A stretch of DNA of 64,000 nucleotides. Origin: an uncultured Chloroflexia bacterium (GTDB lineage Bacteria > Chloroflexota > Limnocylindria > Limnocylindrales > CSP1-4). The notes below the pieces were generated by a model. The model was not told where the DNA came from, searched no databases, and saw only the letters and a program-made list of their open reading frames with translations. Where the stretch lies: the NCBI GenBank assembly GCA_963835335.1, contig CAWIFB010000006.1:72084-136083 (forward strand). The letters are read 5' to 3'. Below, in pieces: positions 1 to 64,000 of this stretch. Made by a program: the position numbers and the translations under genes. Each line of letters begins with the position of its first letter. Positions within the stretch are counted from its first letter, which is position 1.

Positions 1-415
1 GCCGGTCGTGCTCCACGACGTCCTGGGCTGGACGGCGGCGGAGATCGCGGCGGCGATGTCGACCGGCCTGCCGGCGACCAAGCAACGGCTGCGAAGGGGA
101 CGGATGATGCTGGTCAGCGCGCTTGCCGAGGACGACGAGCGCCGACAGGCGAGCCTGGCCCAGCCGCTCCGGTGCTGGCGCGCCCGCCGCCACGTGTCCG
201 CCTACCTCGACGGGGAGCTCGACGCGCCGACACGGGCGGCCGTGGAGTCTCACCTGCAGGGCTGCCCCACCTGTCCGCCGCTGTACGCGAGCCTGGTCGG
301 GGTCAGGGCATCGCTCGGTGGGCTGCGGGATCCGGATACCGTGGTCGAGGACGCCATGGCCGCGCGCATCCACGACCGGCTGGAGGCCGAGCCAGGACGG
401 AGGATGACGCCGTGA
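1..415 (+). CDS. ECF sigma-70 factor C-terminal part (region 4 HTH) fused in frame to a zf-HC2 (ZAS-type) anti-sigma-like domain. The 5' end lies outside the window.
   Basis: The ORF is open to the window edge. LGWTAAEIAAAMSTGLPATKQRLRRGR is a region 4.2 HTH. CWRARRHVSAYLDGELD...HLQGCPTCPP carries the H-x3-C-x2-C anti-sigma zinc-finger signature. Stop TGA 413-415 overlaps the next GTG (GTGA). Confidence 0.7.
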   Translation, partial: PVVLHDVLGWTAAEIAAAMSTGLPATKQRLRRGRMMLVSALAEDDERRQASLAQPLRCWRARRHVSAYLDGELDAPTRAAVESHLQGCPTCPPLYASLVGVRASLGGLRDPDTVVEDAMAARIHDRLEAEPGRRMTP

Positions 416-1044
416 GCGACGGGGACCCGGGCGCTGCCAACGACCGACGTGCGCTGTGGGATGAGCGGCACGCTGCCCGGGATCCGATCGAATCGTCCGA
501 ACCGGACCCGACGCTGGTCGACGTGTGCGCAACGCTGGAGCCGGGGCGGGCGCTCGATCTCGGCTCGGGCGACGGGCGCAACGCGATCTGGCTCGCTCAG
601 CGCGGGTGGCGGGTCACCGCCGTGGACTTCTCGACGGTCGCCATCGAGCGCGCGAGATCCCGGGCGGCGGCCGTCGGCGCGGACGTCGAGTGGCGCCGGG
701 AGGACCTGCTGGCGTGGCGCCCGGATCCTGCGAGCTTCGACCTGGTCGTCCTCGTGTTCATCCACCTGCCGATCGACGAGCGGCAGCGGGTCTATGCCGG
801 CGCCGCCGCGGCCGTCGCGCCCGGCGGGTCGCTCCTGGTCATCGCACACGACCGCGCGAACCTGGTCGAGGGCGTCGGCGGCCCGCAGAACCCGGACGTC
901 CTGTTCACGCCGCCCGAGATCGTCGCCGCACTCGGACCGGGCTTCGAGATCCTGCGGGCAGAGACCGCGCGACGGGGCTCGGACCGCGGTCCGGTTCCGA
1001 TCGACGCCGTGATCCTCGCCCGCCGGCGTGCCGTCGAACCGTAG
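412..1044 (+). CDS. Class I SAM-dependent methyltransferase
   Basis: GTG 412 is in frame with ORF 172..1044 and overlaps the upstream stop. Motif I is LDLGSGDGRNAIWLA, followed by VTAVDFS and LVVLVFIHL. The part of the ORF upstream of 412 is Arg/Pro-rich and overlaps the sigma ORF. Confidence 0.85.
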   Translation: MSDGDPGAANDRRALWDERHAARDPIESSEPDPTLVDVCATLEPGRALDLGSGDGRNAIWLAQRGWRVTAVDFSTVAIERARSRAAAVGADVEWRREDLLAWRPDPASFDLVVLVFIHLPIDERQRVYAGAAAAVAPGGSLLVIAHDRANLVEGVGGPQNPDVLFTPPEIVAALGPGFEILRAETARRGSDRGPVPIDAVILARRRAVEP

Positions 1045-1054
1045 GTAATCTGTA

Positions 1055-1066
1055 ACTTGCGCAAGT
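1055..1066. promoter_or_regulatory. Perfect 12-bp palindrome ACTTGCGCAAGT in a locally AT-richer spacer. Candidate ArsR-family operator.
   Basis: Read directly from the sequence. It lies about 30 nt upstream of the arsR-family start at 1095, within gtaatctgtaACTTGCGCAAGTatgcaatcag. Confidence 0.4.
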
Positions 1067-1094
1067 ATGCAATCAGCGCTAGGGTACCTGCACC

Positions 1095-1475
1095 ATGACG
1101 ACGACCCAGGCCTTCGACCCGACGATGACCGACGACGAGCTCCAGCGGTACCGGATGCACGCCGACGTGTGCAAGGTCCTCACCGATCCCAAGCGCCTGA
1201 TGCTGCTCGATGCCCTTCGGGCCGGTGAACGCTCGGTCGGCGAGCTCGCAGCCGTGATCGGGGTCGCGCTGCCCAACGCCAGCCAGCACCTTGCCGTGCT
1301 GCGCGGGGCGGGGCTCGTCGACGGACGCCGGTCGGGGACGACCGTCCACTACCGCCTCGCCGAGCCGGCGATCGTCGAGGCATGCGATGTCATCCATGCG
1401 ATCGTGGAGCGGCGCCTGGCGGCCCGCCCGGTCGCTGCCGTCACGGCCACCCGACCGGCGGCCATCCCGAGGTGA
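1095..1475 (+). CDS. ArsR/SmtB-family transcriptional regulator (BigR-like two-Cys arrangement)
   Basis: The wHTH is KRLMLLDALRAGERSVGELAAVIGVALPNASQHLAVLRGAGLV. There is one Cys near the N-terminal helix (DVCKVL) and one near the C-terminal helix (EACDVI). Confidence 0.9.
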   Translation: MTTTQAFDPTMTDDELQRYRMHADVCKVLTDPKRLMLLDALRAGERSVGELAAVIGVALPNASQHLAVLRGAGLVDGRRSGTTVHYRLAEPAIVEACDVIHAIVERRLAARPVAAVTATRPAAIPR

Positions 1476-1480
1476 TCCCG

Positions 1481-1888
1481 ATGTCGATCCAGACCAGCTT
1501 CACGTTCGGCACCCGGCTCAGCGGGTCGCTCGCACAGACCCGGCCGGCCGTCGAGGCCGCGCTGCGTGCCGAGGGCTTCGGCGTCCTGACCGAGATCGAT
1601 GTCCAGGCGACGCTCAAGGCGAAGCTCGGCGTGGAGCGGGCGCCATACGTGATCCTCGGCGCGTGCAACCCTCCGCTTGCCCACCGCGCCATCGAGGCGG
1701 ATCCGTCCGTCGGGACCCTGCTCCCGTGCAACGTCGTCCTGCGGGAGGACGGCCCCGACACCATCGTCGAGGCCATGGACCCGATGGCCGCGCTCGGCAT
1801 CGTCCGGACGACCGCGGTCCACGCGGTCGCGGAGGAGGCCGCAGCCAGGCTTCGCCGGGCCGTTGCCGCCATCCACCCCGCTTCCTGA
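1481..1888 (+). CDS. DUF302 domain protein
   Basis: The internal ATG at 1481 is in frame with ORF 1382..1888. FGVLTEIDVQATLKAKLGVERAPYVILGACNPPLAHRAI is typical DUF302 sequence. Confidence 0.85.
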   Translation: MSIQTSFTFGTRLSGSLAQTRPAVEAALRAEGFGVLTEIDVQATLKAKLGVERAPYVILGACNPPLAHRAIEADPSVGTLLPCNVVLREDGPDTIVEAMDPMAALGIVRTTAVHAVAEEAAARLRRAVAAIHPAS

Positions 1889-1912
1889 AACCCCACGTTC
1901 GGAGCAACCGCC

Positions 1913-2407
1913 ATGGCAATCAAGACATCGACCGTCACCCTCGACGGCGACATGCGCTTCGTCGGTCGCGTCGACAGCGGCCACTCGATCGTCCTCGACA
2001 ACGGGACCGGCAACACCGGCGCCCGCCCCGCTGAGCTCATCCCGCTCGCGCTCGCGGGCTGCACCGCGATGGACGTGATCTCGATCCTGCGCAAGAAGCG
2101 CCAGGACGTGCGCCGGTACGAGGTCGAGTCAAGCGGCGTCCAGCAGGACGAGCACCCCAACGCGTTCACCCGGATCGATGTCGTCCACCACGTCGAAGGC
2201 CCCGACATCGACCCCGAAGCCGTCCGGCGGGCGATCGAGCTGTCGGCGAGCAAGTACTGCTCGGTGGGCGCCACACTGGCCACCGGGATCACCGAGATCC
2301 ACCACGCGTATGTCATCCACGACGGGGCGGGCGGCGAGCAGTCGGCCGAGGTGATCGTCCTGGGCCCATCGGACCCGGTCGTGGCGACCGTCGCCGCGGC
2401 GAGCTGA
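1913..2407 (+). CDS. OsmC/Ohr-family protein
   Basis: Two-Cys OsmC-fold signature: ELIPLALAGCTAMDV and SKYCSVGATL. Confidence 0.85.
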   Translation: MAIKTSTVTLDGDMRFVGRVDSGHSIVLDNGTGNTGARPAELIPLALAGCTAMDVISILRKKRQDVRRYEVESSGVQQDEHPNAFTRIDVVHHVEGPDIDPEAVRRAIELSASKYCSVGATLATGITEIHHAYVIHDGAGGEQSAEVIVLGPSDPVVATVAAAS

Positions 2408-2419
2408 AGGGGGACGGAC

Positions 2420-2977
2420 GTGGCTGACACCAGGGCGCGCCAGACCCGCTCGGCGCGGCGCGCGGCCGGCGCGAGATCGTCCGGCGGACGCACGGCGAGC
2501 GGCCGCGGCGCCGGGCGCACCGGCACGTGGGCGTGGATCATCGGCGGCGCGGTCATCGCGGTCATCGCGCTTGCGGTCGGGATCGCGCTGTCATCGTCAC
2601 CGTCGACAGCGGCCGGCGGCACGCCGGGAACGATCGTCCAGGGCAACGGCGGCACGTGGACCGACATCACGCCGGACACGCTCGCGACCAAGCTGGGTGC
2701 CAAGGACTTCACGCTGGTCAACGTGAAGACCCCGTACATCGGCGAGATCGCCGGCACGGACCTCTACATCCCGTATACGGACCTCGCCGCCCGTTCGGCT
2801 GAGCTCCCGGCCGACAAGGCTGCGCCGATCGTCGTCTACTGCCGGTCCGGCGCCGAGAGCGCGATCGCGTCGCAGACCCTGCTCGACCTCGGCTACACGA
2901 ACATCGAGAACCTCGACGGTGGCATGTCCGCGTGGGTGGCAAGCGGCAGGGACCTGGTGCAGGTGCCGCGATCGTGA
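2420..2977 (+). CDS. Membrane-anchored rhodanese-domain sulfurtransferase
   Basis: GTG start. Arg-rich tail, then TM helix WAWIIGGAVIAVIALAVGIAL. Rhodanese active-site loop VVYCRSGAES. Confidence 0.85.
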   Translation: MADTRARQTRSARRAAGARSSGGRTASGRGAGRTGTWAWIIGGAVIAVIALAVGIALSSSPSTAAGGTPGTIVQGNGGTWTDITPDTLATKLGAKDFTLVNVKTPYIGEIAGTDLYIPYTDLAARSAELPADKAAPIVVYCRSGAESAIASQTLLDLGYTNIENLDGGMSAWVASGRDLVQVPRS

Positions 2978-3492
2978 TGCGCTGCCGCGAGACGCTGGCC
3001 CTCGACCTGCGCTTTGCGGGCTGGACCGCGGCCTGGACGGCCGTCGCCCTGGTCGCCTTCGGCGTCGTGTCCGCGATCATCCCCAACCCGGTGTTCGGGC
3101 GGCAGATCCCTCCCGAGCCGTTCGCGATCTGGGTCTGGCTGGCCTCGGCACCGTTGATGGGGATCGTCGGCGCGACATACACGGCACCCGTTCGATCCGG
3201 AGCTCCGGCAATCGCCAGCCCGCTGGGTGATGCCGGCGCATCGCGCGCCGCGGCCATCCCCGCCGGACAGGGCGGGTCCACGCTGGGTGCCATCGGCAGC
3301 TTCGGGGCGTTCCTGGCCATCGGCTGCCCGGTGTGCAACAAGATCGCGCTCGTCCTCCTCGGGGCGAGCGGCGCGATGTCGGTCTATGCGCCGCTCCAGC
3401 CGCTGATCGGCGCCGCGTCGCTCGCGCTCCTGGCCGGCACGATCGCGTGGCGGATGCGCCTCCGCGCCCGGGGCGGGGCCTGCCCCGTCTGA
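2974..3492 (+). CDS. Polytopic membrane protein with a CPVC motif
   Basis: GTG 2974 overlaps the rhodanese stop (GTGA). Four hydrophobic helices. GAFLAIGCPVCNKIALVLLGASG. The function is not recognised. Confidence 0.6.
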   Translation: MMRCRETLALDLRFAGWTAAWTAVALVAFGVVSAIIPNPVFGRQIPPEPFAIWVWLASAPLMGIVGATYTAPVRSGAPAIASPLGDAGASRAAAIPAGQGGSTLGAIGSFGAFLAIGCPVCNKIALVLLGASGAMSVYAPLQPLIGAASLALLAGTIAWRMRLRARGGACPV

Positions 3493-3696
3493 CGCCCCGG
3501 CGTCGACGCTGCGGCGTCGCCAGCGTCGCGTCTCCCGCGGCGAGACCTCCGGGCGTCGAACTCTCCCGGCGTCGAACCTCCGCCCAGCCTCCACGCGGTC
3601 TCCATCGTCGCTCCATCGAGCCCCGCGACGATCGATCTCGACACCACGAACGGTGTGGCCGGAACCACCGGCACGAGAGTAGCCAGGAGGCTGACG

Positions 3697-4242
3697 ATGA
3701 AACGACTCACCATCTCACTCGCGATCGCGGCGTTCGCGATCCTCGCGGTCGTGGCGACCGTCGCCGCCGCGAGCCCGACCCCGACGCCGGCACCGGCGGC
3801 CGACCAGGTCCGCGCACGCGACACGCTGCCCACGCTCCTGCGGCTCTCGCAGGCCGAGATCATGGATCTTCGCCATGACGGCATGACGCTGGCCCAGATC
3901 GCCGAGCGGCAGCAGGTCGATCCGCAGGTGCTGGTCGACGCGCTGGTCGCCCAGTGGAGCGAGCGCATCGACGCCCGCGTCACATACGGCGCGCTGACGG
4001 CGGACGAGGCAACGGCGCTCAAGACCCAGCTCGCGCTCAAGGCGAAGGCGATGGTCAACCAGGCCACCGCGGGCGGGATGCGCGGCGCCGCGGTCGGGGC
4101 GGGCCCGAATGCGACGGGTACCGCGGGCCAGGGCGCAGGCCGGGGCGCCGGCATGGGCGCGGCCAACGGTGGCGGGATGGGCCCGGGCACCGGCACCGGG
4201 ATCTGTGACGGCACCGGTCCCAACGGCGCCGGCCGCTCGTAA
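3697..4242 (+). CDS. Secreted protein with a Gly-rich C-terminus (hypothetical)
   Basis: ATG 3697 is preceded by AGGAGG. Signal peptide MKRLTISLAIAAFAILAVVATVAAASP. Gly-rich tail GAGRGAGMGAANGGGMGPGTGTG. Confidence 0.55.
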   Translation: MKRLTISLAIAAFAILAVVATVAAASPTPTPAPAADQVRARDTLPTLLRLSQAEIMDLRHDGMTLAQIAERQQVDPQVLVDALVAQWSERIDARVTYGALTADEATALKTQLALKAKAMVNQATAGGMRGAAVGAGPNATGTAGQGAGRGAGMGAANGGGMGPGTGTGICDGTGPNGAGRS

Positions 4243-4257
4243 CCGGAGGACACGACG

Positions 4258-4289
4258 GACGACGGCCGGGCACGCCCCCGGCCGTCGTC
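4258..4289 (+). terminator. GC-rich hairpin, candidate intrinsic terminator or attenuator
   Basis: Perfect 13-bp stem GACGACGGCCGGG / CCCGGCCGTCGTC with a 6-nt loop. It lies between the secreted-protein stop (4242) and the response-regulator start (4305). There is no clear U tract. Confidence 0.45.
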
Positions 4290-4304
4290 TGTCATCCTCG
4301 ACAC

Positions 4305-5042
4305 ATGGCTCGAATCCTGGTGGTCGACGACGAGCCGCACATCGTCGATGTCGTGCGTGCCTATCTCGAACGAGATGGGCACGTCGTGCGTACGGCCGCC
4401 GACGGCGACGCGGCGCTCGAGCTGGCGAGGGACGAGCCGCCGGACCTGATCGTGCTCGACGTGATGCTCCCGAAGCGGTCGGGGTTCGAGGTCCTCCGGG
4501 AGCTCCGGCGCGACGGCAGCCGGGCGGCCGTGGTGATGCTCACCGCCCGCGACGACGTGATCGACCGCGTTGCCGGGCTGGAGATCGGGGCCGACGACTA
4601 CGTGACCAAGCCGTTCGAGCCGCGCGAGCTGGTCGCCAGGGTGGGAGCGGTGCTTCGCCGCACGACGACGGCGGGACCCGGAGCGGCGGCCGGCGCCGGA
4701 GGCGGCATGGGAACCGGCGCGCTGGCAGCTCCCGCCCCGGGCGAGGAGGCCTGGTTCGACCTCACCATCGACCACGGCGCTCGCGAGGTCCGCCGCGGCA
4801 CCGCGGTCGTCGGGCTGACCCGCGCGGAGTTCGACCTGCTCACGGCGCTCGCCGGCCGTCCGGGCATCGCGCTGACGCGCGAGCAGCTGGGCGAGCACGT
4901 GTTCGGCGAGGCCTTCGACGCCTACGACCGGACGATCGACAGCCACGTCAAGAACCTGCGGCACAAGCTCGGGGCCCGGCCGGACGGAGAGGCGTACGTG
5001 GAGACGGTGCGCGGCGTCGGCTACCGGGGTGCGCGGCCATGA
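4305..5042 (+). CDS. OmpR/PhoB-family response regulator
   Basis: Receiver domain RILVVDDE...DLIVLDVMLP...DDYVTKPF. C-terminal winged helix LTRAEFDLLTAL...VETVRGVGY. Confidence 0.95.
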   Translation: MARILVVDDEPHIVDVVRAYLERDGHVVRTAADGDAALELARDEPPDLIVLDVMLPKRSGFEVLRELRRDGSRAAVVMLTARDDVIDRVAGLEIGADDYVTKPFEPRELVARVGAVLRRTTTAGPGAAAGAGGGMGTGALAAPAPGEEAWFDLTIDHGAREVRRGTAVVGLTRAEFDLLTALAGRPGIALTREQLGEHVFGEAFDAYDRTIDSHVKNLRHKLGARPDGEAYVETVRGVGYRGARP

Positions 5043-6136
5043 GCCTGCGCGTGCGCCTCGCCGCGGCCTTCGCGGCCGTCGCCGTGATCACGGCCGTCGC
5101 GGTTGCGCTGACCGCGCCGACGATCGTCGGTCGCGGCTTTGCCGCGATGCAGGACGATGGGACGACGGGCCCGGGACGGGGACCGGGCCAGGGGGTCATG
5201 AACGGGATCCACGCGCGGCAGGTCCAGGATGAGACCACGATGACGCTGATCGCCGTGGCCGCGATCGCTGCCGGTGTCGCGTCGCTGCTCGGGTTCGCGA
5301 TCGCGAGCCGCATGGCGGGGCCGCTGGCCAGGCTCGAGTCGTCGGCGGCATCGGTCGCCCGGGGCGACCTCGGGGCGCGCTCCGGCCTGGGCGACCGGAC
5401 CGACGAGATCGGCTCGCTTGGCCGGTCGTTCGACGCGATGGCCGCCGACCTCGAGGCGACCGAGGTCGCCCGGCGCCGCTTCTTCCAGGACGCCGCGCAC
5501 GAGCTCAAGACGCCGCTCGCCGTGATCGACGCCACGACGTCCGCGGTCCTCGACGGCGTGTACCCGCACGACGACCGCCATCTCGAGACGATCCGGGACC
5601 AGTCCCGGCTGCTCGCCCGGATCGTGGACGACCTGCGGACCGTCAGCCTGGCCGATGCCGGTGTGCTGCCGCTGCGACGCGAGACGGTCGCGATCGGCCC
5701 GCTGCTGGACGCCGTGAGGCGGGACCTTGGCGCCCGCGCCACGGCCGGCGGGCTGCAGGTCGAGGTATCCGGCGTCGCCGGGCTGTCGGTGTCCGGCGAC
5801 CCGGATCGGGTGCGCCAGGTGATGGTCGCGCTCGCCGACAACGCCATCCGGCACACGCCGGCCGGCGGCCGGATCCGGATCGATGCGCACGCCGCCCGGA
5901 GCTCGGTCGTGATCGCGGTCGTCGATACCGGACCGGGCATCGCACCGGCGGACCTGCCGCATGTGTTCGAGCGGTTCTACCAGGCCGACGCGGCGCGGGA
6001 TCGGGCCACCGGGACGTCGGGCCTGGGTCTCGCGATCGTGCGCGCCGTCGTCGAGGCCCACGGCGGTCGGGTCTCGGCGGCCAACGAGCCCGGTGGCGGC
6101 GCGCGCTTCGAGATCGAGCTGCCCGCAGCCAGGTAG
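5039..6136 (+). CDS. Sensor histidine kinase (HAMP-HisKA-HATPase)
   Basis: ATG 5039 overlaps the response-regulator stop (ATGA). Two TM helices. H-box FFQDAAHELKTPLA. N/G boxes LADNAIRHTP, DTGPGI, GTSGLGLAI. The 310-aa upstream extension in the ORF track is Arg-rich overlap sequence. Confidence 0.9.
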   Translation: MSLRVRLAAAFAAVAVITAVAVALTAPTIVGRGFAAMQDDGTTGPGRGPGQGVMNGIHARQVQDETTMTLIAVAAIAAGVASLLGFAIASRMAGPLARLESSAASVARGDLGARSGLGDRTDEIGSLGRSFDAMAADLEATEVARRRFFQDAAHELKTPLAVIDATTSAVLDGVYPHDDRHLETIRDQSRLLARIVDDLRTVSLADAGVLPLRRETVAIGPLLDAVRRDLGARATAGGLQVEVSGVAGLSVSGDPDRVRQVMVALADNAIRHTPAGGRIRIDAHAARSSVVIAVVDTGPGIAPADLPHVFERFYQADAARDRATGTSGLGLAIVRAVVEAHGGRVSAANEPGGGARFEIELPAAR

Positions 6137-6316
6137 TTGCGCCCGCGAAACGGGCCCGGGACGGCCTCGGCGGGCCTCGTGCAGGCCGCCACGGCGGGCT
6201 GATCTTCCTCCCTTGGCCCGCGCTAGACTCGCCGGGACGCCCGGTGTTCGCGTGCGGGAGCGCCGATCCTGGCTCCGCTCGAAGGGAGAGGGCTCATCCT
6301 CGAAAACAGGACGAGT

Positions 6317-6865
6317 GTGATCAGGATGGGGATCGTCGGCCTGGCGATCGGGATCCTCGTTCCCACCACGCTCGCGCTCATCTCGGGAGCGCCGCTCCTC
6401 GACACCCGCGCGCCGCTCGGCACGCCATCCGCTGCCGGCAGCGCCGCGGGCCAGGCGTCCTCGGCCCCGCCCGCCACCCCGATTCCAACCGTGACGTCGA
6501 AGGCGACGGCGAGACCGACGGCGAGCCCGAGGCCGACCAGGGACACCACCAGGCCGACGATCGTGAGCCGCGCTCCGGGCCGCAACGCGACCGGTGTCTC
6601 CGGTGGCAGCACCATCCGGATCCGCTTCTCGGAGCCGGTCAGGGGGGTGTCGGGCAGCTCGGTCCGGCTGGTCAATGTGTCGGGAGGCTGGGTGGTCCGC
6701 TCGACCGTGCGCTACAACGCGAGCACGAGGACCGCAACGCTCGATCCGGCGCTGAACATGTACCCGAGCACGCAGTACCGGGTCACGATCCTGGCCGGGA
6801 TCACGGACGCGGCGGGGAATCGGCTGGCGCCGACGTCATGGACGTTCACGGTGGCGCGGGGCTGA
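6317..6865 (+). CDS. Membrane-anchored or secreted SbsA-type Ig-like (Big_5) domain protein
   Basis: N-terminal hydrophobic helix, Pro/Thr/Ala linker, then IRIRFSEPVRGVSGSSVRLVN...ATLDPALNMYPSTQYRVTILAGITDAAGNRL. The start could be GTG 6317 or ATG 6326. Confidence 0.7.
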   Translation: MIRMGIVGLAIGILVPTTLALISGAPLLDTRAPLGTPSAAGSAAGQASSAPPATPIPTVTSKATARPTASPRPTRDTTRPTIVSRAPGRNATGVSGGSTIRIRFSEPVRGVSGSSVRLVNVSGGWVVRSTVRYNASTRTATLDPALNMYPSTQYRVTILAGITDAAGNRLAPTSWTFTVARG

Positions 6866-6947
6866 CGCCCCGCCATGACCCGGCGGCACTGCAACGTCGG
6901 CGCCCGGTGGTCCCTGCGGCGGCGCGATGCCCGGCGCAGGCCGTTCC

Positions 6948-7343
6948 TCAGCCCCGGCCAGCGTCGAGGGATTCGCGCATCATCGCCAGCGACGGGTCCG
7001 GTCCCTTGAACCCGACCAGGTACTCGAGGCGGATCGGTGCGAAGCTCTCGTAGAACACCACGTCCTCGTCGCCCAGCTGGCGAAACGCGTGGACCCAGTT
7101 CGACGGGATGACCAGCAGCGAGCCCGGCCCGACCTCGGACTCCTCGTCGCCGACCCTGGCCCACAGCCGGCCTCGCTCGACGAGCATGATCTGCTCGGCC
7201 TCGTGGTGGTGGTCCGGGATCACGACACCGCCGCGGTACACGATCCGGGTCAGCATGGTCTTCTCGCCCGACACGGCCTGGCGGTAGACGCCGGGGATGT
7301 ACTCGACGGTCGGGAACTCGTCCCACGTCGTGATCTGGCTCAT
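6948..7343 (-). CDS. Cupin domain protein
   Basis: ATG 7343 is preceded by GGAGA. Cupin motifs PDHHHEAEQIMLVERG and GSLLVIPSNWVHAF. It is the last gene of the Mo-hydroxylase operon. Confidence 0.8.
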   Translation of the reverse strand: MSQITTWDEFPTVEYIPGVYRQAVSGEKTMLTRIVYRGGVVIPDHHHEAEQIMLVERGRLWARVGDEESEVGPGSLLVIPSNWVHAFRQLGDEDVVFYESFAPIRLEYLVGFKGPDPSLAMMRESLDAGRG

Positions 7344-7368
7344 CGCATCTCCATGTTGGGCGCCCGGG

Positions 7369-8379
7369 TCAGGACGCGGCGTGCTCCCTGGCCTCGAGGC
7401 CGCGCAGGATCTTCTCCGGCGTGACCGGCAGCTCGTCGATCCTGACCCCGGTGGCGTGATAGATCGCATTGACGATCGCCGGGATCGGCGAGTTCGCCGT
7501 CATCTCCCCGATGCCCTTGACCCCGTACGGTCCGTTCGAGGACGGCATCTCGAGCACCACGGACTCGATCTCCGGCACCTCCATCGCGCCGGGCATCAGG
7601 TACGTGCTGAAGTCGCGCGCCGCATGCTCGGGGCTCGGGTAGTAGGGCTGGGTCGTCTCGAACAGGGCGTGCGACATGCCCATCCACGCGCCCCCGCTGA
7701 TCTGCGCCTGGACGAGCGCGGGGTTCACCTGCCGGCCGACCTCGTAGGCGCTCCGGATGCTCAGCACGGTGACCATCCCGGTGTCGGTGTCCACCTCGAC
7801 CTCGGCCACGGTGCACGCATGCGCCTCGGTGGAGTCCGGGTCCATCGCGCCCGTCTCCGGATCCACGGTGCTCTTCGCCTTCATGTAGCTGCCGCGACCC
7901 GCGATCGTGCGGCCGTACTTGAACTGGGCGAGCGACGCGATGTCCGCCACCTTGACGGCGCGCGCGGGCGCGCCGCGGACCATCACGTTCCCGTGGCCGT
8001 CGATCTCGAGGTCGTCGACCGCCGCCTCGAGCTCCTCGGCGGCCACCTCGAGCAGCGAGCGCCGGGCCTCGATGGCGGCCGCGATCACGGCGTTGCCGAC
8101 CCGGTGCGTGGCGCGGCTGGCGAACGTGCCCATGTCGTGGGGGCCGGTGTCCGTGTCCGCGGTGTCGATCACGATCTGGTCGAACTCGACCCCCAGCGCC
8201 TCCGCGGCGATCTGCGAGATGACGGTCCGCAGGCCCTGGCCGAGGTCGGTCGCGGACAGCGACACGACGAACGATCCGCTGGTCGTGGCATGGATCAGGG
8301 CCTGAGACGGATCGCCGCCGAGGTTCATGCCGGTCGGGTAGTTGACGGCGGCGATGCCGGTGCCGCGGAGCTTGGCCAT
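7369..8379 (-). CDS. Molybdopterin-dependent hydroxylase, C-terminal half of the large (MoCo) subunit
   Basis: ATG 8379 shares its A with the TGA of the upstream half (TGATG). GIAAVNYPTGMN...GQGLRTVISQIAAE...GIGEMTANSPIPAIVNAIYHATG is the xanthine-DH/aldehyde-oxidase family C-terminal region. Confidence 0.85.
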   Translation of the reverse strand: MAKLRGTGIAAVNYPTGMNLGGDPSQALIHATTSGSFVVSLSATDLGQGLRTVISQIAAEALGVEFDQIVIDTADTDTGPHDMGTFASRATHRVGNAVIAAAIEARRSLLEVAAEELEAAVDDLEIDGHGNVMVRGAPARAVKVADIASLAQFKYGRTIAGRGSYMKAKSTVDPETGAMDPDSTEAHACTVAEVEVDTDTGMVTVLSIRSAYEVGRQVNPALVQAQISGGAWMGMSHALFETTQPYYPSPEHAARDFSTYLMPGAMEVPEIESVVLEMPSSNGPYGVKGIGEMTANSPIPAIVNAIYHATGVRIDELPVTPEKILRGLEAREHAAS

Positions 8380-9725
8380 CAGCGGTCGCTCCCGTCCGTG
8401 GCGCCGCGAGGTGCCGAGGTCATCGCCCGCAGCTCCTCCGGCAGGTCGTGCCCGACCAGCGCGGCGGCCGCCTGCATCGTCTCGATCAGCGTCGCGTCCT
8501 CGACGGGCTTGCGGTGCGGCTTGATGTCGCCCTCGTGATAGGCGTTGATGAACCGGACCGTCCACGGGTCGAGGCCCACGCGCTCCGCGATCTTGTCCAT
8601 CTGGACCTCGATCGCGAACGACGCCATGGTCACCCCGAAGCCGCGCATGGCGCTCGTCGGCTGGCGGTTGGTGAACACGCAGTACGCATCGATGGAGACG
8701 TTGGGGATCGCATACGGACCCGCGGCATTGGCGGCGTGCTTGGTGATCGCGTACGGGGTCTGACGGCTGTAGGCCCCCGAATCCGCGTAGCTCGTGACCT
8801 TGCGCGCGATGATCCGGCCGTCGTTCATCACGCCGTCCCTGACGTAGATGCGCCACGGGCTGCGCGTGGACGACACCTGCATCTCCTCGGACCGGCTGTA
8901 CGCGAACCGCACGGGGCGGCCGGTCTTCATGGCTGCCAGCGTGGCGATGGGTTCGACGATGACGTCGACCTTGCCGCCGAACCCGCCGCCGACCGTGCCA
9001 CCCACGAACCGCAGCTGGTTGCCCGGGACCTGGAGGATGATCGCGGTGTTGTCGAGGCTGAAGTAGATCGCCTGGGTGTTGGTGTGGACCGTGAACCGGC
9101 CGTTGCCGTCGGGGACGGCGATGCACCCGGTCGTCTCGAGCGGCGCGTGCTCGATCGGGCTGGTGTTGTACACGCCCTCGACGATGTGATCGGCCTGCGC
9201 GAACGCGGCCTCGACGTCGCCCAGGCGCACGCGCCGGCAGGGATGACCCTCGTACATGAACGTGTTGTTGCCCCAGTGGGTCACGATCGGCGCGCCGGGC
9301 TGGAGCGCTTCCTCGACGTCGAACACCGCGGGCAGCTCCTCGAGGTCGAGGCGCACCCTCGCCACGGCCTCGTACGCCGCCGCCTCGGTCTCCGCCACGA
9401 TGGCGGCGATCGCCTCGCCCTTGAACCGGACGCGGTCCTCGGCGAGCACGAATTCCTCCTCGGGCTCGACGCCGATCAGCCCCAGGATCGTGTACCGGTT
9501 GTGCGGCACGTCCGCGGCCGTGAGCGCGCGGACGAACCCGGGCACCCGCTCGGCATCGCTGAGGTCGATGCCCCGCAGGCGCGCATGGTGGAGCGGGCTG
9601 CGGACCATCTTGAGGTGGAGCATGCCCGGGAACGAGCGATCCCCGAAATACTGCGTCCGGCCGGTGACGTGGCCGACCCCGTCGCTCCGGGCGATCGACC
9701 GGCCGACGACGTGGAGCTCCGTCAT
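8379..9725 (-). CDS. Molybdopterin-dependent hydroxylase, N-terminal half of the large (MoCo) subunit
   Basis: VGRSIARSDGVGHVTGRTQYFGD, GGTVGGGFGGK, QPTSAMRGFG. The start overlaps the FeS-subunit stop (ATGA). Confidence 0.9.
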   Translation of the reverse strand: MTELHVVGRSIARSDGVGHVTGRTQYFGDRSFPGMLHLKMVRSPLHHARLRGIDLSDAERVPGFVRALTAADVPHNRYTILGLIGVEPEEEFVLAEDRVRFKGEAIAAIVAETEAAAYEAVARVRLDLEELPAVFDVEEALQPGAPIVTHWGNNTFMYEGHPCRRVRLGDVEAAFAQADHIVEGVYNTSPIEHAPLETTGCIAVPDGNGRFTVHTNTQAIYFSLDNTAIILQVPGNQLRFVGGTVGGGFGGKVDVIVEPIATLAAMKTGRPVRFAYSRSEEMQVSSTRSPWRIYVRDGVMNDGRIIARKVTSYADSGAYSRQTPYAITKHAANAAGPYAIPNVSIDAYCVFTNRQPTSAMRGFGVTMASFAIEVQMDKIAERVGLDPWTVRFINAYHEGDIKPHRKPVEDATLIETMQAAAALVGHDLPEELRAMTSAPRGATDGSDR

Positions 9726-10225
9726 CGAGCCGTCTCCCGTGCGCCGTCGACCGCGTCACGGATGGCGCCGGCGGCAGCCTCCACGGCATGAACGATCGGG
9801 CGGTACCCGGTGCACCGGCAGACGTTCCCCGACAGCGCCCGCTCGATAGCGTCGGTGCCCGGTTCCGGATCGTGGTCGAGCAGCGCCTTGGCGGTCATGA
9901 CCATGCCCGGCGTGCAGTAGCCGCACTGGAACGCGCCCGCGTCGATGAACGCCTGCTGGATCGGGTGCAGGCCCTCGGCCGGGGTGATGGCCTCGACCGT
10001 CGTGACCCGCCGGCCGGCGACGTCCTCGACCGGCAGCAGGCACGACAGCATCGGCTCGCCGTCGACGAGCACGGTGCAGCTTCCGCAGCCACCCTGCCGG
10101 CAGCCGTCCTTGGTCGCGGTCATGCCGAGCTGGTTGCGCAGGACCGACTGGAGGGTGGTCAGCGGCGCGACCAGCACCTCGACCTCGCGGTCGCCCAGCT
10201 GGAAGGTGACGATGGTGGACGGCAC
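9722..10225 (-). CDS. (2Fe-2S)-binding small subunit of the Mo hydroxylase
   Basis: Both cluster motifs are present: CRQGGCGSCTV and CGYCTPG...CRCTGY. Confidence 0.95.
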   Translation of the reverse strand: MPSTIVTFQLGDREVEVLVAPLTTLQSVLRNQLGMTATKDGCRQGGCGSCTVLVDGEPMLSCLLPVEDVAGRRVTTVEAITPAEGLHPIQQAFIDAGAFQCGYCTPGMVMTAKALLDHDPEPGTDAIERALSGNVCRCTGYRPIVHAVEAAAGAIRDAVDGARETAR

Positions 10226-10226
10226 G

Positions 10227-11078
10227 TCAGCGGCCCTCTCCCGGCGCGCCCTGCGCCAGCTGTACCAGCGCCCGCGCGACCACGTACGCGGTCATCCGGC
10301 GCCGGTACCAGTCCGAGGCGATCCCGTCGGTGAACGGCTCTGACTCCTCGGCAGCCGCCGACGCCGCGGCCACGATCGCGTCGGGATCCAGGCTCGTTCC
10401 AGTCAGCAGCCGCTCGGCCGCATGGGCGCGGATCGGGTGCGGTCCGACGGCGCCCAGCGCGATCCGCGTCCCCGTGACCAGGCCGGCGTCCCAGGTGGTG
10501 TGGACCGCCACCGTCACCACGGCGGGCGTGTTCGCCAGCCTGCGACCGAGCTTGATGTATGCCGTCCGGCCACGGGGGATCGGCACGTCGATGGCGACCA
10601 GGAGCTCGTCCGGCGCGAGCGCCGTGGTCATGAACCCGGTGAACAGGTCCGCCAGCGGGAGCACCCGATCGCCGCGCGTGCTCGCGAGCGTCACGCTCGC
10701 ATCGAGGGCGAGCAGCGCAACCGCGACATCGCCGCCCGGCGGTGGCGTGAACAGGTTGCCGCCGACGGTTGCCATGTTGCGAACCGCCCAGGCCCCCGTG
10801 CTGCGGGCGGCGTCCTGGAGCATCGGGACATCCTGCACATCGAGGAGCCGGGTCAACGTCGTCGTCGCCCCGATCCGCACCGTGTCTCCCGTCGCCTCGA
10901 TCCCGTCGAGGCCCGCGAGCCGCAGCCCCATCACCGTCTCGGGGAGCGACACGCCGTCGTTGATCAGCGGCATCGCGACGGTGCCGCCGGCGATGACCAG
11001 CAGCTCCGGCCCGTGCCGGTCGAGCTGGTCGAGCGCCTCGGGCAGCGTGCGCGGGAGGAGGTAGCTCCGAACGGTCAC
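10227..11078 (-). CDS. FAD-binding medium subunit of the Mo hydroxylase (CoxM/CutM-like)
   Basis: LLVIAGGTVAMPLINDG, AVRNMATVGGNL, and a C-terminal CO_deh_flav_C-like part. ATGA overlap with the upstream gene. Confidence 0.9.
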   Translation of the reverse strand: MTVRSYLLPRTLPEALDQLDRHGPELLVIAGGTVAMPLINDGVSLPETVMGLRLAGLDGIEATGDTVRIGATTTLTRLLDVQDVPMLQDAARSTGAWAVRNMATVGGNLFTPPPGGDVAVALLALDASVTLASTRGDRVLPLADLFTGFMTTALAPDELLVAIDVPIPRGRTAYIKLGRRLANTPAVVTVAVHTTWDAGLVTGTRIALGAVGPHPIRAHAAERLLTGTSLDPDAIVAAASAAAEESEPFTDGIASDWYRRRMTAYVVARALVQLAQGAPGEGR

Positions 11079-11578
11079 GCCGGCACCTCGTCCGGTCGCT
11101 GCCCCGTGTCGCTCGCGGAGCCACCGGGGGTCCCGGCTGCGCCATGCGGGAGGTTCGCGTCGAGGTTGCGCAGGCCCTGGGCGACGAGCGATCCCACGAT
11201 CCCCTCCACGAAGCGCGAGTCGAGCCGCGCCAGCGGTCCCCCGATCACTGCATGACCGTCGTATTCGATGGTCGTTCCCGGGTCAGCCTCGGACAGGCGG
11301 AACGTCGCCTCGCCATGGATGGTTCCCAGCGCGCCCTCGACCTCGCCCTCCAGCCGGCCGCTGACCGGCGCCTCGGCATCGAGGAGCCGGACCACGGTCG
11401 CATACGTCCCGACCATGCCCGGCAGGCGCAGCGTGATCCGACCCCGGTACTCCGCGTCGCCCGTCTGCGCGATCTCGCGACAGCCGGGAATGACGCGCAG
11501 CAGGACGTCGGGGTCGCAGATCGCGGTGAACACCTCCGTGCGCCGCGCGTCGACCACCTGGCTTCCACGGATGTTCAT
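11075..11578 (-). CDS. SRPBCC / CoxG-family protein
   Basis: ATG 11578 is in frame with ORF 11075..11866. MNIRGSQVVDARRTEVFTAICDPDVLLRVIPGC...GGPLARLDSRFVEGIV is CoxG-like. ATGA overlap with the GntR stop. Confidence 0.85.
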   Translation of the reverse strand: MNIRGSQVVDARRTEVFTAICDPDVLLRVIPGCREIAQTGDAEYRGRITLRLPGMVGTYATVVRLLDAEAPVSGRLEGEVEGALGTIHGEATFRLSEADPGTTIEYDGHAVIGGPLARLDSRFVEGIVGSLVAQGLRNLDANLPHGAAGTPGGSASDTGQRPDEVPA

Positions 11579-12390
11579 GCGGGCGTCCCGGTGTGGATCG
11601 GCGAACGGCCGGGCGCAGCGGCGTGCGCGCCGGATGGCCCGGCCTCCGCCCGAAGCCCCTGCTCGACGTGATCGAGGTGGCCGAGCATGGCCTGCGCCGC
11701 GGCGTCCGGATCGTGCGACTGCAGCGCCGCGAGGATGCGCCGGTGGTCGTCGAGCGCGGCCTCGCGAACCCGGCGGAGGCCCCCGGTTCGCTCGCGGCTC
11801 ACCCTGCCCAGGGCGTTGACGATGCTCATGAACTGCGACAGCAGGAAGTTGCCCGCGGCCGAGCACACGGCACTGTGGAGCGCGACGTCCACCTCGCTGA
11901 ACCGGTCCGGCTCGTCGATGGCGGCGGCGAGCGAGGCGACGAGGTCCTCGATCTCCACCAGCGCGGCGCCCGTGACCCGCGTCGCGGCGAGCCGGGCGTT
12001 GCCGGCCTCGACGACCCGGCGCGCCTCGAGCAGCTGCTCGAGTGCCACGCTGTCACTGGGGAACACGAAGTCGAGGTGCGCGATCAGCTGCTGCGGCTCG
12101 AGCGACGTGATGTACGTCCCGTCTCCCGGACGGATGTCGACGACGCGCATCAGCGCCAGCGCGCGCAGCGCCTCGCGCACGACGGGGCGGCTGACGTCCA
12201 TCATCTGCGCGAGGTTGCGCTCGGCGGGCAGCTTGGCGCCGGGGCGCAGCTCCTGGGCCCGGATCAGGGCCAGCAGGCGGTTCGCGACCTCCTCGGGCAG
12301 CGTGCTTCGCGCGATCACCGTGTACCGGTCGCGGGGGTCGGCTCCAGCCCCGGATTCGGCCGGGTCGGCGCGGATCAGATTTCGTTCCAC
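11575..12390 (-). CDS. GntR/FadR-family transcriptional regulator (FCD domain)
   Basis: LPAERNLAQMMDVSRPVVREALRALALMRVVDIRPGDGTYI plus a C-terminal all-helical FCD-like domain. It is the first gene of the coupled operon. Confidence 0.9.
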   Translation of the reverse strand: MERNLIRADPAESGAGADPRDRYTVIARSTLPEEVANRLLALIRAQELRPGAKLPAERNLAQMMDVSRPVVREALRALALMRVVDIRPGDGTYITSLEPQQLIAHLDFVFPSDSVALEQLLEARRVVEAGNARLAATRVTGAALVEIEDLVASLAAAIDEPDRFSEVDVALHSAVCSAAGNFLLSQFMSIVNALGRVSRERTGGLRRVREAALDDHRRILAALQSHDPDAAAQAMLGHLDHVEQGLRAEAGPSGAHAAAPGRSPIHTGTPA

Positions 12391-12421
12391 CGGGCGCGTG
12401 GTCCTCCACGGGACGTCGCCG

Positions 12422-12466
12422 ACCAGTCTATTTGGCGACTGGTATAGTGGTCAACTGGTAAGACCA
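12422..12466. promoter_or_regulatory. Two inverted repeats in a divergent intergenic region. Candidate GntR-type operators.
   Basis: ACCAGTC(12422-12428)...GACTGGT(12437-12443) and TGGTC(12448-12452)...GACCA(12462-12466). They sit between the GntR start (12390, minus) and the ABM start (12519, plus). This is the least GC-rich stretch locally. Confidence 0.45.
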
Positions 12467-12518
12467 ATGGCGCCGGGCGAAGGGCGCCGGGGACGGGATC
12501 GAATCGGAGGCCCGAGCC

Positions 12519-12807
12519 ATGATCGAGCGACACCTCACGTTCACCGTGGATCCGGGCCAGGCCGAGGCGTTCGAGCGGTTCATGACTGGCGAATATGGTC
12601 CGGCGATGGCGAGGTCGCCGGGCTTCGTGCGGCTCGACCTGCTGCGCGCAGCGGACGACCGGAGCCGCTACCTGCTGGCGTTCCGGTTCAGCGACGCCGA
12701 CAGCGCGGCTGCATGGCGCACGTCGGAGGTCCACCAGGCGCTCCAGCCCGCGCTCCAGGCGCTTCACGCGGGGCATGACGGTCCAGGGGTACGACGTCAT
12801 CGCCTGA
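12519..12807 (+). pseudogene. Antibiotic-biosynthesis-monooxygenase (ABM) domain protein with an apparent 1-nt frameshift
   Basis: GGAGG RBS plus ATG 12519. The ABM-like body runs to ...ALQPALQALHAG. The expected C-terminus MTVQGYDVIA* is in the next frame (ORF 12595..12807). Removing one G from the GGGG run at 12770-12773 restores it. As written, the ORF runs on to 12959 with Arg-rich sequence. Confidence 0.7.
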
Positions 12808-14262
12808 CCCGCCGTGGCGACGGCGGGGACCGCTCGCCCTGGTGTACCCGCCGGCGACCTCGACGACCGCCCAGGTCCGGCCGCCATCGCGCGTCATCAA
12901 CAGCTGGCTTGCGCCACCGGTCGGGTGGCCGATCGCGACGCCCTGCGCGTTGGTCGTGAAGCCGAGCTCGGAGAATGTGCCGGTCCCAGCGAGCGTGGCG
13001 ACCGTCGTCCACGACGACGCCCCGTTGAACCTGCCGATCAATGCGGTCGTGCCGTCCGCCTGCGTGCCCGCCGCAACGATCGTGGGCTGGCTGGGAGCCG
13101 TCGTGACCCCCGAGAGCGCCGTGATCGGGAGGGTGCCGGCCTGCTCCGTGAACGTGGCGCCCCCGTCAGCCGACGTGAACAGGTGGACGCCCTCCGGCGT
13201 CGACCACAGCCCGATGTCGCACGCGGCAACCAGGCTCGAGGCGCTCGAGGCGGCAAGCCACCCGGGTCCGGCGGTACCGAGGCACGGCGGCTGCCAGGGC
13301 TGCCAGGCGCCGTCGACCAGGCGGGCGCCACCGACGACGTCGCGATTGAGCTGGACCAGCCAGCCTGCCGTCCCGTGGAGCACGATCTGGGTCGCGGGCA
13401 CCGGTCCCGCGCCGATCGGCACCGTGGTGGAGGAGAGCTGCAGTGCGTCGCCGGTCGTCGGCCCCGACGCAATCCGGATCAGCGGATCGCCACCGGACCA
13501 GAACGCCACGTGGACCGTGCCCGCCGCCGCCTCGAGGGCCATCACCTGCGGCGTGCCGCCGCCGGGAAGGGCCTCGCGGTGCCACGTGTCGCCGCCGTCG
13601 TGGGTTGCCCACAGGTCCGGCCCGAAGGCCCAGCCATCGAGCGCGCTGGCGAACCGCAGGCCGCGAACGCCGCTGGTCGCGGCCGCTCCGGCCACCACCT
13701 GCGTGTCGGGGGCCGGGATCCGCGTCCAGGTGAGGCCGCCGTCGGTCGTCGTGGCGATCACGGCGCAGGGTGAGCCGTCACACGTCGCGCTCCCCAGGAC
13801 CCAGCCTCGCGACGCCGAGACGAACGTGACCGACACGGGCTCGAAGTCGGCCGGGACCGCGTCGGCGGTGCCGCCCGATGCCGCGGGCGATGGCGTGACC
13901 AGCACCGGGTTGCTGGGTGCCGGGGTGACGGGCGTGGCCGGTGGCGCCGACGCGACAGGGGTCCCGCTCGCCTCGGGCGATGTCGTCGCGGTGCCCGTCA
14001 GCGGTTGGCGCAGCAGCGAGCCGCTCGCAACGGCGACGACGACCACGGCGGCCAGCGCCACGCCCAGCGGCGTGATGATGCGCATCGCCGGAGCGATCCG
14101 CGCCCACAGCCCTGCGGGCCCGGTGGCCGGCTGCCCGATCTCTGCCCGGGAGCGCGAGATGCGCGCGACGAGTCGCTCCGGTGCGGGATCGGACGCTTCC
14201 GCGTCCAGCGCGGCGCGGATATCGCGCTCGAAGGGATCGCGGTCGGGCGGGTTCGTCGTCAT
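12688..14262 (-). CDS. Putative anti-sigma factor: N-terminal cytoplasmic segment, one TM helix, extracytoplasmic BNR/Asp-box beta-propeller
   Basis: ATG 14262 overlaps the sigma stop (ATGA). TM helix IITPLGVALAAVVVVAVA. Repeated Asp-box-like motifs TDGGLTWTR, HDGGDTWHR, SADGGATF, TRDGGRTWA. The last ~55 aa are Arg/Gly-rich and overlap the ABM gene, so the 3' end is uncertain. Confidence 0.75.
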   Translation of the reverse strand: MTTNPPDRDPFERDIRAALDAEASDPAPERLVARISRSRAEIGQPATGPAGLWARIAPAMRIITPLGVALAAVVVVAVASGSLLRQPLTGTATTSPEASGTPVASAPPATPVTPAPSNPVLVTPSPAASGGTADAVPADFEPVSVTFVSASRGWVLGSATCDGSPCAVIATTTDGGLTWTRIPAPDTQVVAGAAATSGVRGLRFASALDGWAFGPDLWATHDGGDTWHREALPGGGTPQVMALEAAAGTVHVAFWSGGDPLIRIASGPTTGDALQLSSTTVPIGAGPVPATQIVLHGTAGWLVQLNRDVVGGARLVDGAWQPWQPPCLGTAGPGWLAASSASSLVAACDIGLWSTPEGVHLFTSADGGATFTEQAGTLPITALSGVTTAPSQPTIVAAGTQADGTTALIGRFNGASSWTTVATLAGTGTFSELGFTTNAQGVAIGHPTGGASQLLMTRDGGRTWAVVEVAGGYTRASGPRRRHGGSGDDVVPLDRHAPREAPGARAGAPGGPPTCAMQPRCRRR

Positions 14263-14840
14263 CGGAGTGTGCTCCTGTGGTCCGTGGCCTCGACGCTCTC
14301 GCGGAGGTGACGCAGCGCGTAATGGAGTCGGGATTTCACGGTGCCCGGGCGGGCGCCCGTTCGCTCGGCGATCTGGTCGACGGTCAGGTCCGCCTGGTAT
14401 CGGAGCGCGATCACCTCGCGATGCTCGGGCCCGAGATGCCGGAGCGCGGCGCGGATGGCGTCGGACGCACCGACGAGCTCGCCCGGGTCCGGACCACCGT
14501 GACGTTCGAGCGAGCCGACCGGGACGGTCTCGATCGAGATGGGCAGGCGCCTGCGCGATCGGAGCCGGTCGCGGCAGGCATTGACGAGGATCCGGCCGAA
14601 CCACGCCTCGAACCGGTCCGGATCGCGCAGCTGGTCGAACCGGCGCCAGGCCGAGATCACGGCATCGTGGGTCGCATCCTCCGCCTCGCTCGCATCGAGC
14701 AGGATGATCCGCGCCACGCGGTAGGCGTGGTCGAGCGCCCGCCGGTCGAGCAGCGTGTCAAACGTCCGGGAGCGACGTACATCCGCCGGCTCGGGCAGGT
14801 CCATGCCACTCACGATAGGGGTCAGCCGCGCACCCGTCAT
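14259..14840 (-). CDS. ECF (group 4) sigma-70 factor
   Basis: Region 2 is DATHDAVISAWRRFDQLRDPDRFEAWFGRILVNACRD. Region 4 is REVIALRYQADLTVDQIAERTGARPGTVKSRLHYA. The start could be ATG 14840 or ATG 14804. Confidence 0.85.
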   Translation of the reverse strand: MTGARLTPIVSGMDLPEPADVRRSRTFDTLLDRRALDHAYRVARIILLDASEAEDATHDAVISAWRRFDQLRDPDRFEAWFGRILVNACRDRLRSRRRLPISIETVPVGSLERHGGPDPGELVGASDAIRAALRHLGPEHREVIALRYQADLTVDQIAERTGARPGTVKSRLHYALRHLRESVEATDHRSTLR

Positions 14841-14848
14841 ATTCACCT

Positions 14849-14876
14849 GACGATCCGGCGGGCGTGAAACGTTCAC
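14849..14876 (-). promoter_or_regulatory. Candidate ECF-type promoter and inverted repeat upstream of the sigma gene
   Basis: The minus strand reads GGTGAAC-N18-CGTC-aggtgaat-ATG, which would suggest a leaderless transcript. The same site holds the inverted repeat GTGAA-acg-TTCAC (14864-14876). The spacer is 1-2 nt longer than classic ECF promoters. Confidence 0.25.
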
Positions 14877-14920
14877 CTGCGGCGACCGTGTCGGGCGCTC
14901 AGCGGCGCGGGCGAGACGGC

Positions 14921-16067
14921 TCAGGCGGCGGGCACCTCGACGGCGACCTCCGATGCTCCACCCGTGGATCCACGACGGACCCACCAGCTGGACTCGAGCC
15001 GCACCGTGTACCGCGACAGGTAGCTGGTCAGGACCACGGCGGCCGCCATCGCCAGCAGCACCGGTCCGAGCTCGAGCGCGCGGAAGCCGACCAGCCCGGC
15101 GCCCCAGCCGACGATCACCCAGTGCGTGAAGTACATCGCGATGACCCGGTGGCTCCAGCCGTAGACGATGCCCAGGTGCCGGTCCACGCGCTGATGCCGG
15201 GTCACCCAGTCGCACAGGGCAAGCCAGAGCAGGATGATGCCGAAGATCGGGACCGCGAACGAGAGCGGCTGGCGCCAGTAGGTGTAGACGTCGAACCCGG
15301 GGCGCTGGATGAGGAGCAGGACGCCGCCGATCACGAGCAGCACCAGCCCGATCCGGGCGCCTTGGCGGAACACGCCGCTCCGGTCGCGGCTCCGGGCGAT
15401 GACGTCACCGAACACCGCGCCGGCGAGCGCATACGCGAGCCACGGCACCACCGCGTAGTAGACGTTGGGCGCGCCGCCGATGAACGGGGTCAGCGGGCCG
15501 TCGAGGATCGGCGTGCCGAACGTGGCGCCCTTGACGAACGGTGCCACCAGCACGAGCGCGCCCGCGAGGACGAGCCAGGTCCAGCCGGGCCGTGATCTCA
15601 CGCGGAGCACGGCGATCACCACCAGCGACAGGCCGACGACGTGGTGGAGGTCGACCGTCGTCGCGAGCCACCACTGCGTGTACGGCGCCACCTGGTCGGC
15701 GGTGATGACGCCGGTCGCCTCACCCAGCGTCGCCGGGATCACGCCCCGCAGGAAGTTGAGGACGTAGCCCAGGAACACCAGCCACAGCCCGCGGGCCACC
15801 AGCGGGCCGGCTCGGCGCCCGGGCGGCGGCGCCGAGCGAGGCGCCCATGAGGAACACGAACACGGGTGCCGCCGTCGGGCCGGCGGCGTAGCTGATCGCC
15901 TCGCCGATCGGCGTCGTCCAGGTGCCGGGCACCCCCCAGTGCCACAGGATGTGCACCAGGATCATGAACAGCACGGCCAGCCCGGCCGCCAGGTCGAAGG
16001 CCCGGACCCGCTCGCGGGCGACGATCCCCGTGACGGCGTTCAGCTCGACCGGCTGGGACGTCTCCAT
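14921..16067 (-). pseudogene. DUF1624 / heparan-alpha-glucosaminide N-acetyltransferase-like membrane acyltransferase with an apparent frameshift
   Basis: The N-part (frame of ORF 15720..16274) reads ARERVRAFDLAAGLAVLFMILVHILWHWG...PVFVFLMGASLG. The C-part (ORF 14921..15799) reads ARGLWLVFLGYVLNFLRG and continues through eight more TM helices. The frames switch around 15810-15825 (gcgcccgggcgg). The start could be ATG 16067 or 16145. Confidence 0.7.
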
Positions 16068-16219
16068 GGGCGCCAACTCTACCCGGGGCGGCAACGTGCC
16101 CCCGGCCTGATCGCGGGCCCTCGCTCGAACGGGTCGTTCGGACATCGTGGATAAAAGCAGACCCGGTCGGGGGGTCCCCGACCGGGTCGTGGCCGAATCA
16201 CCGCGGGTGCGGTGCGGCC

Positions 16220-16791
16220 CTACGCGCCGGCGACCGTCAGCTGCACTGCCGGGAAGCCGGCCGGCGTGTTGCACATGACTTGATAGCCGCCTACCTTGTG
16301 GTCAACGTTGTCGCTGCCGTGCTGCACACTCCTGACCGTGTACAGGAGCGTGCCGGCTCCCTGGAGAGCGGCTGGCCGTCTGCTGATACACCCAGTCCGG
16401 GATGTCGGTCGTCACGTCACCGCCGTCGATTGCGAGAGCAGTCGAGAAGATCCTGGTAGGTCGTCCCCGGCTTGACACCGTAGATCGAGGAGATCGAGCC
16501 CGCGACTTCTTGATCGGGCACGTACTCGAACCGCAGCATCGTCCCATCCGGGATCACGGTCGGACCAACGTAGGTGCAGGTCTCGCCGTCGAACGTGACC
16601 TTGACGCTCAAGCCCGGCGTCGTCGCCGTCGGTGCGGGTGACGCCGTGGGCGCGGGTGTCGCGGCCGTCGCTGGCGTCGGCTGCGGCGTGGGCTCGATGC
16701 TCGGTGCTCCGCTGGGCGCTACTGATGTGCCCGACGAGCAGGCGGCCAGCATGACCGCGAGCAGGCCGGTCACGAGATGCCTCGTCCGCAT
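16220..16791 (-). pseudogene. Lipoprotein (hypothetical) that needs two frame corrections
   Basis: ATG 16791. Lipobox LLAVMLAACSS, then a Pro/Thr/Ala linker. Protein-like sequence continues in three successive frames: ...KPGTTYQDLLD / ALAIDGGDVTTDIPDWVYQQ / GAGTLLYTVRSVQHGSDNVDHKVGGYQVMCNTPAGFPAVQLTVAGA*. The shifts lie near 16440-16450 and 16362-16378, with stop TAG at 16220-16222. Confidence 0.55.
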
Positions 16792-16927
16792 TATGTGACC
16801 CCTTTCCGCCTCGCTACCCGGTCCACCACTGGCCGGATCAGCGGCGCCACGATGGGCCCCGCGCCTGAGCGCCGGATTAGCGGTCGGCGAGAGATCGATG
16901 AGCAGCCTCGTTGCGTGGCACGCTGGA

Positions 16928-19900
16928 TCAAGGAAGCGCCTCGAGACGGATCCCTTCCAGCAGATCGATCTCGCTGGCAATGGCAACCTCCGGGGAGCCT
17001 GATGGAATCCCGGCGACGCGCATGGCCGATTCCGGGAACGCGATCACGCCCAGTGCCCGTGGCATCCGGTCAGACGCGTCAACCAGGAATGTGCCTGCCG
17101 CCAGCGCCGATTGCAGGAGGCCGGCCATGTCCCGCTCGGTGTCGGTTCGCGTCGCCACGGCACCCGGGGACGCGAGCGGGACCAGCCCACTTCCCGAATC
17201 CTCGCTGATCAGCCGGCCCGCGAACTCCGTGCCGAGCAGGTACTGCACGAAGGACCTGACCTCGGGCCGGTCACGAAGCACGACGAGCGTGTACACACGC
17301 CCACGCAGCTCGTTCGCACCTCCGGCGCGGACTGGGAGACGGACCGGGGTAAGGTCGTCGCGGATGCCTTCTTCCCACGTCGCCCGCTGATCGCCGCTCG
17401 CGTGGATCAGCCAGCACTCCGGCAGCTCGCCCGAGCCCATCTGGAGTGCCGCCCACGCCGCCGGCGTCCGAATGGCCGTCTCAGGGCCGCCGAGGACAGC
17501 GCCAGTCTGGCGGATCAGCGCGTGATAGCGGCGAAATGCAGACCCGATGGCAAGGCTGAAGCCGGTTCGCCCGGCCGCCCAGGAGTCGAATCCGGGCGCC
17601 GTCAGTACATCGAGCACGAGGTCCTCGATCAGGTCGGCGCCATAGGCCCCGTCATGCTCACCCCCAAGGAGGCCGAGACACCACGGCGCGCGACCATCCT
17701 GGATCATTCGCTCGACGAGCTGCTCCAGTGCCTCCCAGGTCGTCGGTGGCTCGTAGCCCGCGGCGGCGAACGCGTCGGCCGGGTACCACAGCAGACCGGA
17801 GACCGTCGCCGCGACCGGGGCACCGACGAGGCGCGCGGCCGTGCCGTCCGAAGCGCCGGCCGACGGCTGGACCCGGCCGAGATCGGCCAGCGGGCCCGCC
17901 TCGAGCGTCGCGAGGTCGGCCGGCGACAGGACCTCGTCCAGCGACAGAAGCAGGCCCGCACGAGCCAGGTCAGCGACGTCCCCCGAGCGAGCAAGGATGG
18001 CAACGTCTGCCTGCTCGAGCCCGGCTCGAGGATCTCCGGTGCCGTCGTCATTCGTGATGGAGATGGCACCGCCCCTGGTCGCATAGTCGGCCAACGCCCC
18101 GGCAAGATCGGCGGGCAGTTGTGAGACGACCCGCACGCCCACACCGCCGATGTTCTGGGCGACGAGATCGGTCATCGCCACCACGCCCGTGGCGGTCATG
18201 ACCCGAAGCTCCGCGTCAAACGAGCGTCGATCCGCGGCCGGACATGCCGGCTGGTGCAGGTAGGTGCGGCATTCGTCGACGGTGAGCGACCGGCCGACCG
18301 AGGTCGCGGCGAGCTCGATCAGGTCGCGGGCCGGCAGCAGATAGACGCCGCGGGCACCGTTGGGGGGCGGCGCGAGTCGCACCCCAACGGGGACGTCGCC
18401 CGACGGGTACGGGACCCGCGCCCGTTGAACGGCCCAGTGCAGCGCATCGAGCGCCTCCTCCGTGATCCACCCCCGATCGGCCGTCGCCCGCGCCGCCTCG
18501 ACGGCCAGCAGCAGGGCCAGCGTCGGATCGGTGTCGAGACGTCCGTTCGCGGCAACCGCCAGCTCGCGCGCCATGGCGATCGCTCGATCCTCGCGGGCGC
18601 CCTCGGCCTGCCGCCAGACGACGGCGAGCAACCCCGAGACCCCGATGATGCCCGCGAGGAGCACCGCCATGAGCGCCCGGAGCCGCGTCGACGCCCGGCG
18701 CTCGAGCCGGCGCTCCTGGTCGCGGCGATCGCGCTCGGCGGACTCGATCCGTCGGCGTTCGACCACGCTTGCTTCGAGCAGCTCGCGCTCAAGGCCGTCG
18801 AGGCGGATGTCGGTGGTGGCGCTCCAGGTCTCGAACAGATCGAGACGGCTGCCGGAGAGCAGGAAGCCGGGATCTCGATCCGCGGTTGCCCACTCGGTGG
18901 CCAGGGCATTCAGCCGCCCCTCCATCCAGAGGCCCTCCTCGGCCTCGTGGATCCAGCCCGCAAGTCGCGGCCAGTGCGTCAGCAGCGCTTCGTGTGCCGG
19001 CTCGACTGTCGCCTGGCTGGTGCGTGGATCTCGATCGAAGGCCACCAATCGCCATCGTCCGAAGGCTTCGAGCACGGTGTCGATGCGCTCCTGCGTTGCC
19101 TCGATCGAGCGCAGGTCGTCCACCACCACCCGGCGGGCGGCCACGGTCCGTCCTTCGCCCACCGCGACCATGCGCAGGAACAGTTGGCGGGCGACGTCGC
19201 GGGACAGTTGGTCGAGCGACGCGAACACCGCCTCCGCACGACGTCCGACGGCGCCCGCGACCCCTCCGATCGCCGCATAGGACTCGCGACTGAGCCGCTG
19301 CCCGTCCGCTCGCTCGAACAGCTCGGTGAGGGCGAACTGGAGGAGCGGGAGCGCCCCGGGTCGGTTGACGACGTCCGCCTCGAGGTCTGCTGCCAGCCCC
19401 GGCTCGAGCTCGACCCCGACGGCGGCGGCCGGCCGTGCGATCGCCCGCTCGAGCTCGTCGCGGGTCAGTGGGCTCATGACCTCGATGCCGTCCCGGACCA
19501 GCGTTCCAAGCTCGGCGCTGAGCAACGGCCGATCGAACCAATCCGCTCGCAGGGACGAGACGACGACCGGTCGTGGCCCAGGCCCCGTCAGGGCGGCGGC
19601 GATGCCGCCCAGGAACCTGGATGGTCCGGCGGGGTCCGTCGCGAGCGCGAACAGCTCCTCGAGCTGGTCGATGACGAGGAGCAGCCGGCGCGGGTCGGCG
19701 GCAGCGGCCCGTGAGAGTGTGGCTGCGACATCGATCGGCTCGGCCACCATCGCCGACCCCGGCCGCGCGTCGTTTGCGATGACATCGTCCAGCGCCCGGA
19801 GCAATGCCTCCTCCGGGCGGCTGCCAGGGAGCATCACCGCGATCCGCCACTCCTCGTGAACGGAACGTGGTGCCCGGAGCAGCGGCAGCAGCCCGGCGCG

Positions 19901-20860
19901 GATGACGCTCGACTTCCCGCTTCCGCTCGGTCCGACGAGGAGCAGCAGGCCGCCCGCCCGCGACACGACCTCGAGACGTTCGAGGAGCCTCGCCGCGAAC
20001 ATCTCGCGCCCGAAGAAGTCGCCGGCGTCCGCCTCACCAAATGGCCGCAGGCCCTTGTAGGGATTGCGTCGCCCGGACAAGGGTCGCGTGACATCGAGCG
20101 TCGCGTCCTGGCGCAGGATCGCCAGCTCGAGCGCCTGGAGCTCGGCGGAAGGGTCGATGCCCAGCTCGTCAGCGAGGAGGCGCCGACCCTCCTGGTAGAC
20201 GCGCAGCGCGTCAGCCTGGCGGCCGGCGCCATACATGGCCCGCATCAACAGGGCCCGAAGGTGCTCCCGTAACGGCTCTTCGGCCACCAGGGACTCCAGC
20301 TCGCCCGCGATCTCGCGGCCACGACCGAGCGCGAGATCCGCCTCGAAGCGATCCTCGAACGCTCGCAGCCGCAGCTCGCGCAGGCGGGCGATCTCCGGCT
20401 GCAGGAACGCGAGGTCGGCCAGGTCCGCGAACGCCTCCCCGTGCCACAGCGCCAACGCGTCGCGGATCTGCCCGGCGGCGACGGCCGGTTCGCCTGCGAG
20501 GTGCTCATGACCTTCCCGCGCCAGCCGCTCGAAGTGGGCCGCATCGATCGCGTCGGGCTCGATGCGCAGGGAGTAGCCGCCGGCCTCGGTCGCGATCAGG
20601 CCCCGGGCGTTGCCGTCGTGGTTGTCGCGGGTCCCCGACTCCAGCGCCGTCCGGAGACGCGAGACGTGGAACGCGACGCTGCCGGCGCCGCTGTCCGGCG
20701 GAGAATCGCCCCACAGCGCATCCAGGATGCGCTCGGTCGAAACGGGCTGTCCGGCATGGACGACCAGCAGCGCAAGCAAGGCGCGCTGCCGCTGGGACGC
20801 GATCGCGGTCGCCCGGCCGGCATCGACGATCTCGACGCGGCCGAGGATCCGGATCTCCAT
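16928..20860 (-). CDS. SARP/AfsR-type regulator fused to a STAND P-loop NTPase, a TM helix and a C-terminal solute-binding-protein-like domain (1310 aa)
   Basis: Winged helix (aa 1-100). BTAD (ALALWHGEAFADL...LMRAMYGAGRQADALRVYQ). NPYKGLRPFGEADAGDFFGRE. Walker A GPSGSGKSS and Walker B LLLVIDQLEE. TM helix LRALMAVLLAGIIGVSGLLAVVW (aa ~727-749). The C-terminal ~400 aa resemble a sugar SBP (LWYPADAFAAAGYEPPTTWEALEQL). Confidence 0.9.
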   Translation of the reverse strand: MEIRILGRVEIVDAGRATAIASQRQRALLALLVVHAGQPVSTERILDALWGDSPPDSGAGSVAFHVSRLRTALESGTRDNHDGNARGLIATEAGGYSLRIEPDAIDAAHFERLAREGHEHLAGEPAVAAGQIRDALALWHGEAFADLADLAFLQPEIARLRELRLRAFEDRFEADLALGRGREIAGELESLVAEEPLREHLRALLMRAMYGAGRQADALRVYQEGRRLLADELGIDPSAELQALELAILRQDATLDVTRPLSGRRNPYKGLRPFGEADAGDFFGREMFAARLLERLEVVSRAGGLLLLVGPSGSGKSSVIRAGLLPLLRAPRSVHEEWRIAVMLPGSRPEEALLRALDDVIANDARPGSAMVAEPIDVAATLSRAAAADPRRLLLVIDQLEELFALATDPAGPSRFLGGIAAALTGPGPRPVVVSSLRADWFDRPLLSAELGTLVRDGIEVMSPLTRDELERAIARPAAAVGVELEPGLAADLEADVVNRPGALPLLQFALTELFERADGQRLSRESYAAIGGVAGAVGRRAEAVFASLDQLSRDVARQLFLRMVAVGEGRTVAARRVVVDDLRSIEATQERIDTVLEAFGRWRLVAFDRDPRTSQATVEPAHEALLTHWPRLAGWIHEAEEGLWMEGRLNALATEWATADRDPGFLLSGSRLDLFETWSATTDIRLDGLERELLEASVVERRRIESAERDRRDQERRLERRASTRLRALMAVLLAGIIGVSGLLAVVWRQAEGAREDRAIAMARELAVAANGRLDTDPTLALLLAVEAARATADRGWITEEALDALHWAVQRARVPYPSGDVPVGVRLAPPPNGARGVYLLPARDLIELAATSVGRSLTVDECRTYLHQPACPAADRRSFDAELRVMTATGVVAMTDLVAQNIGGVGVRVVSQLPADLAGALADYATRGGAISITNDDGTGDPRAGLEQADVAILARSGDVADLARAGLLLSLDEVLSPADLATLEAGPLADLGRVQPSAGASDGTAARLVGAPVAATVSGLLWYPADAFAAAGYEPPTTWEALEQLVERMIQDGRAPWCLGLLGGEHDGAYGADLIEDLVLDVLTAPGFDSWAAGRTGFSLAIGSAFRRYHALIRQTGAVLGGPETAIRTPAAWAALQMGSGELPECWLIHASGDQRATWEEGIRDDLTPVRLPVRAGGANELRGRVYTLVVLRDRPEVRSFVQYLLGTEFAGRLISEDSGSGLVPLASPGAVATRTDTERDMAGLLQSALAAGTFLVDASDRMPRALGVIAFPESAMRVAGIPSGSPEVAIASEIDLLEGIRLEALP

Positions 20861-21009
20861 CCGGCCCCCTTGCTACGTGGTCCGGCGGCGTCGGTGCCCG
20901 ATGCTAGGGCGCAGGAGACGCAGTGGCTACGGCCGTCCGGCCTGCCGTATCGATGCCGCGGTCGCCAATCGGGCCCGGCATCCGGCGACCCGGCCGGGCC
21001 GCCGACACG

Positions 21010-21039
21010 AAGCGGGCCGGCCCGGAGGCCGACCCGCTT
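21010..21039 (-). terminator. Hairpin downstream of the secreted-protein gene, candidate terminator
   Basis: AAGCGGGCCGGCC-cgga-GGCCGACCCGCTT gives 12 pairs with one C.A mismatch. It starts 24 nt past the stop at 21063. Confidence 0.4.
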
Positions 21040-21062
21040 GAACGTGGGATGCGAGCGTCAGC

Positions 21063-21485
21063 TCACGCGCCCGGAATCGCGGTGGGGTTGCCCAGCACCG
21101 GGCACCGGAAGTCGGCAGCCTCGTCGCGGACCAGGACCAGCTCATCGTTGGCGGCCCGAGCCTCGAGATCCGACCAGCTGGTCACGCGGGTCGTCGGATC
21201 GCCGTTTGTCCACGTCGCGCGATAGATGGCCCACCGGCCGCCGTGGTGGCCGATCGTGCCCGGGGCGAACTCGGCGACGCCGAACTGGCTGTCGGCCGTC
21301 GAGTTGGTGAAGATCGCGAACGGATCGGTTCCGGTGCCGTCCGGCACGTTGGCCTTGTTGCCGAACACTCGGTAGACCTGGTCGTTCGCATAGACCGCAC
21401 CGAAATCGCGGCTCGCGGATACCGGACCGGCGAACGCGGAGAGCGCGAGCAGTCCTGCGGTGATGGCAAGCATCAAGCGCTTCAT
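21063..21485 (-). CDS. Small secreted protein (hypothetical)
   Basis: Signal peptide MKRLMLAITAGLLALSAFAGPVSAS. The mature part contains VAEFAPGTIGHHGGRWAIY. No family is recognised. Confidence 0.75.
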   Translation of the reverse strand: MKRLMLAITAGLLALSAFAGPVSASRDFGAVYANDQVYRVFGNKANVPDGTGTDPFAIFTNSTADSQFGVAEFAPGTIGHHGGRWAIYRATWTNGDPTTRVTSWSDLEARAANDELVLVRDEAADFRCPVLGNPTAIPGA

Positions 21486-21760
21486 GGATCCTCCATTTCC
21501 TTGGCTACGTCGGCGAATGCCGATCCAGGAGCCGGAGTCTCGACAGGCGCGATGTCAGCTCGATGACGAACCGTGACGCGTCGGTGACAGGCGGGCTCGA
21601 TCGGCCGGGCCGCGCCCGACCTCGCGTGACTCTCCGTGTGCGTCAGGGGAGATATCAGCCTGGCGGTTCCTGACCAGGAGGAGGCGTTTCGCGCCGCAAC
21701 CCCGTGGCTGGGCGCCGGCTTGATGCGCCGGGCGAGTCGGCGCGCGGGAAAGGCGTCGGC

Positions 21761-21817
21761 GCCAACGAGACGTGCCGGCGCCAACGAGACGTGCCGGCGC
21801 CAACGAGACGTGCCGGC
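21761..21817. repeat. Perfect 19-bp tandem repeat x3 (GCCAACGAGACGTGCCGGC) plus a degenerate fourth unit
   Basis: Read directly: units at 21761-21779, 21780-21798 and 21799-21817. The repeat is intergenic and ends 12 nt from the stop of the anti-sigma/PQQ gene (21829). Confidence 0.9.
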
Positions 21818-21828
21818 GCGAACACGGA

Positions 21829-23199
21829 TTACCCCGGCGCCGTCCCCGTATTGTCGCCGGCGATGCTCTCGAGCTTGCCGAGGCTGGTGGCGACGATGAT
21901 CCTGCCGTCGACGATGGCCGGAGCCCCCGGGACACCGGTCACCGCGAAGTTCCAGATCTCGGTGTTCGTCGCGGCGTCGATGGCATGCACCTTGCCGTCG
22001 TCGCTGGTTGCGTAGAACACGCCGCCGACGTATCCACCGTCGGGCACCGACGATGACCCGATCTGCAGTGGATCTCCCCGCAGCACGCCGGTCGCCGCGT
22101 CGAGCACGTAGAGCATCCCATCGGCCCCCTCGGCAAACACCCGGCCATCGGCTACCGCGCCGATGCGCATGCTGGCGCCCGACGCTGCCTGGAACGGCGC
22201 CAGCCAGGACGGGGTACCCGTCGCCGCATCGAACGCGTACAGGTAATGGAGCGCGGCGTCGCTGGGATCAAGTCCGCCGGCGACATACACCCGTCCGCCG
22301 GCAATGGACGGGGCCGAGGTGTTCCCGGGCTCGAGCGGCTCGCGCCACAACGACCTGCCGGTCACGGCGTCGAAGGCGCCAAGGCTTGCAGCATCGGCGG
22401 ATGTCGAGCCCGCGGACCCGGCGAAGACGCGCCCGTCCGCGGTCGCCACCGCCCCGTTGATCTCGCCGGAGGTTGTCGCCGCGGGCCAGGAGAAGCCGCC
22501 AGTCGACACGTCGAACGCGTACACGCGGTTGTGGCCTCCCGCGAACCCGACGCCATCGCTGACGGCGGCCGCCGAATGCACCGCGGCGAACGTCGTGATC
22601 TTCCAGCGCTCCCGTCCGGCGTCGGCGATGTCGAGGGCATGAACGATCCAATTGTCATCGCCGAAGATGAGCAACCCATTCGAGATGGTCATCCCGCTGT
22701 TGATCGCGGCGCCCACGGACACCTCCCACAGGAGGGTGCCGGTCTGCTCCGCGAACGCTGACACGAAACCGGACTGATCGGCCACGTACACCACACCGGA
22801 AACGACCAGCGGCGACCACGGCCCAACGGGCGCCCTGAGCGTCTGGCTCCACTCGATCCGGAGCCTGCCGGCCGGTGCCGGCCCGGGCATCACCCCCGAG
22901 CGATCGGGGCTCCCGTGATAGGTCAGGACGGCGGACTGTTGGAACGGATCGTGGCGGCGCGATCCGACGAGCAGCAGCGCGCCCAGGAGCGCGAGGACCA
23001 GCAGTGCGACGACGCCCACTCGCACGAGAGGGGCGGTGGGCAGCGCCAGTCGCGTGTCGAACGCCGGACGTCCGAGCTGCGGGGTGGAGGCAATCGCCGC
23101 ATGGATGCCGGCAGCCAGGTCGGACGGGACTCGGACGCCGGCCGCGGGGGTCAGCGCGGCGCGGATCGCGTCATCGGTCAGGTGCATCGAGTTGCTCAT
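21829..23199 (-). CDS. Putative anti-sigma factor with a TM helix and an extracytoplasmic PQQ-like (BamB-type) beta-propeller
   Basis: ATG 23199 overlaps the sigma stop (ATGA). TM helix VRVGVVALLVLALLGALLLVG. Repeated G-x-VYV...G-x-L-x-A-x-D-x-x-TG-x-x-LW units (VYVADQSGFVSAFAEQTGTLLW, LYAFDAATGTPSW, KVHAIDAATNTEIW). Confidence 0.8.
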   Translation of the reverse strand: MSNSMHLTDDAIRAALTPAAGVRVPSDLAAGIHAAIASTPQLGRPAFDTRLALPTAPLVRVGVVALLVLALLGALLLVGSRRHDPFQQSAVLTYHGSPDRSGVMPGPAPAGRLRIEWSQTLRAPVGPWSPLVVSGVVYVADQSGFVSAFAEQTGTLLWEVSVGAAINSGMTISNGLLIFGDDNWIVHALDIADAGRERWKITTFAAVHSAAAVSDGVGFAGGHNRVYAFDVSTGGFSWPAATTSGEINGAVATADGRVFAGSAGSTSADAASLGAFDAVTGRSLWREPLEPGNTSAPSIAGGRVYVAGGLDPSDAALHYLYAFDAATGTPSWLAPFQAASGASMRIGAVADGRVFAEGADGMLYVLDAATGVLRGDPLQIGSSSVPDGGYVGGVFYATSDDGKVHAIDAATNTEIWNFAVTGVPGAPAIVDGRIIVATSLGKLESIAGDNTGTAPG

Positions 23200-23795
23200 C
23201 GTCGTTCGGCTTTCAGCGCGCGCTCGAGTGCGTTGCGAGCGTTGGAAAGTCTCCATTTCACTGTGCCGACCGGCGAGCCCGTTGCTCGCGCGATCTCGGC
23301 AAGCGGCGTGCCTTCCACGTAGTGGAGGACGAGCAGCGCCCGGGACGTGCCGTCGAGTCGGGCGAATGCCCGTTGGATCGCGTCACTTTCGGCGAGCGTT
23401 TCCGAATGAGCCGGGACGCTGGGCTCGATCCGCCGCCCGCGGCTTTCCGGATCCGCGTCCACCGCAAGCTCGCGGACCCGAACCCGTGAGCTGCGACGCA
23501 CGTGGCCACGCGCAGCGTTCACCAGGATCTGCGAGAGCCATGCGTCGAACCTGTCGGGGGTGCGCAGGCGAGGCAGCTCACGCCACGCGAGCACGCATGC
23601 ATCCTGGGTCGCATCACGAGCGTCGGATTCGCTGCGCGTGATCGCCACCGCCAGGCGGAACAGGCGATCGAGGCGCGGCTGGATCAGCAGGTCGAACGCA
23701 TCGCGGTCGCCCGAGGCGGCTCGCTCGATGAGCGCTCCGTCCCGATCGTCGAATATCGCCTCGAAGGTCGTGGCCACCGATCCTCCAAAGAACAT
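23196..23795 (-). CDS. ECF (group 4) sigma-70 factor
   Basis: Region 2 is DARDATQDACVLAWRELPRLRTPDRFDAWLSQILVNAAR. Region 4 is LLVLHYVEGTPLAEIARATGSPVGTVKWRLSNAR. The alternative start GTG 23777 has a GGAGGA RBS. Confidence 0.9.
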   Translation of the reverse strand: MFFGGSVATTFEAIFDDRDGALIERAASGDRDAFDLLIQPRLDRLFRLAVAITRSESDARDATQDACVLAWRELPRLRTPDRFDAWLSQILVNAARGHVRRSSRVRVRELAVDADPESRGRRIEPSVPAHSETLAESDAIQRAFARLDGTSRALLVLHYVEGTPLAEIARATGSPVGTVKWRLSNARNALERALKAERR

Positions 23796-23930
23796 CGCCG
23801 ACGTTGCTGCTCAGGCCCCGTGGAGCCTATCGCGTTGCGAGCGGTCAAGACGCGGGAACGCGGCCGGGATCGGGACCGTCGATCGACGATCGATGTCCGA
23901 TCCCGGCCTGGCTGCACCTTCAGCCTGTCG

Positions 23931-25553
23931 TCAACAGCCGAAGCATTGGTCGGGCGAGTTGCCCGTGATTCCGGAGTTGGTCGCCTTGTATGTCTCGCCG
24001 ACCAGGTAGATCCCCCCGCCCTCCAGGGTGGCTCCCGCCGAACCGGTCACGGCGTTGCCGGTGACGGGGCTGTCCCACAGGGTCAGCCGCCCGCCTGGCG
24101 GCCCGTCCGGGATGGGCGCGTCGTAGATGCCGCCCCCCTGGGCGTACGCATCGGCGCCGTAGGCTCCGGCGGTGTTGTCCCTGATCGAGGTCTCGCGCAG
24201 GGTCATCCCGCCGTAATCCGTGAGCAGTGCGCCACCGCCCGCAAATGCCGTGCCGTTCGGGGCGGATGCCGTCAGGTGGTTGCCCCGGAACAGGCTGTCC
24301 GAGATCGTGCCCGTGAAGATCGAGGCGCCGGCGAGTCCGAACGCGTTGCCCTCGGCAGATTGCACGTCGACCGTGTTGTCCGTGAATCGGCTGCCGCTGA
24401 TCGTGCCGTGCAGCTCGCCGACGGCCGAGTCGCCGAACGCGTCGCCGCCCGAGAGCGCGTGCGAGCTCACCGAGTTGCCGGACACGACACTGTCGTCGAG
24501 CTCGAAGTTGTTGACGCCCCAGTCGACGTGGATGGCGCTCGAGAAGGCGTTCGCGTAGCCGTCCGTGTTGGTCATGCTCACGGAGTTGTTCGAGAGGGTG
24601 CTTCCGGTGATGCGCCCGGACTTGACGCTGTCGCCCAGGTGGATCCCGCCGGCGATCGCGAGCACGTCCACGCTGTCCGGCCAGGACGATGAAAGCGTGG
24701 CGCTGTTACCGGACACCGAGCTGTCGTCCATGACGAGGGACCCGCTGCTGAGGAAGATGCCGCCGCCGTCGGCGAACCGGCCATTCGGCGCAGCTGCAGC
24801 CACGGCGTTGTCAACCACTGCGCTGTGCCGGATCGTCACCGCGCCGAGGAAGCTCATGATGCCCCCGCCCTCCGCATCGGAGGAGACATCGTCGGACAGG
24901 CCGGTCGCGGCACCCACCAGGTTGTGGCTGACGGTCGTGTTGACCAGGGTCAGGGTGCCCGACGAGTCGATGCCGCCGCCGGCCGCGTAGGCGTACGGAC
25001 AGGAGCCGCCCGGGCACGGCGCCCCGCTCGGCACGGTGTCGGTCGTGGCGACCCGGTTATTGGTGATCACGCTGTTCCTGATCGTGACCGTCGCCCCGAG
25101 CAGCGAGCCGACGCCACTCCGTGGGATCTCGATCCCGCCCCCGAACGCTCGCACGCCGTCCTTCCCGAACGAGCTCACCGACTGCGGGCTCGTCCTGGTG
25201 ACGCCATTCCGGATCGTGAGCCCATCGATCGTTACGGTGGGTTCCTGCTTGGCATTGAACACGCCGATCGTGAGCACGGGCCCGCCGCCCTGGATCCGCG
25301 TGACCGATGCCCCCGCACCGGCGAGGGTCACGCTCACGTTGATCGTTATCCCGCCGGCGTAGTTCCCGGGATTGATGTGGATGGTGTCGCCGTCATGCGC
25401 GGCATCGACGGCGGCCTGCACCGACGCGTAACAGCCAGCACCGCCGACGCACAGCGAGGTGGCGGCAACCCCTCCCGGCAACGTCGCGGCCGCCCCCCAG
25501 ATCAAGATCGTTGACACGATGGCTGCTCGTGCGCGGCCCAACCGACCGTTCAT
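23931..25553 (-). CDS. Secreted right-handed parallel beta-helix repeat protein
   Basis: ATG 25553. Signal peptide MNGRLGRARAAIVSTILIWGAAATLPGGVAA. About 12 coils with GGGI-type turns (GGGIEI, GGGIDS, GGGIMS, GGGIFL, GGIHL, GGGIYD, GGGIYL) and NxV/NSV rungs. It ends ...PDQCFGC. Confidence 0.8.
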   Translation of the reverse strand: MNGRLGRARAAIVSTILIWGAAATLPGGVAATSLCVGGAGCYASVQAAVDAAHDGDTIHINPGNYAGGITINVSVTLAGAGASVTRIQGGGPVLTIGVFNAKQEPTVTIDGLTIRNGVTRTSPQSVSSFGKDGVRAFGGGIEIPRSGVGSLLGATVTIRNSVITNNRVATTDTVPSGAPCPGGSCPYAYAAGGGIDSSGTLTLVNTTVSHNLVGAATGLSDDVSSDAEGGGIMSFLGAVTIRHSAVVDNAVAAAAPNGRFADGGGIFLSSGSLVMDDSSVSGNSATLSSSWPDSVDVLAIAGGIHLGDSVKSGRITGSTLSNNSVSMTNTDGYANAFSSAIHVDWGVNNFELDDSVVSGNSVSSHALSGGDAFGDSAVGELHGTISGSRFTDNTVDVQSAEGNAFGLAGASIFTGTISDSLFRGNHLTASAPNGTAFAGGGALLTDYGGMTLRETSIRDNTAGAYGADAYAQGGGIYDAPIPDGPPGGRLTLWDSPVTGNAVTGSAGATLEGGGIYLVGETYKATNSGITGNSPDQCFGC

Positions 25554-25755
25554 GTCCTGACCCTTCCCATGTCGCCAGGACCCTCCCGTCGGTCCGGCAT
25601 TCGCGAGGACCCGCCGCCCGCGTGGCCAGGGGTCCTGCGAGCTGCCCGACCGGACCCGGGACGTGGTCCGATCGTGAGATGCTCGCCAACGACCGAAGGT
25701 TGGCGGATTCTTCATGCGGGTTGTCGCCGGGTACGGGGTGGCGAGGCCGGCGCCG

Positions 25756-26424
25756 TCAGGCTTGCAGGTAGGTCAGGACGGCCAGCACGCGTCGATGATC
25801 GGACGGCGCCGGCTCGAGCGCGAGCTTCGAGAAGATCGTGCGGATGTGCCCTTCGATCGTCTTGAGCTCGAGGACGAGGCGCTCCGCAATCGCCTGGTTG
25901 GAGCGGCCCTCGGCCATCAATGCGAGCACGTCCCGCTCGCGCGCCGTGAGCTCGTCCAGCGGCCCGTGCGGCCGCGCACGTCCGAGCAGCTCGCCGACGA
26001 TCTCGGGGTCGATCACCGAGCCACCGGATGCCACCCGCCGGATCGCGTCCAGCAGGTCCGCCTCGCGCATGACCCGGTCCTTCAGCAGGTAGCCGACACC
26101 GGTCGCATCCGCGCGGAGCAGCCGGATCGCGTGGCGAGTCTCGACATGTGCCGAGAGGAGCAGGATCGCGGTCGCCGGGTGGCGTTCGCGGATGGCGATC
26201 GCCGCCTCGAGGCCCTCGGTCCGGTGCAGTGGCGGCATCCGGATGTCGAGGACGACCACGTCCGGGCCGTGATGCTCGACCAGCTCGAGGACACCTGCTG
26301 CGTCGCCGGCCTCCCCCACGACGTCGAATCCCTCGTCGGCCAGCAGGTGCGCGAGCCCCGAGCGAAAGAGCACGGAGTCGTCGGCCAGGACGACCCGCAG
26401 GCGACGCCCGCCCGGGTCGGTCAC
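25756..26424 (-). CDS. NarL/LuxR-family response regulator
   Basis: Receiver domain RVVLADDSVLFR...VVVLDIRMPP. C-terminal HTH LTARERDVLALMAEGRSNQAIAERLVLELKTIEGH. The GTG start overlaps the kinase stop. Confidence 0.95.
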   Translation of the reverse strand: MTDPGGRRLRVVLADDSVLFRSGLAHLLADEGFDVVGEAGDAAGVLELVEHHGPDVVVLDIRMPPLHRTEGLEAAIAIRERHPATAILLLSAHVETRHAIRLLRADATGVGYLLKDRVMREADLLDAIRRVASGGSVIDPEIVGELLGRARPHGPLDELTARERDVLALMAEGRSNQAIAERLVLELKTIEGHIRTIFSKLALEPAPSDHRRVLAVLTYLQA

Positions 26425-28199
26425 GACAGCGGGAGCCTGGCCCGGACGGTCGTTCCCCCGCCCGGCGGGCTGTCGATCGCAAGGGTGCCGCCCACGGCCT
26501 GCGCCCGGTCGTTGAGCCCGCGGACACCCGTCCCATCGGTTCCCTCGTCCGCCCCACCGCGTCCGTCGTCCGCGATCCGGAGGTCAAGGGTGTCCCGGTC
26601 GATCCGCCCGGTGATCGTCACCTGGGTTGCCTCGGCGTGCCGGATGGTGTTCGTCAGCGCCTCCGCGACGATGAAGTACGCGGTCGTCTCGACCGCTGCC
26701 GGCAGCCGCCGGTCTTCGATATCGACCTGGACGGGGATCGGGAAGCGGCCGGCGAGGTCGCGAACGGCGGGCGCGAGACCGCCCTCCGTGAGGGAGGGTG
26801 GATGGATGCCGCGCGCCAGCGCGCGGAGCTCGCGCAGCCCGTCCTCGAGCTCGTGGCTCGCCTCGTCGAGGATTCGCGCCAGCTCGGGGTCGGCATCGGC
26901 CCGACGGTTCGCACGCCGGAGCGTGAAGCCAAGCGCCACGAGCCGCTGCTGCGCTCCATCGTGGAGATCGCGCTCGACCCTCCGCCGCTCCTCGTCCGTC
27001 GCTTCGACGATCCGCGTCCTGGACGCGCGGACCTGCTCGAGCTGTCCCCGCAGCTCGGCGGCCAGCCGCTCGTTCTCGAGGGCAAGCCGCGACGCCGCCG
27101 CGGCGCTTTCGACGAGCGACGGGTCGACTGCCGGGTCGTGGATCAGGACCGCGATCATGCGGTCCGTCCCCTCGATCCGGGTCGTGTCGCGCTGGTCGTT
27201 GTCGAACGGCAGCTCGGCCGGCCTGCCGGCTGGATCGACGTATCCGGCGCCGTCCGGCGTGGGGAACGCGAGCCGCAGGGTAGGGTCGTGCACGGCGCGC
27301 GCAAGCGCGGACTCGAGATCACCGGTCCTGACGCCGTCGAGCTCGCGTACCAGGTCAGCGATCGAGCCACGCTCAAGCCGCGTCTGAAGCAGCCCGATGA
27401 GGAACGCGATCGGCAGCAGGAAGTTCGAGAGCTGCGCGAGCGGCCCCGTGGACACCGTGAACAGCGTGTCGGAGCCGATCACGCGGGCGACGAAGAAGGT
27501 CCCGTTGACGACGAGCGTGATGGGGCTCACCCAGAAGACAGGGGCCAGCGCCCGACGCGCGACCGGCGAGCCGCGTCGCCAACGGTCGACGACGGTCCCT
27601 ACGACAAGGATCGTCAGCACCAGGGCGCCGAGGTTCGCGACCATGCCCAGGCTGTCGGCAAGCCCCTCGTTCGGCCAGAGCAGCAGCGGGTTGCGGATCG
27701 CCCAGCTCGACGGGTACGGGTGCACCAGACGCGGACCGACCGTGAGGAGGAAGAACCAGGCGTAGACGGCGATCGTGAGGCGCCGCGACCAGCCAGCGGT
27801 CCGGCCATCCGGGAACGCGAGGTAGACGTGGGCGAGGACGACGAGCCCCAACACGTTCCACATGTCGCCGACGGTCCAAACGAGGGCGTCGCGGCCGTCC
27901 CAGCTCAGGAAGTCGACGGCACTGGCGAACCCCATGGCGATCACCAGCGGCCCGACCCGGTTGCCCGGGCGCGCGTGCCACATTACGAGGCCGACGCCGA
28001 TCGTGAACAGGTTGGCGGCGAGCTGGACGGACCAGGTCCCGGCGTCGCCGCTGTCCCGGTTCGCCGCCATGAGCGCGAGGCAGACGGCCCCGACGAGAAC
28101 GCCGGCCGCGATCACCCCGATGGTGACCGCGAGGCTGGGGCGGCCTGGCACCGTGCTCGCTCGCAGCCTCGGCGTCGCGGCTACCTGCTCGGCGGCCAC
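26421..28199 (-). CDS. Sensor histidine kinase (polytopic membrane sensor, HisKA_3, HATPase)
   Basis: About seven N-terminal TM helices. H-box RRRVERDLHDGAQQRLV. ATPase region FIVAEALTNTIRHA...GVRGLNDRAQAVGGTL. Confidence 0.9.
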   Translation of the reverse strand: MAAEQVAATPRLRASTVPGRPSLAVTIGVIAAGVLVGAVCLALMAANRDSGDAGTWSVQLAANLFTIGVGLVMWHARPGNRVGPLVIAMGFASAVDFLSWDGRDALVWTVGDMWNVLGLVVLAHVYLAFPDGRTAGWSRRLTIAVYAWFFLLTVGPRLVHPYPSSWAIRNPLLLWPNEGLADSLGMVANLGALVLTILVVGTVVDRWRRGSPVARRALAPVFWVSPITLVVNGTFFVARVIGSDTLFTVSTGPLAQLSNFLLPIAFLIGLLQTRLERGSIADLVRELDGVRTGDLESALARAVHDPTLRLAFPTPDGAGYVDPAGRPAELPFDNDQRDTTRIEGTDRMIAVLIHDPAVDPSLVESAAAASRLALENERLAAELRGQLEQVRASRTRIVEATDEERRRVERDLHDGAQQRLVALGFTLRRANRRADADPELARILDEASHELEDGLRELRALARGIHPPSLTEGGLAPAVRDLAGRFPIPVQVDIEDRRLPAAVETTAYFIVAEALTNTIRHAEATQVTITGRIDRDTLDLRIADDGRGGADEGTDGTGVRGLNDRAQAVGGTLAIDSPPGGGTTVRARLPLS

Positions 28200-28391
28200 G
28201 GTCGCTGGCTCTGTTCCGTCCTCTGGGCCGACATGCCGGCCATCGTGCCACCGAGGTCAACCCGCCACCACCGTGCGGGCCCTCGAAGGCGCCGGTGAGG
28301 AAGCAGGGTCGGCACGCGTTGCTTCGGGATGTTCAGGTCGAAGACTTCGGGGCAACGGCCGCGCCGAGCGGTCACGAACGGGAGACGGCCG

Positions 28392-28637
28392 ATGGGCTCG
28401 CGAATCATCCGCATCCCGGACCCCTCGCCTCACGAACGTGTTGGCGTCAGTCGCATCCTTGACCCCGCCGGGACCGCGCTCATGCTCGCCGTCTCGGCGT
28501 CGGTCCTCGTTGCCTCCCTCCTCATCGGGTCGCTGTCGGCCGTCGCCGGCCACGGCCCGGGTGCGATGGTGGAGCGCCCAGGGCCTGCCCCGACGATGCC
28601 GACGCCCATGCCCGAGGCACCGCCGACGTCACGTTAG
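28392..28637 (+). CDS. Small membrane protein (hypothetical, weak call)
   Basis: ATG 28392 follows GGAGACGG. One hydrophobic helix ALMLAVSASVLVASLLIGSLSAVAG. No homology is recognised. Confidence 0.3.
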   Translation: MGSRIIRIPDPSPHERVGVSRILDPAGTALMLAVSASVLVASLLIGSLSAVAGHGPGAMVERPGPAPTMPTPMPEAPPTSR

Positions 28638-28690
28638 GAAATGGCCGACCCACCACGCGGACACTCGTCGGGGCCCGCGCGATCGATGCG

Positions 28691-29287
28691 TCAGCGGGCG
28701 ATCGGGAGCGGGAGGTGCTCTGCCAGGACGCGGAACGAGCTGTTCGCAATCTCCCCCGCGCGTGTGATGTCGAAGGTGTTGCGCTGGAGCCCCTGGTCGA
28801 CGACGAGGGTCAGCTCCACGTGGAACCCATCCGCTGTCCGGGTGAGCGAAGGCTCGATGGCCGGCGGGTCGGCCAGCAACGCGGCCTTTGCCGACTCCTC
28901 ATTGTCCGATCCCGGACGCCAGTGAAGGTCGTCGAGCGAGGTGATCACGCGAACGATGACCTGCGCACCGCGGGTGACCTCCAGGTACGTCTCGATGTAG
29001 GCGCGCGCATCGGACTCGTCGTCGAGCTGGGCGCCGGTGGCGTCCACCAGATCGGCCCATGCGTCCTGGTCCGCGCTGAGCACCCGTACCGAGCCGTCCG
29101 GCCAGACCCCGACGTACACCTGCCACGGGTGTGAACCGGTTTCGTCCCTGGCCTGCCAGACGACCGTTCCCCGGATCCCGGGGACGGCGACCGGCACAAG
29201 CTTCGCCTGCCCATCGATCACCTGGTCCCCGAGCGGCTGCCCGATGGCCATCGCCACGGCGTGTCGATCGACGTCGCCCGTCGTCAT
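28691..29287 (-). CDS. Hypothetical protein, candidate immunity partner of the upstream HExxH protein
   Basis: ATG 29287 overlaps the upstream stop (ATGA). It has no signal peptide, is acidic, and belongs to no family I recognise. The immunity role rests on genetic context only. Confidence 0.6.
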   Translation of the reverse strand: MTTGDVDRHAVAMAIGQPLGDQVIDGQAKLVPVAVPGIRGTVVWQARDETGSHPWQVYVGVWPDGSVRVLSADQDAWADLVDATGAQLDDESDARAYIETYLEVTRGAQVIVRVITSLDDLHWRPGSDNEESAKAALLADPPAIEPSLTRTADGFHVELTLVVDQGLQRNTFDITRAGEIANSSFRVLAEHLPLPIAR

Positions 29288-30337
29288 TTCTTGCCCGGCT
29301 TCTTGTGCACTTCGTCCCACTGGTTCCCGTAGAACACGGCATAGCTGTTGTGGTTGGTGGACGTCACGAATGTCCCGTCATAGAACCACTTGGTCACTTC
29401 CTCGTCACGCGCCGTCGTTCGGCAGATCCTGTTGATCTCGCCGGTGCTCATGTCGGGGTTCGCCTTCTTCAACGCGTCCCGCTTGGCGTAGAAGGCCTTC
29501 AGGTAGCGCTGCTTCAGGTCGTCGCCGATGGCCGCGCCGGTCATGTCGATCCCCAGGCCCGACGTGACGGCGAGCCCCTCGATCTGCCGGACGACGGCCT
29601 CTGCCTCATCGGCGATCGAGAGCTTGATGTACGTGGCCCGATCCAGCGTCGTGCGGTCGGCCTGCTTGCCGGACTTGTACGTGTCGGCGTGCTGCGCCTC
29701 GTGCATCAAGGTGATCGCGGCCCCGCCGATGCCCAGCGTCTTGTTGACGTAGATCTTGCCGCCCTGGTGAAACGATCCCTGGCCGCCGTACTCGTAGTCG
29801 ACGGGGATCTTCCACTTCTCGATGATCGACATCGCCCAGGTGCCCGTGTCGCTCGCCCGACACGCGTCCTCGATCGCCTTCTTCCGGGCATCTCCCTTGA
29901 GGCCCGTCCCGGTGGTCCCGGTGGTGCCCGTCCCTGGCTGGCTCGTCGCGTCCGCATCGGTCGGCCCGGCCGATGCGACGGCACGCCGTCTCGGTACCCT
30001 CTCCGGCCTCGGTCGCGGCCGGCGCCGCGGCTTCGACCGCGCCTGCCTCGCCTTCGGCCTGGCCCTCCACTTCCTGGTTCATCGTGGGGCCGGGGTGGCG
30101 TTGCACGACGGCGGTTCCCATGAGCCGCGCAACGGCGTGGTTGCCGGCGGCATGCTGGAGTTCCATCAGTGCGTTCGGCCCGTCGTGCGTGGGCAGGCTC
30201 TCGGCCGGCCCGTTGCCGGTTACGCGAGCGGCAGTGGTTGCACCATCCGCGCGATCCGCGGTGATGGCGGGGCGCGGCCTGGGCAGGAGGGTCCGATCGG
30301 GGTCGCGTCGGGCGAGCTGGCTCATGCTGCCAACCAT
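29284..30337 (-). pseudogene. Polymorphic-toxin-like protein with an apparent frameshift. It has an N-terminal LQxxAGNxAV leader (as in DUF4157-type proteins), a Gly/Thr/Ala linker and a C-terminal HExxH metallopeptidase-like domain.
   Basis: The N-part (frame of ORF 29606..30490) reads MVGSMSQLARRDP...LMELQHAAGNHAVARLMGTAVVQR...EAGEGTETA. The C-part (frame of ORF 29284..29832) reads AVASAGPTDADATSQPGTGTTGTTGTGLKGDARKKAIEDAC...ITLMHEAQHADTY...ADEAEA. The frames switch near 29980-29986. The C-domain DNA is visibly less GC-rich. Confidence 0.65.
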
Positions 30338-30703
30338 TTTCGCGCGACGACGTACCGGAGCCAGAACCCTCGGTGCACCGCGATTGCCCGAACAGGCAGA
30401 CCTCGCCGGTACGGCCCCGAGTCCGGTCGCGGCGGGTCGTGTCGCACGCGTGTCGCACGGCGTGCCGGCGTTGTCCGTGCACGGGCGCAAGGTTGATGCA
30501 ACAGGCAGCTGCGGCTCGCTGATGGCCCGTTGGCGACGGCGGGCCTACGGTTCGGGCGGCTGGTGGGCGGTCGGGTCACTCGACCAGGGTCCCCCGATCC
30601 ATCGGACCTTGAACTGCCGGCGGCAGTCGCGCAGCCACCCCGGTCGACCATTTCCCCCCGAACGAACTCGACGCGCCCACGAGGGCCGAAGGACGGAGGC
30701 GAG

Positions 30704-30883
30704 ATGCCACAGAACGCCTGGTCGCCGAAACGCGAACGACAGTACGAGCACGTCAAGGAGAGCGAGCTCGATGCCGGCCGCTCCGAGGACCGGGCCGAGG
30801 AGATCGCTGCCCGGACGGTCAACAAGGAGCGTGCCGAGAAAGGTGAGACGAAAGCGTCCCGCCGACGCGCTCACTCGAGCTGA
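30704..30883 (+). CDS. Small basic protein, similar to actinobacterial proteins often labelled plasmid-stabilization protein
   Basis: ATG 30704 follows GGACGGAGG. MPQNAWSPKRERQYEHVKESELDAGRSEDRAEEIAARTVNKERAEKGE matches a conserved small-protein family I recall. The frequent C-terminal Rho_N-like extension is absent here. Confidence 0.6.
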   Translation: MPQNAWSPKRERQYEHVKESELDAGRSEDRAEEIAARTVNKERAEKGETKASRRRAHSS

Positions 30884-31091
30884 CAACCGTGAGCTGACAG
30901 CCCCGCCGCAGATCGGGGCACATGTCTCGCCTGCGCCGGCACTGACGATGGGGCGCTCGCAGATCCTGCGGGCGCCCTTTCGTGCGAGCACTCCTGCAAT
31001 GCCGCTGCGAGCGAGTGCCGCCGCGTGTATGACGAGACCGCGACGCGGATCGGATGACGATGCATCTCCCAGGTCGTATTGGAGGATCCCA

Positions 31092-31223
31092 GTGCGCTCA
31101 CGCGTCATCCGCCTCATCGCAATCGCCGCCGTTGCCGTCGCGACCCTGGGGGCGTGTGCGCCGGTGGTCACCGCCAGCTCGGCCCTCGCCGTTCCCGGCG
31201 CGTCGGACACGACCAAGCCGTGA
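31092..31223 (+). CDS. 43-aa lipoprotein-like small ORF (weak call)
   Basis: GTG 31092 lies 5 nt after GGAGGA. VRSRVIRLIAIAAVAVATLGAC... has a lipobox. Its stop overlaps the next GTG (GTGA). Confidence 0.35.
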   Translation: MRSRVIRLIAIAAVAVATLGACAPVVTASSALAVPGASDTTKP

Positions 31224-31765
31224 GCACGCAGGTGGACCGGGAGACGCGCGACACGGAGACGAGCCGAGATCGCTTCAACCGGCTGGCGGACAAGGTGACC
31301 AGGGCCCTGGGTTCCATTCAGGCGATGGTCCTGTCGGTCGTGGTCGTGATCGTCTGGGCCATCGCCGGTCCGCTGGCCAACTATTCCGACAGCTGGCAGC
31401 TGGTGATCAACACGTCCACCACGGTGATCACCTTCTGGATGGTGTTCGTGATCCAGAACAGCCAGGGCCGAGATGCCCGGGCGCTCCACCTGAAGCTCGA
31501 CGAGATCATCCGGGCCACCGCTGACGCGCGCAACGAGTTCATCGTCGCCGAGCGTTCGACCGAGGCGGAGGTCGAGGCTCACGAGCATGAGCTCCAGGAA
31601 GTGGTCGCGAACTCGCTGACGAATGGGCCGAAGGCGCCGCCGCCTGCGACCTCGGCTGCCGCCCAGGATGCACCGTCGCCCACGACCGCGACACCCACGG
31701 GCGGGCCGGGCCTCGCCTCCGGCACGAGGACGACGGGGGAGCACCGCCGGCGCCGCACGAGCTGA
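31220..31765 (+). CDS. Low-affinity iron permease family membrane protein
   Basis: FNRLADKVTRALGSIQAMVLSVVVVIVWAIAGPLANYSDSWQLVINTSTTVITFWMVFVIQNSQGRDARALHLKLDEII is characteristic of this family. The start at GTG 31220 is inferred. Confidence 0.75.
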   Translation: MSTQVDRETRDTETSRDRFNRLADKVTRALGSIQAMVLSVVVVIVWAIAGPLANYSDSWQLVINTSTTVITFWMVFVIQNSQGRDARALHLKLDEIIRATADARNEFIVAERSTEAEVEAHEHELQEVVANSLTNGPKAPPPATSAAAQDAPSPTTATPTGGPGLASGTRTTGEHRRRRTS

Positions 31766-31907
31766 GCCCGCCCGCCTGCAAGCGGCGCGCAAGGCCCGGG
31801 CAACGGCCCACGCGCGCGGTTGCGAGACCTCCACCGATACGGTCGACGCACGTGGCCTGGCCCAGCTCCAGCTGGATCGTCCGGGCCCATCACGGAGGAT
31901 CCGGACC

Positions 31908-32054
31908 ATGTTGTGGACCATCTTCGTCATCCTGCTCGTGCTGTGGCTGCTGGGCTTCATCGGCTCCGTCGGCGGCGCGTTCATCCACCTCCTGCTCCTC
32001 ATCGCCGCGATCGTCCTCGTGGCTCAGCTCCTGTCCGGTCGGCGAGCGGTATAG
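31908..32054 (+). CDS. lmo0937-family small membrane protein (48 aa)
   Basis: GGAGGA, then 7 nt, then ATG 31908. MLWTIFVILLVLWLLGFIGSVGGAFIHLLLLIAAIVLVAQLLSGRR. Confidence 0.8.
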   Translation: MLWTIFVILLVLWLLGFIGSVGGAFIHLLLLIAAIVLVAQLLSGRRAV

Positions 32055-32185
32055 GGACCCTGCGAGGCAACCGGAGCCGTCGCGTCGGGCGCCACGAGCT
32101 CCGGATCCAGCCCCGCAACCGGCCGGCCTTCGTGCCGGCCGGTTCTTTCCCGGCCAGCCGGCCGGCTTGAGCGGAGGCTTGTGAC

Positions 32186-32398
32186 ATGACGATGGTCGTT
32201 CGACGCTGCGCCCACTGCGGCTCCCTCGATCGGACACAGCACTGGGAGTCGCGTGACGCGGCTGCCGACCAGGGGGCCCCGGGGGCAAGCTGGGTCTGCC
32301 CGACGTGCGGCTCGTCGGATGCGGAGCTCGTCGATGACGACGCGCCGGACGAGCCGGGGATCGTGAAGCCGATCAACGCCGCGCCGGCGATGCACTGA
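32186..32398 (+). CDS. Small zinc-ribbon protein (hypothetical)
   Basis: GCGGAGG RBS. Two CxxC pairs (CAHCGS ... CPTCGS) and an acidic tail. Confidence 0.45.
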   Translation: MTMVVRRCAHCGSLDRTQHWESRDAAADQGAPGASWVCPTCGSSDAELVDDDAPDEPGIVKPINAAPAMH

Positions 32399-32494
32399 CC
32401 CTCGGACCGGCGACGCACTGGCGCTTCGGCCGGCCGGCCCACTGCCGCTTCCCCGGGCACGACGCCGTGGTGGAGCGACGCCGCGGCGGACGCC

Positions 32495-33625
32495 TCAGTC
32501 GACGCCCGCGTTGGACCCGTCCGGCAACGCGCGGCCGACCTGCTCGGTGGTGTCGGCGTCCGCATCCTCGAGCCCTCCCGGATCCTGCGCGATGGGCACC
32601 GCCCGCGCCTGGAGCCGTGCCAGAGCAATCTCCGCCGATGCCGCGATCGGCACCGCGAACAGCGCGCCGAGCACCCCGCCCACCGTTCCGCCGACCAGGA
32701 GGCTGACGAGGACCAGGAACGGCGAGATGCCGACGGTGTTGCGCATCACGATCGGGACCAGGATGTTGCCTTCGACGAGCTGGAGCACGAGGTAGACGCC
32801 GGCGACGACGAGCACGAGCTGCGTCGACATGGTGGCTGCGACCAGGAGCGCCGGGATCGCGCCGAGGAGCGGGCCGACAATCGGCACCGCCTCGAACAAC
32901 GCGGCCAGCAGCGCGAGGAGGAGGGCGCCCGGGAGCCCGAGCAGCGTGTAGGCGATGCCCGTGGTGACGCCGAGGACGCCCATCAGGATGAGCTGGCCGC
33001 GTACCCACATGCCCAGCCGTGCCTCGATCTCGTTCCACGCGGCCCGGACGCCGGCGCGGCGATCTCCCGGAACGAACGCAAGGACGTAGCGCTGGATCCT
33101 GGCGTGCTCCAAGAGCAGGAAGCACACGATCGTGAGCAGTGTGGCGAGCGTGATCGCCCCCTCGGCGACCGTGGCGCCCACGGCGACGACGACATCCGGA
33201 TCCGGCGGCGGCGGGGGCTGCAGGATTCCCGCAAAGGAGTCGACGAGCGCCGTGACCGACCGTGCGAGCGCGGGTGGCCTCAGGCCAGACGTCCACGCCC
33301 GCACCTCCTCGAAGAAGGGCGGCAGGGATGCGAGGAGGTCCTCTCCCTGACGGATCGCTGCAGGCACGACGATGAAGGCCAGGATCAGGACGATCGCGGC
33401 GAACGTGGCATACACGATGAGGATGGCTGACCGCCGCCCGAGCCCCGTCCGCCGGCGGATCGTGCCGATCGCGGGGGTAAGCGCGGACGACAGGAGGATT
33501 CCGGCAAACACGAGCAGGACGACATTCCGCGCGGCGATCGCGAGCCCGACCGTCCCGACGACGATCGACACGCCGAGTGCCAGGCCGATGCCGCGGACGG
33601 CCCATCGCGTCAGATCGGAGCGCAC
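32495..33625 (-). CDS. AI-2E family transporter (PerM-like)
   Basis: Eight TM helices. The conserved C-terminal core is LGLPGALLLALLAALFEAVPIVGPLLGAIPA...VLQLVEGNILVPIVM. Confidence 0.9.
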   Translation of the reverse strand: MRSDLTRWAVRGIGLALGVSIVVGTVGLAIAARNVVLLVFAGILLSSALTPAIGTIRRRTGLGRRSAILIVYATFAAIVLILAFIVVPAAIRQGEDLLASLPPFFEEVRAWTSGLRPPALARSVTALVDSFAGILQPPPPPDPDVVVAVGATVAEGAITLATLLTIVCFLLLEHARIQRYVLAFVPGDRRAGVRAAWNEIEARLGMWVRGQLILMGVLGVTTGIAYTLLGLPGALLLALLAALFEAVPIVGPLLGAIPALLVAATMSTQLVLVVAGVYLVLQLVEGNILVPIVMRNTVGISPFLVLVSLLVGGTVGGVLGALFAVPIAASAEIALARLQARAVPIAQDPGGLEDADADTTEQVGRALPDGSNAGVD

Positions 33626-33932
33626 CGGCGGTCGTCCGCTTCAGCCCCTGAGCGCAACGGTGGCGTTCGTTCGGTCATCGGCCCATGCTCCAGCCGGTCG
33701 GATCGCGGACAAGCCGGCCGAGGCCCCCACGATGTTGCAGCCGGGCATCAGTTCCGGCGGATGTGACCCGACGGGCAGTCGTGCCGGGCCGATGGCCGCG
33801 CGGTGCCCGAAGCTCCGGGGGAATGCCGTTGTCACACGCCCGGTTGCCGTGGCCATCGCCGCCGCAACCGACATCGCGCCATCGTCTTTGGTGCCCGGCG
33901 CGCCCTCGCCGAGGCACTCCTCCCCCTCGCTC

Positions 33933-33959
33933 GGACGGCCGGCTCCCCGCCGGCCGTCC
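33933..33959 (-). terminator. GC hairpin downstream of the GT4 gene, candidate terminator
   Basis: Perfect 10-bp stem GGACGGCCGG / CCGGCCGTCC with a 7-nt loop, about 90 nt past the stop at 34046. There is no U tract. Confidence 0.35.
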
Positions 33960-34045
33960 GGCGCGTTCCCGACCTGCAGGCGCCGGGCCGCTCGGCCGTC
34001 AGGTGCCGTGTTGTGCGTCCGCCACCGCGCTCGGTGGAGCGTCCA

Positions 34046-35238
34046 TCAGCTGGCGACAGCCGCCTCCGCCGACGCCCGCCCGCTCGGCGTCGTCTCCGCC
34101 CCGCCGTGCGCGACCCTCGGCGTCGTCTCCGCCCCGGCGTGCGCGACCCTCGGATGGAGCGGCTCAGGGCGCGGCACGAGCTCGCCGCCGGTCCTCTCGA
34201 CCACCGCCTGCATGAGGGACTCGTAGCCATCGGCCATGCGCGATGCGGAGAAGCGGTCCACGACGTCGCGCCGGATCCGGCTCCGGTCGAGGCCGGCCAC
34301 CCGATCGACGAGGCTCGCGAGGTGGGGGACGTCGTCGCCGAAGAACCCGTCGGTTCCCTCGCGCACGATCTCGGGCAACGCACCGACGCGACGCGCGACC
34401 ACGGGTGTTCCGCACGCGAGAGACTCGATCGCGACCAGCCCGAAGGGCTCCGGCCAGGCCCCGGGCATCAGGGTCGCGTGGCTGGACGCGATGAGCCGGT
34501 CGCGCGTGCGGGAGTCCACCTCGCCGACGAACTCGACACTCGACCCCGCGGCCTTGAGCGCCGGCCGGAACACGTCCCGGCCGTACGCCTGCTCGAGCGG
34601 CATCGACCCGATCTTGGCGAGGATCCGGAGCGGGCGTCCGACGCGCTGGGCGATCTCGATGGCGTCGACGACGCCCTTCTCGGGCGAGACACGCCCCACG
34701 AACACGAGGGCATCGTCGCGACGCTGCTGGAACGGGGCATCGTCAAGTCGCAGACCGTTGTGCACCACGGCCGCCCAGTCGCCTCCGGCTGCGTCGAGGC
34801 CTGGTGCGCGCTGATCGCGACGTGGTGGGCGGCGCTGCCGCGAAGGATGCGGGCAGCTGCCGGGTGATCGACCCGTCCATGGTGCGTGGCGATGACGGGC
34901 ACGGGCGTCGCCTCCGCGATCAGGGCGCCGAGGTACTCGAGATGCGTGTGGATGACGTCGAACTCGCCACGACGCGCCCGCGAGATGACCTCGCGGGCGG
35001 TCGCCATGAGCCACGGAAACGGGTCCTCCCGGACGGGGGCGCTCCGCAACGCGCGAGGGACGGTCGCGACGAGGACGCCCGGCACCTCCGAGTCGCCGCT
35101 CGCGAAGGTGCTCACCTCGTGGCCACGCTCGTGGAGCTCGGAGACGAGCTCGAACACCACGCGCTCGGTTCCGCCGTATCCGACGGGCGGGACGCGCTCC
35201 TCCAGCGGTGCAATCTGGGCGATTCGGAGGCTGGTCAT
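34046..35238 (-). pseudogene. GT4-family glycosyltransferase with an apparent frameshift
   Basis: The N-part (ORF 34468..35241, ATG 35238) reads MTSLRIAQIAPLEERVPPVGYGGTERVV...HHVAISAHQ. The C-part (ORF 34046..35329 frame) reads LDAAGGDWAAVVHNGLRLDD...VFVGRVSPEKG...PEPFGLVAIESLACGTPVV. The frames switch near 34785-34810. Confidence 0.8.
34083..34148. repeat. 33-bp tandem duplication (one mismatch) inside the 3' tail of the GT4 gene
   Basis: Units at 34083-34115 and 34116-34148, plus a 5-nt partial third. It encodes RVAHAGAETTP / RVAHGGAETTP. Confidence 0.85.
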
Positions 35239-35353
35239 CAACGGGCGCTCCTCTGATCCGGGTCGTGCATCCGATACGGTCGCCGGTGGGTTGCGGCCGG
35301 CAGATCAGCGCTGACGCTCCGGACCTCACGTCGGCATTGCAGCCTGTCCATCC

Positions 35354-37614
35354 TCAGAGCCGGACGGTGACGCGCACATCGCCCGTGCGCCGGAGCACCT
35401 CCGCGCTCGTCGTTCCGCGCCATCGATGGAACAGCAGGTCGACGCGCGCTGCGCCGATCGGCAGGTCGCGGACGCGGATCATCGCGAGGTCCGGCGGCAG
35501 GACAGGGCGCACGATCTCCAGCTCCCCCCGTGGCGCGTTGGGGACGAGCCCCAGCATCGTGGTGAGGAGGCTCAGCGTCGCGGCTGCTGCCCATGCCTGG
35601 GGCCTGCACGACACGGGATGGACGACCGGGGCGCCGACCGCCTCGCGGTCGAACCCGCAGAAGTGCTCCGGCAGCCGGAACCCGGGTGCACGCCGGGCGG
35701 CGTCGAGGACGGCCCAGGCCACCGCGGTCGCCTCATCGTGGAGGCCGTAGCGCTTGAGCCCCGCCGCGGCGATGGCGCTGTCGTGCGGCCACACGGATCC
35801 GGTGTGGTAGCCGAGCGGGTTGAACCCTGTCTGGCCGGCTCCATAGGTCCGGATCCCCCATCCCGAGAACAACGGCGGCGACAGCAGGTTGCGCGCCACC
35901 GCCGGCGCGCGGTGCTCCGGCACGGCGCCGGCCCACAGGCAGTGGCCCACGTTCGATGCCATGGCATCGGCGATCCCGGTGGCGGCGAGTGCCATCGCGT
36001 AGCGCTCGTCGTCGGCCCGCCAGAACCGCGCATCGAAACGCTCTGCCAGGTCGGTCGCAGCCCGGTCGAGGCCGTCGGCGAGCGCGTGCTCGCCGCGAGC
36101 GCGCGCAAGTGGGGCAATGCGTCGCCGCGCTTCGATGGCGTAGGCCTGGACCTCGGCCAGGGCGATGGGCGGGTCCAGGATGCGCCCATCACGATCCCGC
36201 ACCGCGTCGGACGAGTCCTTCCAGCCCTGGTTGCGCAGGCCACCGGGCGCCCGGGTCTGGTAGACGAGGAACCCGTCGGCGTCACGCGGGGCGTGCTCGA
36301 GCCAGCCCAGGGCACGGATCGCATGCGGCCACAGGCGGTCGACGAGCGCATCGTGACCCGTCCAGGCGACCGTCTCGGCCAGGAGCATGAGCCACAGCGG
36401 TGTCGCATCCACCGATCCGTAGTACCGCGCGAACGGGGTCTCGCCGACCCGCGCCATCTCGCCGGTGCGCAGCTCGTGGAGGATCTTTCCCGGCTCCGCG
36501 TCGGCGGCAGGATCGTCCCGGTCCGCCTGGAGCCGCGCGAGCACGGTCAGCGCATCCTCGGCAAGCTCGGGCAGGAACGGCAGGGCGGCGAAGGCGGCGA
36601 TCAGCGAATCGCGGCCGAACAGGGTTGCGAACCAGGGGATCCCGGCGGCGAGGAAGTGCTCGCCCGGGCCGGGTCCGGGGGTGCGGAGGAGGGCCAGGTC
36701 GGCGATCGCACGATCGATGATCAGGTTGACGATCTCGTCATCGGTCTCGAGCGTGGCCGCGGCGGAGGGCTCGGGCGCCTCGCCGGGCGCGGGCCCGACG
36801 GCGGTGGACGCGGCATGCGCCGGCGCTTCGCGTGTCCGTTGGACCATCCGGCGGTCACCCGCCACCCAAGCTCGGCCTTCGCCGCGGGCGGCATGGCGAT
36901 CGACCAGTCGGCCGCGGTCGACGCGGGTTCGGTGGCGGCCGCGGCTGCCACCGCGTCCGGGGCGGTGTCGAACTCGACCCTGGTTGTCAGCACCAGCCCG
37001 TCGGTTGCCCGGTAGCGGAACGTCGTGGTCCCCTCGTCGACCGTCGCGGGGAGAACCGTTCCGCGCCGTGGTCGCCGGCGACCCCGCACCTCGAAGATGT
37101 CGGCGCCGTCCGCGTCCAGCAGCAGCCGGATCGCGAGACGCTGCGGCCGTTCGGTGTAGTTGGTGATCACGAGCCGCTCGACGAGCGCCGGCGGCTCGAT
37201 CCGGCGGATCCGCTGGAGCCCGATGGACTGCCGCGGCAGCGCGATCGTGACATCGATCCCGGGGGAGGGGTACGCGGCGAGTTCGGGGTTGGTCAGCTGC
37301 ACGACGCCGGCGGCCGCGCCCGCCGGGTCCTCGCGCAGCAGGGTCGGAGGGTCGCCCTCGACGAGCAGGGCGAGCGTCGACAGCGCCCGGGTGTCGCCCA
37401 TGTAGAGCCCGAGGCCGCGCCGATCAGGGACGATGTCCCCGCGTTCGTCGGCCAGGAGGACGAGGGCGCCCGCCTTGAGGACCCCGACCGAGCCGAGATC
37501 CGTCGCGGCGATGACCGGCCGGGGGCGCGCCGGGATCCGACGCGACGCTCCGCTGGTGCGCGTCGGGCTCACGCAGGCCAGGTGCCCGTGTCCACCAGTG
37601 CCTTGACCCTCCAT
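35354..37614 (-). pseudogene. Amylo-alpha-1,6-glucosidase / glycogen-debranching-enzyme-family protein (N-terminal GDE_N-type domain plus (alpha/alpha)6 catalytic domain) with an apparent frameshift
   Basis: The N-part (ORF 36721..37614) reads LKAGALVLLADERGDIVPDRRGLGLYMGDTR.... The C-part (ORF 35354..36865) reads AAGIPWFATLFGRDSLI...YYGSVDATPLW...GYHTGSVWPHD. The frames switch near 36845-36865. Confidence 0.8.
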
Positions 37615-37851
37615 GCGCCGGGCGGGAGCCGCAGGCGCGGCCGCATCCCGTGCGGGGCAACGTTCGCGGATCGCCCGCCGCCGGCGCGCCGCCAGGCCGC
37701 CCGATGGCGTTGCATCGGGGTTGCAGCGTCGCAGCGTCGCTGCGAAGCGCGCCGGCGTCGTGGATCCGGTCGCGGATCCGGTCGCGGGACACGAGCGAGG
37801 ACCCCCAGCCGAAGCCGGAGGTCCTCGCGTCGCGGGGGGCTTACCAGACGG

Positions 37852-38061
37852 TCACCGGGGATCGTCGGTGTGGTCGTCCATCTCTCGCCGCATGTCGTCG
37901 CCGGCGTTCCGGATATCGTCGCCGGCGTTGCCGACGGCGTCGCGAACATCGTCCCCGACATTCGCGGCCTTGTCTCCGAGATCCTCCTCGCCATCGGCCT
38001 TGCGCCAGGCCTCCTTGGCGTCGTTCTTCACCCCGCGGTAGTCCTTCTTGAGATCCTGCAT
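37852..38061 (-). CDS. Small acidic protein with GDD-repeat motifs (stress-protein-like, hypothetical)
   Basis: GGAGG, then 7 nt, then ATG 38061. MQDLKKDYRGVKNDAKEAWRKADGEEDLGDKAANVGDDVRDAVGNAGDDIRNAGDDMRREM. Confidence 0.55.
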   Translation of the reverse strand: MQDLKKDYRGVKNDAKEAWRKADGEEDLGDKAANVGDDVRDAVGNAGDDIRNAGDDMRREMDDHTDDPR

Positions 38062-38348
38062 CGGTGGGCCTCCATTCATGCCTGCGCCCTGCAGGCACGC
38101 TGCCACCGTAGGCCCCGGGATCTGTCGGCGGTCATCTGCGCGTGGGCGTCCTCGTTTCAGGCCCCTTGCATCGCGGGACCACCCGAGCTGCATCGCGACA
38201 CCTCGGGGGCGCCGGCGATGGCGCTGGGCTCCGGGCCCGAGCACGAATGCAAGGACGATGTCACGCGCCGGCGATGACCCGAGGTTCCGGCCGCACGCAC
38301 GCTGCTCCTAGCCTGACGTCAACCAATGACACACGCGGACAAGGCACC

Positions 38349-39032
38349 ATGAACAAGCTGTTTGACGACGCGATCGCGGCTCTCGGGACGGTGATCGCAA
38401 CGCCCCTGGCACAAGGGATCCTGAGCATCGGCTGGGCCTGCCTCCTGATCCTGTGGATCGCGGCCGCCGCATGGGCATTCCGCGATGCGGGGCTCCGGGT
38501 CGACAACCAGCTGGCCCCGGCAGGGGTGGCGGTTCTGGTCCTTGCCGCGACGCCGCTCGCCTTCCCCCTCGGGATCGTCGTCTACCGCCTGGTCCGGCCA
38601 CAGGAAACGCTGGCGGATGCGAGTGAGCGACGCCTGGCCCTGGCAACCCTGGAGGCTGCCGCCGACCAGGACCGGTGCCCGGCCTGCGACGCCCGGACCG
38701 ACGAGTCATGGGTTCGATGCCCTGCATGCGGGACCACGCTCCGCATCCCCTGCCCGCACTGCTCGTCCCTCGTGGAGCCAGCCTGGACGATCTGCCCATG
38801 GTGCGTCGCGGAGCTGTCCGCATCGCCGGACTCGCGACCCGTCGTGTGGCCGGTCCCGACCGTCGAGGCGGCCGACCGGTCACCGATCCGCAGGATCCTG
38901 GGTGTGCTCCCCAGGTCGGCAGCCTCAAGCGCGCCCGCCGGTCCAGCGCCTCGCCGATCCGCCGGACGCGCGCGGCGACTGCGGGGCCTGCCCAACCCGC
39001 AGGCGGCTGCCGGGCGACCGGCCCAGGGCTGA
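38349..39032 (+). CDS. Membrane protein with a double zinc-ribbon domain
   Basis: ATG 38349. Two TM helices. CPACDARTDESWVRCPACGTTLRIPCPHCSSLVEPAWTICPWC. The C-terminal tail is low-complexity, so the 3' end is uncertain. Confidence 0.7.
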   Translation: MNKLFDDAIAALGTVIATPLAQGILSIGWACLLILWIAAAAWAFRDAGLRVDNQLAPAGVAVLVLAATPLAFPLGIVVYRLVRPQETLADASERRLALATLEAAADQDRCPACDARTDESWVRCPACGTTLRIPCPHCSSLVEPAWTICPWCVAELSASPDSRPVVWPVPTVEAADRSPIRRILGVLPRSAASSAPAGPAPRRSAGRARRLRGLPNPQAAAGRPAQG

Positions 39033-39150
39033 TCGGGGCTGATCGGCGGATCATTGAGGCGCTGTTTGCCTCCCGACGTGATCGGGTCAGCGACCCGCGT
39101 GCATCTGGGTACGAAACCGCCAGCTCCGTTCAGCGAGTCATTGCCTCGGC

Positions 39151-39510
39151 TCATTGCCCCGGCGGCAAGATCAGCAGCGGGCTGCCGTCACCGCCGATGA
39201 CGCAGGCGCCATCGATCGGATCGCCTGCGCGGAAGACCACCTTCCCGGACGCATCGAGCACAGCGAGATCCGGATCGAACCGTGCGCTGAAGCCGTACGG
39301 CCAGACGATCTCGCGTCGTCCACCCGCGGGATCGACCATCCAGGCCAGCCGGGGATCGGTCGGGCTTCCTGCGAGCGTCGCGACCGTGCCGATCCCCGCG
39401 CAAGGGTTGTTGCCCTGGGGGAGCGTCGGAAGCGACGGACTGGGCATTGGCGTTGCCCCACACGCCGCGATCAGGACGACCACGGTCCCGACGAGCAGTC
39501 CACGTTTCAT
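39151..39510 (-). CDS. Lipoprotein (hypothetical)
   Basis: GGAGGGAG RBS plus ATG 39510. Lipobox VVVLIAACG. The ORF-track extension up to 40065 is Arg/Pro/Ser-rich sequence that does not look protein-like. Confidence 0.65.
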   Translation of the reverse strand: MKRGLLVGTVVVLIAACGATPMPSPSLPTLPQGNNPCAGIGTVATLAGSPTDPRLAWMVDPAGGRREIVWPYGFSARFDPDLAVLDASGKVVFRAGDPIDGACVIGGDGSPLLILPPGQ

Positions 39511-39641
39511 GATCCCGGCTCCCTCCAACGACGCAACGCTACCCCCAACCGAACACGACACAAGGGCCTCAGTGGCCGTGGCGGGGCGATGAGCGTGTCG
39601 AGGCAGCTCGCGAGCCGCGCCCGCAGGTAGCCGGACGCACG

Positions 39642-39699
39642 TTGGGGCCGACGAGGACGAGCTCGGGGCCGACAAGGGACGAGCGGCCGAGGGACGAGC
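39642..39699. repeat. Imperfect 21-22-bp tandem repeat (GGGGCCGACRAGGRACGAGC), about 2.7 units
   Basis: Units at 39642-39662 and 39663-39684, with a partial unit at 39685-39699. It lies in an otherwise unassigned ~600-bp gap. Confidence 0.7.
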
Positions 39700-40127
39700 C
39701 ACGGCGGCCCGGTCGGCGCCGACCACGACGGACCGACCAGGTCCAGTGAAGGTCGCCGACCGGGCGGGCCACCATGACCCGATGCTGCTTTGGGCCGCCC
39801 TCGAGCCAGTGGCGGATCCGACGCGGCGGGGCGTCCGCCAGGTCCCGTTGGCGGCTCCCGAGGATGGGAGCGGCCTGGGCTCTCGTGCGATGGCCGGCGG
39901 CGTGGCCGGCCTCGACGGAAGCGGGACGTCGACCCCGTGAACGCGGGACCGGCGATGACGTGTCGCGTCCGGGTTGGCCGCGACGCCTTGAACTGTCCGC
40001 TCCAGCGGCCTGCGTGCCGAGTTTCGCGAGCGTCCGGGTCCGTAACGGATACGTTGCAGCGGCACGACGCCCGGACGGGGCCGGCTACCTGCCGAGCTGC
40101 CAGCTCCTCGGCGCGTCGGCGCGCCTA

Positions 40128-40391
40128 CTATCGGTGGCCGCGGCCCCAGGTGCCGTCGTCGGATGTCGCGTCGTCATCGTCATCCGCCGGTCCCGGAAAC
40201 CGGGGAGGGTGCACTGCCTGGCGCCGCACGTACTCAGAGCGTATCCGCCGCTCCTCGTCGGCGGCGCGCGCCGCCTGGGCCCGGCAGTGGGGGCAGTCCG
40301 GGCAGGTCCCGACCGGGAGGCGTGCAACGAGCGCCCCCACGACCAGGCTGCCGACCCCGACCAGGCCCACGATCGCCGTCGCATCAGACAT
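40128..40391 (-). CDS. Small membrane protein with a CPDCPHC motif (hypothetical)
   Basis: ATG 40391. TM helix AIVGLVGVGSLVVGALVA, then CPDCPHC and a poly-Asp tail. Confidence 0.4.
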   Translation of the reverse strand: MSDATAIVGLVGVGSLVVGALVARLPVGTCPDCPHCRAQAARAADEERRIRSEYVRRQAVHPPRFPGPADDDDDATSDDGTWGRGHR

Positions 40392-40416
40392 CACGGCTGG
40401 TCCTTCCGCGGCCGGT

Positions 40417-40470
40417 GCCACTGACCGTGGCGGCGCCACTTGCTGTGGCGGCGCCACTCACCGTGGCGGC
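40417..40470. repeat. Imperfect 18-bp tandem repeat x3 (GCCACTNNNCGTGGCGGC)
   Basis: Units at 40417-40434, 40435-40452 and 40453-40470. It is intergenic, directly upstream of the start at 40391. Confidence 0.8.
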
Positions 40471-40545
40471 GGTCACCGGAGGGCGGCCACACGCCGGATC
40501 GTGAGCAAGCCGGCCGGCGCGCGACCAGGCTTCCGCCGCCAGACA

Positions 40546-40752
40546 TCACGTCTCCGACGCACTCCCGGTGCTCCAGCGCCGCGAGTACTCCTCGGTGTGC
40601 TGGGCCCGGTCATCGGCGGCCGTCGCCGCCATCACCTGCAGGACCTCATCGACCGGACGGTCGTTCTGGACCGCGACGTCCCGGAGGTCTTCGTAGGTGA
40701 GGTTGTCGCCCATCTTCTGGTGAGCGTCACCGCATCCGCAGGTCAGGCACAT
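40546..40752 (-). CDS. Small protein with an N-terminal MCLTCGCG Cys cluster (putative metal-binding, hypothetical)
   Basis: MCLTCGCGDAHQKMGDNLTYEDLRDVAVQNDRPVDEVLQVM. The N-terminal C-x2-C-x-C plus His pattern resembles a conserved small actinobacterial family whose function I do not know. Confidence 0.55.
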   Translation of the reverse strand: MCLTCGCGDAHQKMGDNLTYEDLRDVAVQNDRPVDEVLQVMAATAADDRAQHTEEYSRRWSTGSASET

Positions 40753-40806
40753 GTCGTTCCTCCAATCATCATTCCGACGCGACCGGCACGGGCGCGCCGC
40801 TCGTGT

Positions 40807-40938
40807 CTAGCGCAGCAGGTTCAGCAGCGCGCAGGCTGCCAGACCGATCCCGGCGACGAGGATCTCCAGGATCCGCATCGAGCGCTCATCGACCGGGGTC
40901 TTGGCTGGTTGATCGGTACGGGTCGTCCACTCAGTCAT
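40807..40938 (-). CDS. 43-aa single-TM small ORF (weak call, below the ORF-track length cutoff)
   Basis: My own translation is MTEWTTRTDQPAKTPVDERSMRILEILVAGIGLAACALLNLLR*. It is preceded by GGAAGGTGG. Confidence 0.3.
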   Translation of the reverse strand: MTEWTTRTDQPAKTPVDERSMRILEILVAGIGLAACALLNLLR

Positions 40939-40973
40939 GATCTGGCCACCTTCCCAGCTCGCCGAAGCGAGAG

Positions 40974-41378
40974 CTAGACATCAGCACTGCTGCGGCCGAT
41001 GCCGGCCGCGGCGAGGATCACGAGCTCGAGGATCGTCCAGCCGACCAGGGCAACAATGGCTGCGACGTCGAGGACCGACCCGCTGGCATGGACGGCGTCG
41101 GTTCGAAGGATCCCTTCGAACGGTGCGACGAGCGGTGCGCTCAGGTTGTAGATGCCCTGGACCAGCCCGTTGCCCCGATCGGCGTCGAGTGCGAGCAGGA
41201 TGATTCGAAGGCCGATCACCAGCTGGATCAATCCGAAGATGAACGTGATGATCCGGCGGATCACCTCCACGCCACTCGGGTACCGGCTGACGCGCTCGCT
41301 GACGACCGACCGGCTTGTCGCCGGCGATTCGACACTGTCGCTCGAGACGCGACGAACGGTCACTTGCTGCTCATCCAT
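40974..41378 (-). CDS. YggT-family membrane protein
   Basis: IRRIITFIFGLIQLVIGLRIILLAL...LSAPLVAPFEGIL...VAAIVALVGWTILELVI gives the two-repeat YggT-like topology. Confidence 0.75.
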   Translation of the reverse strand: MDEQQVTVRRVSSDSVESPATSRSVVSERVSRYPSGVEVIRRIITFIFGLIQLVIGLRIILLALDADRGNGLVQGIYNLSAPLVAPFEGILRTDAVHASGSVLDVAAIVALVGWTILELVILAAAGIGRSSADV

Positions 41379-41627
41379 GAGGATCCCTCCTCGTTCTGAT
41401 GTCGTTTGGCCGGCCCGAGGTTCGCTCCCGGGCCGTGCTCACGAGGCTTGCACATGACCCGCCCGGCGCAGCGTTTCGCGGTGTCACCGGCGTGTTACAG
41501 GCGCATCGGGTGGGCACATCCGCAACGCGGCCGCAAGGCCGGACGGACGCGAGCGGGACTCATGCCGGGCAAAAAGAAGGACCGACGACGCGGCGTTGGC
41601 CGCATCGTCGGCTGGGGTTTGCCGCGG

Positions 41628-41850
41628 TCAGGAGGCGGACGGTGCGGCGCTCTCGAGGACCGGGGCGCTCTCGCTCGGAGCCATCGACGGCGACTCGGAC
41701 ATGGAGGGCAGCTCCATGGACGGCGACGTGATGGGTGCGGACGACTCGGCGCCGGGGATGGTCGGGCTGGACGAGGTGCCATTGCAGGCGGCAACGCCGA
41801 TGCGCGACGGTTCCGCTCAGTGCCAGGGTCAGGAGAACGCGCTTGATCAT
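41628..41850 (-). pseudogene. Ser/Pro-rich lipoprotein (hypothetical) with an apparent frameshift inside the signal peptide
   Basis: The gene starts ATG 41850 MIKRVLLTLALSGTVA. A frame change near 41800-41808 gives IGVAACNGTSSSPTIPGAESSAP...SAAPSAS* with lipobox VAAC and stop at 41628-41630. As written, the ORF continues as Arg/His-rich sequence that does not look protein-like. Confidence 0.45.
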
Positions 41851-41864
41851 GGTGTTACCTCGGC

Positions 41865-41888
41865 TGACTGGTTGACTGGGTTGACTGG
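41865..41888. repeat. Three closely spaced TGACTGG heptamers
   Basis: cTGACTGGtTGACTGGgtTGACTGGgg lies 14 nt upstream of the lipoprotein start codon. Confidence 0.6.
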
Positions 41889-42061
41889 GGGGATCCGAAT
41901 GGCCGAAGGCTCACTCGAGAACGCCCGAAACCTAGCCACACCCACCGTGCAACGGCCTGACGGACGACAGCGCGACGCCTTGCACGAACGTCACAAGAGA
42001 TCCCGTCGACTGGCCCGCGTCATCCGCACCCGGAGGCCAGGGCGAGCGGGCGGATGTTCCC

Positions 42062-42895
42062 CTACGCCCGACGATCGGCGACCGCGATCGCGCCGGCCGC
42101 ATCCGGACTGGCGAGGCCGGGCAGCGCGTCCCGGAGCGCCGCCACGGTCCTCGGGGCCCGGCGCAGGGATGGGTCCAGGATCGCGTCGATCGGCGTGTAG
42201 TCGATCATCGTCGCGGCGTCGGCGACCTCGATCCGGTGCCCGCCCACGCCCGCCGGGCACGCGAAGAAGTCACCGGCACTCAGGAGCTCGATCTCCCCGC
42301 TCTGCCAGTGCAGGAGCATCGTGCCGTCGATGACCTGGCCCCAATGGGGAAGCTCGCACCAGCCGTCGCCGAACCCGCCGATGGGGCCGAAGATGGACCG
42401 GGTGAACACCCAGCGGCCCATCACGGCTGACACGGTATGGACGGTCCCGGCGGTCCCGGTCCGCGCCCGCGCCCCCACGATCCGGACCTCCGTGGGCGGC
42501 AGGTGCGGAACGGATGTCCTGCGCACGGATTCGATGCCGCGGGCGCGACGCCCCTCGGGCGAGTCGTCGATCTCCGCGGTCACGGGCGCGAAACCGGCGA
42601 TCACCGCGCGTCCCTCGGCGAAGAACCGATGGGTCCGTCCGGGGGCCACGTAGAAGGCGGTCCCAGGCCCGAACACGCGCTCGTGGCGGCCGCGCAGCAG
42701 GATCTCGCCCTGGTGGACGATCCCCCAGTGCTCCCGGCTGCAGGGTTCATCAAGGCTGGTACCGGCCGATCCCGTGGGTGGAACCTCCGCGAGGAAGAAC
42801 GCCGCCTCGCCCAGGACGGCGTATCGCGTGAGCACGCCGCGCGATCGAACGGCTCTGCAGTTCCCGAGGTGAGACGCGCATCGCCCCTCCAACAT
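42062..42895 (-). CDS. Bicupin protein (two cupin barrels)
   Basis: Two cupin-like modules: HWGIVHQGEILLRGR...FYVAPGRTHRFF and HWGQVIDGTMLLHWQSGE...FFACPAGVGGHRIE. Confidence 0.7.
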   Translation of the reverse strand: MLEGRCASHLGNCRAVRSRGVLTRYAVLGEAAFFLAEVPPTGSAGTSLDEPCSREHWGIVHQGEILLRGRHERVFGPGTAFYVAPGRTHRFFAEGRAVIAGFAPVTAEIDDSPEGRRARGIESVRRTSVPHLPPTEVRIVGARARTGTAGTVHTVSAVMGRWVFTRSIFGPIGGFGDGWCELPHWGQVIDGTMLLHWQSGEIELLSAGDFFACPAGVGGHRIEVADAATMIDYTPIDAILDPSLRRAPRTVAALRDALPGLASPDAAGAIAVADRRA

Positions 42896-42985
42896 CCGCG
42901 TGGCTACCGATGCCGTCGAACGGAATGGCAGCCTACCGCACGTCCGCCGTACCGTCGACCGTGGGCTGCGACGGCGGTCGCCGGA

Positions 42986-45971
42986 TCACGCCGCGGATCC
43001 CGCATCCGGGTCCGCGGCATCGTCCTCGGCACGCGGCAGGCTGAACCCGAACTCGGAGCCGCCGCCCGGCCTGGGTCGTGCCCAGATCCGCCCGCCCATG
43101 GCAGTGATCAGGCCCCGGCAGATGTACAGGCCGATGCCCGAGCCCGCGGTCTTGCGCGCCGTCTCGGGCGACCGGTAGTAGAGCTGGAACAGGCGATCGG
43201 CCTCGTCCGCATCGATCCCGATGCCCCGGTCGAGCACGCGCACCAGCACCTCGCTTGGCGTGGCCTCGGCCGTGATGGTCACGGACGTGCCGGCCCGGCT
43301 GTACTTGGCTGCGTTGGTGATGAGGTTCCGCAGCACCTGCTCGACATAGGTCCGCTCACCCGACACGACCGGGAGGTTCAGCGGAAGGTCGGTCTCGAAC
43401 TCGATCCCGCTCCAGCGGGCGGACTCCGAGGTGATCACGGGATCGATGAGGTACTGGACGAGCAGGGGCTCGCCCTCGATCGTGATCCCCCCTTCGACCC
43501 TGCTCAGGGCGAGCAGATCCTCGACGATCCGGTACAGGCGGTCCGATTCCACCTCGATATGGCGCAGCATGGTCTCCCGCTCGTCCTCGTGGCTGCCCCG
43601 CTGGAGCACCTTCGCGTAGCCGAAGATCGTCGTGATGGGCGTCCGCAGCTCGTGCGACAGGACGCCCAGGAAGGCCTCCTGCGCCGCGGCGGCCTGGCGG
43701 GCGCGGGTCACGTCGCGGAGCACGACGATCCGGGAGGCGGCCTGGCCCCCGTCGAGCGGTGCGCCGGCAGGATCGGCCGCATAGGTCGCCACCTCGAGCC
43801 AGCGCCCGCCGCCGGGCTGGACCGTGATCGGTGGGGCGGGCCCGTCGGCGTCGTCCGCCCCGTCGGCCGCCGGACGCTCCGTCGCCGGCGATGCACTCCA
43901 CGCCCAGCCACGTCTCCAGCTCCCGGATCCGCTCGGGCACCGAGCCGTCGAGGATGTTGAACGCGGCCTCGTTGGCGAGGGTGATCCGGCCCTCCACGTC
44001 GACGACCAGCACGCCGTCTCCCATCGAGCGGATCACGGCCCGCAGCTCCGCCGCCTGTCGCCGTTCATCGCCCGCGATCCGCGCCAGGCGCGCCTGGACA
44101 TCGATGTGGTCGGTCATGTCGCGTGCCGTCAGGATCGCCGTCGGCGACCCGTCCGGGAGGATCACCTCCTGGAGCAGGACATCGACCGGTATCTGCCGGT
44201 CGCCCTGCTGGGCGAGCACATCGGTGTAGGTGAGAACCCGGCCTGGCGACGCCCGAAGGTCCGCCAGGCGCTGGCGGAACCCCGCCTCGTCGGACGAGGC
44301 GAGCAGATCGATGATGGTCCCTTGCTCGACCTCGTCGGGCTCGAGGCCGGCGAGGTCCGCGCCGCCGCGGTTCGCGTAGGTCACGCGGAAGGTCAGCGGG
44401 TCGAACATGTAGACCGCGTCGGCGCTGGCGTCGACGTTCGCCTTGAAGCGCGTCACCGCCGCGAACAGCCGGGTGCGCTCGGCGGCCACCGAGATCCGGT
44501 TCGCGACATCGCGGCCCATGGCCAGGTCGTCCGGGCCAAACGCGTCGGCCGCGCTGCTGCCCAGGACGAGCGAGCCCAGCCGGTCGCCGTGGGCGGTCAG
44601 GATCGGCGCGATCAGCGCGACCACCGTACCCAGCTCCGCCATGACGGCAACCGTCCTGGGGTCGCCGAGCCGCTCCGCCCACCCCTCGTCAAAGCGGACG
44701 ATCTGCGGTTCTGCGGTGGCGTGCTCGCCGGCGAGCGCCGCACCGAGGTCGGACTGGGTCACGACCGCGAGGTGCTCGACCGCACGCTCGGTTGCCGCCG
44801 ACGTCCCTGCGGTCGCCAGGACCTGGTGGTCCGCGTCGATCAGGCTGATCAGGCACCAGTCCGCGAGATCGGGTACGGCCTCCCGCGGCACGGACGACAC
44901 CCCGGCCGTGAAGCTCGAGGCGGACATGATCCGTTCGCTCGCGCGGGCGACGAACGTGAGCCGCACCCCGGCCCGCTCGACGGCACGGAAGGCGAGATGC
45001 TCCTGGTGCCGCGCCAGCGCCCTGTCGAGCGCCACGGCGCCCTGATCGGCGAGCCGCCCCGCCAGGTCCGCTGTTCCGTCGGCGAAGTCGCGGCGGGCCG
45101 CGAACCGGAACACGACGAGACCGACGATCCGCCCCGCGACGCCCAGGGGCAGGACGGCGATCGATCCGCCGGCCGGCGAGCCCGGCAGCCTGTACGGCGG
45201 ACTGTCCGGGTATCGCTCGGCCCACACGGCGGGATCGTCGAGAAAGATGGGCCGGCCAGTGGTCAGGGCGTCGCGCACGTGCGACCGGGGCTCCGGCGTG
45301 TACGTGCCATGTTCCGAACTGAACGGGCCGGCCGACTCGCCGGCCCCATCCGGGTAGCCCCGTGACGCAAGCACGACGAGCGCCGTGGCGTCCGGCTCGT
45401 CCGTGTCGATCCGGAACACCACGCCGGCCAGTGCGCCGAGGGCCCTCAGCCCGCGATCCAGGATCGCGTCGGCAACCTCCTCGGGTGTCGCGGCTCCCGC
45501 CAGGCTTGCTGTCACGGCCTGCAGACGTGCCAACCGTGCCCGGTCCCGCTCGGCGGCCGCTCGCCCCTGCTGCTGCACGATGAGCTGGGCCTCGCCGGCC
45601 TCGCGGGCCGCCTGCTCCTTCACGACCGCCTTGCGCAGCCGCGAGGTGATCATGGACAGCACGATGCCATTCGACACGAACACGGCAAGCTGGAGCGCGG
45701 CGAGCGACGACAGCGGCAGCAGGTGGTCGGTGTTGCTGAACAGGAGCAGGTCGGCGGCCGAGCACGCCGCGGTCGCGAGCAGGCCCCCGCTCGACCCCGC
45801 GATCCAGGCTGCCAGGATGACCGCCGAGACGTAGGTCAGGTAGCCCAGGTTGCCGCCGGTGTCAGCGTTGACCAGCCACTTCAGCGCGATCGCCAGCCCC
45901 GCCACGGCGATCGCGGCAGCGAACCGCAGGCTGTCCTCGGACGGCGACCAGCCCTCCTCGCGCCGGAGCAA
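42986..45971 (-). pseudogene. Large sensor histidine kinase (DUF4118-type membrane domain, two GAF-like segments, two PAS-like segments, HisKA, HATPase) with an apparent frameshift
   Basis: The N-part (ORF 43356..45971, TTG start) runs to ...ERIRELETWLGVECIAGDGASGG. The C-part (ORF 42986..43792 frame) reads GADDADGPAPPITVQPGGGRWLEVATYAA...FLGVLSHELRTPIT...ITNAAKYS...GSGIGLYICRGL. The frames switch at the CCCC run at 43858-43861. Confidence 0.85.
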
Positions 45972-46100
45972 GCGCCGCCCTCAGCGTGGCCGGCTGGTTC
46001 ACGACGGCGCGTTCATCGGATGAGGCGGATTCTGCGTGCATCCGTCCGATTGAGGCATCCCGGCCGTCCGACGTCAAGGTTTCAGGCGCATCTCAGGCGC

Positions 46101-46148
46101 CGATCGAACCCGGATCACGCGGAGCGATCGAACCCGGATCACGCGGAG
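46101..46148. repeat. Perfect 24-bp tandem repeat x2 (CGATCGAACCCGGATCACGCGGAG) followed by a degenerate third unit
   Basis: Units at 46101-46124 and 46125-46148, with the degenerate unit running to about 46172. It lies in the divergent intergenic region between the kinase start (45971) and the next plus-strand gene. Confidence 0.85.
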
Positions 46149-46398
46149 CGATCGCGCGGGCGATCGCGGATCTGTCGCGTTGCGACGGCGTTTTGACGGC
46201 GCACGGACCGGATCGACCCTCGGTGCGATGGCATCTCGGTATCGTGCATGCATGACGCTGACCCGCGCCGGACCAGTCGATGCCCATCCCGGTGGTCGCT
46301 CCGGGACGGGTGGCCGCTGCTGACCCGTGCACCTCTCCCGCGCCGCTCCCACAGCCGATCCGGCCGACCGGCGCCACGCGCCGGCAGGGTGGCTCCGC

Positions 46399-47499
46399 AT
46401 GCGCTCCGGTCCCTTCACGTGGATGAACGGCGACGTCGCGCCACTGCAGGGGATCCAGCGTGCGCACCTCGACCGGCTGACCCGGTCAGGCACCGGCGTG
46501 CACACGGCACAGCGGGACCGATCTGACCCGGGCTCGCGATCCGAGGACATCGCGGGTGCTCTCGAGGTCGACCTGCTCCATGCCGAGACGCTCGGCTGGG
46601 ACGCGATTCGCGCGTCGGCGTGGCGCTCGCTCCGCGACCTCGAGGTCGCGATGGCCGGCGATACCGGGCGCTTCCGCAACCGGCGGGACCGCCACGGGAC
46701 CTGGCTGGACGCGGCAGCGGACGACGCCACGCCGGAGGCGCAGGTCGCGCATGGCCGCGTCATCCTCGGACTGGGTGAGGCAAGCCGGCGCTGCCCCGAT
46801 CGGGCGTTCCGGGAGGCGGTGGCGGCGCTGCTCGACCGGGCTGCGTCGTGGACCACGGGCCTGACCGGGCTGCGCGCCTCGTCCGCCGCACTCCTGGGCT
46901 GCGACGCCGCCCGGCGGGCTGGCATCGACCAGGCCGCCGCGCCGGAGCGGCACCTGGTACCCGTGCTCGCCGACCACTTCGAGCGCGTCGCCTGGTCGCT
47001 CGACTGGCCCTGGCCGGAGCCCATCCTGACGCAGGAGTCGGCGATCAGCGCCCGCGCCCTCATCGTCGCCGGGCGGCGGATCGCCGACCAGCGGATGGTC
47101 GACATGGGTCTCGCCGTCCTGGAGTGGCTCGTCCGAACTGCGGTCGCACCGCGCGGGCACCTGTCACCGGTCGGCAACGGCGGCTGGTGGCCGCAGGGAG
47201 GGGCGCGTGCGCACTTCGACCAGCTGCCCACCGAGCCCGCGTCCATCCTGCTCGCGGCCGAGACGGCGTTCCTTGCCACCGGGGACCGTCACCACCTTCA
47301 TGACATGGAGCGGGCGTACGGCTGGTTCCTGGGCGCCAATGACCTCGATGTGGAGGTCGCGGATCCGGAGCGGGGCGGCTGTCGCGATGGGCTGGGGTCG
47401 CAGGGCTGCAGCCTGGACCAGTCCGCAGCGTCAACCGTCGCCTGGCTGACTGCCCTCGAGCATATCCGCCGAGTCCGCCGGAGATGGCCGGAGGGCTGA
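46399..47499 (+). CDS. Hypothetical protein, possibly an (alpha/alpha)6-barrel glycosidase-like fold
   Basis: The sequence is protein-like throughout (FTWMNGDVAPLQG, WPWPEPILTQESAISARALI, GGCRDGLGSQGCSLDQSAASTVAWLTALEHI). The fold assignment rests on resemblance only. The start could be ATG 46399 or GTG 46327. Confidence 0.5.
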   Translation: MRSGPFTWMNGDVAPLQGIQRAHLDRLTRSGTGVHTAQRDRSDPGSRSEDIAGALEVDLLHAETLGWDAIRASAWRSLRDLEVAMAGDTGRFRNRRDRHGTWLDAAADDATPEAQVAHGRVILGLGEASRRCPDRAFREAVAALLDRAASWTTGLTGLRASSAALLGCDAARRAGIDQAAAPERHLVPVLADHFERVAWSLDWPWPEPILTQESAISARALIVAGRRIADQRMVDMGLAVLEWLVRTAVAPRGHLSPVGNGGWWPQGGARAHFDQLPTEPASILLAAETAFLATGDRHHLHDMERAYGWFLGANDLDVEVADPERGGCRDGLGSQGCSLDQSAASTVAWLTALEHIRRVRRRWPEG

Positions 47500-48045
47500 C
47501 ACGAGGGCGGATCCCTCGTTCCGGAGCCCCTCGGCGGGCGTATCGAAGGTGTCCGCCGTGATCAGCTGCCGGACCGCGTCGAGGAGGTCCACTGCCTCGA
47601 CGTCGGCCCGCGGCATGGTCGGGTTCACCGCCGGCCCGCGAGGTCCGATGGAGACGACCGTGAGGCCCGCGCGGCGCCCGGACGCCACGCTCGACTGGAG
47701 CGACGTGATGAGCGTGTCTGCGTCCCACGTTGCCTGCAGCGTTGCCCAGGGCTCGGTCGGGTCGGGCTGATCACCGTCACCCAGGCCGGCTTCGTCCTCG
47801 ATTGCGGCGATGAGGCGCCCGGAACCACCCAGGCCGGCACGCACCCAGTCGATCCGGTCCTGCCGGTCGCCCGGCAGCCGCCTGCCGGCAAGCTCCGCGC
47901 CGACCAGGATCACCGGCTCGCCCAGCCACGCGAGGCGCTCCAGCGCCAGGCAGGCACCCGCGAGCGGACGCGGATCACCTGCGCCATCGGAGAACAGCAC
48001 GGCGGCCTCGACCAGGATCCGCCGGCGACTGCCGGCCTTCCTCAA
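47431..48045 (-). CDS. Hypothetical protein (degenerate HAD-like appearance)
   Basis: TTG 48045 lies 7 nt after GGAGGA, which directly follows the response-regulator stop. ILVEAAVLFSDGAG...LTVVSIGPRG. Its 3' end overlaps the convergent gene by 69 nt. Confidence 0.4.
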   Translation of the reverse strand: MRKAGSRRRILVEAAVLFSDGAGDPRPLAGACLALERLAWLGEPVILVGAELAGRRLPGDRQDRIDWVRAGLGGSGRLIAAIEDEAGLGDGDQPDPTEPWATLQATWDADTLITSLQSSVASGRRAGLTVVSIGPRGPAVNPTMPRADVEAVDLLDAVRQLITADTFDTPAEGLRNEGSALVSALRPSPADSADMLEGSQPGDG

Positions 48046-48058
48046 CCGCCCGTCCTCC

Positions 48059-48871
48059 TCAATCGGCCGCCCTGGCGGACGCGGCTGCGGCAGGGGCATG
48101 CTCGTCTGCGGAGACCTGCTCCGTTGCGGCGACCGCCTCATCCTCGGCGACCTGCTCGGTGGGCGGGTCCAGCGGCGGTGCCGGATCGACGTTCAGGACG
48201 TACCCGATGCCCTGGTAGGTCGTGATCGGGCCCGGCTCGCCCGGTGCCGCCCCCAGCTTCCGCCGGATCCGGCTTACCCAGACGCGCAGGTACTGCATGT
48301 CGTCGCGATACTCGGGCCCCCAGACCTTGGTCAGCAGCTCCGTGTGGAGGACGACCTTGCCGGCGTTCGTGGCCAGGTGCTGGAGCAGGAGCCACTCGGT
48401 CCGCGAGAGCTGCACCAGCTCGCCGCCACGCGTCATGAACCGTCGCTCCAGGTCGATCTCGATATCGCCGATATGGATGACGCCGCGGCCGGCCGTCACG
48501 CCGGACGAGCGCCGGAGCACGGCGCGGACCCGGGCGGCCAGCTCGTCGGGGTGGAACGGCTTGGCGATGTAGTCGTCTGCGCCGAGGTCGAGGCCGCGGG
48601 CCTTGTCCGCCGTCGAACCCTTGGCCGTCAGCAGGATCACGGGCACCGGCCGGAACTCGCGCAGCTGGCTCATGACCTCGATGCCGTCGAGATCGGCCAT
48701 GACGATGTCCAGCAGCACGATGTCGGGGCGGTACTCCTCGGCCATCGAGAGCGCCTCCTCGCCACTGGACGCTGTGATGACCCGGAGCCCTTCGTCCGCG
48801 AGGGTGATGGCGACGAGCTTGGTGATCCTCGGCTCATCGTCCGCAACGAGCACGAGTAGCGGGTTCTTCAT
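48059..48871 (-). CDS. OmpR-family response regulator, KdpE-like
   Basis: Receiver domain LVLVADDEPRI...DIVLLDIVMADLDG...DDYIAKPF. Effector domain LSRTEWLLLQHLATNAGKVVLHTELLTKVWGPEYRDDMQYLRVWVSRIRRKL. Confidence 0.9.
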   Translation of the reverse strand: MKNPLLVLVADDEPRITKLVAITLADEGLRVITASSGEEALSMAEEYRPDIVLLDIVMADLDGIEVMSQLREFRPVPVILLTAKGSTADKARGLDLGADDYIAKPFHPDELAARVRAVLRRSSGVTAGRGVIHIGDIEIDLERRFMTRGGELVQLSRTEWLLLQHLATNAGKVVLHTELLTKVWGPEYRDDMQYLRVWVSRIRRKLGAAPGEPGPITTYQGIGYVLNVDPAPPLDPPTEQVAEDEAVAATEQVSADEHAPAAAASARAAD

Positions 48872-48957
48872 CCGGACACCTGGTGCGAGTTGGGATCTCT
48901 GGAGCGCGCGCCCGATCAGGGCCGGGCAATTCCCCCCTGATGATGCACCGCCGCGTG

Positions 48958-48979
48958 CGTCGCCTACGCGTACGCGACG
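48958..48979. promoter_or_regulatory. 22-bp near-perfect palindrome CGTCGCcTACGCGTAcGCGACG
   Basis: It lies between the response-regulator start (48871) and the DUF6582-like stop (49056). It could be an operator or an RNA hairpin. Confidence 0.35.
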
Positions 48980-49055
48980 GCCGGAGAGATTGCGTCCGCA
49001 TTACGACTGGGCAGCTCGGCCCGGGACCGCGACAGCGGAGACAGCGAGGGACCGG

Positions 49056-49361
49056 TCAGTCGTCCTTTCGTCCGCCACGCGGGCCGGCCTTCGTGCTCGC
49101 GGCCCGCAGCGACGTCGTTCGCCTGGCGATCTTGTCGTCCGGGTCGACCTCGATGTCGAACCTCCTGGCCGCATCCAGGATCTTGCGACGAGCCCGCTCC
49201 TTCGCCGCCTTGCTCTCGAACTCGGTCTGGTTGAACCGGGCGATGGCGTTCCGGACATGGGACGCGTCATTGATCGGCAGGTGCTCCTCGCCGTCCGAGT
49301 CGACGTAGGCGAACTGGCTGCTGCGCAATCGATCCCGGGCCTTGGTGTCGAGCTCAGGCAC
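49056..49361 (-). CDS. DUF6582-like small protein
   Basis: GAAGGAGGTG RBS plus GTG 49361. FAYVDSDGEEHLPINDASHVRNAIARFNQTEF is the family hallmark as I recall it. Confidence 0.7.
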   Translation of the reverse strand: MPELDTKARDRLRSSQFAYVDSDGEEHLPINDASHVRNAIARFNQTEFESKAAKERARRKILDAARRFDIEVDPDDKIARRTTSLRAASTKAGPRGGRKDD

Positions 49362-49517
49362 GCCACACCTCCTTCATCAGCCGCTGCCCTCGGAGTTGGG
49401 ACGAGGGCAGCGGCCGGACACTCATCCTCCACCGGCCAGGGAGCCACCCGCGTGTGCGGGACGTCCAACCTGCTTGCAGGTCCATATCGACACCTCGCGC
49501 GCCGGCCCGCCGGGCGA

Positions 49518-50801
49518 TCAGGCCACGTAGGCGATCGTCTGCGGCCCCTGTGGCAGGACGCAGATCCGGGTGTCCGGGTCCTGGCGCAACAGCCGGGCGA
49601 CCGCCTCGCCGACGTCGGGGATCGGCTCGAGGTGGGCGGCGCGAACGGCGTCGTCGGTCAGGCCGTCGCACCGGAGCAGGACATCGGCCTTGGCCTGGAC
49701 GCGGGCCTGGATCTGGACCTGCCACTGGTCGGGGATCGTGACCGGCGAGGCGGCGATCCGGTCGAGCAGCTCGGCCGGCGACCGGCCCTGGTGCAGCAGC
49801 TGCCCGTACGAGCCGTGGTCCGGCAGCCCGTCCCGGCATTCCGCCGCGCAGATGATGGTGCCGCCAGGTCTCACGATCTCGGCGGCGGCCGACATTCCCT
49901 TGATCGCCTGGTACAGGTTCTGGTCGAGCGGGTAGCCGCTGTTGGTGGTGATCACGACATCGAACGGCGCCCGGACGGGCCGCATCGCGTCCCGCCGCGC
50001 CGCGGCACAGGCGGCGGCGTGCATCGGCAGCGTGCTGCCGGCGAAGGCGCTGGTGATCCGCTGCTCTTCGTTGAGGAGGACGTCCAGCGAGAAGTCGACG
50101 CCGGTCGCCGTGGTGATCGCGCGAACGGCGTCATGGACCGGGTTCCCCTCGATGACGCCCCAGGTCGCGTTCGGGTGACCGATCCGCCGGGCGTTGTGGA
50201 GCGCGAGCGTGGTCTCGAGCCCGGCCAGGCCGGGGGCGACCATCTTCGGACCGCCGCTGAACCCGGCAAAGAAGTGCGGCTCCACGAACCCGGTCGTGAT
50301 CCGCAGGTCCGCATCGACCCACGCGCGGGTCAGGAGGACCGGCACGTCATCGACCATGCCGAGATCGACCAGGCTCGACCGATCGCGGGCATCGTGATCG
50401 ATGACCCGCCAGGTGCCGATCACGTCATCGCCCAGCATCTCGCGCCGCTCCCGGGTCGTCGATGCACGATGCGTCCCCGTGGCGACCAGGACGACGACGT
50501 CCTCCGGCCGGACCACGCCGTCGAGGACCTCCATGATCGCCCGCAGCATCAGCGGCCGCGGCTGGGGCCGGGTCACGTCGCAGACCGAGATCGCCACGCG
50601 CTGCCCCGGTCGCACGAGGTCGCGGAGCCTCGGCCCGGCAACCGGCTTCTCGATCGCGGTCCGGAGCACCGCCAGCGGGTCGGGCGCCGCCTCGCGCGGT
50701 CGCGGCGCGATGACGGTCGTGGCCGCGGCCGGTAGCCGGACCGACATGCCCGTCGACCCGTAGGCCAGGTCGACGTCGATCGTGTCGCTGCCAGCCGGCA
50801 C
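49518..50801 (-). CDS. larA: LarA-family nickel-pincer-dependent 2-hydroxyacid racemase/epimerase (lactate racemase-like, DUF2088)
   Basis: Signature residues are retained: LVATGTHRAS, VEPHFFAGFSGGPKMV (the cofactor-tethering Lys) and IEGNPVHDA. GTG 50801 lies 4 nt after the upstream stop. Confidence 0.85.
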   Translation of the reverse strand: MPAGSDTIDVDLAYGSTGMSVRLPAAATTVIAPRPREAAPDPLAVLRTAIEKPVAGPRLRDLVRPGQRVAISVCDVTRPQPRPLMLRAIMEVLDGVVRPEDVVVLVATGTHRASTTRERREMLGDDVIGTWRVIDHDARDRSSLVDLGMVDDVPVLLTRAWVDADLRITTGFVEPHFFAGFSGGPKMVAPGLAGLETTLALHNARRIGHPNATWGVIEGNPVHDAVRAITTATGVDFSLDVLLNEEQRITSAFAGSTLPMHAAACAAARRDAMRPVRAPFDVVITTNSGYPLDQNLYQAIKGMSAAAEIVRPGGTIICAAECRDGLPDHGSYGQLLHQGRSPAELLDRIAASPVTIPDQWQVQIQARVQAKADVLLRCDGLTDDAVRAAHLEPIPDVGEAVARLLRQDPDTRICVLPQGPQTIAYVA

Positions 50802-50805
50802 CGGC

Positions 50806-51678
50806 TCAGTCGCCGTCCACGCGGCAGCGGTTGGCCAGCCGCCCGATGCCCGTGATGTCCACGATCACCTCGTCGCCATCGCCCAGGAACCGAGGCGGAT
50901 CGCGGAAGACGCCGACGCCGCCCGGCGTCCCGGTCGCGATGACGTCGCCTGGCTCGAGGGTCATGAACCGCGAGCAGAACGCGATCAGGTGTGGGACGTC
51001 GTGGACCATCTCGGAGGTGCCGGCGTCCTGGAGGACCTCGCCGTTCACCAGGCAGCGGATGCGCAACGCACCCGGATCCGGCAGCTCATCGCGGGTGACG
51101 ATCCACGGCCCCAGCGGGCAGAACGTATCGAGGCTCTTGCCGCGCACCCACTGGCCATCCCCGAACTGCAGGTCGCGGGCCGAGATGTCATTGAGACAGG
51201 TATACCCGAGGACGTGATCGAGCGCCCGATCGGCCGGGACATCGCGGGCGGTCCGGCCGATCACCACGGCGAGCTCGGCCTCGTAGTCGACCTGTGCGGC
51301 GTCGTTCGCTCGCCACGTGATGTGGGCGCGGTCGCCGACGAGGGCGTTGGGCAGCTTCGCGAACAGGACCGGGTCGGCGGGTGCCGTCCTGCCTTCCTCG
51401 GCGGCGTGATCGTGATAATTGCGGCCGACGGCGATGATCTTGCCCGGCCGCGTGACCGGAGGCAGGAGGACGACGTCCGCCAGGGCACGGGCCGGCATCG
51501 GAAGACCCGTCGCGATCGCCCCCGCGACCGATGCCAGCGTTCCGTCCACGTCCGCCAGCAGACGGGCCATCGTCCACGGCCCGGCGCCGAGCAGGTCGTC
51601 CACGTCGACGACCGCGTCGCCCGGGGCAACCACGGCAAGTCGGTCGCCGTCCGGCGTCGCCCGGCTCAGCAGCCGCAC
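50806..51678 (-). CDS. Fumarylacetoacetate hydrolase (FAH) family protein, candidate 2,4-diketo-3-deoxy-L-fuconate hydrolase
   Basis: GTG 51678. KIIAVGRNYHDHAAE, VDYEAELAVVIG, GYTCLNDISARDLQ, LEPGDVIATGTPGGVG. Confidence 0.9.
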   Translation of the reverse strand: MRLLSRATPDGDRLAVVAPGDAVVDVDDLLGAGPWTMARLLADVDGTLASVAGAIATGLPMPARALADVVLLPPVTRPGKIIAVGRNYHDHAAEEGRTAPADPVLFAKLPNALVGDRAHITWRANDAAQVDYEAELAVVIGRTARDVPADRALDHVLGYTCLNDISARDLQFGDGQWVRGKSLDTFCPLGPWIVTRDELPDPGALRIRCLVNGEVLQDAGTSEMVHDVPHLIAFCSRFMTLEPGDVIATGTPGGVGVFRDPPRFLGDGDEVIVDITGIGRLANRCRVDGD

Positions 51679-51685
51679 GGGCCCC

Positions 51686-52459
51686 TCACTTGGCACCCCG
51701 GACGCCGCCGTCCACGAACAGGCCCGACCCGAGCACGAACCGCGATTCGTCCGAGGCCAGGTACAGCGCGGCCGCGGCGACATCCTCGGGGCGCCCCAGG
51801 TCCCCGGTCAGCTGGCGCTTCTTGAGCACCTCGAGGCCAGCAACCGGATCGTCGTAGCTGCTCTCCAGGTAGCGATCGACGAACGGTGTATGGATCGTCC
51901 CGGGCAGCAGCGCGTTGACGCGGATCCCGTGACTGGCGTAGTCGGCCTGCATCTGGCGGGTCAGGGCGAGGACCGCTCCCTTGGAGGCGGCATACGAGGC
52001 GCGGTTGGCGAGGCCGATCTCGGCGATCGTCGAGGACATGTTGATGATGGAGCCGCGGCCGGCCGCGATCATCGACGGCAGGACGGCGCGGGCGATCAGG
52101 AAGACCCCGCGCACGTTGACGGCCATCACCCGGTCCCACAGCTCGACCGAGGTCTCGTGGAGCACGCCCACGCCCGCGATGCCGGCGTTGTTGAACAGCA
52201 CGTCGATCGCCCCGAACCGCTCGACGACCGCGGCGGCCAGCCGCTCGCCGTCATCCGGGTCGGTGACGTCCACGCGGAAGTCGGCCGCGATCCCGCCGGC
52301 CTCGGTGATCAGACGAGTGGTCTCGTGCGCCGCGGAACGATCGATGTCCGCGACAGCGACGCGCGACCCCTCGGCCGCGAACATGAGCGCGGACGCTCGC
52401 CCGATGCCCGACCCGGCGCCCGTGATCAGGCTGACCTTGTCCGCGAGCCGCCCGCTCAT
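51686..52459 (-). CDS. Short-chain dehydrogenase/reductase, candidate 2-keto-3-deoxy-L-fuconate dehydrogenase
   Basis: ATG 52459 overlaps the fucD stop (ATGA). TGAGSGIG, NNAG, S...YAASK catalytic triad region, PGTIHTP. Confidence 0.9.
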   Translation of the reverse strand: MSGRLADKVSLITGAGSGIGRASALMFAAEGSRVAVADIDRSAAHETTRLITEAGGIAADFRVDVTDPDDGERLAAAVVERFGAIDVLFNNAGIAGVGVLHETSVELWDRVMAVNVRGVFLIARAVLPSMIAAGRGSIINMSSTIAEIGLANRASYAASKGAVLALTRQMQADYASHGIRVNALLPGTIHTPFVDRYLESSYDDPVAGLEVLKKRQLTGDLGRPEDVAAAALYLASDESRFVLGSGLFVDGGVRGAK

Positions 52460-53787
52460 CGGGTGGACCCCGAGCCGACCGCCGGCCTCCAGGCCTGACC
52501 GCCCGGGAACGCATACCGCTCCAGCGATTCCGGCCGCATCGTGATGCTGTAACCCGGCGCCATCGGTGCGACGTATCGACCATCGCGGACGATCGCGGGT
52601 GTCAGGAAATGCTCGTGCAGGTGATCGACGTACTCCACGACCCGTTCCTCGAGGGATCCGCTGACCGCGACGTAGTCGAAGATCGCGAGGTGCTGGACGT
52701 ACTCGCACAGCCCGACCCCGCCCGCGTGCGGGCACACGGGCACGCCGAACTTCGCGGCGAGCAACAGGACGGCAAGCACCTCGTTGACCCCTCCGAGACG
52801 GCAGCTGTCGATCTGGCAGAACCCGATCGCGTCGGCCTGCAGGAACTGCTTGAACATCACCCGGTTGTGCGCGTGCTCGCCGGTGGCGACGCGGATGCCC
52901 AGCGGCTCGAGCGCGCGAGCGATCCGGGCGTGTCCCAGGATGTCGTCGGGGCTGGTCGGCTCCTCGATCCACAGCGGCCGTGCCGGCGCAAGCGCCTGCA
53001 TCCACTCGATCGCCTGGTCCACGTCCCAGGCCTGATTGGCGTCGACCATCAGGATCCGGTCCTCGCCGATCTCCTCGCGGACGATCGCGATCCGGCGCAT
53101 GTCCGCGGCCAGGTCCAGGCCGACCTTGATCTTGAAGTGGCGCCAGCCGGCGGCGACGCCCGCGCGACACAGGCGGCGGACCTTGTCGTCCGGATACCCG
53201 AGCCAGCCGGTCGAGGTCGTGTACGCGGGATAGCCGTTCGCGCGCATCTCGGCCTCGCGCGCGGCGCGCGCGGGTACCTGCTCACGGAGGATCCGCAGCG
53301 CTTCATCGGGCGTCAGCGCGTCGGTGATGTAGCGGAACGGGATGACCCGGACGAGCGCCTCGGGCGACATGTCGACCAGCAGCTTCCACAGCGGCTTGCC
53401 CTCGACCTTCGCGTACAGATCCCAGATCGCGTTGACGATCGCGGCGGTGGCGAGGTGGATGACGCCCTTCTCGGGGCCGACCCAGCGGAGCTGGCCGTCG
53501 CCGACCAGCTCGTACCAGAAGCCCGAGAAGTCGTCGACGATCGACTCCAGCGTCCGTCCGACGATCACCGGACGAAGCGCGTCGACGGCGGCGACGCACA
53601 GCTCGTTGCCGCGGCCGGTGGTGAACGCGATGCCGTGGCCCTCGATCCCGTCTGATCCGGACGTCGTGAGGGTCACGTACGTGGCCGAATAGTCGGGCCG
53701 TTCGTTCATCGCGTCCGACCCGTCGAGCGAGTCGGACGTCGGGAACCGGATGTCGAGCGCGACGACCTCGGTGATGGTGATGGGCAC
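52456..53787 (-). CDS. fucD: L-fuconate dehydratase (enolase superfamily)
   Basis: Near-colinear resemblance to characterised FucD. DIRFPTSDSLDGSDAMNERPDYSATYV, FKIKVG, MVDANQAWD, WIEEPTSPDDILGHA, ATGEH, CPHAGGVGLCEYVQHL. Confidence 0.9.
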   Translation of the reverse strand: MPITITEVVALDIRFPTSDSLDGSDAMNERPDYSATYVTLTTSGSDGIEGHGIAFTTGRGNELCVAAVDALRPVIVGRTLESIVDDFSGFWYELVGDGQLRWVGPEKGVIHLATAAIVNAIWDLYAKVEGKPLWKLLVDMSPEALVRVIPFRYITDALTPDEALRILREQVPARAAREAEMRANGYPAYTTSTGWLGYPDDKVRRLCRAGVAAGWRHFKIKVGLDLAADMRRIAIVREEIGEDRILMVDANQAWDVDQAIEWMQALAPARPLWIEEPTSPDDILGHARIARALEPLGIRVATGEHAHNRVMFKQFLQADAIGFCQIDSCRLGGVNEVLAVLLLAAKFGVPVCPHAGGVGLCEYVQHLAIFDYVAVSGSLEERVVEYVDHLHEHFLTPAIVRDGRYVAPMAPGYSITMRPESLERYAFPGGQAWRPAVGSGSTR

Positions 53788-53870
53788 GGTTGGTGGACTC
53801 CGGGCTCGAATGGGCGAGTGGATCGGGGTGCCCGAGGGAGGAGATCTCGGGCACCCCGTGTGCTCACGGG

Positions 53871-54857
53871 TTACTTGAACTGGGCAGCGTTGTCCTTGGT
53901 CACCATCTCGGTGCCCGTGTCGACGTTGGCCTCGACGCTCTCGCCCTTGGCCGCCTTGTAGGCGGTCTCGATCCCGAGCGAACCCATCTTCGCGGGGAAC
54001 TGGGCGACCGAGCCTGCCTCCTCGCCGGCGATGATCGCGTCGATCTCACCGGGTGACGCGTCGAACCCGACGACCACGATCTTGCCCGCGGCGATGCTCG
54101 CGTTCTTGATCGCCGTCAGGGCACCCAGCGCGGGCGGACCGCAGGCGGAGTAGATCGCGCTGAGGTCGGGATTGGCGGTCAGGATGTCGGTGGCGGCATC
54201 CAGACCCTTGGTCTGGTCACAGTCGGTGGCCGGGCTTCCGCCGACGACGGTCGCCGCGTCGCCCAGCGTGTCGAGCATGCCGGTGACCCGATCCTCGAGG
54301 GACGGATTTCCGAGCCGGCCCTTCAGGACGGCCAGCGTGGCCCCGGCCGGGAGGTTGTCCTTGAGCCACGTCCCGGCGAGCTTGCCGCCGGCGAGGTTGT
54401 CCGTCGCCACGACCGAGGACTTGCCCGACCAGTCCGGGATGTCGTTGTCGATGAGGACGACCTTGATCCCCGCGGCCGTCGCCTTGTCCAGCGCCGTCTG
54501 CACGTTCGGGCTGGTCGGAGTGATGGCGATCGCGTTCACGCCCTGGGTGATCATCGACTCGATGGCCGCGATCTCACCCTCGTCGTCCGTGCCGCTCTTG
54601 CCCTGTGCGAACACCACCTCGACGTCGGCGTGGTCGGCAGCCCAGGCCTTGGCCGCGTCGACCATGATGTCGTAGAAGTCGACCGGGAACTTTGTGATGA
54701 ACCCGATCTTGACCTTGTCGGCTGCGGCGCTCGATGCCGCCTCGCTGGACGCCGCCGCGCTCGACGCCGCGCTCGGCGCGGTGCTCGGACCTGCGCTCGA
54801 GCAGGCGCCCACGATCAGGGCGATGGCGATCAGCAGGCCGCCGGTTCTCCTTAGCAT
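53871..54857 (-). CDS. Sugar ABC transporter substrate-binding lipoprotein (RbsB/PBP1-type)
   Basis: AAGGAGAGGG RBS. Lipobox LIVGACSS. KIGFITKFPVDFY...GVNAIAITP...VVLIDNDIP. Confidence 0.9.
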   Translation of the reverse strand: MLRRTGGLLIAIALIVGACSSAGPSTAPSAASSAAASSEAASSAAADKVKIGFITKFPVDFYDIMVDAAKAWAADHADVEVVFAQGKSGTDDEGEIAAIESMITQGVNAIAITPTSPNVQTALDKATAAGIKVVLIDNDIPDWSGKSSVVATDNLAGGKLAGTWLKDNLPAGATLAVLKGRLGNPSLEDRVTGMLDTLGDAATVVGGSPATDCDQTKGLDAATDILTANPDLSAIYSACGPPALGALTAIKNASIAAGKIVVVGFDASPGEIDAIIAGEEAGSVAQFPAKMGSLGIETAYKAAKGESVEANVDTGTEMVTKDNAAQFK

Positions 54858-54944
54858 GTCCCTCTCCTTGTACGGCGGAGACCGATGGGATCGGTCGTTG
54901 GGGGTCCGGCGACGATGGGTCGCTCGGCAGCAGGACTCATCGAC

Positions 54945-55727
54945 TCAACCTTCACCTCCGACGATCAGCGACACGATCCGCTGCTGGTTCTCGCGGGTCG
55001 GGATCTCCTCGCCGACCTTGCGGCCGCGTCGCAGGACGACGGCTCGATCGGCGATGTCGATGACGTGGTCGAGGGCGTGCGAGATGACGATCACCGCGTG
55101 ACCCCGCTCGCGCAGCCGGCTGATCAGGTCCAGGACGTGGCGCGACTCACGGAGGCCCAGGGCGGCCGTGGGCTCGTCGAGGATGACCACGTTCGAGGCG
55201 AACGCCGCCGCGCGGGCGACGGCCACGGCCTGGCGCTGACCGCCGGATAGCAGGCCGACCTGGCTGGACATGTCGGGCAACCCGACCTCGAGCCGGTCGA
55301 GCAGCTCGGCGGTACGGTCTGCCATCCCCTTGCGGTCGAGCACCCGCAGCCAGGACGGCAGCCAGCGCGGTCCGGCGGCCTCGCGGCCGGCGTAGAAGTT
55401 CGCGGCAGGCCCGAGGTTGTCGAACAGGGCCAGGTCCTGGTAGACCGTCTCGATGCCGAGGTCGCGTGCCTGCGCCGGGGAATGGATCGCGGCCGGCCGG
55501 CCGTCCATCTCGATGACTCCGCCATCAAGCTGGTGGACGCCGCTGATGCACTTGATGAGGGTGGACTTGCCCGCGCCGTTGTCGCCGAGGATGGCAACGA
55601 TCTGGCCGCGATGGGCCTCGAGGTCCACCCCGTCGAGCGCGAGCACCGCGCCGAACCGCTTGGTGGCACCGCGGACCGCGAGGGCGGGGACGGTCGTCGC
55701 GGAGGTGGCGGTCGTCGCGGTGGTCAT
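54945..55727 (-). CDS. Sugar ABC transporter ATP-binding protein (single cassette)
   Basis: ATG 55727 overlaps the permease stop (ATGA). Walker A GDNGAGKST, signature LSGGQRQ, Walker B VVILDEPT. Confidence 0.9.
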   Translation of the reverse strand: MTTATTATSATTVPALAVRGATKRFGAVLALDGVDLEAHRGQIVAILGDNGAGKSTLIKCISGVHQLDGGVIEMDGRPAAIHSPAQARDLGIETVYQDLALFDNLGPAANFYAGREAAGPRWLPSWLRVLDRKGMADRTAELLDRLEVGLPDMSSQVGLLSGGQRQAVAVARAAAFASNVVILDEPTAALGLRESRHVLDLISRLRERGHAVIVISHALDHVIDIADRAVVLRRGRKVGEEIPTRENQQRIVSLIVGGEG

Positions 55728-56875
55728 GGCCGGGGAGCCCCGAAGACCCGGAAGCGATCCTCCAGGTAGCCGCGCAGGACATCCGCCTCGACCGCGAGCA
55801 CGATGACGACGCCGATCACGATGAGCTGGAAGAACGCGTCGACCGCGAGCAGGTTCATCCCGTTGCGGATGACCCCGATCATCAGCGCTCCGACCAGCGC
55901 ATTGAGGACGTTGCCGCGACCACCGAGGAAGCTCGCGCCGCCGATCATCACCGCGGCGATCGAATCCAGCTCGGCAAGCTCCCCGAACGTCGGTGATCCG
56001 GCGTCGAGCCGGCCGGCGGTGATGATCCCCGCGACCCCGGCCATCAGGCCGCTCAGGACGTAGACCGAGATGAGCACCTTGTTGACCGGGATGCCCGTCC
56101 GCCGGGCGGCCTCGGGGTTGCCGCCCACGGCGTAGATCCAGCGGCCCCAGACGATCCGCGTCGTGAGCACGAACACGACGAACGCAATGCCCAGGACCAG
56201 GATCGCCGAGACCGGGAACCAGTCGACCGAGCCGCCACCGATCGAATCGACCACGGGCGGCATGCCGCGGATCGGCTGCCCGCCCGACAGCCACAGGGCG
56301 ATGCCGCGCGCGATGCTCAGCATCGCCAGCGTGATGATGAACGGATGGGGCAGGCGGCCCTTCACGTACACGATGCCGTTGACGGTCCCGACGAGCAGCC
56401 CGGTCGCCAGCATGGCGGCGACGACCACGGGGCCCGACGCCACGCTGCTGTAGACGAGCGCCCCGACGACCGACGCGAGCGCGAGCGTCGACCCGACGGA
56501 CAGGTCGATCCCGCGGGTCAGGATCACCAGGAGCTGTCCAAGTGACAGGACCGCGATCGCCGCCGTCGCGGCCATGACGTTGCCGAGGTTGCGCGTGGTG
56601 AAGAAGAACGGCGACAGGATCGACAGGGCGACGGTCAGCGCGAGGAGGATCAGGAGCGGTCCGATGCGCAGCACGGCGAGACCGAGTCGCACCTCGCGAT
56701 GGCCGTCCCGGCGGCCGCGACCGGCCGCCTCCGGCGCATGCTCCGCGGGCGCGACGGTCACGCCGGATCCGCTCGGCGCACCGGTCGACTGCTCCAACAG
56801 GTTCCTCCGCTCGTTGACTGAATAGTCGGGTGTCTGTGGGCGACTGTCGGGTTTCGAGTGGTTCTTTCCGACCAT
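55724..56875 (-). CDS. Sugar ABC transporter permease (RbsC/BPD_transp_2-type)
   Basis: ATG 56875 lies 4 nt after GGAGG (alternative start 56890). LILTRGIDLSVGS...AVGGNPEAARRTGIPV. Confidence 0.85.
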   Translation of the reverse strand: MVGKNHSKPDSRPQTPDYSVNERRNLLEQSTGAPSGSGVTVAPAEHAPEAAGRGRRDGHREVRLGLAVLRIGPLLILLALTVALSILSPFFFTTRNLGNVMAATAAIAVLSLGQLLVILTRGIDLSVGSTLALASVVGALVYSSVASGPVVVAAMLATGLLVGTVNGIVYVKGRLPHPFIITLAMLSIARGIALWLSGGQPIRGMPPVVDSIGGGSVDWFPVSAILVLGIAFVVFVLTTRIVWGRWIYAVGGNPEAARRTGIPVNKVLISVYVLSGLMAGVAGIITAGRLDAGSPTFGELAELDSIAAVMIGGASFLGGRGNVLNALVGALMIGVIRNGMNLLAVDAFFQLIVIGVVIVLAVEADVLRGYLEDRFRVFGAPRP

Positions 56876-56990
56876 AACGCCTCCATACATAGGATGTCTA
56901 GTGGTATTCTGGCGATCGTCGACTCGCGGTATCTTCGGAGCTGCGTCAACCGAGCCACGTCACCCGACGCCACCCGCTGAGGTCACGCCC

Positions 56991-57746
56991 ATGGCTGCGC
57001 CGCTCACCGAAGCCGCGATTGCCAAGATGCGCGAGATGATCGCCAGGGGAGAGCTGGAGCCCGGCGCCCGGCTCCCGCCGGAGGCCGATCTTGCGCACCT
57101 TCTCGGCGCGTCCCGCAACACCGTCCGCGAGGCCGTTCGGGCCCTCGTGACGGTCCACGTGCTGGACGTCCGCCGCGGCGACGGGACCTACGTGACCAGC
57201 CTTCGCCCGGAGCTCCTGCTCGAGGGGTTCGGCGCCGCGGTCGACCTGATGCAGGAGGGGTTCTCGCTCGAGTTGATCGCGGTCCGGCGCATCCTGGAGC
57301 CGGCCGCGACGGCGCTGGCGGCGGAGCGGATCGACGACGAGGCGCTGGCGATGCTCGGCGGCTACCTGCAGCGGATGCGGGACGCAGCCTCCGAGGCGGA
57401 ACGGATCGAGCACGACGCAGCGTTCCACCGGCTCATCGCCGCGCGGTCCGGCAACGAGACCCTGGCCTCCATGCTGAGCGCCGTCTCGAGCCGGACGCTT
57501 CGGGTCCGGGCCTGGCGCGGTGTGGCCGAGGAAGGCGCCGGACCGCGCACGGTCGCCCAGCACCGGGACATCCTCGACGCCCTGATTGCCCGGGACCCGG
57601 TCCGCGCCTCATCGGCGGCGCTGGTCCACGTGGCGACGACCGAGGCGTGGTTCCGGCAGGCCGTCGCCGATCGCCTGTCGCGCCAGGACGAGCACGTCGA
57701 GGTGGTCCCGGGGCAGCCGCCGAGGAGGGCCCGCACCCAGCGATGA
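56991..57746 (+). CDS. GntR/FadR-family transcriptional regulator (FCD domain), divergent from the transporter operon
   Basis: LPPEADLAHLLGASRNTVREAVRALVTVHVLDVRRGDGTYV plus an FCD-like C-terminal domain. Its stop overlaps the next ATG (ATGA). Confidence 0.9.
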   Translation: MAAPLTEAAIAKMREMIARGELEPGARLPPEADLAHLLGASRNTVREAVRALVTVHVLDVRRGDGTYVTSLRPELLLEGFGAAVDLMQEGFSLELIAVRRILEPAATALAAERIDDEALAMLGGYLQRMRDAASEAERIEHDAAFHRLIAARSGNETLASMLSAVSSRTLRVRAWRGVAEEGAGPRTVAQHRDILDALIARDPVRASSAALVHVATTEAWFRQAVADRLSRQDEHVEVVPGQPPRRARTQR

Positions 57747-58607
57747 GCGATCCGATCCGGATCGATGCCCACCAGCATTTCTGGGACATCGAGAGTGGCC
57801 GCTACGCCTGGCCCACGCCGGCCGACGGCGCAATCTATCGGACGTTCTACGCCGGCCGACCTGGAGCCGGAGCTGGGTCCCGCTGGGATCGATGCGACGG
57901 TGCTCGTCCAGACGGTCGCGACACTGGATGACACGGACTCGATGCTCGCGATGGCCGATCGCCACCCGTTCATCGGCGCCGTCGTCGGCTGGGTGCCGCT
58001 CGACGATGTCCGCGCCGCAGAGGCCGCGCTGGACGCCCGCCATCACCCCGCCCTGCGCGGGGTGCGGCATCTCATCCACCACGAGCCCGACCCGGAATGG
58101 CTCGTGCGCGACGCTGTCTCCGACGGCCTCGAGCTGCTGGCGCGCCGTGGCCTCAGCTTCGATGTCGTGGCCGTCTTCCCGGAGCACCTCCGGCTTGTGC
58201 CGGTCGTCGCGGATCGGCATCCCGATCTGGCCCTCGTCCTGGACCATCTGGCGAAGCCGCCGTTCCGCTCGGCCGGCTGGTCGACCTGGCACGACCAGCT
58301 TCGTCGCGCCGCGGCCCGGCCGAACGTCGTCGCCAAGCTGTCGGGCCTCGATACGGCCGCCGGGCCGGGCTGGGCCCGGGACGAGATCCGTCCGGCCGTG
58401 GAGGCGGCGGTCGAGGCGTTCGGGCCCCAGCGCCTCATGTTCGGCAGCGACTGGCCGGTGTGCCGGCTTGCGTCGTCCTACCGGGAGGTGATCGACGCGA
58501 TCGACGGGCTCGTCTCGCAGCTGACTGCGTCAGAGCGGTCCGACGTCCTGGGAGGTACCGCCGCTCGGATCTACGGCGTGCCGGACGCCCGTCCGATCGC
58601 CGGCTGA
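57743..58607 (+). pseudogene. Amidohydrolase_2-family lactonase (L-fucono-1,5-lactonase-like) with an apparent frameshift
   Basis: The N-part (frame of ORF 57647..57931) reads MSDPIRIDAHQHFWDIESGRYAWP...IYRTF. The C-part (ORF 57765..58607) reads ADLEPELGPAGIDATVLVQT...MFGSDWPV. The frames switch near 57845-57860. Confidence 0.8.
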
Positions 58608-58834
58608 CGTCGAGCAGCCCGCTCGAGCAGCGCCAGCGTGCCGGGTCTGGCAGTGTCGATCAAGGCGTGCGACCCTTCGCCAGGACGCACCCTCGCAGAC
58701 CGGAGACGCGCGATGAGCGAGCGACAGCCTGTCGGGACGACCAACCCGGACCGCTGCGGATCCGCGCCGCCGCCCGCCAAGGCCGGCCGGGCCAGGGACC
58801 GCCGGGTGACGCCGGGCATCCGGGCCGCCTGACG

Positions 58835-59518
58835 ATGGCGGGAGACGCGGCGCGCATCTTCACCGGGATCGCGGGATCGTACGACCGGGTCGCGACGGTC
58901 CTGTCGCTGGGCCAGGATCCGCGCTGGCGGCGCGCGCTGGTCGACGCGATCGACGCCAACCCGACGGACCGCGTGCTCGACGTCGCGACCGGCACCGGGA
59001 TGGTGGCGCAGGCACTCCACGACCGGTACGGCTGCGCCGTTGTCGGGCTCGACCAGAGCGCGGACATGCTGCGGATCGCGTCGCAACGCGCGGGCGTGTT
59101 CGAGGCGATCGTCGAGGGACGGGCGGAATCCCTGCCATTCGGCGACGCGGCGTTCGACCACCTCACGTTCACGTATCTCCTGCGCTACGTCGACGACCCG
59201 GCGGCGACCATGCGCGAGCTCGCGCGGGTCGTGAAGCCCGGCGGCCGGGTCGCGATGGTCGAGTTCGGCGTGCCCGGCGGCGTGTGGCGTCCGCCGTGGT
59301 GGCTGTACACGCGGATCGTCCTGCCCCTCGCGGGTCGGGCCGTCTCGGCGAGATGGTCCGCGGTCGGCGCCTTCCTGGGGCCGAGCATCGAGCGTTTCCA
59401 CGCCCGTCACCCGGCCGCGGCGATCGAACGCTACTGGCGCGAGGCCGGTCTCACCGATGTCCGCACCCGGCGGATGAGCCTCGGCGGCGGTGTCGTGATG
59501 CGTGCCACCAGGCGATGA
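58835..59518 (+). CDS. Class I SAM-dependent methyltransferase (UbiE/MenG-like)
   Basis: ATG 58835. IAGSYDRVATVLSLGQDPRWRR, VLDVATGTGMV, LRYVDDPAATMRELARVVKPGGRV. Confidence 0.85.
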   Translation: MAGDAARIFTGIAGSYDRVATVLSLGQDPRWRRALVDAIDANPTDRVLDVATGTGMVAQALHDRYGCAVVGLDQSADMLRIASQRAGVFEAIVEGRAESLPFGDAAFDHLTFTYLLRYVDDPAATMRELARVVKPGGRVAMVEFGVPGGVWRPPWWLYTRIVLPLAGRAVSARWSAVGAFLGPSIERFHARHPAAAIERYWREAGLTDVRTRRMSLGGGVVMRATRR

Positions 59519-60273
59519 GCGCGACCGGCGCCGAGCCACCGCACATGCCCGCCGGCGCACCGCTGGCCCCGGCGTTCTACGCGGCACGCAGGGGCGGCTG
59601 GCGCGACTACTGGACGCTCCTCCATCCCCCGTACACCGTGTGGCACCTCTCGTATGTGCTCCTCGGAGCGGCGATCGCGCCCGACCCGGACCCCCGGATC
59701 GTCGCGGGGGCGCTCGTCGCGTTCGGGCTCGCCGTGGGGGTCGCCGCCCACGCCTTCGACGAGCTCAAGGGCCGGCCCCTCCGAACGGGGATCCCGTCGC
59801 CGGTGCTGGTCGCGCTCGGCACGGCGGCGCTGCTGGTCGCGGTCGGGCTGGGCCTGGTCGCGTCGACCATGCTCGGAGCCGCATTCCTCGTGTTCGTGGC
59901 CGGTGGCGCGGCGATCGTCATCCTGTATGCGTTCGAGGCGCCGCTGGTGCACACGGATCTCGGCTTCGCGATCGGGTGGGGCGCCTTCCCGGTCGTCACG
60001 ACTGCCTATGCGACGGGTGCGCATCCGGGGCCGACGGCGCTCGCGGCGCTCGCGGCGCTGCTGCTGAGCCTCGCCCAGCGGCGACTGTCCACGCGCGCGC
60101 GCTCGATCCGCCGCCGGGCCGTCGGGGTGAGCGGCGAGATCACGTACGCGGACGGCTCACGAGAGCCGATCGACGCACGCACCCTCATCAGCGCGCCCGA
60201 AGCGGCGCTGTCCATCCTGTGGCTCGCGTCGTTCGCGGGCGCGCTCGCGATGCTGCTCGCCCGCTGGCTCTGA
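59515..60273 (+). CDS. Polytopic membrane protein (hypothetical), translationally coupled to the methyltransferase
   Basis: ATG 59515 overlaps the upstream stop (ATGA). About seven hydrophobic helices. HPPYTVWHLSYVLLGAAIAP, AHAFDELKGRPL. Confidence 0.6.
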   Translation: MSATGAEPPHMPAGAPLAPAFYAARRGGWRDYWTLLHPPYTVWHLSYVLLGAAIAPDPDPRIVAGALVAFGLAVGVAAHAFDELKGRPLRTGIPSPVLVALGTAALLVAVGLGLVASTMLGAAFLVFVAGGAAIVILYAFEAPLVHTDLGFAIGWGAFPVVTTAYATGAHPGPTALAALAALLLSLAQRRLSTRARSIRRRAVGVSGEITYADGSREPIDARTLISAPEAALSILWLASFAGALAMLLARWL

Positions 60274-60327
60274 CACTCACCATGACCCTGTCGGGTCCTC
60301 GTCGCCGGACACCGACGGGGTCGGGGA

Positions 60328-60819
60328 TCAGCGGCCCGCCGTCACCGCGTCGTAGGCCTGCTCGAGCTCCTGCACGTCGATCTTGGTCATCTTGAGCATG
60401 GCCTCCATCGCCCGACCGGCGGCCTCGCGATCCGGGCTCTGCAGCATCTCCGCCAGCCGGCGCGGGACGACCTGCCAGGACACGCCGAAGCGGTCCTTCA
60501 GCCAGCCGCACACGCTTGGCTCACCGCCACCGGCGATGAGGGCATCCCAGTAGCGGTCCACCTCGGCCTGGTCCGCGCAGTCGATCGAGAAGGAGATCGC
60601 CTCGCTGAACGTGAAGTCCGGACCGCCGTTGAGCGCGATGAACGTCTGACCGGCGATGGAGAACTCCACCGTGAGGACCATGTCCTTCGGACCGCTCGGC
60701 GTTTCCGCCGGGGCGCGATCCACGCTGACGATGCGGCTGTCGGGAAAGATGGTGGTGTAGAGCTTCGCGGCGGCCTCGGCGTCACCGTTGAACCACAGGC
60801 ACGGGCTGATCTTCGACAT
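60328..60819 (-). CDS. VOC-superfamily protein of the PhnB / 3-demethylubiquinone-9 3-methyltransferase-domain type
   Basis: ATG 60819. ISPCLWFNGDAEAAAKLYTTIFP...FIALNGGPDFTFSEAISF...CGWLKDRFGVSWQVVP. Confidence 0.8.
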   Translation of the reverse strand: MSKISPCLWFNGDAEAAAKLYTTIFPDSRIVSVDRAPAETPSGPKDMVLTVEFSIAGQTFIALNGGPDFTFSEAISFSIDCADQAEVDRYWDALIAGGGEPSVCGWLKDRFGVSWQVVPRRLAEMLQSPDREAAGRAMEAMLKMTKIDVQELEQAYDAVTAGR

Positions 60820-60949
60820 GGCTGGCACGGTCAACCTCCTGCTCCTGCGCATGGAACTCCGCCGGAGGGTCCCAGGTCGCTGCGTCGATCTGCGGTCGCA
60901 GACCGGGCGTGTCAGGTTACAGGGGGCTCTCAGGTCCCGGTCGGGTTGA

Positions 60950-61363
60950 CTACCCGAGCCACTTCGGCTGCGTGAGGCTGAACCAGTTCCCGGAGTCGTC
61001 CCGGAACAGCGCTTCGATCCCGTACGGTCGTTCGGCCGGTTCCTGGAGGAACGTCACGCCCTTCGCCGACAGCTCCTCGAACGTCTTCTGGCAGTCGGCC
61101 GTCTCGAACACCCCGCCGCCGAGCGAGCCCTTCGCGACGAGCGCGCGGACCGTCTCCGCATCCTCCGGGCTGAACATCGGCGGCGCGGGGTAGGCGAGGA
61201 GGATGCTCATGTCCTTCTGGTCCTTGGGGCCAACCGTGAGCCAGCGGAAGCCGTCGAGGGCGGCGTCATTGCGAAGCTCGAACCCGAGGGTCTCGGTGTA
61301 GAACGCCTTTGCGCGCTCCTGGTCGAGCACGAACACGTTCACGTGGTTGAGGCGGCTGATCAT
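60950..61363 (-). CDS. VOC / glyoxalase-family protein
   Basis: ATG 61363 overlaps the AraC stop (ATGA). LNHVNVFVLDQERAKAFYTETLGFEL...FRDDSGNWFSLTQ. Confidence 0.85.
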   Translation of the reverse strand: MISRLNHVNVFVLDQERAKAFYTETLGFELRNDAALDGFRWLTVGPKDQKDMSILLAYPAPPMFSPEDAETVRALVAKGSLGGGVFETADCQKTFEELSAKGVTFLQEPAERPYGIEALFRDDSGNWFSLTQPKWLG

Positions 61364-61845
61364 CGGTGCTCCTTCGGCTGCGGTTGCTGGGACACCGTAG
61401 ACCGGCGCGGGTCGACAGCGCTTCTTCCCGATTGCTGTCCGTCCGGATGCGGCCGCGTCCACATCAACACCACGCAGCCGGGGATCGGTGGGACGCCGGT
61501 CCTCGCGATCGCGTCGGCGCGGTATTCGCTGGGCGACTGTCCGACGAGGTCGCGGAACCGCGCGCTGAACGAGCCGAGGCTCGCGAAGCCGACCAGCAGG
61601 CAGATCTCGGTGACGGACAGGTTCGCGGTCCGAAGGAGGGTCTTCGCGCGCTCGATCCGGCGCCGCGTCAGGTACGCGCGAGGCGTTTCGCCGTAGGCCG
61701 CCCTGAACGCGCGGGCGAAGTGGAATCGGGAGTAGCCGGCTTCGCCGGCCATGGCGTCGAGGTCGAGCGGCTCCGCGAAGTCGCGATCGATGAGGTCGCG
61801 AGCCCGCCTCAGCGCCGGCAGGAGGAACAGCGCGTTCTCGGTCAT
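61360..61845 (-). CDS. AraC-family transcriptional regulator (short, HTH-only type)
   Basis: LDLDAMAGEAGYSRFHFARAFRAAYGETPRAYLTRRRIERAKTLLRTANLSVTEICLLVGFASLGSFSARF. The start could be ATG 61845 or 61860. Confidence 0.85.
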   Translation of the reverse strand: MTENALFLLPALRRARDLIDRDFAEPLDLDAMAGEAGYSRFHFARAFRAAYGETPRAYLTRRRIERAKTLLRTANLSVTEICLLVGFASLGSFSARFRDLVGQSPSEYRADAIARTGVPPIPGCVVLMWTRPHPDGQQSGRSAVDPRRSTVSQQPQPKEHR

Positions 61846-61929
61846 CCAGGTACCCCGCATGACGCTCGCAGATGCTGAATCACCGCGCCCCGCCAGACGA
61901 CGGGGCGCGGCTCGAGGACGAACGACGAC

Positions 61930-63591
61930 CTACCGGCCGACGTCCCGCCTGGCCATCCCCCACGCGCCGAGCAGGATCCCGGCCGCGGCGATCGCCACCG
62001 CGGCAACGATCCCCACGACGTCCCAGTGGCCGGCCATCGGCTGACCGAAATGCACGGTGAGCGCCAGCTGGTGGACCCAGTCCGGCAAACCGAGCGGGGG
62101 CGCCAGCAGGCCGATCAGATACGTCACCACGACGAACAGGGCGACGATCTCGGCGGCGATCGACGTCCGCCACAGCCCGCCGACGGCGACGCCGATGCCG
62201 ATCAGCGCGGCGCCGTAGAGGCCGAGGGACACCGAGCCGAGCATCGCATCGCCCGCGGGCACACCGCCCGAGGCCGCGCCAAGCCCGACGCCGAGCGCGA
62301 ACACGAGCGTCATGACCGCGACCGCGCCGAGCGCCGCGAGCCCGCCGGCGAGCACCCACGTGGAACGGCGAAGGGGCGTGGCCAGGAGCTCCTCGAGCCG
62401 GCCGCCGGTCTCATCGGACGCCCACTTGGACACGAACGTCGCCGCCGCGAACCCGGCGACGATGTAGAACAGCTCGACGAACAGCTGCAGGAACCCCCCC
62501 GCCGTCGTGAGGTCGAGACCCGGGAAGCCCGTCTGCAGGACCTTCAGGAGGTTCTCGTCGCCCGAGAGCTGGCTCGTCATCTCACCGGCCAGCGACGCCA
62601 GCATCACGCCGAACAGGCCGATCCCGATCCCCCAGGCGAGGGCGCGCGGCAGCTGGTCGCCGAACGCCCGGCTGATGGGACCGCGAACCCCGAGCACGGC
62701 GGCCGGGAGCATCGGCAGCCCGAGGCCCGCGGTGACCCCGAGGTCGCGTCGGTTGAACGCCTCGATGCCGATCACCAGCAGCGCGGCGGCGACGACGCCG
62801 ACCAGGGCCACGCCGGCCCAGTCGTACTCGCCGACGAGCGCGACGTGGTTGCCCATCCAGTGGTACGGGCTGAGCAGGGCGAGCGGTTGCATGTCCATCG
62901 TGTGCGCCGTCCACAGGACCGCCGCCGCGATCGCGGCGACCCCCGCCGACCCGGCGCGTCCGAGCAGTGGCGCGAGCGCGAACGCCAGGCCTCCGAAGAA
63001 CAGCGCGCCGAAGCCGAGCCAGAGCGCGAAGCCGAAGGCGGACAGCGGCTCGATCTGGTCGCCCAGCGCGGCATCGCCGAAGGTGTTCGAGCTGACAATC
63101 AGGGACACCACCATGATGCCCAGCACCAGCACCAGCATGGTGAGGTGGGCGGCCAGCTTCTCGATCGCGATCCGGCGCTTGCCGTGCGGGCCCGTGGCGA
63201 TGAGGTCGAGGCTGCCCCGGCTTGCCTCGCCGGCAAGGGTGCCGGACAGCGCGAGCACGGACCACAGGGTCGTGATCAGCACCATCGTGAGGCCGTACTT
63301 CCAGGTCAGATAGCCGCCCAGCGTTCCGAGCTTCTCGGGCTTGCCGAAGAAGTCGACCATCTGCGCGGGCATGCCGCCGATGAGCTTGTCGATCTCGAGC
63401 CGGGACGCGGGCGTCGGGAACACGCTGGACACCGCCGCGCCCATGACGAGGGTCACCCCGCCGAGCAGGCCGGCGGCGATGATGAACGCGAGCCGCGAGT
63501 CGCGGATCGTCTTCGCGTAGATGCTCCCGAATCCGTAGATCCGGCTGAGCCCCGACGGCCGAATGGCGGGCGTCGCGGCGTGGGCGGTCAT
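61930..63591 (-). CDS. ABC-2-type transporter permease (12-TM, duplicated)
   Basis: A 553-aa highly hydrophobic ORF. Its start overlaps the stop of the upstream ATPase gene. Confidence 0.8.
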
Positions 63592-64000
63592 TGCTGCACC
63601 TCCTGCGGCGGCTGGGTGCCGTACTGGGCGAGGAAGGTCTCTTCGAGGGTGGGCTCGCGGCTCACGAAGTCGAGCAGGTCGTAGCGCGCCGCCGCCTGGA
63701 CGACCGGCGTGATCGCGCCCGCGACTCGCATCCGCAGGACGTGGTCCTCGACCACGAGCTCTGAAACGCCGGGCAGGCTCGCGAACGCCTCGGACGGGAC
63801 GCCGTCGGTAAACCGCAGCTCCACCTGGTGGTGGGCGAGGTCGCGCAGGCCCTCCACGCTGTCGACCTTCACCAGCGCGCCCTCCCGGATGATCGCGACG
63901 CGGTCGCAGGTGCGCTCGACCTCCGACAGGATGTGGCTCGACAGGAACACGCTCCGGCCTTCGGACCGCGCCTCGCGGACGACCGTGTAGAACGTCTGCT
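63588..64000 (-). CDS. ABC transporter ATP-binding protein, C-terminal part (5' end outside the window)
   Basis: [23 protein letters not shown] (H-loop region) plus the C-terminal regulatory domain. The ORF is open to the window edge. Confidence 0.85.

Follow-up and report, generated by a model that had tools for sequence, protein, structure and literature searches.

A predicted transmembrane SARP regulator combining an nSTAND1 NTPase with a MalE-like solute-binding fold

The regulator gene and its domains

The window analysed here is a stretch of 64,000 nucleotides from an uncultured Chloroflexia bacterium, in which one long gene encodes a protein of 1310 amino acids. The features placed along this gene, given by window position together with the evidence used for each of them, are the following:

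16928..20860, minus strand: whole gene, 1310 aa, ATG to stop, with the stop codon at 16928-16930 (list of open reading frames)
20624..20797, minus strand: OmpR/PhoB-type winged-helix DNA-binding domain, aa 22-79 (Pfam Trans_reg_C, 40 bits, cut-off 26.2)
20114..20548, minus strand: BTAD domain, aa 105-249 (Pfam BTAD, 151 bits, profile 1-146 of 146)
18869..20062, minus strand: nSTAND1 STAND NTPase, aa 267-664 (Pfam PF20703, 343 bits, profile 1-378 of 379)
19907-19933, minus strand: Walker A GPSGSGKSS, aa 310-318 (motif search)
19655-19684, minus strand: Walker B LLLVIDQLEE, aa 393-402 (motif search)
18683..18868, minus strand: putative cytoplasmic linker, aa 665-726 (composition, 14 K/R and 14 D/E in 62 aa)
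18614..18682, minus strand: single transmembrane (TM) helix, aa 727-749, predicted N-in/C-out (Kyte-Doolittle peak 2.64)
18206..18613, minus strand: juxtamembrane alpha/beta domain, aa 750-~885, predicted extracytoplasmic (confident model, invariant columns)
16931..18205, minus strand: complete family-1 (MalE-like) SBP fold, aa ~886-1310 (AlphaFold2, Foldseek, Pfam)

From the N-terminus the order is an OmpR-type winged helix, BTAD, nSTAND1, one TM helix, a juxtamembrane domain of ~135 aa and a MalE-like SBP fold. A preliminary description, made from the sequence without database searches, had proposed five modules in this order, and both modules and order are borne out by the Pfam domain matches and the structure model: profile HMMs for Trans_reg_C, BTAD and SBP_bac_1 all matched, and the NTPase is nSTAND1. 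The juxtamembrane domain, a separate and conserved domain between the TM helix and the SBP fold, had been missed. An entry of the protein collection (P0001), on a 300-kb contig, is 100% identical to the 1310-aa product, and the same architecture is found in more than 100 full-length sequence clusters from many samples (NCBI, ENA, JGI and Logan; contigs up to 1.3 Mb). Because these clusters are independent, an assembly fusion is excluded for ORF 16928..20860. The protein is one member of a modular family and not a singleton.

Concerning the surroundings, a secreted 140-aa protein is encoded nearby at 21063-21485 and a lipoprotein gene lies at ~16221-16791, both as described before; inspection of the locus neighbours found no ABC permease or ATPase gene adjacent to the ORF, again in agreement. 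Our literature search, like the first description, found no characterised protein with the SARP-nSTAND1-TM-SBP architecture.

Judged by their profile matches, the winged helix and the BTAD domain together are a SARP module. The NCBIfam AfsR and BagI/FevR models match the N-terminal part only, the AfsR match being limited to aa 4-298 with 176 bits against a cut-off of 1430. The NTPase region begins with NPYKGLRPFGEADAGDFFGRE, located at aa 266-286 of the 1310-aa protein; an AfsR-like NB-ARC assignment was rejected in favour of the complete nSTAND1 match, and the domain profile search found no TPR in the protein. Of the initial label "SARP/AfsR-type STAND", therefore, SARP is right and AfsR-type is a mere analogy. 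Among 46 homologues, conservation of the Walker motifs (GPSGxGKSS and VxDQxEE) reaches 90% or more; Walker B was found as first reported, and so was the Walker A motif, 3 nt away from the 19910-19936 originally assigned to it.

The linker ends in a strongly charged helix that leads directly into the TM helix; the charged stretch noticed earlier is found at aa 702-722, and the hydrophobic helix had been placed exactly. It is the sole segment with a 19-residue Kyte-Doolittle mean above 1.6 (simple Hessa sum -1.9), and in the structure model aa 722-773 form one unbroken helix of 52 residues. In 120 of 120 homologues the position of the TM helix is conserved and its sequence variable, the segment consisting of 21-23 uninterrupted hydrophobic residues that vary freely. 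The mean flanking charge is +3.36 N-terminal and -0.75 C-terminal to the helix, and it is higher on the N side in 117 of the 120. In 112 full-length homologues the part after the helix is four times as rich in Cys as the cytoplasmic part; it has exactly four Cys in 101 of them and an even number in 108. The topology suggested at the outset is upheld by the constant helix and the positive-inside flanks: a predicted N-in/C-out protein, with the N-terminal modules and nSTAND1 inside and the juxtamembrane domain and SBP fold outside.

The juxtamembrane domain is predicted to be of the disulfide type, its motif ECRTYLHQPAC (nt 18242-18274) holding the invariant pair C864/C873; farther on, C1061 is invariant and C1149 at least 90% conserved in the 46-homologue alignment. 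AlphaFold2 modelled the ectodomain with a pLDDT of 90.8 and a pTM of 0.89, and the C-terminal region, first read as a sugar-binding protein, takes a periplasmic-binding-protein type II fold in the model. Foldseek returned 740 PDB matches at E<=1e-3 with the SBP model, the best being the carbohydrate SBPs 7eho, 5xpj, 3oo6 and 8xba (E~5e-15, ~425 aligned columns, target-normalised TM-score 0.68-0.79), which are matched along their entire length. Pfam SBP_bac_1 matches aa 946-1094 with 37.7 bits against a cut-off of 26, a region that includes the LWYPADAF... stretch (aa 1024-1048). The fold is two-lobed, and where conserved Trp, Tyr, Asp, Glu and Arg residues fall in the sequence suggests a ligand cleft; the ligand may be a carbohydrate, a class read solely from structural neighbours of 13-18% identity.

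The family and the adjoining lipoprotein gene

In a search of 1.84 billion proteins the TM-juxtamembrane-SBP cassette had 83 representatives at E<=1e-30, and nSTAND1 lies upstream of it in 8 of 8 sampled representatives. The N-terminal output ahead of nSTAND1 is a SARP, a SARP with a Ser/Thr kinase, or a class III cyclase; as far as sequence comparison goes, nSTAND1-TM-juxtamembrane-SBP is a conserved unit with an exchangeable N-terminal output. A WD40 branch (L003) has the same helices and the same EC..Y....CP motif as the juxtamembrane domain. Neighbourhoods of the loci contain housekeeping genes and are variable. The regulator belongs to a family without prior study. Downstream of it, three further features were placed:

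~16221-16791, minus strand: lipoprotein gene, proposed partner or target (directly downstream in 11/11 SARP-type loci)
16863..16902, minus strand: predicted SARP box of four heptamers, CTCATCG / CTCGCCG / CTAATCC / CTCAGGC, with an 11-bp period (matrix scans)
16849..16854, minus strand: -10-like hexamer CATCGT (spacer alignment)

The lipoprotein gene lies directly 3' of the regulator in all 11 SARP-type loci examined, from ~6 lineages, a count that overstates independence because several loci are orthologous. Its product has a lipobox (LAAC), a P/A/T-rich linker and an all-beta domain of ~120 aa that includes two invariant Cys and the motif VTFDGxxCxYxGP; the family comprises only 63 clusters, has no Pfam match and gives a weakly cupredoxin-like model (pLDDT 83). 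The window copy is broken by two frameshifts, which points either to indel errors in the assembly or to a target that is no longer functional here. No lipoprotein gene was found near the cyclase or kinase loci examined.

The spacer before the lipoprotein gene in SARP-type loci carries three to four heptamers with an 11-bp period, the last one 8 nt before a -10-like hexamer. It is the geometry of the published SARP rule (PMC10936776), by which direct repeats recur every 11 bp and 8 bp separate the 3' repeat from the -10 element, and it was counted in favour of the lipoprotein gene as target. The hexamers were first chosen by eye; all aligned ones agree in the A of position 2 and the T of position 6. 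In the window the distance from the last heptamer to CATCGT is 8 nt and that from CATCGT to the start codon of the lipoprotein gene 57 nt; heptamers and hexamer together take up 16849-16902. In a leave-one-out scan the array ranked first of 32,000-40,000 positions in L007, L008, L012 and L014 (21-28 bits, against 11-14 elsewhere) and second in L011 and L013, and in L001, a locus left out of training, the top match falls at the equivalent place. With a matrix from six distant loci, the window array (16863-16902) is the top match among ~128,000 window positions (12.2 against a shuffled maximum of 11.6±2.2), and it is also the top match with a second, independent matrix from L016 only (17.7 against 14.9±1.8). 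This array is degenerate and its score falls within the shuffled-maximum range, and it is backed not by strength but by position and register, which are the same as in the other SARP-type loci with aligned spacers. The matrix scan found no heptamer array in cyclase or kinase loci. From these patterns, the regulator appears to switch on the adjoining lipoprotein gene.

Proposed mechanism and alternatives

Combining sequence, structure model and analogy, we consider it fairly probable that the protein is a ToxR-like, single-pass transmembrane one-component activator, gated by a STAND switch, which responds to a small extracellular ligand and has the lipoprotein promoter as target. The ligand, most likely a carbohydrate or oligosaccharide, would close the SBP domain, and closure would alter the packing or association of the ectodomains and of the continuous stalk-TM helix. 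This might allow nucleotide exchange and oligomerisation of the cytoplasmic nSTAND1, after which the SARP modules would align side by side on the repeats overlapping the -35 region and, working at the membrane like ToxR and CadC, would bring RNA polymerase to the promoter of the lipoprotein gene. The induced lipoprotein would share the extracytoplasmic compartment of the sensor and so could feed back on it. The sensor domain of characterised STAND proteins is in direct contact with the NTPase, and we know of no precedent for STAND control passed through a single TM helix, so that this coupling step is the weakest link of the scheme. AfsR provides the example of a SARP domain gated by a STAND module (PMC10936776; bioRxiv 10.64898/2026.09.02.748808).

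With unchanged topology and target, the SBP-like ectodomain might dock a protein partner instead of a small molecule, a reading that we regard as rather unlikely. Candidates are a ligand-loaded binding protein from a separate gene, a transporter, or the co-encoded lipoprotein, which might serve as a co-receptor or inhibit by feedback, much as in ToxR/ToxS or VtrA/VtrC; ToxR-like receptors are said to have co-component periplasmic partners as a rule. SARP-type members and the lipoprotein are inherited together without exception in the loci examined; the lipoprotein, by prediction, is anchored in the compartment of the sensor, and it belongs to a family (63 clusters) as small and lineage-restricted as that of the regulator; the cyclase and kinase variants, however, retain the ectodomain with no lipoprotein gene nearby, and the ectodomain can therefore work without it. 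A complete two-lobed SBP fold whose conserved positions suggest a ligand cleft also speaks for a small molecule, and taking the lipoprotein gene as the output gives the simpler account of the array that precedes it.

We think it improbable that, in place of conformational signalling across the membrane, signal-dependent proteolysis at or near the TM helix frees a soluble SARP-nSTAND1 fragment acting as a cytoplasmic large SARP. Such cleavage would sidestep the problem of STAND control through one helix, but a protease gene is not conserved beside the loci (L007 and L013, a syntenic pair, are alone in having a trypsin/PDZ gene there) and no recognisable cleavage motif was identified. The freed fragment of ~720 aa would look like medium or large SARPs, and proteolytic activation is reported for CadC and other membrane-bound transcription factors; the continuous stalk-TM-ecto helix of the model, on the other side, suits conformational coupling.

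Very unlikely is a wholly cytoplasmic protein whose SBP-like domain senses an intracellular metabolite, as MalT-like STAND activators do: characterised STAND proteins have cytoplasmic sensor domains, but a helix that does not span the membrane is difficult to reconcile with 21-23 uninterrupted and freely variable hydrophobic residues, a 52-residue model helix hard to bury in the small juxtamembrane domain, the positive-inside bias in 117/120 homologues, four conserved Cys solely after the helix, and family-1 SBP domains, which to our knowledge are extracytoplasmic. We give equally little credit to an NLR-like conflict or immunity sensor detecting an invader-derived molecule through its SBP or WD40 domain: nSTAND1 was defined in predicted counter-invader systems (PMC8195603), is found in targets of diversity-generating retroelements (PMC10907252) and has swappable sensors here (SBP or WD40), but the N-terminal modules are signalling outputs (activator, cyclase, kinase) and not toxic effectors or effector-associated adaptors, PADLOC yields P-loop-level noise only, a specific local promoter target is predicted, and the neighbourhoods are housekeeping and variable.

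Comparison with known systems

AfsR and the other large Streptomyces SARPs (SARP - NB-ARC NOD - TPR) have in common with our protein an N-terminal OmpR-type winged helix and BTAD and, next to them, a STAND NTPase, which controls the activator in AfsR and is proposed to do so here. Their target promoters likewise carry direct repeats with an 11-bp period, and 8 bp lie between the 3' repeat and the -10 element (PMC10936776). However AfsR has NB-ARC and TPR, whereas here nSTAND1 is present without TPR and the AfsR equivalog model stays at 176 bits against its cut-off of 1430. Moreover AfsR is soluble and controlled by phosphorylation and ATP, while here the TM helix would part the switch from an extracellular SBP sensor. 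The SARP classes (small, medium, large and SARP-LAL) are described without a membrane-spanning class (PMC10972967; bioRxiv 2026.09.02.748808).

With ToxR/CadC-like transmembrane transcription regulators (TTRs) the protein, in its predicted topology, shares a cytoplasmic N-terminal OmpR-family winged helix, one TM helix and a C-terminal extracytoplasmic sensor; these regulators also activate a nearby promoter from the membrane, as is predicted here. CadC reportedly has a functional periplasmic disulfide, a likeness to the Cys-bearing ectodomain. In ToxR and CadC, however, a short linker connects the DNA-binding domain to the membrane, where here ~650 aa of BTAD and STAND NTPase intervene, and the sensor has an ABC-type SBP fold in place of the ToxR or CadC periplasmic domain. 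In the TTR census, membrane-anchored BTAD proteins (213 of 50,302) are tallied but not analysed, SBP_bac_8 occurs in 2 proteins, and neither is discussed (PMC10269533).

The predicted nSTAND1 conflict systems (Kaur, Iyer, Burroughs, Aravind 2021) belong to the same Pfam family and are likewise built in three parts, an output at the N-terminus, the NTPase, and a sensor at the C-terminus. Effector or adaptor domains (TIR, caspase, trypsin, EADs) and sensors of the lectin or repeat kind are found in the described members, which have been interpreted as immune systems (PMC8195603; PMC10907252). Unlike in those systems, the output here is transcription activation, a cyclase or a kinase, and the sensor is predicted to lie across the membrane.

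In MalT, the regulator of the E. coli maltose regulon, a STAND NTPase couples sugar sensing to oligomerisation-dependent transcription activation, and the protein studied here would resemble it in linking the sensing of a probable sugar to such activation through a STAND NTPase. MalT, in contrast, is cytoplasmic, has a C-terminal LuxR-type HTH and detects maltotriose with a domain of helical repeats. MalE, the SBP in that case, belongs to a separate ABC importer on which MalT depends, whereas the regulator studied here contains a MalE-like fold of its own, predicted to lie outside the cell. MalT-type behaviour is alluded to in PMC10936776.

An SBP-type fold as extracytoplasmic input is common to BvgS-type Venus-flytrap kinases and SBP-dependent sensors. 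BvgS is a sensor kinase with periplasmic Venus-flytrap/SBP domains, and systems of this kind are histidine kinases that work by phosphorelay, with SBP_bac_3-type domains or separate SBP proteins. CuaD with its two-component system is an example of an SBP-dependent sensor (PMC10384115). Here, unlike in BvgS/CuaD-type systems, a family-1 SBP is fused through one predicted TM helix to a STAND NTPase and directly to a DNA-binding output.

A SARP-type regulator with an nSTAND1 domain

In a region of about 70% G+C, the regulator is encoded by one uninterrupted minus-strand ORF (16928-20860) of 1310 aa. The preliminary description had read five modules, in order, in this SARP-type product, and both the Pfam domains and a fold model confirmed them. 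Counting only matches above the curated Pfam cut-offs, four domains were found.

Pfam domains of the regulator, 16928-20860 (-)
aa 22-79: Trans_reg_C, OmpR-type winged helix, 40 bits
aa 105-249: BTAD, 151 bits
aa 267-664: nSTAND1 (PF20703), 343 bits, profile positions 1-378 of 379
aa 946-1094: SBP_bac_1, partial match, 37.7 bits

Trans_reg_C, BTAD and SBP_bac_1 had been expected, and the NTPase is now resolved as nSTAND1. All the motifs quoted from the sequence are present in the protein; the position given for the membrane helix was exact and that of Walker A was 3 nt off.

The regulator carries at its N-terminus a winged helix followed by BTAD, the arrangement of the SARP family, and the near-complete profile match with intact Walker A and Walker B motifs places its NTPase in the nSTAND1 clade. 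In the alignment of homologues, conservation of at least 90% is seen for both motifs (GPSGxGKSS and VxDQxEE). Pfam gave no NB-ARC match in the regulator at E<=1 and found no TPR, and the match to the NCBIfam AfsR equivalog is confined to aa 4-298, with 176 bits against a cut-off of 1430. Membership of the AfsR or large SARP type (SARP-NB-ARC-TPR) was rejected, the NTPase being nSTAND1, with no TPR and no full-length similarity to AfsR. Because NB-ARC and TPR are absent and the equivalog match is so limited, we regard the N-terminus, on these profile matches, as a true SARP module in a protein that is not an AfsR orthologue and whose NTPase belongs to a different STAND clade. The protein had been called an AfsR-type STAND regulator; the SARP module and STAND NTPase hold, the AfsR type does not. 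Known anti-phage STAND systems (Avs, bNACHT and others in PADLOC) were also considered and rejected, since no model matched and the N-terminus is a SARP module, not a toxic effector; PADLOC gave only P-loop-level matches (E~5e-4) and no defence-system membership for the regulator.

When the regulator was compared with 5.8 billion clustered proteins, 4451 matches were obtained at E<=1e-10. The top ~100 are ~1290-1360 aa long, have the identical Pfam set and range in identity from 100% down to ~40%; homologues come from NCBI, ENA, JGI and Logan assemblies, on contigs of up to 1.3 Mb. An assembly fusion of separate genes is therefore excluded, since the same domain order recurs in more than 100 clusters from many assemblies. 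All members derive from uncultured Chloroflexota (Limnocylindria-like) and Actinomycetota, those with names being assigned to 'Candidatus Limnocylindrales' (Chloroflexota) or Actinomycetota. Annotation pipelines do recognise the individual domains, the labels being 'BTAD domain-containing putative transcriptional regulator', 'extracellular solute-binding protein' and 'DNA-binding SARP family transcriptional activator/ABC-type glycerol-3-phosphate transport system'. The family to which the regulator belongs is modular, modest in size and restricted in lineage.

Predicted topology and the fold of the ectodomain

The segment aa 727-749 is the sole one in the regulator whose Kyte-Doolittle mean over 19 residues exceeds 1.6 (peak 2.64), in agreement with the single strongly hydrophobic helix originally described. 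All 120 homologues listed have an equivalent segment, in which the sequence varies freely and hydrophobicity is kept. Mean net charge is +3.36 over the 15 residues before the helix versus -0.75 over the 15 after it, and the N side is the more positive in 117 of the 120 homologues listed. The 726 predicted cytoplasmic residues of the regulator hold no cysteine, versus four after the helix: three invariant ones (C864, C873, C1061) and C1149, conserved to at least 90%. In 101 of 112 full-length homologues the ectodomain contains exactly four cysteines, and in 108 their number is even; its cysteine density is four times that of the cytoplasmic part.

Since helix, flank charge and cysteine distribution are independent and concordant signs, the regulator is predicted to be an N-in/C-out single-pass protein with two extracytoplasmic disulfides. 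With a DNA-binding domain and at least one predicted transmembrane segment it falls, by prediction, among the ToxR-like transmembrane transcription regulators (TTR). The extracytoplasmic sensor of that class is likewise supported in silico by charge bias, ectodomain cysteines and fold, which upholds the proposal that the DNA-binding and ATPase modules lie inside the cell and a ligand-type domain outside.

The region aa 721-1310 was modelled with AlphaFold2 from a 46-sequence alignment (pLDDT 90.8, pTM 0.89). In the model one continuous helix (aa 722-773) comprises the end of the charged cytoplasmic helix, the transmembrane segment and an outer stalk; it is followed by a juxtamembrane alpha/beta domain of ~110 aa, which holds the motif ECRTYLHQPAC, and from about aa 886 by a complete two-lobed solute-binding protein (SBP) fold. 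By sequence alone the ectodomain matches the PDB marginally. Foldseek against the PDB gave 740 matches at E<=1e-3 (best E~5e-15), the best being the chitin-oligosaccharide-binding protein 7eho at the top, the glucose-binding protein 5xpj, AcbH 3oo6 and the xylobiose-binding protein 8xba, with target-normalised TM-scores of 0.68-0.79 over ~425 aligned columns and sequence identities of 13-18%. On the model, the SBP fold is certain, of the type II periplasmic-binding-protein kind seen in family 1 (MalE-like), whereas carbohydrate as the ligand class is only suggested. The family-1 sugar-binding resemblance read earlier in the C-terminal region thus stands as a fold, with SBP_bac_1 above cut-off, and the possibility that this region was no periplasmic-binding-protein fold falls away.

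Transporter SBPs have an ABC permease and an ATPase as partners, and one operon usually holds the genes for all of them. No gene for an ABC permease or ATPase is adjacent to the regulator in the window or in 12 related loci, which extends what had been noticed for the window. Since it is fused to a regulator, the ectodomain has an SBP fold but is not a transporter SBP.

Several genes near the compared loci (L001-L016) concern amino sugars: GH18 genes near L007 and L013, NAGidase and BcrAD_BadFG kinase-like genes near L009, HGSNAT-like acyltransferase genes near the regulator in the window and L006, and a ROK gene in L010. These genes, the top fold match 7eho and a weak match to NgcE in an NCBIfam search of the regulator point to chitooligosaccharides or amino sugars as a possible ligand; this lead is of low confidence, because some of the loci are orthologues of one another and genes of this sort occur widely.

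The downstream lipoprotein gene and its predicted promoter

A lipoprotein gene lies 3' of the regulator gene, on the same strand and after a spacer of 88-154 bp, in each of the 11 loci of SARP type that were examined (the window, L001, L006-L008 and L011-L016; roughly six lineages), and the other flanking genes differ between loci. The product has a lipobox, a Pro/Ala/Thr-rich linker and an all-beta domain of ~120 aa with the motif VTFDGxxCxYxGP and two invariant cysteines. The domain is duplicated within one gene in L007 and L001, and the gene itself in L013, where a second, shorter tandem paralogue follows (10621-11037 (+)). The family is unnamed, comprises only 63 clusters and has no Pfam domain. 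The model (pLDDT 83) bears a weak resemblance to cupredoxins (small laccases, E~1e-4, TM-score 0.35), and the family has no conserved metal or copper ligands.

In the window the gene is where the preliminary description had placed a lipoprotein, at 16221-16791 (-), and it is frameshifted twice, at ~16,43x and ~16,37x: set against its intact orthologue in L015, it has lost 2 nt and gained 1 nt. On this contig the gene caller gives a shortened protein of 118 aa (P0184). Further downstream, at 14921-16040 (-), an HGSNAT/Acyl_transf_3-type membrane acyltransferase is split into overlapping ORFs (15720-16040 and 14921-15799). In L006 the HGSNAT-like gene is intact (381 aa, 12768-13913), so the split is a second apparent frameshift within the same 2 kb. 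Because this gene is also split, and L001 and L003 have similar frameshifts, long-read indel errors are as likely an explanation as real pseudogenes.

The spacers of the SARP-type loci contain three or four heptamers with an exact 11-bp period, as in L007 (CTAGCCG-N4-CTAGCCC-N4-CTAGCCG). The last heptamer ends 8 nt 5' of a -10-like hexamer (CAGGAT, CAAGGT, GAGAGT, GAGGAT, CAGGGT, GACGAT or, in the window, CATCGT) in which positions 2 and 6 are invariably A and T. SARP-dependent promoters carry direct repeats spaced by 11 or 22 bp, and 8 bp separate the 3' repeat from the -10 element (PMC10936776). The spacer arrays show this geometry, and SARP binding to them is a prediction.

To evaluate the arrays we scanned the loci with leave-one-out matrices. 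The spacer array ranks first of 32,000-40,000 positions in L007, L008, L012 and L014, with 21-28 bits versus 11-14 elsewhere, and second in L011 and L013; in L001, outside the training set, the best match falls at the same place. Arrays are strong in L001, L007, L008, L012 and L014, weaker in the window, and weak in L006 with the distant-clade matrix. A matrix scan found none at the cyclase and kinase loci. L013 has a second strong array (5882-5910 (-), 22.9 bits) before a divergent membrane-protein gene, whose product has repeated 'ILAGLQSEYLR.IARDWY' motifs.

In the window clade (window, L006, L015, L016) the heptamer has diverged, with four CTC(A/G)NCG-like copies. With the matrix from six distant loci, the best of ~128,000 window positions falls in the 136-bp spacer, with a score not above the shuffled maxima, so we claim no significance for it. 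With a matrix from L016 only, whose regulator is 53% identical to that of the window, the site 16863-16902 (-) ranks first in the window (17.7 versus 14.9+-1.8 in shuffles) and stands in the right register before CATCGT. The prediction of a promoter target is strong for the family, because the scans rank the spacer high, and moderate for the window, where the array is diverged and weaker.

The window leader (16792-16848 (-), ~57 nt from hexamer to start) contains a GC-rich inverted repeat, e.g. CCCGGTCGAACGGAGACCGGG, and such repeats occur also in L007, L008 and L011. A conserved hairpin (CCCGG...CCGGG) was dropped as a candidate, RNAalifold giving no consensus structure across six leaders; no Rfam family was found anywhere in the window.

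Other features were observed around the regulator gene.

Further features near the regulator
20901-20940 (-): promoter-like element upstream of the regulator, CCG(A/G)A(C/T)GGCCGT with palindromic core ACGGCCGT
21063-21485 (-): gene for a secreted protein of 140 aa, just upstream of the regulator, no Pfam match
21748-21823: intergenic tandem repeat, 19-bp unit CGGCGCCAACGAGACGTGC, 3.5 copies, 97% matches, between a PQQ-propeller gene and the 140-aa protein gene
14259-14900 and 23196-23795 (-): two ECF-type sigma factor genes flanking the regulator
12688-14900 and 21829-23795 (-): sigma and propeller pairs

The upstream 12-mer is followed after about 22 nt by TAG(C/G)AT, ~27-40 nt before the regulator start codon, and both elements recur upstream of the regulator genes in L006, L007 and L011-L014, whose products are only ~50% identical. 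The distance between the 12-mer and the -10-like hexamer is larger than a normal -35 element would allow, and the 12-mer may be a site for another regulator. Each sigma factor gene is followed by that of a large protein whose extracytoplasmic domain is of beta-propeller type (BNR/Ycf48-like or PQQ_2/BamB-like), arranged as anti-sigma factors are, with the same layout in L006. The small secreted protein noted earlier is indeed present; it is kept in the close relative L006 (7376-7798) and, being absent from more distant loci, is probably not part of the regulator system.

A modular cassette and its proposed mechanism

An exhaustive HMMER scan of aa 751-1310 against 1.84 billion representatives returned 1271 matches at E<=1e-3, mostly ordinary SBPs, and only 83 at E<=1e-30. 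Where matches also span the juxtamembrane domain, the cassette part is C-terminal in proteins of ~560-1995 aa; nSTAND1 lies immediately upstream in all eight proteins sampled across this length range, the shorter of which are N-terminally truncated fragments. Three kinds of output precede the cassette.

Outputs found with the nSTAND1-TM-juxtamembrane-SBP cassette
SARP: the regulator of the window
SARP and Ser/Thr kinase: proteins P0111-P0120; loci L002 (Ilumatobacteraceae MAG) and L010
Class III cyclase: proteins P0099-P0105 and P0121/L009

At L009 (5222-7767 and 355-3613) a divergent Crp-family cNMP-binding regulator and an SBP_bac_5 gene lie immediately upstream of the cyclase variant, with amino-sugar genes (NAGidase, SIS, BcrAD_BadFG kinase-like) a few kb away. 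The adjoining Crp-family gene suggests a cAMP-Crp output for this variant, and the locus hints at an amino-sugar theme.

In L003 (7894-12202 (+)) the order is SARP-BTAD-nSTAND1, a hydrophobic helix, outer helices as in the regulator, and WD40 propellers in place of the SBP, with the terminal motif EC..Y....CP retained ('...ECLTYHFTDCP'); this gene is split by a frameshift in its MAG. Helix and cysteine motif are therefore common to a WD40-bearing branch, whose propellers would be extracellular if the helix is a real transmembrane segment. Used alone as a homology query, the transmembrane and juxtamembrane segment (aa 701-890) gave one match only, the charged helix having probably swamped the word index, and so the range of ectodomains is known only from L003 and the SBP set.

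The regulator has an uncharacterised architecture in which the SARP-STAND regulators, a kind already known, are united with another, the ToxR-like transmembrane activators; as the preliminary description had supposed, our literature search found no characterised member or description of it. nSTAND1 was named in 2021 in predicted conflict systems (PMC8195603) and was found in targets of diversity-generating retroelements (PMC10907252); neither paper mentions fusions to SARP or SBP. SARPs are classed as small, medium, large (NB-ARC and TPR) and SARP-LAL (2024 review, PMC10972967; 2026 preprint, bioRxiv 10.64898/2026.09.02.748808), and these two sources describe no membrane, WD40 or SBP forms. 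In a 2023 census that took in 50,302 transmembrane transcription regulators, BTAD (213), NACHT (134), WD40 (73) and SBP_bac_8 (2) are counted in supplementary tables only, without discussion, and the part of the supplementary text that was searched does not list SBP_bac_1 (PMC10269533).

In the mechanism we propose, closure of the SBP domain on its ligand would alter the packing of ectodomain and stalk; this would permit nucleotide exchange and oligomerisation of nSTAND1, after which the SARP modules would line up along the 11-bp repeats and RNA polymerase would be recruited there, at the membrane. A bolder reading, somewhat less likely than not, is that an extracellular Venus-flytrap domain drives nucleotide-dependent oligomerisation of a cytoplasmic STAND (NLR-type) NTPase through a single continuous stalk-transmembrane helix. 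On that reading nSTAND1, the transmembrane helix and the juxtamembrane domain would form a signalling chassis of general use across membranes that had gone unrecognised, with interchangeable ectodomains (SBP, WD40 propellers) and outputs (SARP activation, cAMP synthesis, Ser/Thr phosphorylation), and the co-inherited lipoprotein would be both the sensor's output and its extracellular partner.

It is rather unlikely that the ectodomain docks the lipoprotein, or another protein, instead of a free ligand; in favour of this, the lipoprotein gene accompanies every SARP-type locus examined, and against it, the gene is absent at the cyclase and kinase loci. That proteolysis sets the cytoplasmic part free seems improbable. 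An NLR-like immune role for this STAND protein with a SARP module, and a fully cytoplasmic, not membrane-bound regulator despite the hydrophobic segment of its homologues, are both very improbable.

Characterised STAND/NLR switches are, to our knowledge, understood as soluble, with the sensor domain touching the NTPase. A family with its sensor across the membrane would reveal that such a switch can be controlled by another route as well, and would add a membrane-spanning class to the SARPs, so far reviewed as soluble small, medium, large and LAL forms. For a metagenomic find it is unusually testable: the SBP-fold sensor is confidently modelled and can be expressed alone, the predicted DNA target is given to the base pair beside the regulator gene, and assays are easy for the cyclase and kinase outputs on the same cassette. 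A single protein that carries a ligand signal from outside the cell to a promoter could, in addition, be used as a scaffold for biosensors; the regulator is of interest mainly because it makes control of a STAND switch across the membrane accessible to tests.

By computation we have shown the component parts and the sequence in which they follow, a predicted topology, conservation of the NTPase motifs and of the partner gene, and a promoter of SARP type. Coupling of the STAND switch through one helix is the weakest step, and we know of no precedent for such control. The earlier interpretation of a ToxR/CadC-like one-component route built on a STAND switch holds, judged from domain order and predicted topology. 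ToxR and CadC are precedents for winged-helix activators that work from the membrane, as is proposed for the regulator. For the gating of a SARP domain by a STAND module, equally proposed here, the precedent is AfsR (PMC10936776; bioRxiv 10.64898/2026.09.02.748808).

Follow-up and report, generated by a model that had tools for sequence, protein, structure and literature searches.

T6SS and T7SS toxin-immunity pairs combine a conserved N-terminal marker (MIX, LXG, and similar domains) with variable C-termini and have a small cognate gene immediately downstream. The PVC-metallopeptidase/DUF4157 (PF13699, eCIS_core) toxins of eCIS lack a Sec signal and contain an HExxH domain, a long low-complexity linker, and, in some cases, annexin repeats; for many PVC-type toxins, no immunity gene is encoded next to the toxin gene (PMC3482391). 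[quoted passage not shown] For instance, one DUF4157 protein of Streptomyces has been proposed to connect a neighboring effector with the spike-baseplate core (PMC13277306). In AlgoCIS cargo, the loading signal is a disordered N-terminal region, not DUF4157; an optional zincin and an effector domain follow it, and such N-terminal regions are reported to be system specific and unconserved between systems (bioRxiv 10.64898/2026.05.27.728243).

Here, we describe two genes on the minus strand of a 64-kb stretch of DNA (the window, that is, the whole stretch analyzed). Gene 1 (29284 to 30337) encodes a protein made of a leader, a linker, and a zincin-like domain, and gene 2 (28691 to 29287) encodes an acidic partner of 198 amino acids; the initial annotation had placed both on the right strand and at the right coordinates. 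Gene 1 starts at the ATG at 30337 (MVGSMSQ...) or at that at 30325 and ends with the stop codon at 29284 to 29286. Its product has ca. 346 to 350 amino acids after removal of one extra base (see below), with full-length intact homologues at 88% identity and 100% coverage. The start of gene 2 and the stop of gene 1 share an ATGA (29284 to 29287), an overlap already pointed out from the sequence, which implies translational coupling of the two genes; the called peptidase and partner genes also overlapped by 4 nt in L001 to L006, from the four lineages looked up. Neither protein has a hydrophobic segment, and the gene 1 precursor lacks a Sec or Tat signal. Our main reading, to which we give a probability of about 0.5, is that this two-gene cassette consists of a leader-tagged exported zinc-peptidase effector and its inhibitor, where toxicity, inhibition, and delivery are what we infer. 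For a pair of hypothetical proteins, the effector-inhibitor assignment is sensible but unproven.

The N-terminal part of gene 1 lies in one frame from the ATG at 30337 (or 30325) and the remainder in the next frame. A frame change near 29980 to 29986 had been proposed, and it was borne out. The GC3 frame plot switches frame near 29960 to 29990, and in tblastn searches with the L001 orthologue, residues 1 to 93 mapped to 30337 to 30059 and residues 119 to 350 to 29982 to 29287 in a different frame. The DNA alignment with the five closest relatives (L001 and L007 to L010) located one extra base in the window, a T at ca. 29983 in the minus-strand reading (GACGGCG[T]GCC; feature limits, 29981 to 29986). 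With this base removed, the protein reads ...EGTETAAVASAGP... and aligns gap-free with intact homologues of 343 to 354 amino acids, so that the three-part architecture of leader, linker, and C-terminal domain, predicted on the condition of one frame change, is real. Programmed frameshifting could be ruled out, since each relative carries the gene as one uninterrupted ORF and the site lacks a slippery sequence.

Two further conserved genes of the window, a histidine kinase (ca. 43830 to 43890) and an HGSNAT-type gene (ca. 15815 to 15830), show frame breaks too when compared with their L001 orthologues, which makes an assembly error probable. The break in gene 1 is most likely a long-read assembly error and not biology, and gene 1 is therefore probably intact in the organism. 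That the break is real and the window copy a decaying pseudogene seems unlikely to us, even though the one-base insertion is found in the window and not in the five relatives and broken copies occur in some related loci, with a split partner in L008, L009, and L024 and a fragmentary peptidase in L028. Two unrelated and conserved genes in the same window are split as well, the corrected frame contains no stop codons, and GC3 is 0.85 to 1.0 on both sides of the break. Besides, the closest relatives, other broken copies included, carry MFD isolate names, which we take as those of Nanopore-only metagenome-assembled genomes of the Microflora Danica (PMC12313526).

The leader of the gene 1 protein (30071 to 30169) is bipartite, LMELQHAAGNHAVARLM being followed by VVQRHPGPTMNQE, and has the form LMELQHAAGNHAVARLM...VVQRHPGPT, with the pattern LxxLQxxAGNxAV...VQRHxGPT. 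Residues Q57, G61, N62, V65, Q75, R76, and H77 were invariant among 26 homologues. A leader-only profile of 37 positions retrieved 381 protein clusters at an E value of ≤1e-3 from 1.84 billion representatives, and in the 147 leader-profile proteins (49 to 980 amino acids), the C-terminal domains were diverse. This is the arrangement of polymorphic toxins, with a common N-terminal module on diverse C-terminal domains. The motif itself could be recognized in 142 of the 147 clusters, the median position of its first residue being 42, and 31 of the 147 proteins contained two or more copies. Pfam domains among them were eCIS_core (DUF4157) in 9, Peptidase_M15_4 in 4, PG_binding_1 in 3, and OmpA in 2, plus single cases of a ribonuclease, a deaminase, DUF4258, T6SS_HCP, TGL, and Aspzincin_M35. 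In the genuine eCIS_core proteins, the motif was located upstream of the DUF4157 domain and, in some, on both sides of it. These 9 proteins make real the link between LQxxAGNxAV and DUF4157-type proteins that the initial annotation had drawn. Hundreds of clusters thus share a sharp motif, in contrast with the cargo regions described for AlgoCIS, to which a loading role of the leader would be analogous. The marker sequence also differs from those of T6SS and T7SS toxins. A literature search for the motif strings yielded no relevant match.

Beyond this profile, a leader-only homologue search gave a single weak match among 161 scored candidates. In viral contigs, leader alignment confirmed no locus, and one DNA pattern gave 0 matches; another pattern gave 24 loci, with a convincing leader in L050 only, and no informative Pfam families were found among the neighbors of that locus. 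Around another leader-bearing gene (L054), no injection-system genes were detected within ±10 kb. Neither the 28 loci nor the window contained a second leader-bearing or peptidase ORF.

Between the leader and the C-terminal domain, the initial annotation had recognized a linker, which is an acidic Ala/Glu/Gly-rich stretch (29902 to 30070; pI 4.05) of variable length in the alignment. It ends in the conserved PGTGTTGTTGTG (29902 to 29937), in which the P, G, T, G, and T of PGTGT are nearly invariant. Distant relatives have an annexin repeat inserted behind the PGTGTTGTTGTG stretch (29 of 85 family members). PVC-type polymorphic toxins contain annexin repeats as well (PMC3482391), and their presence in a third of the family suggests membrane association in recipient cells.

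The C-terminal domain (29287 to 29901; ca. 205 amino acids; pI 8.7) is zincin-like, as indicated by its AlphaFold2 model and its similarity to DUF6782. The model (pLDDT, 91.1; pTM, 0.87) has two helices, three strands, the HExxH helix, and further helices; the predicted strands (57 to 61, 66 to 69, and 72 to 76) precede a helix (81 to 99) bearing HEAQH (29689 to 29703), the putative zinc-binding and catalytic motif, whose five residues are all invariant in 85 sequences. The candidate third zinc ligand is in DEAEA (29596 to 29610), located on the next predicted helix (111 to 138), 28 to 30 residues past the second His, and D121, E122, E124, and A125 of this motif were also invariant in the 85 sequences. 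In gluzincins, a small beta-sheet leads into the HExxH helix and the next helix supplies a Glu ligand, an arrangement matched here in sequence and predicted secondary structure. The HExxH...E zincin reading offered initially thus fits both the invariant residues and the predicted helices, and the domain would be a putative zinc peptidase, with zinc binding and proteolysis deduced from the motifs and the model. Foldseek found no match at an E value of ≤0.001 in PDB or BFVD, with weak nonsignificant matches to IrrE, SprT, and metallopeptidases, so that it is the motifs and the predicted secondary structure that suggest a zincin fold. Profile searches of the peptidase and partner families against PDB sequences gave no match either.

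Among described families, the best Pfam match of the gene 1 protein was DUF6782 (PF20573), an uncharacterized putative metallopeptidase family with which it shares the strand-plus-HExxH core. However, the score (24.1 to 24.9 bits; E value, 1.4e-5 to 2.5e-5) stays below the 27-bit cutoff, and the match is partial, spanning positions 69 to 134 of the 241 in the model. Matches to DUF6782 at an E value of ≤1e-3 were obtained for 82 of the 85 family members, some of which have precomputed PF20573 matches; no paper in the literature searched mentions DUF6782. Peptidase_M91 (PF14891; Pfam description, "Effector protein"), the NleD family, whose zinc proteases are secreted by type III systems, is another small effector-type zincin with an HExxH motif and a weakly similar core. 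It differs in delivery system, taxa, and N-terminus, and the window protein scored 15.3 bits (E value, 0.026) against a cutoff of 25 bits; 3 of the 85 members matched at an E value of ≤1e-3.

With the DUF4157 toxins, the gene 1 protein shares the LQxxxGNxAV...QR leader, the lack of a Sec signal, a long linker of low complexity, an HExxH domain, and, in some family members, annexin repeats. DUF4157 (PF13699) gave no Pfam match at an E value of ≤1 with the reconstructed protein or at ≤1e-3 with the 85 family members, so the gene 1 protein is not a DUF4157 member, although both have the leader in common. Remote homology of the C-terminal domain was not detected either, with an hhalign probability of 0.2 against a small DUF4157 alignment of six sequences, which limits the sensitivity of this comparison. 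The HExxHxxQ signature is absent (HEAQHADT, with T replacing Q), and in contrast to the DUF4157 toxins, the zincin is C-terminal and the only globular domain. Two other differences are that the window gene is not beside an injection operon and that it has an obligate downstream partner, which many PVC-type toxins lack.

The partner (198 amino acids; pI 4.49) has an exact match, P0112, and ca. 100 homologues of 195 to 198 amino acids. It had been described as acidic, without a signal peptide, and without a family, and the pI, the lack of hydrophobic segments, and the lack of a Pfam, NCBIfam, or PADLOC family match agree with that; none was found in PDB by sequence profile or Foldseek. The peptidase also had no match in NCBIfam, and PADLOC returned nothing at an E value of ≤1 for either protein. 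The AlphaFold2 model of the partner (pLDDT, 93.5) has a two-lobed alpha/beta fold, confident from about residue 4. At its C-terminus there is a conserved tail, LPLPIAR (28694 to 28714), where L192, P193, and P195 were invariant and L194, A197, and R198 nearly so in an alignment of 83 sequences.

In 27 of 28 loci anchored on the peptidase, the next gene downstream was the partner, and the peptidase preceded the partner in all 21 partner-anchored loci; the two form an obligate pair in every informative locus examined. They co-diverge across loci, with complementary pI values (8.7 for the peptidase domain and 4.5 for the partner), and among close relatives, the identity was 78 to 83% in the partner versus 89 to 98% in the peptidase domain. 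The partner is a candidate inhibitor or immunity protein of the peptidase. The roles could also be reversed or shared, with the zincin protein acting as an adaptor or processing factor, as has been proposed for DUF4157 proteins, and the 198-amino-acid partner as the cargo or a coeffector. The frequent location of DUF4157 genes beside domainless effectors (PMC11297309), the proposed effector-to-spike-baseplate link in Streptomyces (PMC13277306), and the faster evolution of the partner would be in line with this, yet we regard it as very unlikely given the lack of profile-profile similarity between the C-terminal domain and DUF4157, the absence of a leader or a disordered N-terminus in the partner, and the usual immunity layout of the pair, namely, a downstream position, ATGA coupling, and acidic-versus-basic charges.

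In the effector-inhibitor reading, gene 1 would give a cytoplasmic precursor, devoid of Sec and Tat signals, in which the leader and a flexible acidic PGTGT linker precede a basic peptidase domain. The acidic partner would bind the basic peptidase and keep it inactive in the producer, and the leader would pass the peptidase to a nonclassical route of export or packaging, for which a contractile injection system with genes elsewhere in the genome is the most plausible candidate. In recipient cells, the peptidase might cleave a conserved target, and the annexin repeat, in the members that have it, could provide membrane association. That the LPLPIAR tail plugs the active site is speculation. A wider proposal, which we hold only tentatively and consider doubtful, is that the bipartite LxxLQxxxGNxAV...[VIL]QR is an undescribed portable loading or processing signal for contractile injection systems or an unknown export route, even for cargo encoded far away, the cassette being an orphan antibacterial zinc-peptidase effector whose new-fold immunity protein blocks the active site, perhaps via LPLPIAR.

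The cassette is an orphan two-gene unit of Chloroflexota and Actinomycetota from soil, horizontally scattered in unrelated genomic contexts; its leader-linker-peptidase protein is shared by 22 species genomes and by more than 100 protein clusters. In Kribbella, it adjoins a HipA-type module. As stated in the initial annotation, there is no secretion machinery in the window: no contractile-injection, T6SS, or T7SS families were detected among the ca. 30 window proteins scanned over the 64 kb, and no secretion machinery appeared in the annotated ±10-kb flanks of four family lineages. A contractile-injection operon some ten genes away or closer, or a DUF4157 gene next door, as described for eCIS-associated toxins (PMC11297309), was found neither in the window nor in these flanks. 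The lack of CIS, T6SS, or T7SS genes nearby, compared with the 88% of known eCIS-associated toxins that are close to their operon, the absence of DUF4157, the invariable C-terminus within the family, the lack of a significant Foldseek relative for either protein, and the many PVC-type toxins that go without a neighboring immunity gene speak against the effector reading.

Some of these features would suit a cassette that acts inside the cell, either as a regulated protease with its inhibitor or as a toxin-antitoxin or defense-like module, with LQxxAGNxAV...QR as a docking or self-processing site. An orphan pair scattered over unrelated contexts, next to a HipA-type module in the Kribbella copy and with no export machinery nearby, could be of this kind, and the motif, which recurs within 31 of 147 proteins and in some of them lies on either side of DUF4157, behaves as a cleavage or docking site might. 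We nevertheless find an intracellular role unlikely. The same leader heads recognized toxin domains and also domains with a place of action beyond the cytoplasm (peptidoglycan hydrolases, PG-binding, and OmpA); 29 of 85 members have the annexin insertion, suggestive of membrane targeting; the partner is not of the DNA-binding antitoxin type; and PADLOC matched neither protein. If the effector-inhibitor reading is true, poorly studied Chloroflexota and Actinomycetota of soil encode leader-tagged DUF4157/PVC-class effectors as orphan two-gene units at a distance from any injection locus. An uncharacterized zincin effector and an unannotated partner fold would then be further additions, and the short, sharply conserved leader could be used for genome-wide cargo finding or as a candidate loading tag.

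The DNA of the C-terminal domain stands out in base composition. The lowest 200-nt GC value of the whole 64 kb was 0.58, at 29301, against a window mean of 0.712 (SD, 0.034), so the dip suspected from counts made by hand is real and the deepest of the window. Of those counts, the ones for 29281 to 29400 (53.3%) and 29401 to 29520 (62.5%) were accurate, but 28001 to 28060 has 71.7% GC and not 75%. It had been suggested that this lower-GC segment is foreign and was acquired recently, with a variable C-terminal domain swapped in. Apart from the GC minimum, the evidence runs the other way, and we consider a foreign origin extremely improbable. GC3 in the domain is 0.922, similar to or above that of the neighboring genes (0.84 to 0.95), and the drop is confined to the first and second codon positions (GC1, 0.54; GC2, 0.43), where it follows from the amino acid composition, with K, N, Y, F, I, and M making up 28.8% of the residues versus ca. 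10 to 14% in most neighboring genes. The C-domain DNA is therefore native. Along similar lines, C-domain replacement between related loci, as in polymorphic toxins and in the variable C-termini of T6SS and T7SS pairs, was not seen; all relatives have the same C-terminal domain, and leader, linker, and peptidase stay together as a single orthologous protein throughout the 22 species genomes.

The best-supported reading of the two minus-strand genes at 29284-30337 (peptidase) and 28691-29287 (partner) is a cassette of a leader-tagged zinc-peptidase effector and its cognate inhibitor or immunity protein. Translation places the start of the peptidase gene at ATG 30337 (MVGSMSQLARR...), with a second ATG at 30325, and its stop at 29284-29286, while the partner gene takes its start codon from an ATGA overlap at 29284-29287, as the initial annotation had proposed. 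The first frame runs from the ATG through LMELQHAAGNHAVARLMGTAVVQRHPGPTMNQE into an Ala/Glu-rich stretch, and the second, past ca. 29983, continues as ...TSQPGTGTTGTTGTGLKGDARKK..., followed by LMHEAQHADTYKSG, SIADEAEAVV, and the stop. The frame change initially placed near 29980-29986 was confirmed by a codon-position plot, in which the high-GC3 frame (0.85 to 1.0) switches near 29960-29990, and by DNA alignment with five close relatives, which located a single extra base in the window copy (GACGGCG[T]GCC, ca. 29983). Its removal gives ...EGTETAAVASAGP..., collinear with the relatives. The joined protein has more than 100 homologous protein clusters, the closest of which are single intact proteins of 343 to 354 amino acids (88% identity, 100% coverage).

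Two more window genes were frame-split when compared with orthologues from the syntenic contig L001, a histidine kinase gene (GAF/PAS; 45524-43887 plus 43828-43031) and an HGSNAT_cat-type gene (16067-15831 plus 15814-14951). These breaks (43830-43890 and 15815-15830), both in conserved genes unrelated to the cassette, suggest residual indel errors across the assembly. Frame-split partner genes were also found in several related loci bearing MFD isolate names, which we take to be Microflora Danica genomes. The Microflora Danica genomes were assembled from Nanopore reads (PMC12313526). The break in the peptidase gene is most likely an assembly indel, and a true pseudogene is improbable. P0110, a database protein of 340 aa encoded on a 100-kb ENA contig, carries a C-terminal quarter of the peptidase and the full partner in one chain, probably through a further frame error at the ATGA junction and not a natural fusion.

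Alignments of 26 and then 85 homologues showed a single conserved architecture that runs from the leader through an acidic linker, which varies in length, to a nearly invariant PGTGT and then a C-terminal domain of ca. 200 residues with the invariants HEAQH, D-E-x-E-A, R-D, and W-F-x-D-G-T-F-x-T-S-T. About a third of the family (29/85) has an annexin repeat, located after the PGTGT stretch and before the peptidase domain (e.g., in P0075, P0080, P0090, and P0102 at L005 10001-11125); the window copy lacks it. The confident AlphaFold2 model of the C-terminal domain (pLDDT of 91.1, pTM of 0.87) consists, in order, of two helices, three strands, the HEAQH helix, and the DEAEA helix, a predicted zincin layout with the glutamate on the helix after HEAQH. 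The HExxH...E gluzincin-like arrangement suspected at first thus gains support from two invariant motifs on consecutive predicted helices. The nearest Pfam family, DUF6782 ("putative metallopeptidase family"), was matched by 82 of the 85 relatives at an E value of ≤1e-3, and by the window protein at 24 to 25 bits, below the cutoff of 27 and only over core positions 69 to 134 of 241. Peptidase_M91 was a weak second Pfam match, and no significant relative came from PDB sequence profiles or from Foldseek (PDB, BFVD).

The GC dip in this domain was real: the lowest 200-nt value of the entire 64 kb (0.58, at 29301) falls here, against a mean of 0.712 (SD, 0.034). However, the idea of a "swapped-in" domain falls because GC3 is native-like (0.922, within the 0.84 to 0.95 of neighboring genes) and the deficit sits in GC1 (0.54) and GC2 (0.43), with K/N/Y/F/I/M making up 28.8% of residues versus about 10 to 14% in most neighboring genes. 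The dip is thus no mark of foreign DNA.

The partner (198 aa) is acidic, with a pI of 4.49 versus 8.69 for the peptidase domain, has no hydrophobic segment, and, as anticipated, belongs to no recognizable family (no match in Pfam, NCBIfam, PADLOC, PDB, or Foldseek). Its model is a two-lobed alpha/beta structure (pLDDT of 93.5), and its approximately 100 homologues are nearly constant in length and conserve a C-terminal LPLPIAR. In 27 of 28 peptidase-anchored loci the partner lies directly downstream, the lone exception being a fragmentary copy, and in a separate metagenome scan the peptidase preceded it in all 21 partner-anchored loci with upstream DNA; that scan revealed no orphan partners or partners beside another toxin. 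Identities of both proteins to the window copy drop in parallel across loci, the partner diverging faster among close relatives (78 to 83% versus 89 to 98% for the peptidase). In the effector-inhibitor reading, architecture, conservation, pairing, and leader distribution are observed, and catalysis, toxicity, protection, and delivery are inferred. In the second rival reading, the zincin protein would be an adaptor, with the partner as its cargo.

The leader (LxxLQxxAGNxAV, then VQRH) had been linked to DUF4157-type proteins in the initial annotation. The protein itself was not matched by Pfam's DUF4157 model, since renamed eCIS_core, and profile-profile comparison of its C-terminal domain with DUF4157 domains was negative, so that it is not a DUF4157 member. 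The leader, by contrast, does retrieve such proteins. A 37-position leader-only profile searched against 1.84 billion representatives matched 381 proteins (E value of ≤1e-3). Of the 147 top-scoring proteins from outside the family (49 to 980 aa), 142 contained [LMIVW]Q..xGN..[V], starting at a median residue of 42 (within the first 100 in 139), with [VILA]QR within the next 30 residues in 114. Their Pfam domains included eCIS_core (9), Peptidase_M15_4 (4), PG_binding_1 (3), and OmpA (2), plus one case each of ribonuclease, cytidine deaminase, DUF4258, T6SS_HCP, transglutaminase-like, and Aspzincin_M35; most long members had none. Genuine DUF4157 proteins have the motif ahead of the domain and at times again after it; for scale, DUF4157 occurs in 0.06% of the non-toxin proteins of eCIS-bearing genomes (PMC11297309). 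The motif is thus a portable N-terminal module that belongs to the DUF4157/PVC-type toxin world (PMC3482391, PMC8213781). Our literature search found no published description of the motif. LQxxxGNxAV occurred more than once in 31 of the 147, and several of P0250, P0256, P0260, P0285, P0340, P0346, P0293, and P0335 have it on both sides of DUF4157, an arrangement that would be suitable for docking or cleavage. A soil contig of 491 kb (L054 10001-19922) encodes two leader-bearing proteins of ca. 1,000 aa less than 7 kb apart. A 132-aa ORF follows one of them, and a 1,022-aa Gln_deamidase_2 protein follows the other; an AAA_16-TPR-GerE regulator is adjacent, and the flanking ±10 kb contain no injection-system genes.

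The cassette was found in 22 of 185,579 species genomes: Chloroflexia metagenome-assembled genomes (the closest, 93 to 94% identity), Dehalococcoidia and other Chloroflexi, Nakamurella, Kribbella, Ilumatobacteraceae, and Nitriliruptorales. Its flanks are wholly different from lineage to lineage. The pair is thus rare, self-contained, and horizontally scattered. No contractile-injection, T6SS, or T7SS genes appeared within ±10 kb in four annotated lineages, nor such families among the approximately 30 window proteins scanned (sensors, regulators, transporters, and metabolic enzymes), in agreement with the initial annotation. The main rival reading is an intracellular protease-inhibitor or defence-like unit. 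As an effector, the peptidase would be exported by a route encoded elsewhere than near the cassette, with a contractile injection system as the leading candidate because of the proteins sharing its leader.

About 8 kb from the cassette, a large STAND-type regulator of 1,314 aa (16931-20872, minus strand) combines Trans_reg_C, BTAD, an nSTAND1 NTPase, and, at its C terminus, a solute-binding domain. A small ORF (30530-30883, plus strand; …SPKRERQYEHVKESELDAGRSEDRAEEIAARTVNKERAEKGETK…) with no Pfam match lies in the divergent intergenic region of 720 nt that precedes the peptidase gene. At 33600-40500, where glycosyltransferase and MGH1-like glycoside hydrolase genes are located, a GC3 of 0.75 to 0.80 leaves the coding frame ambiguous, and both strands carry long, overlapping ORFs.
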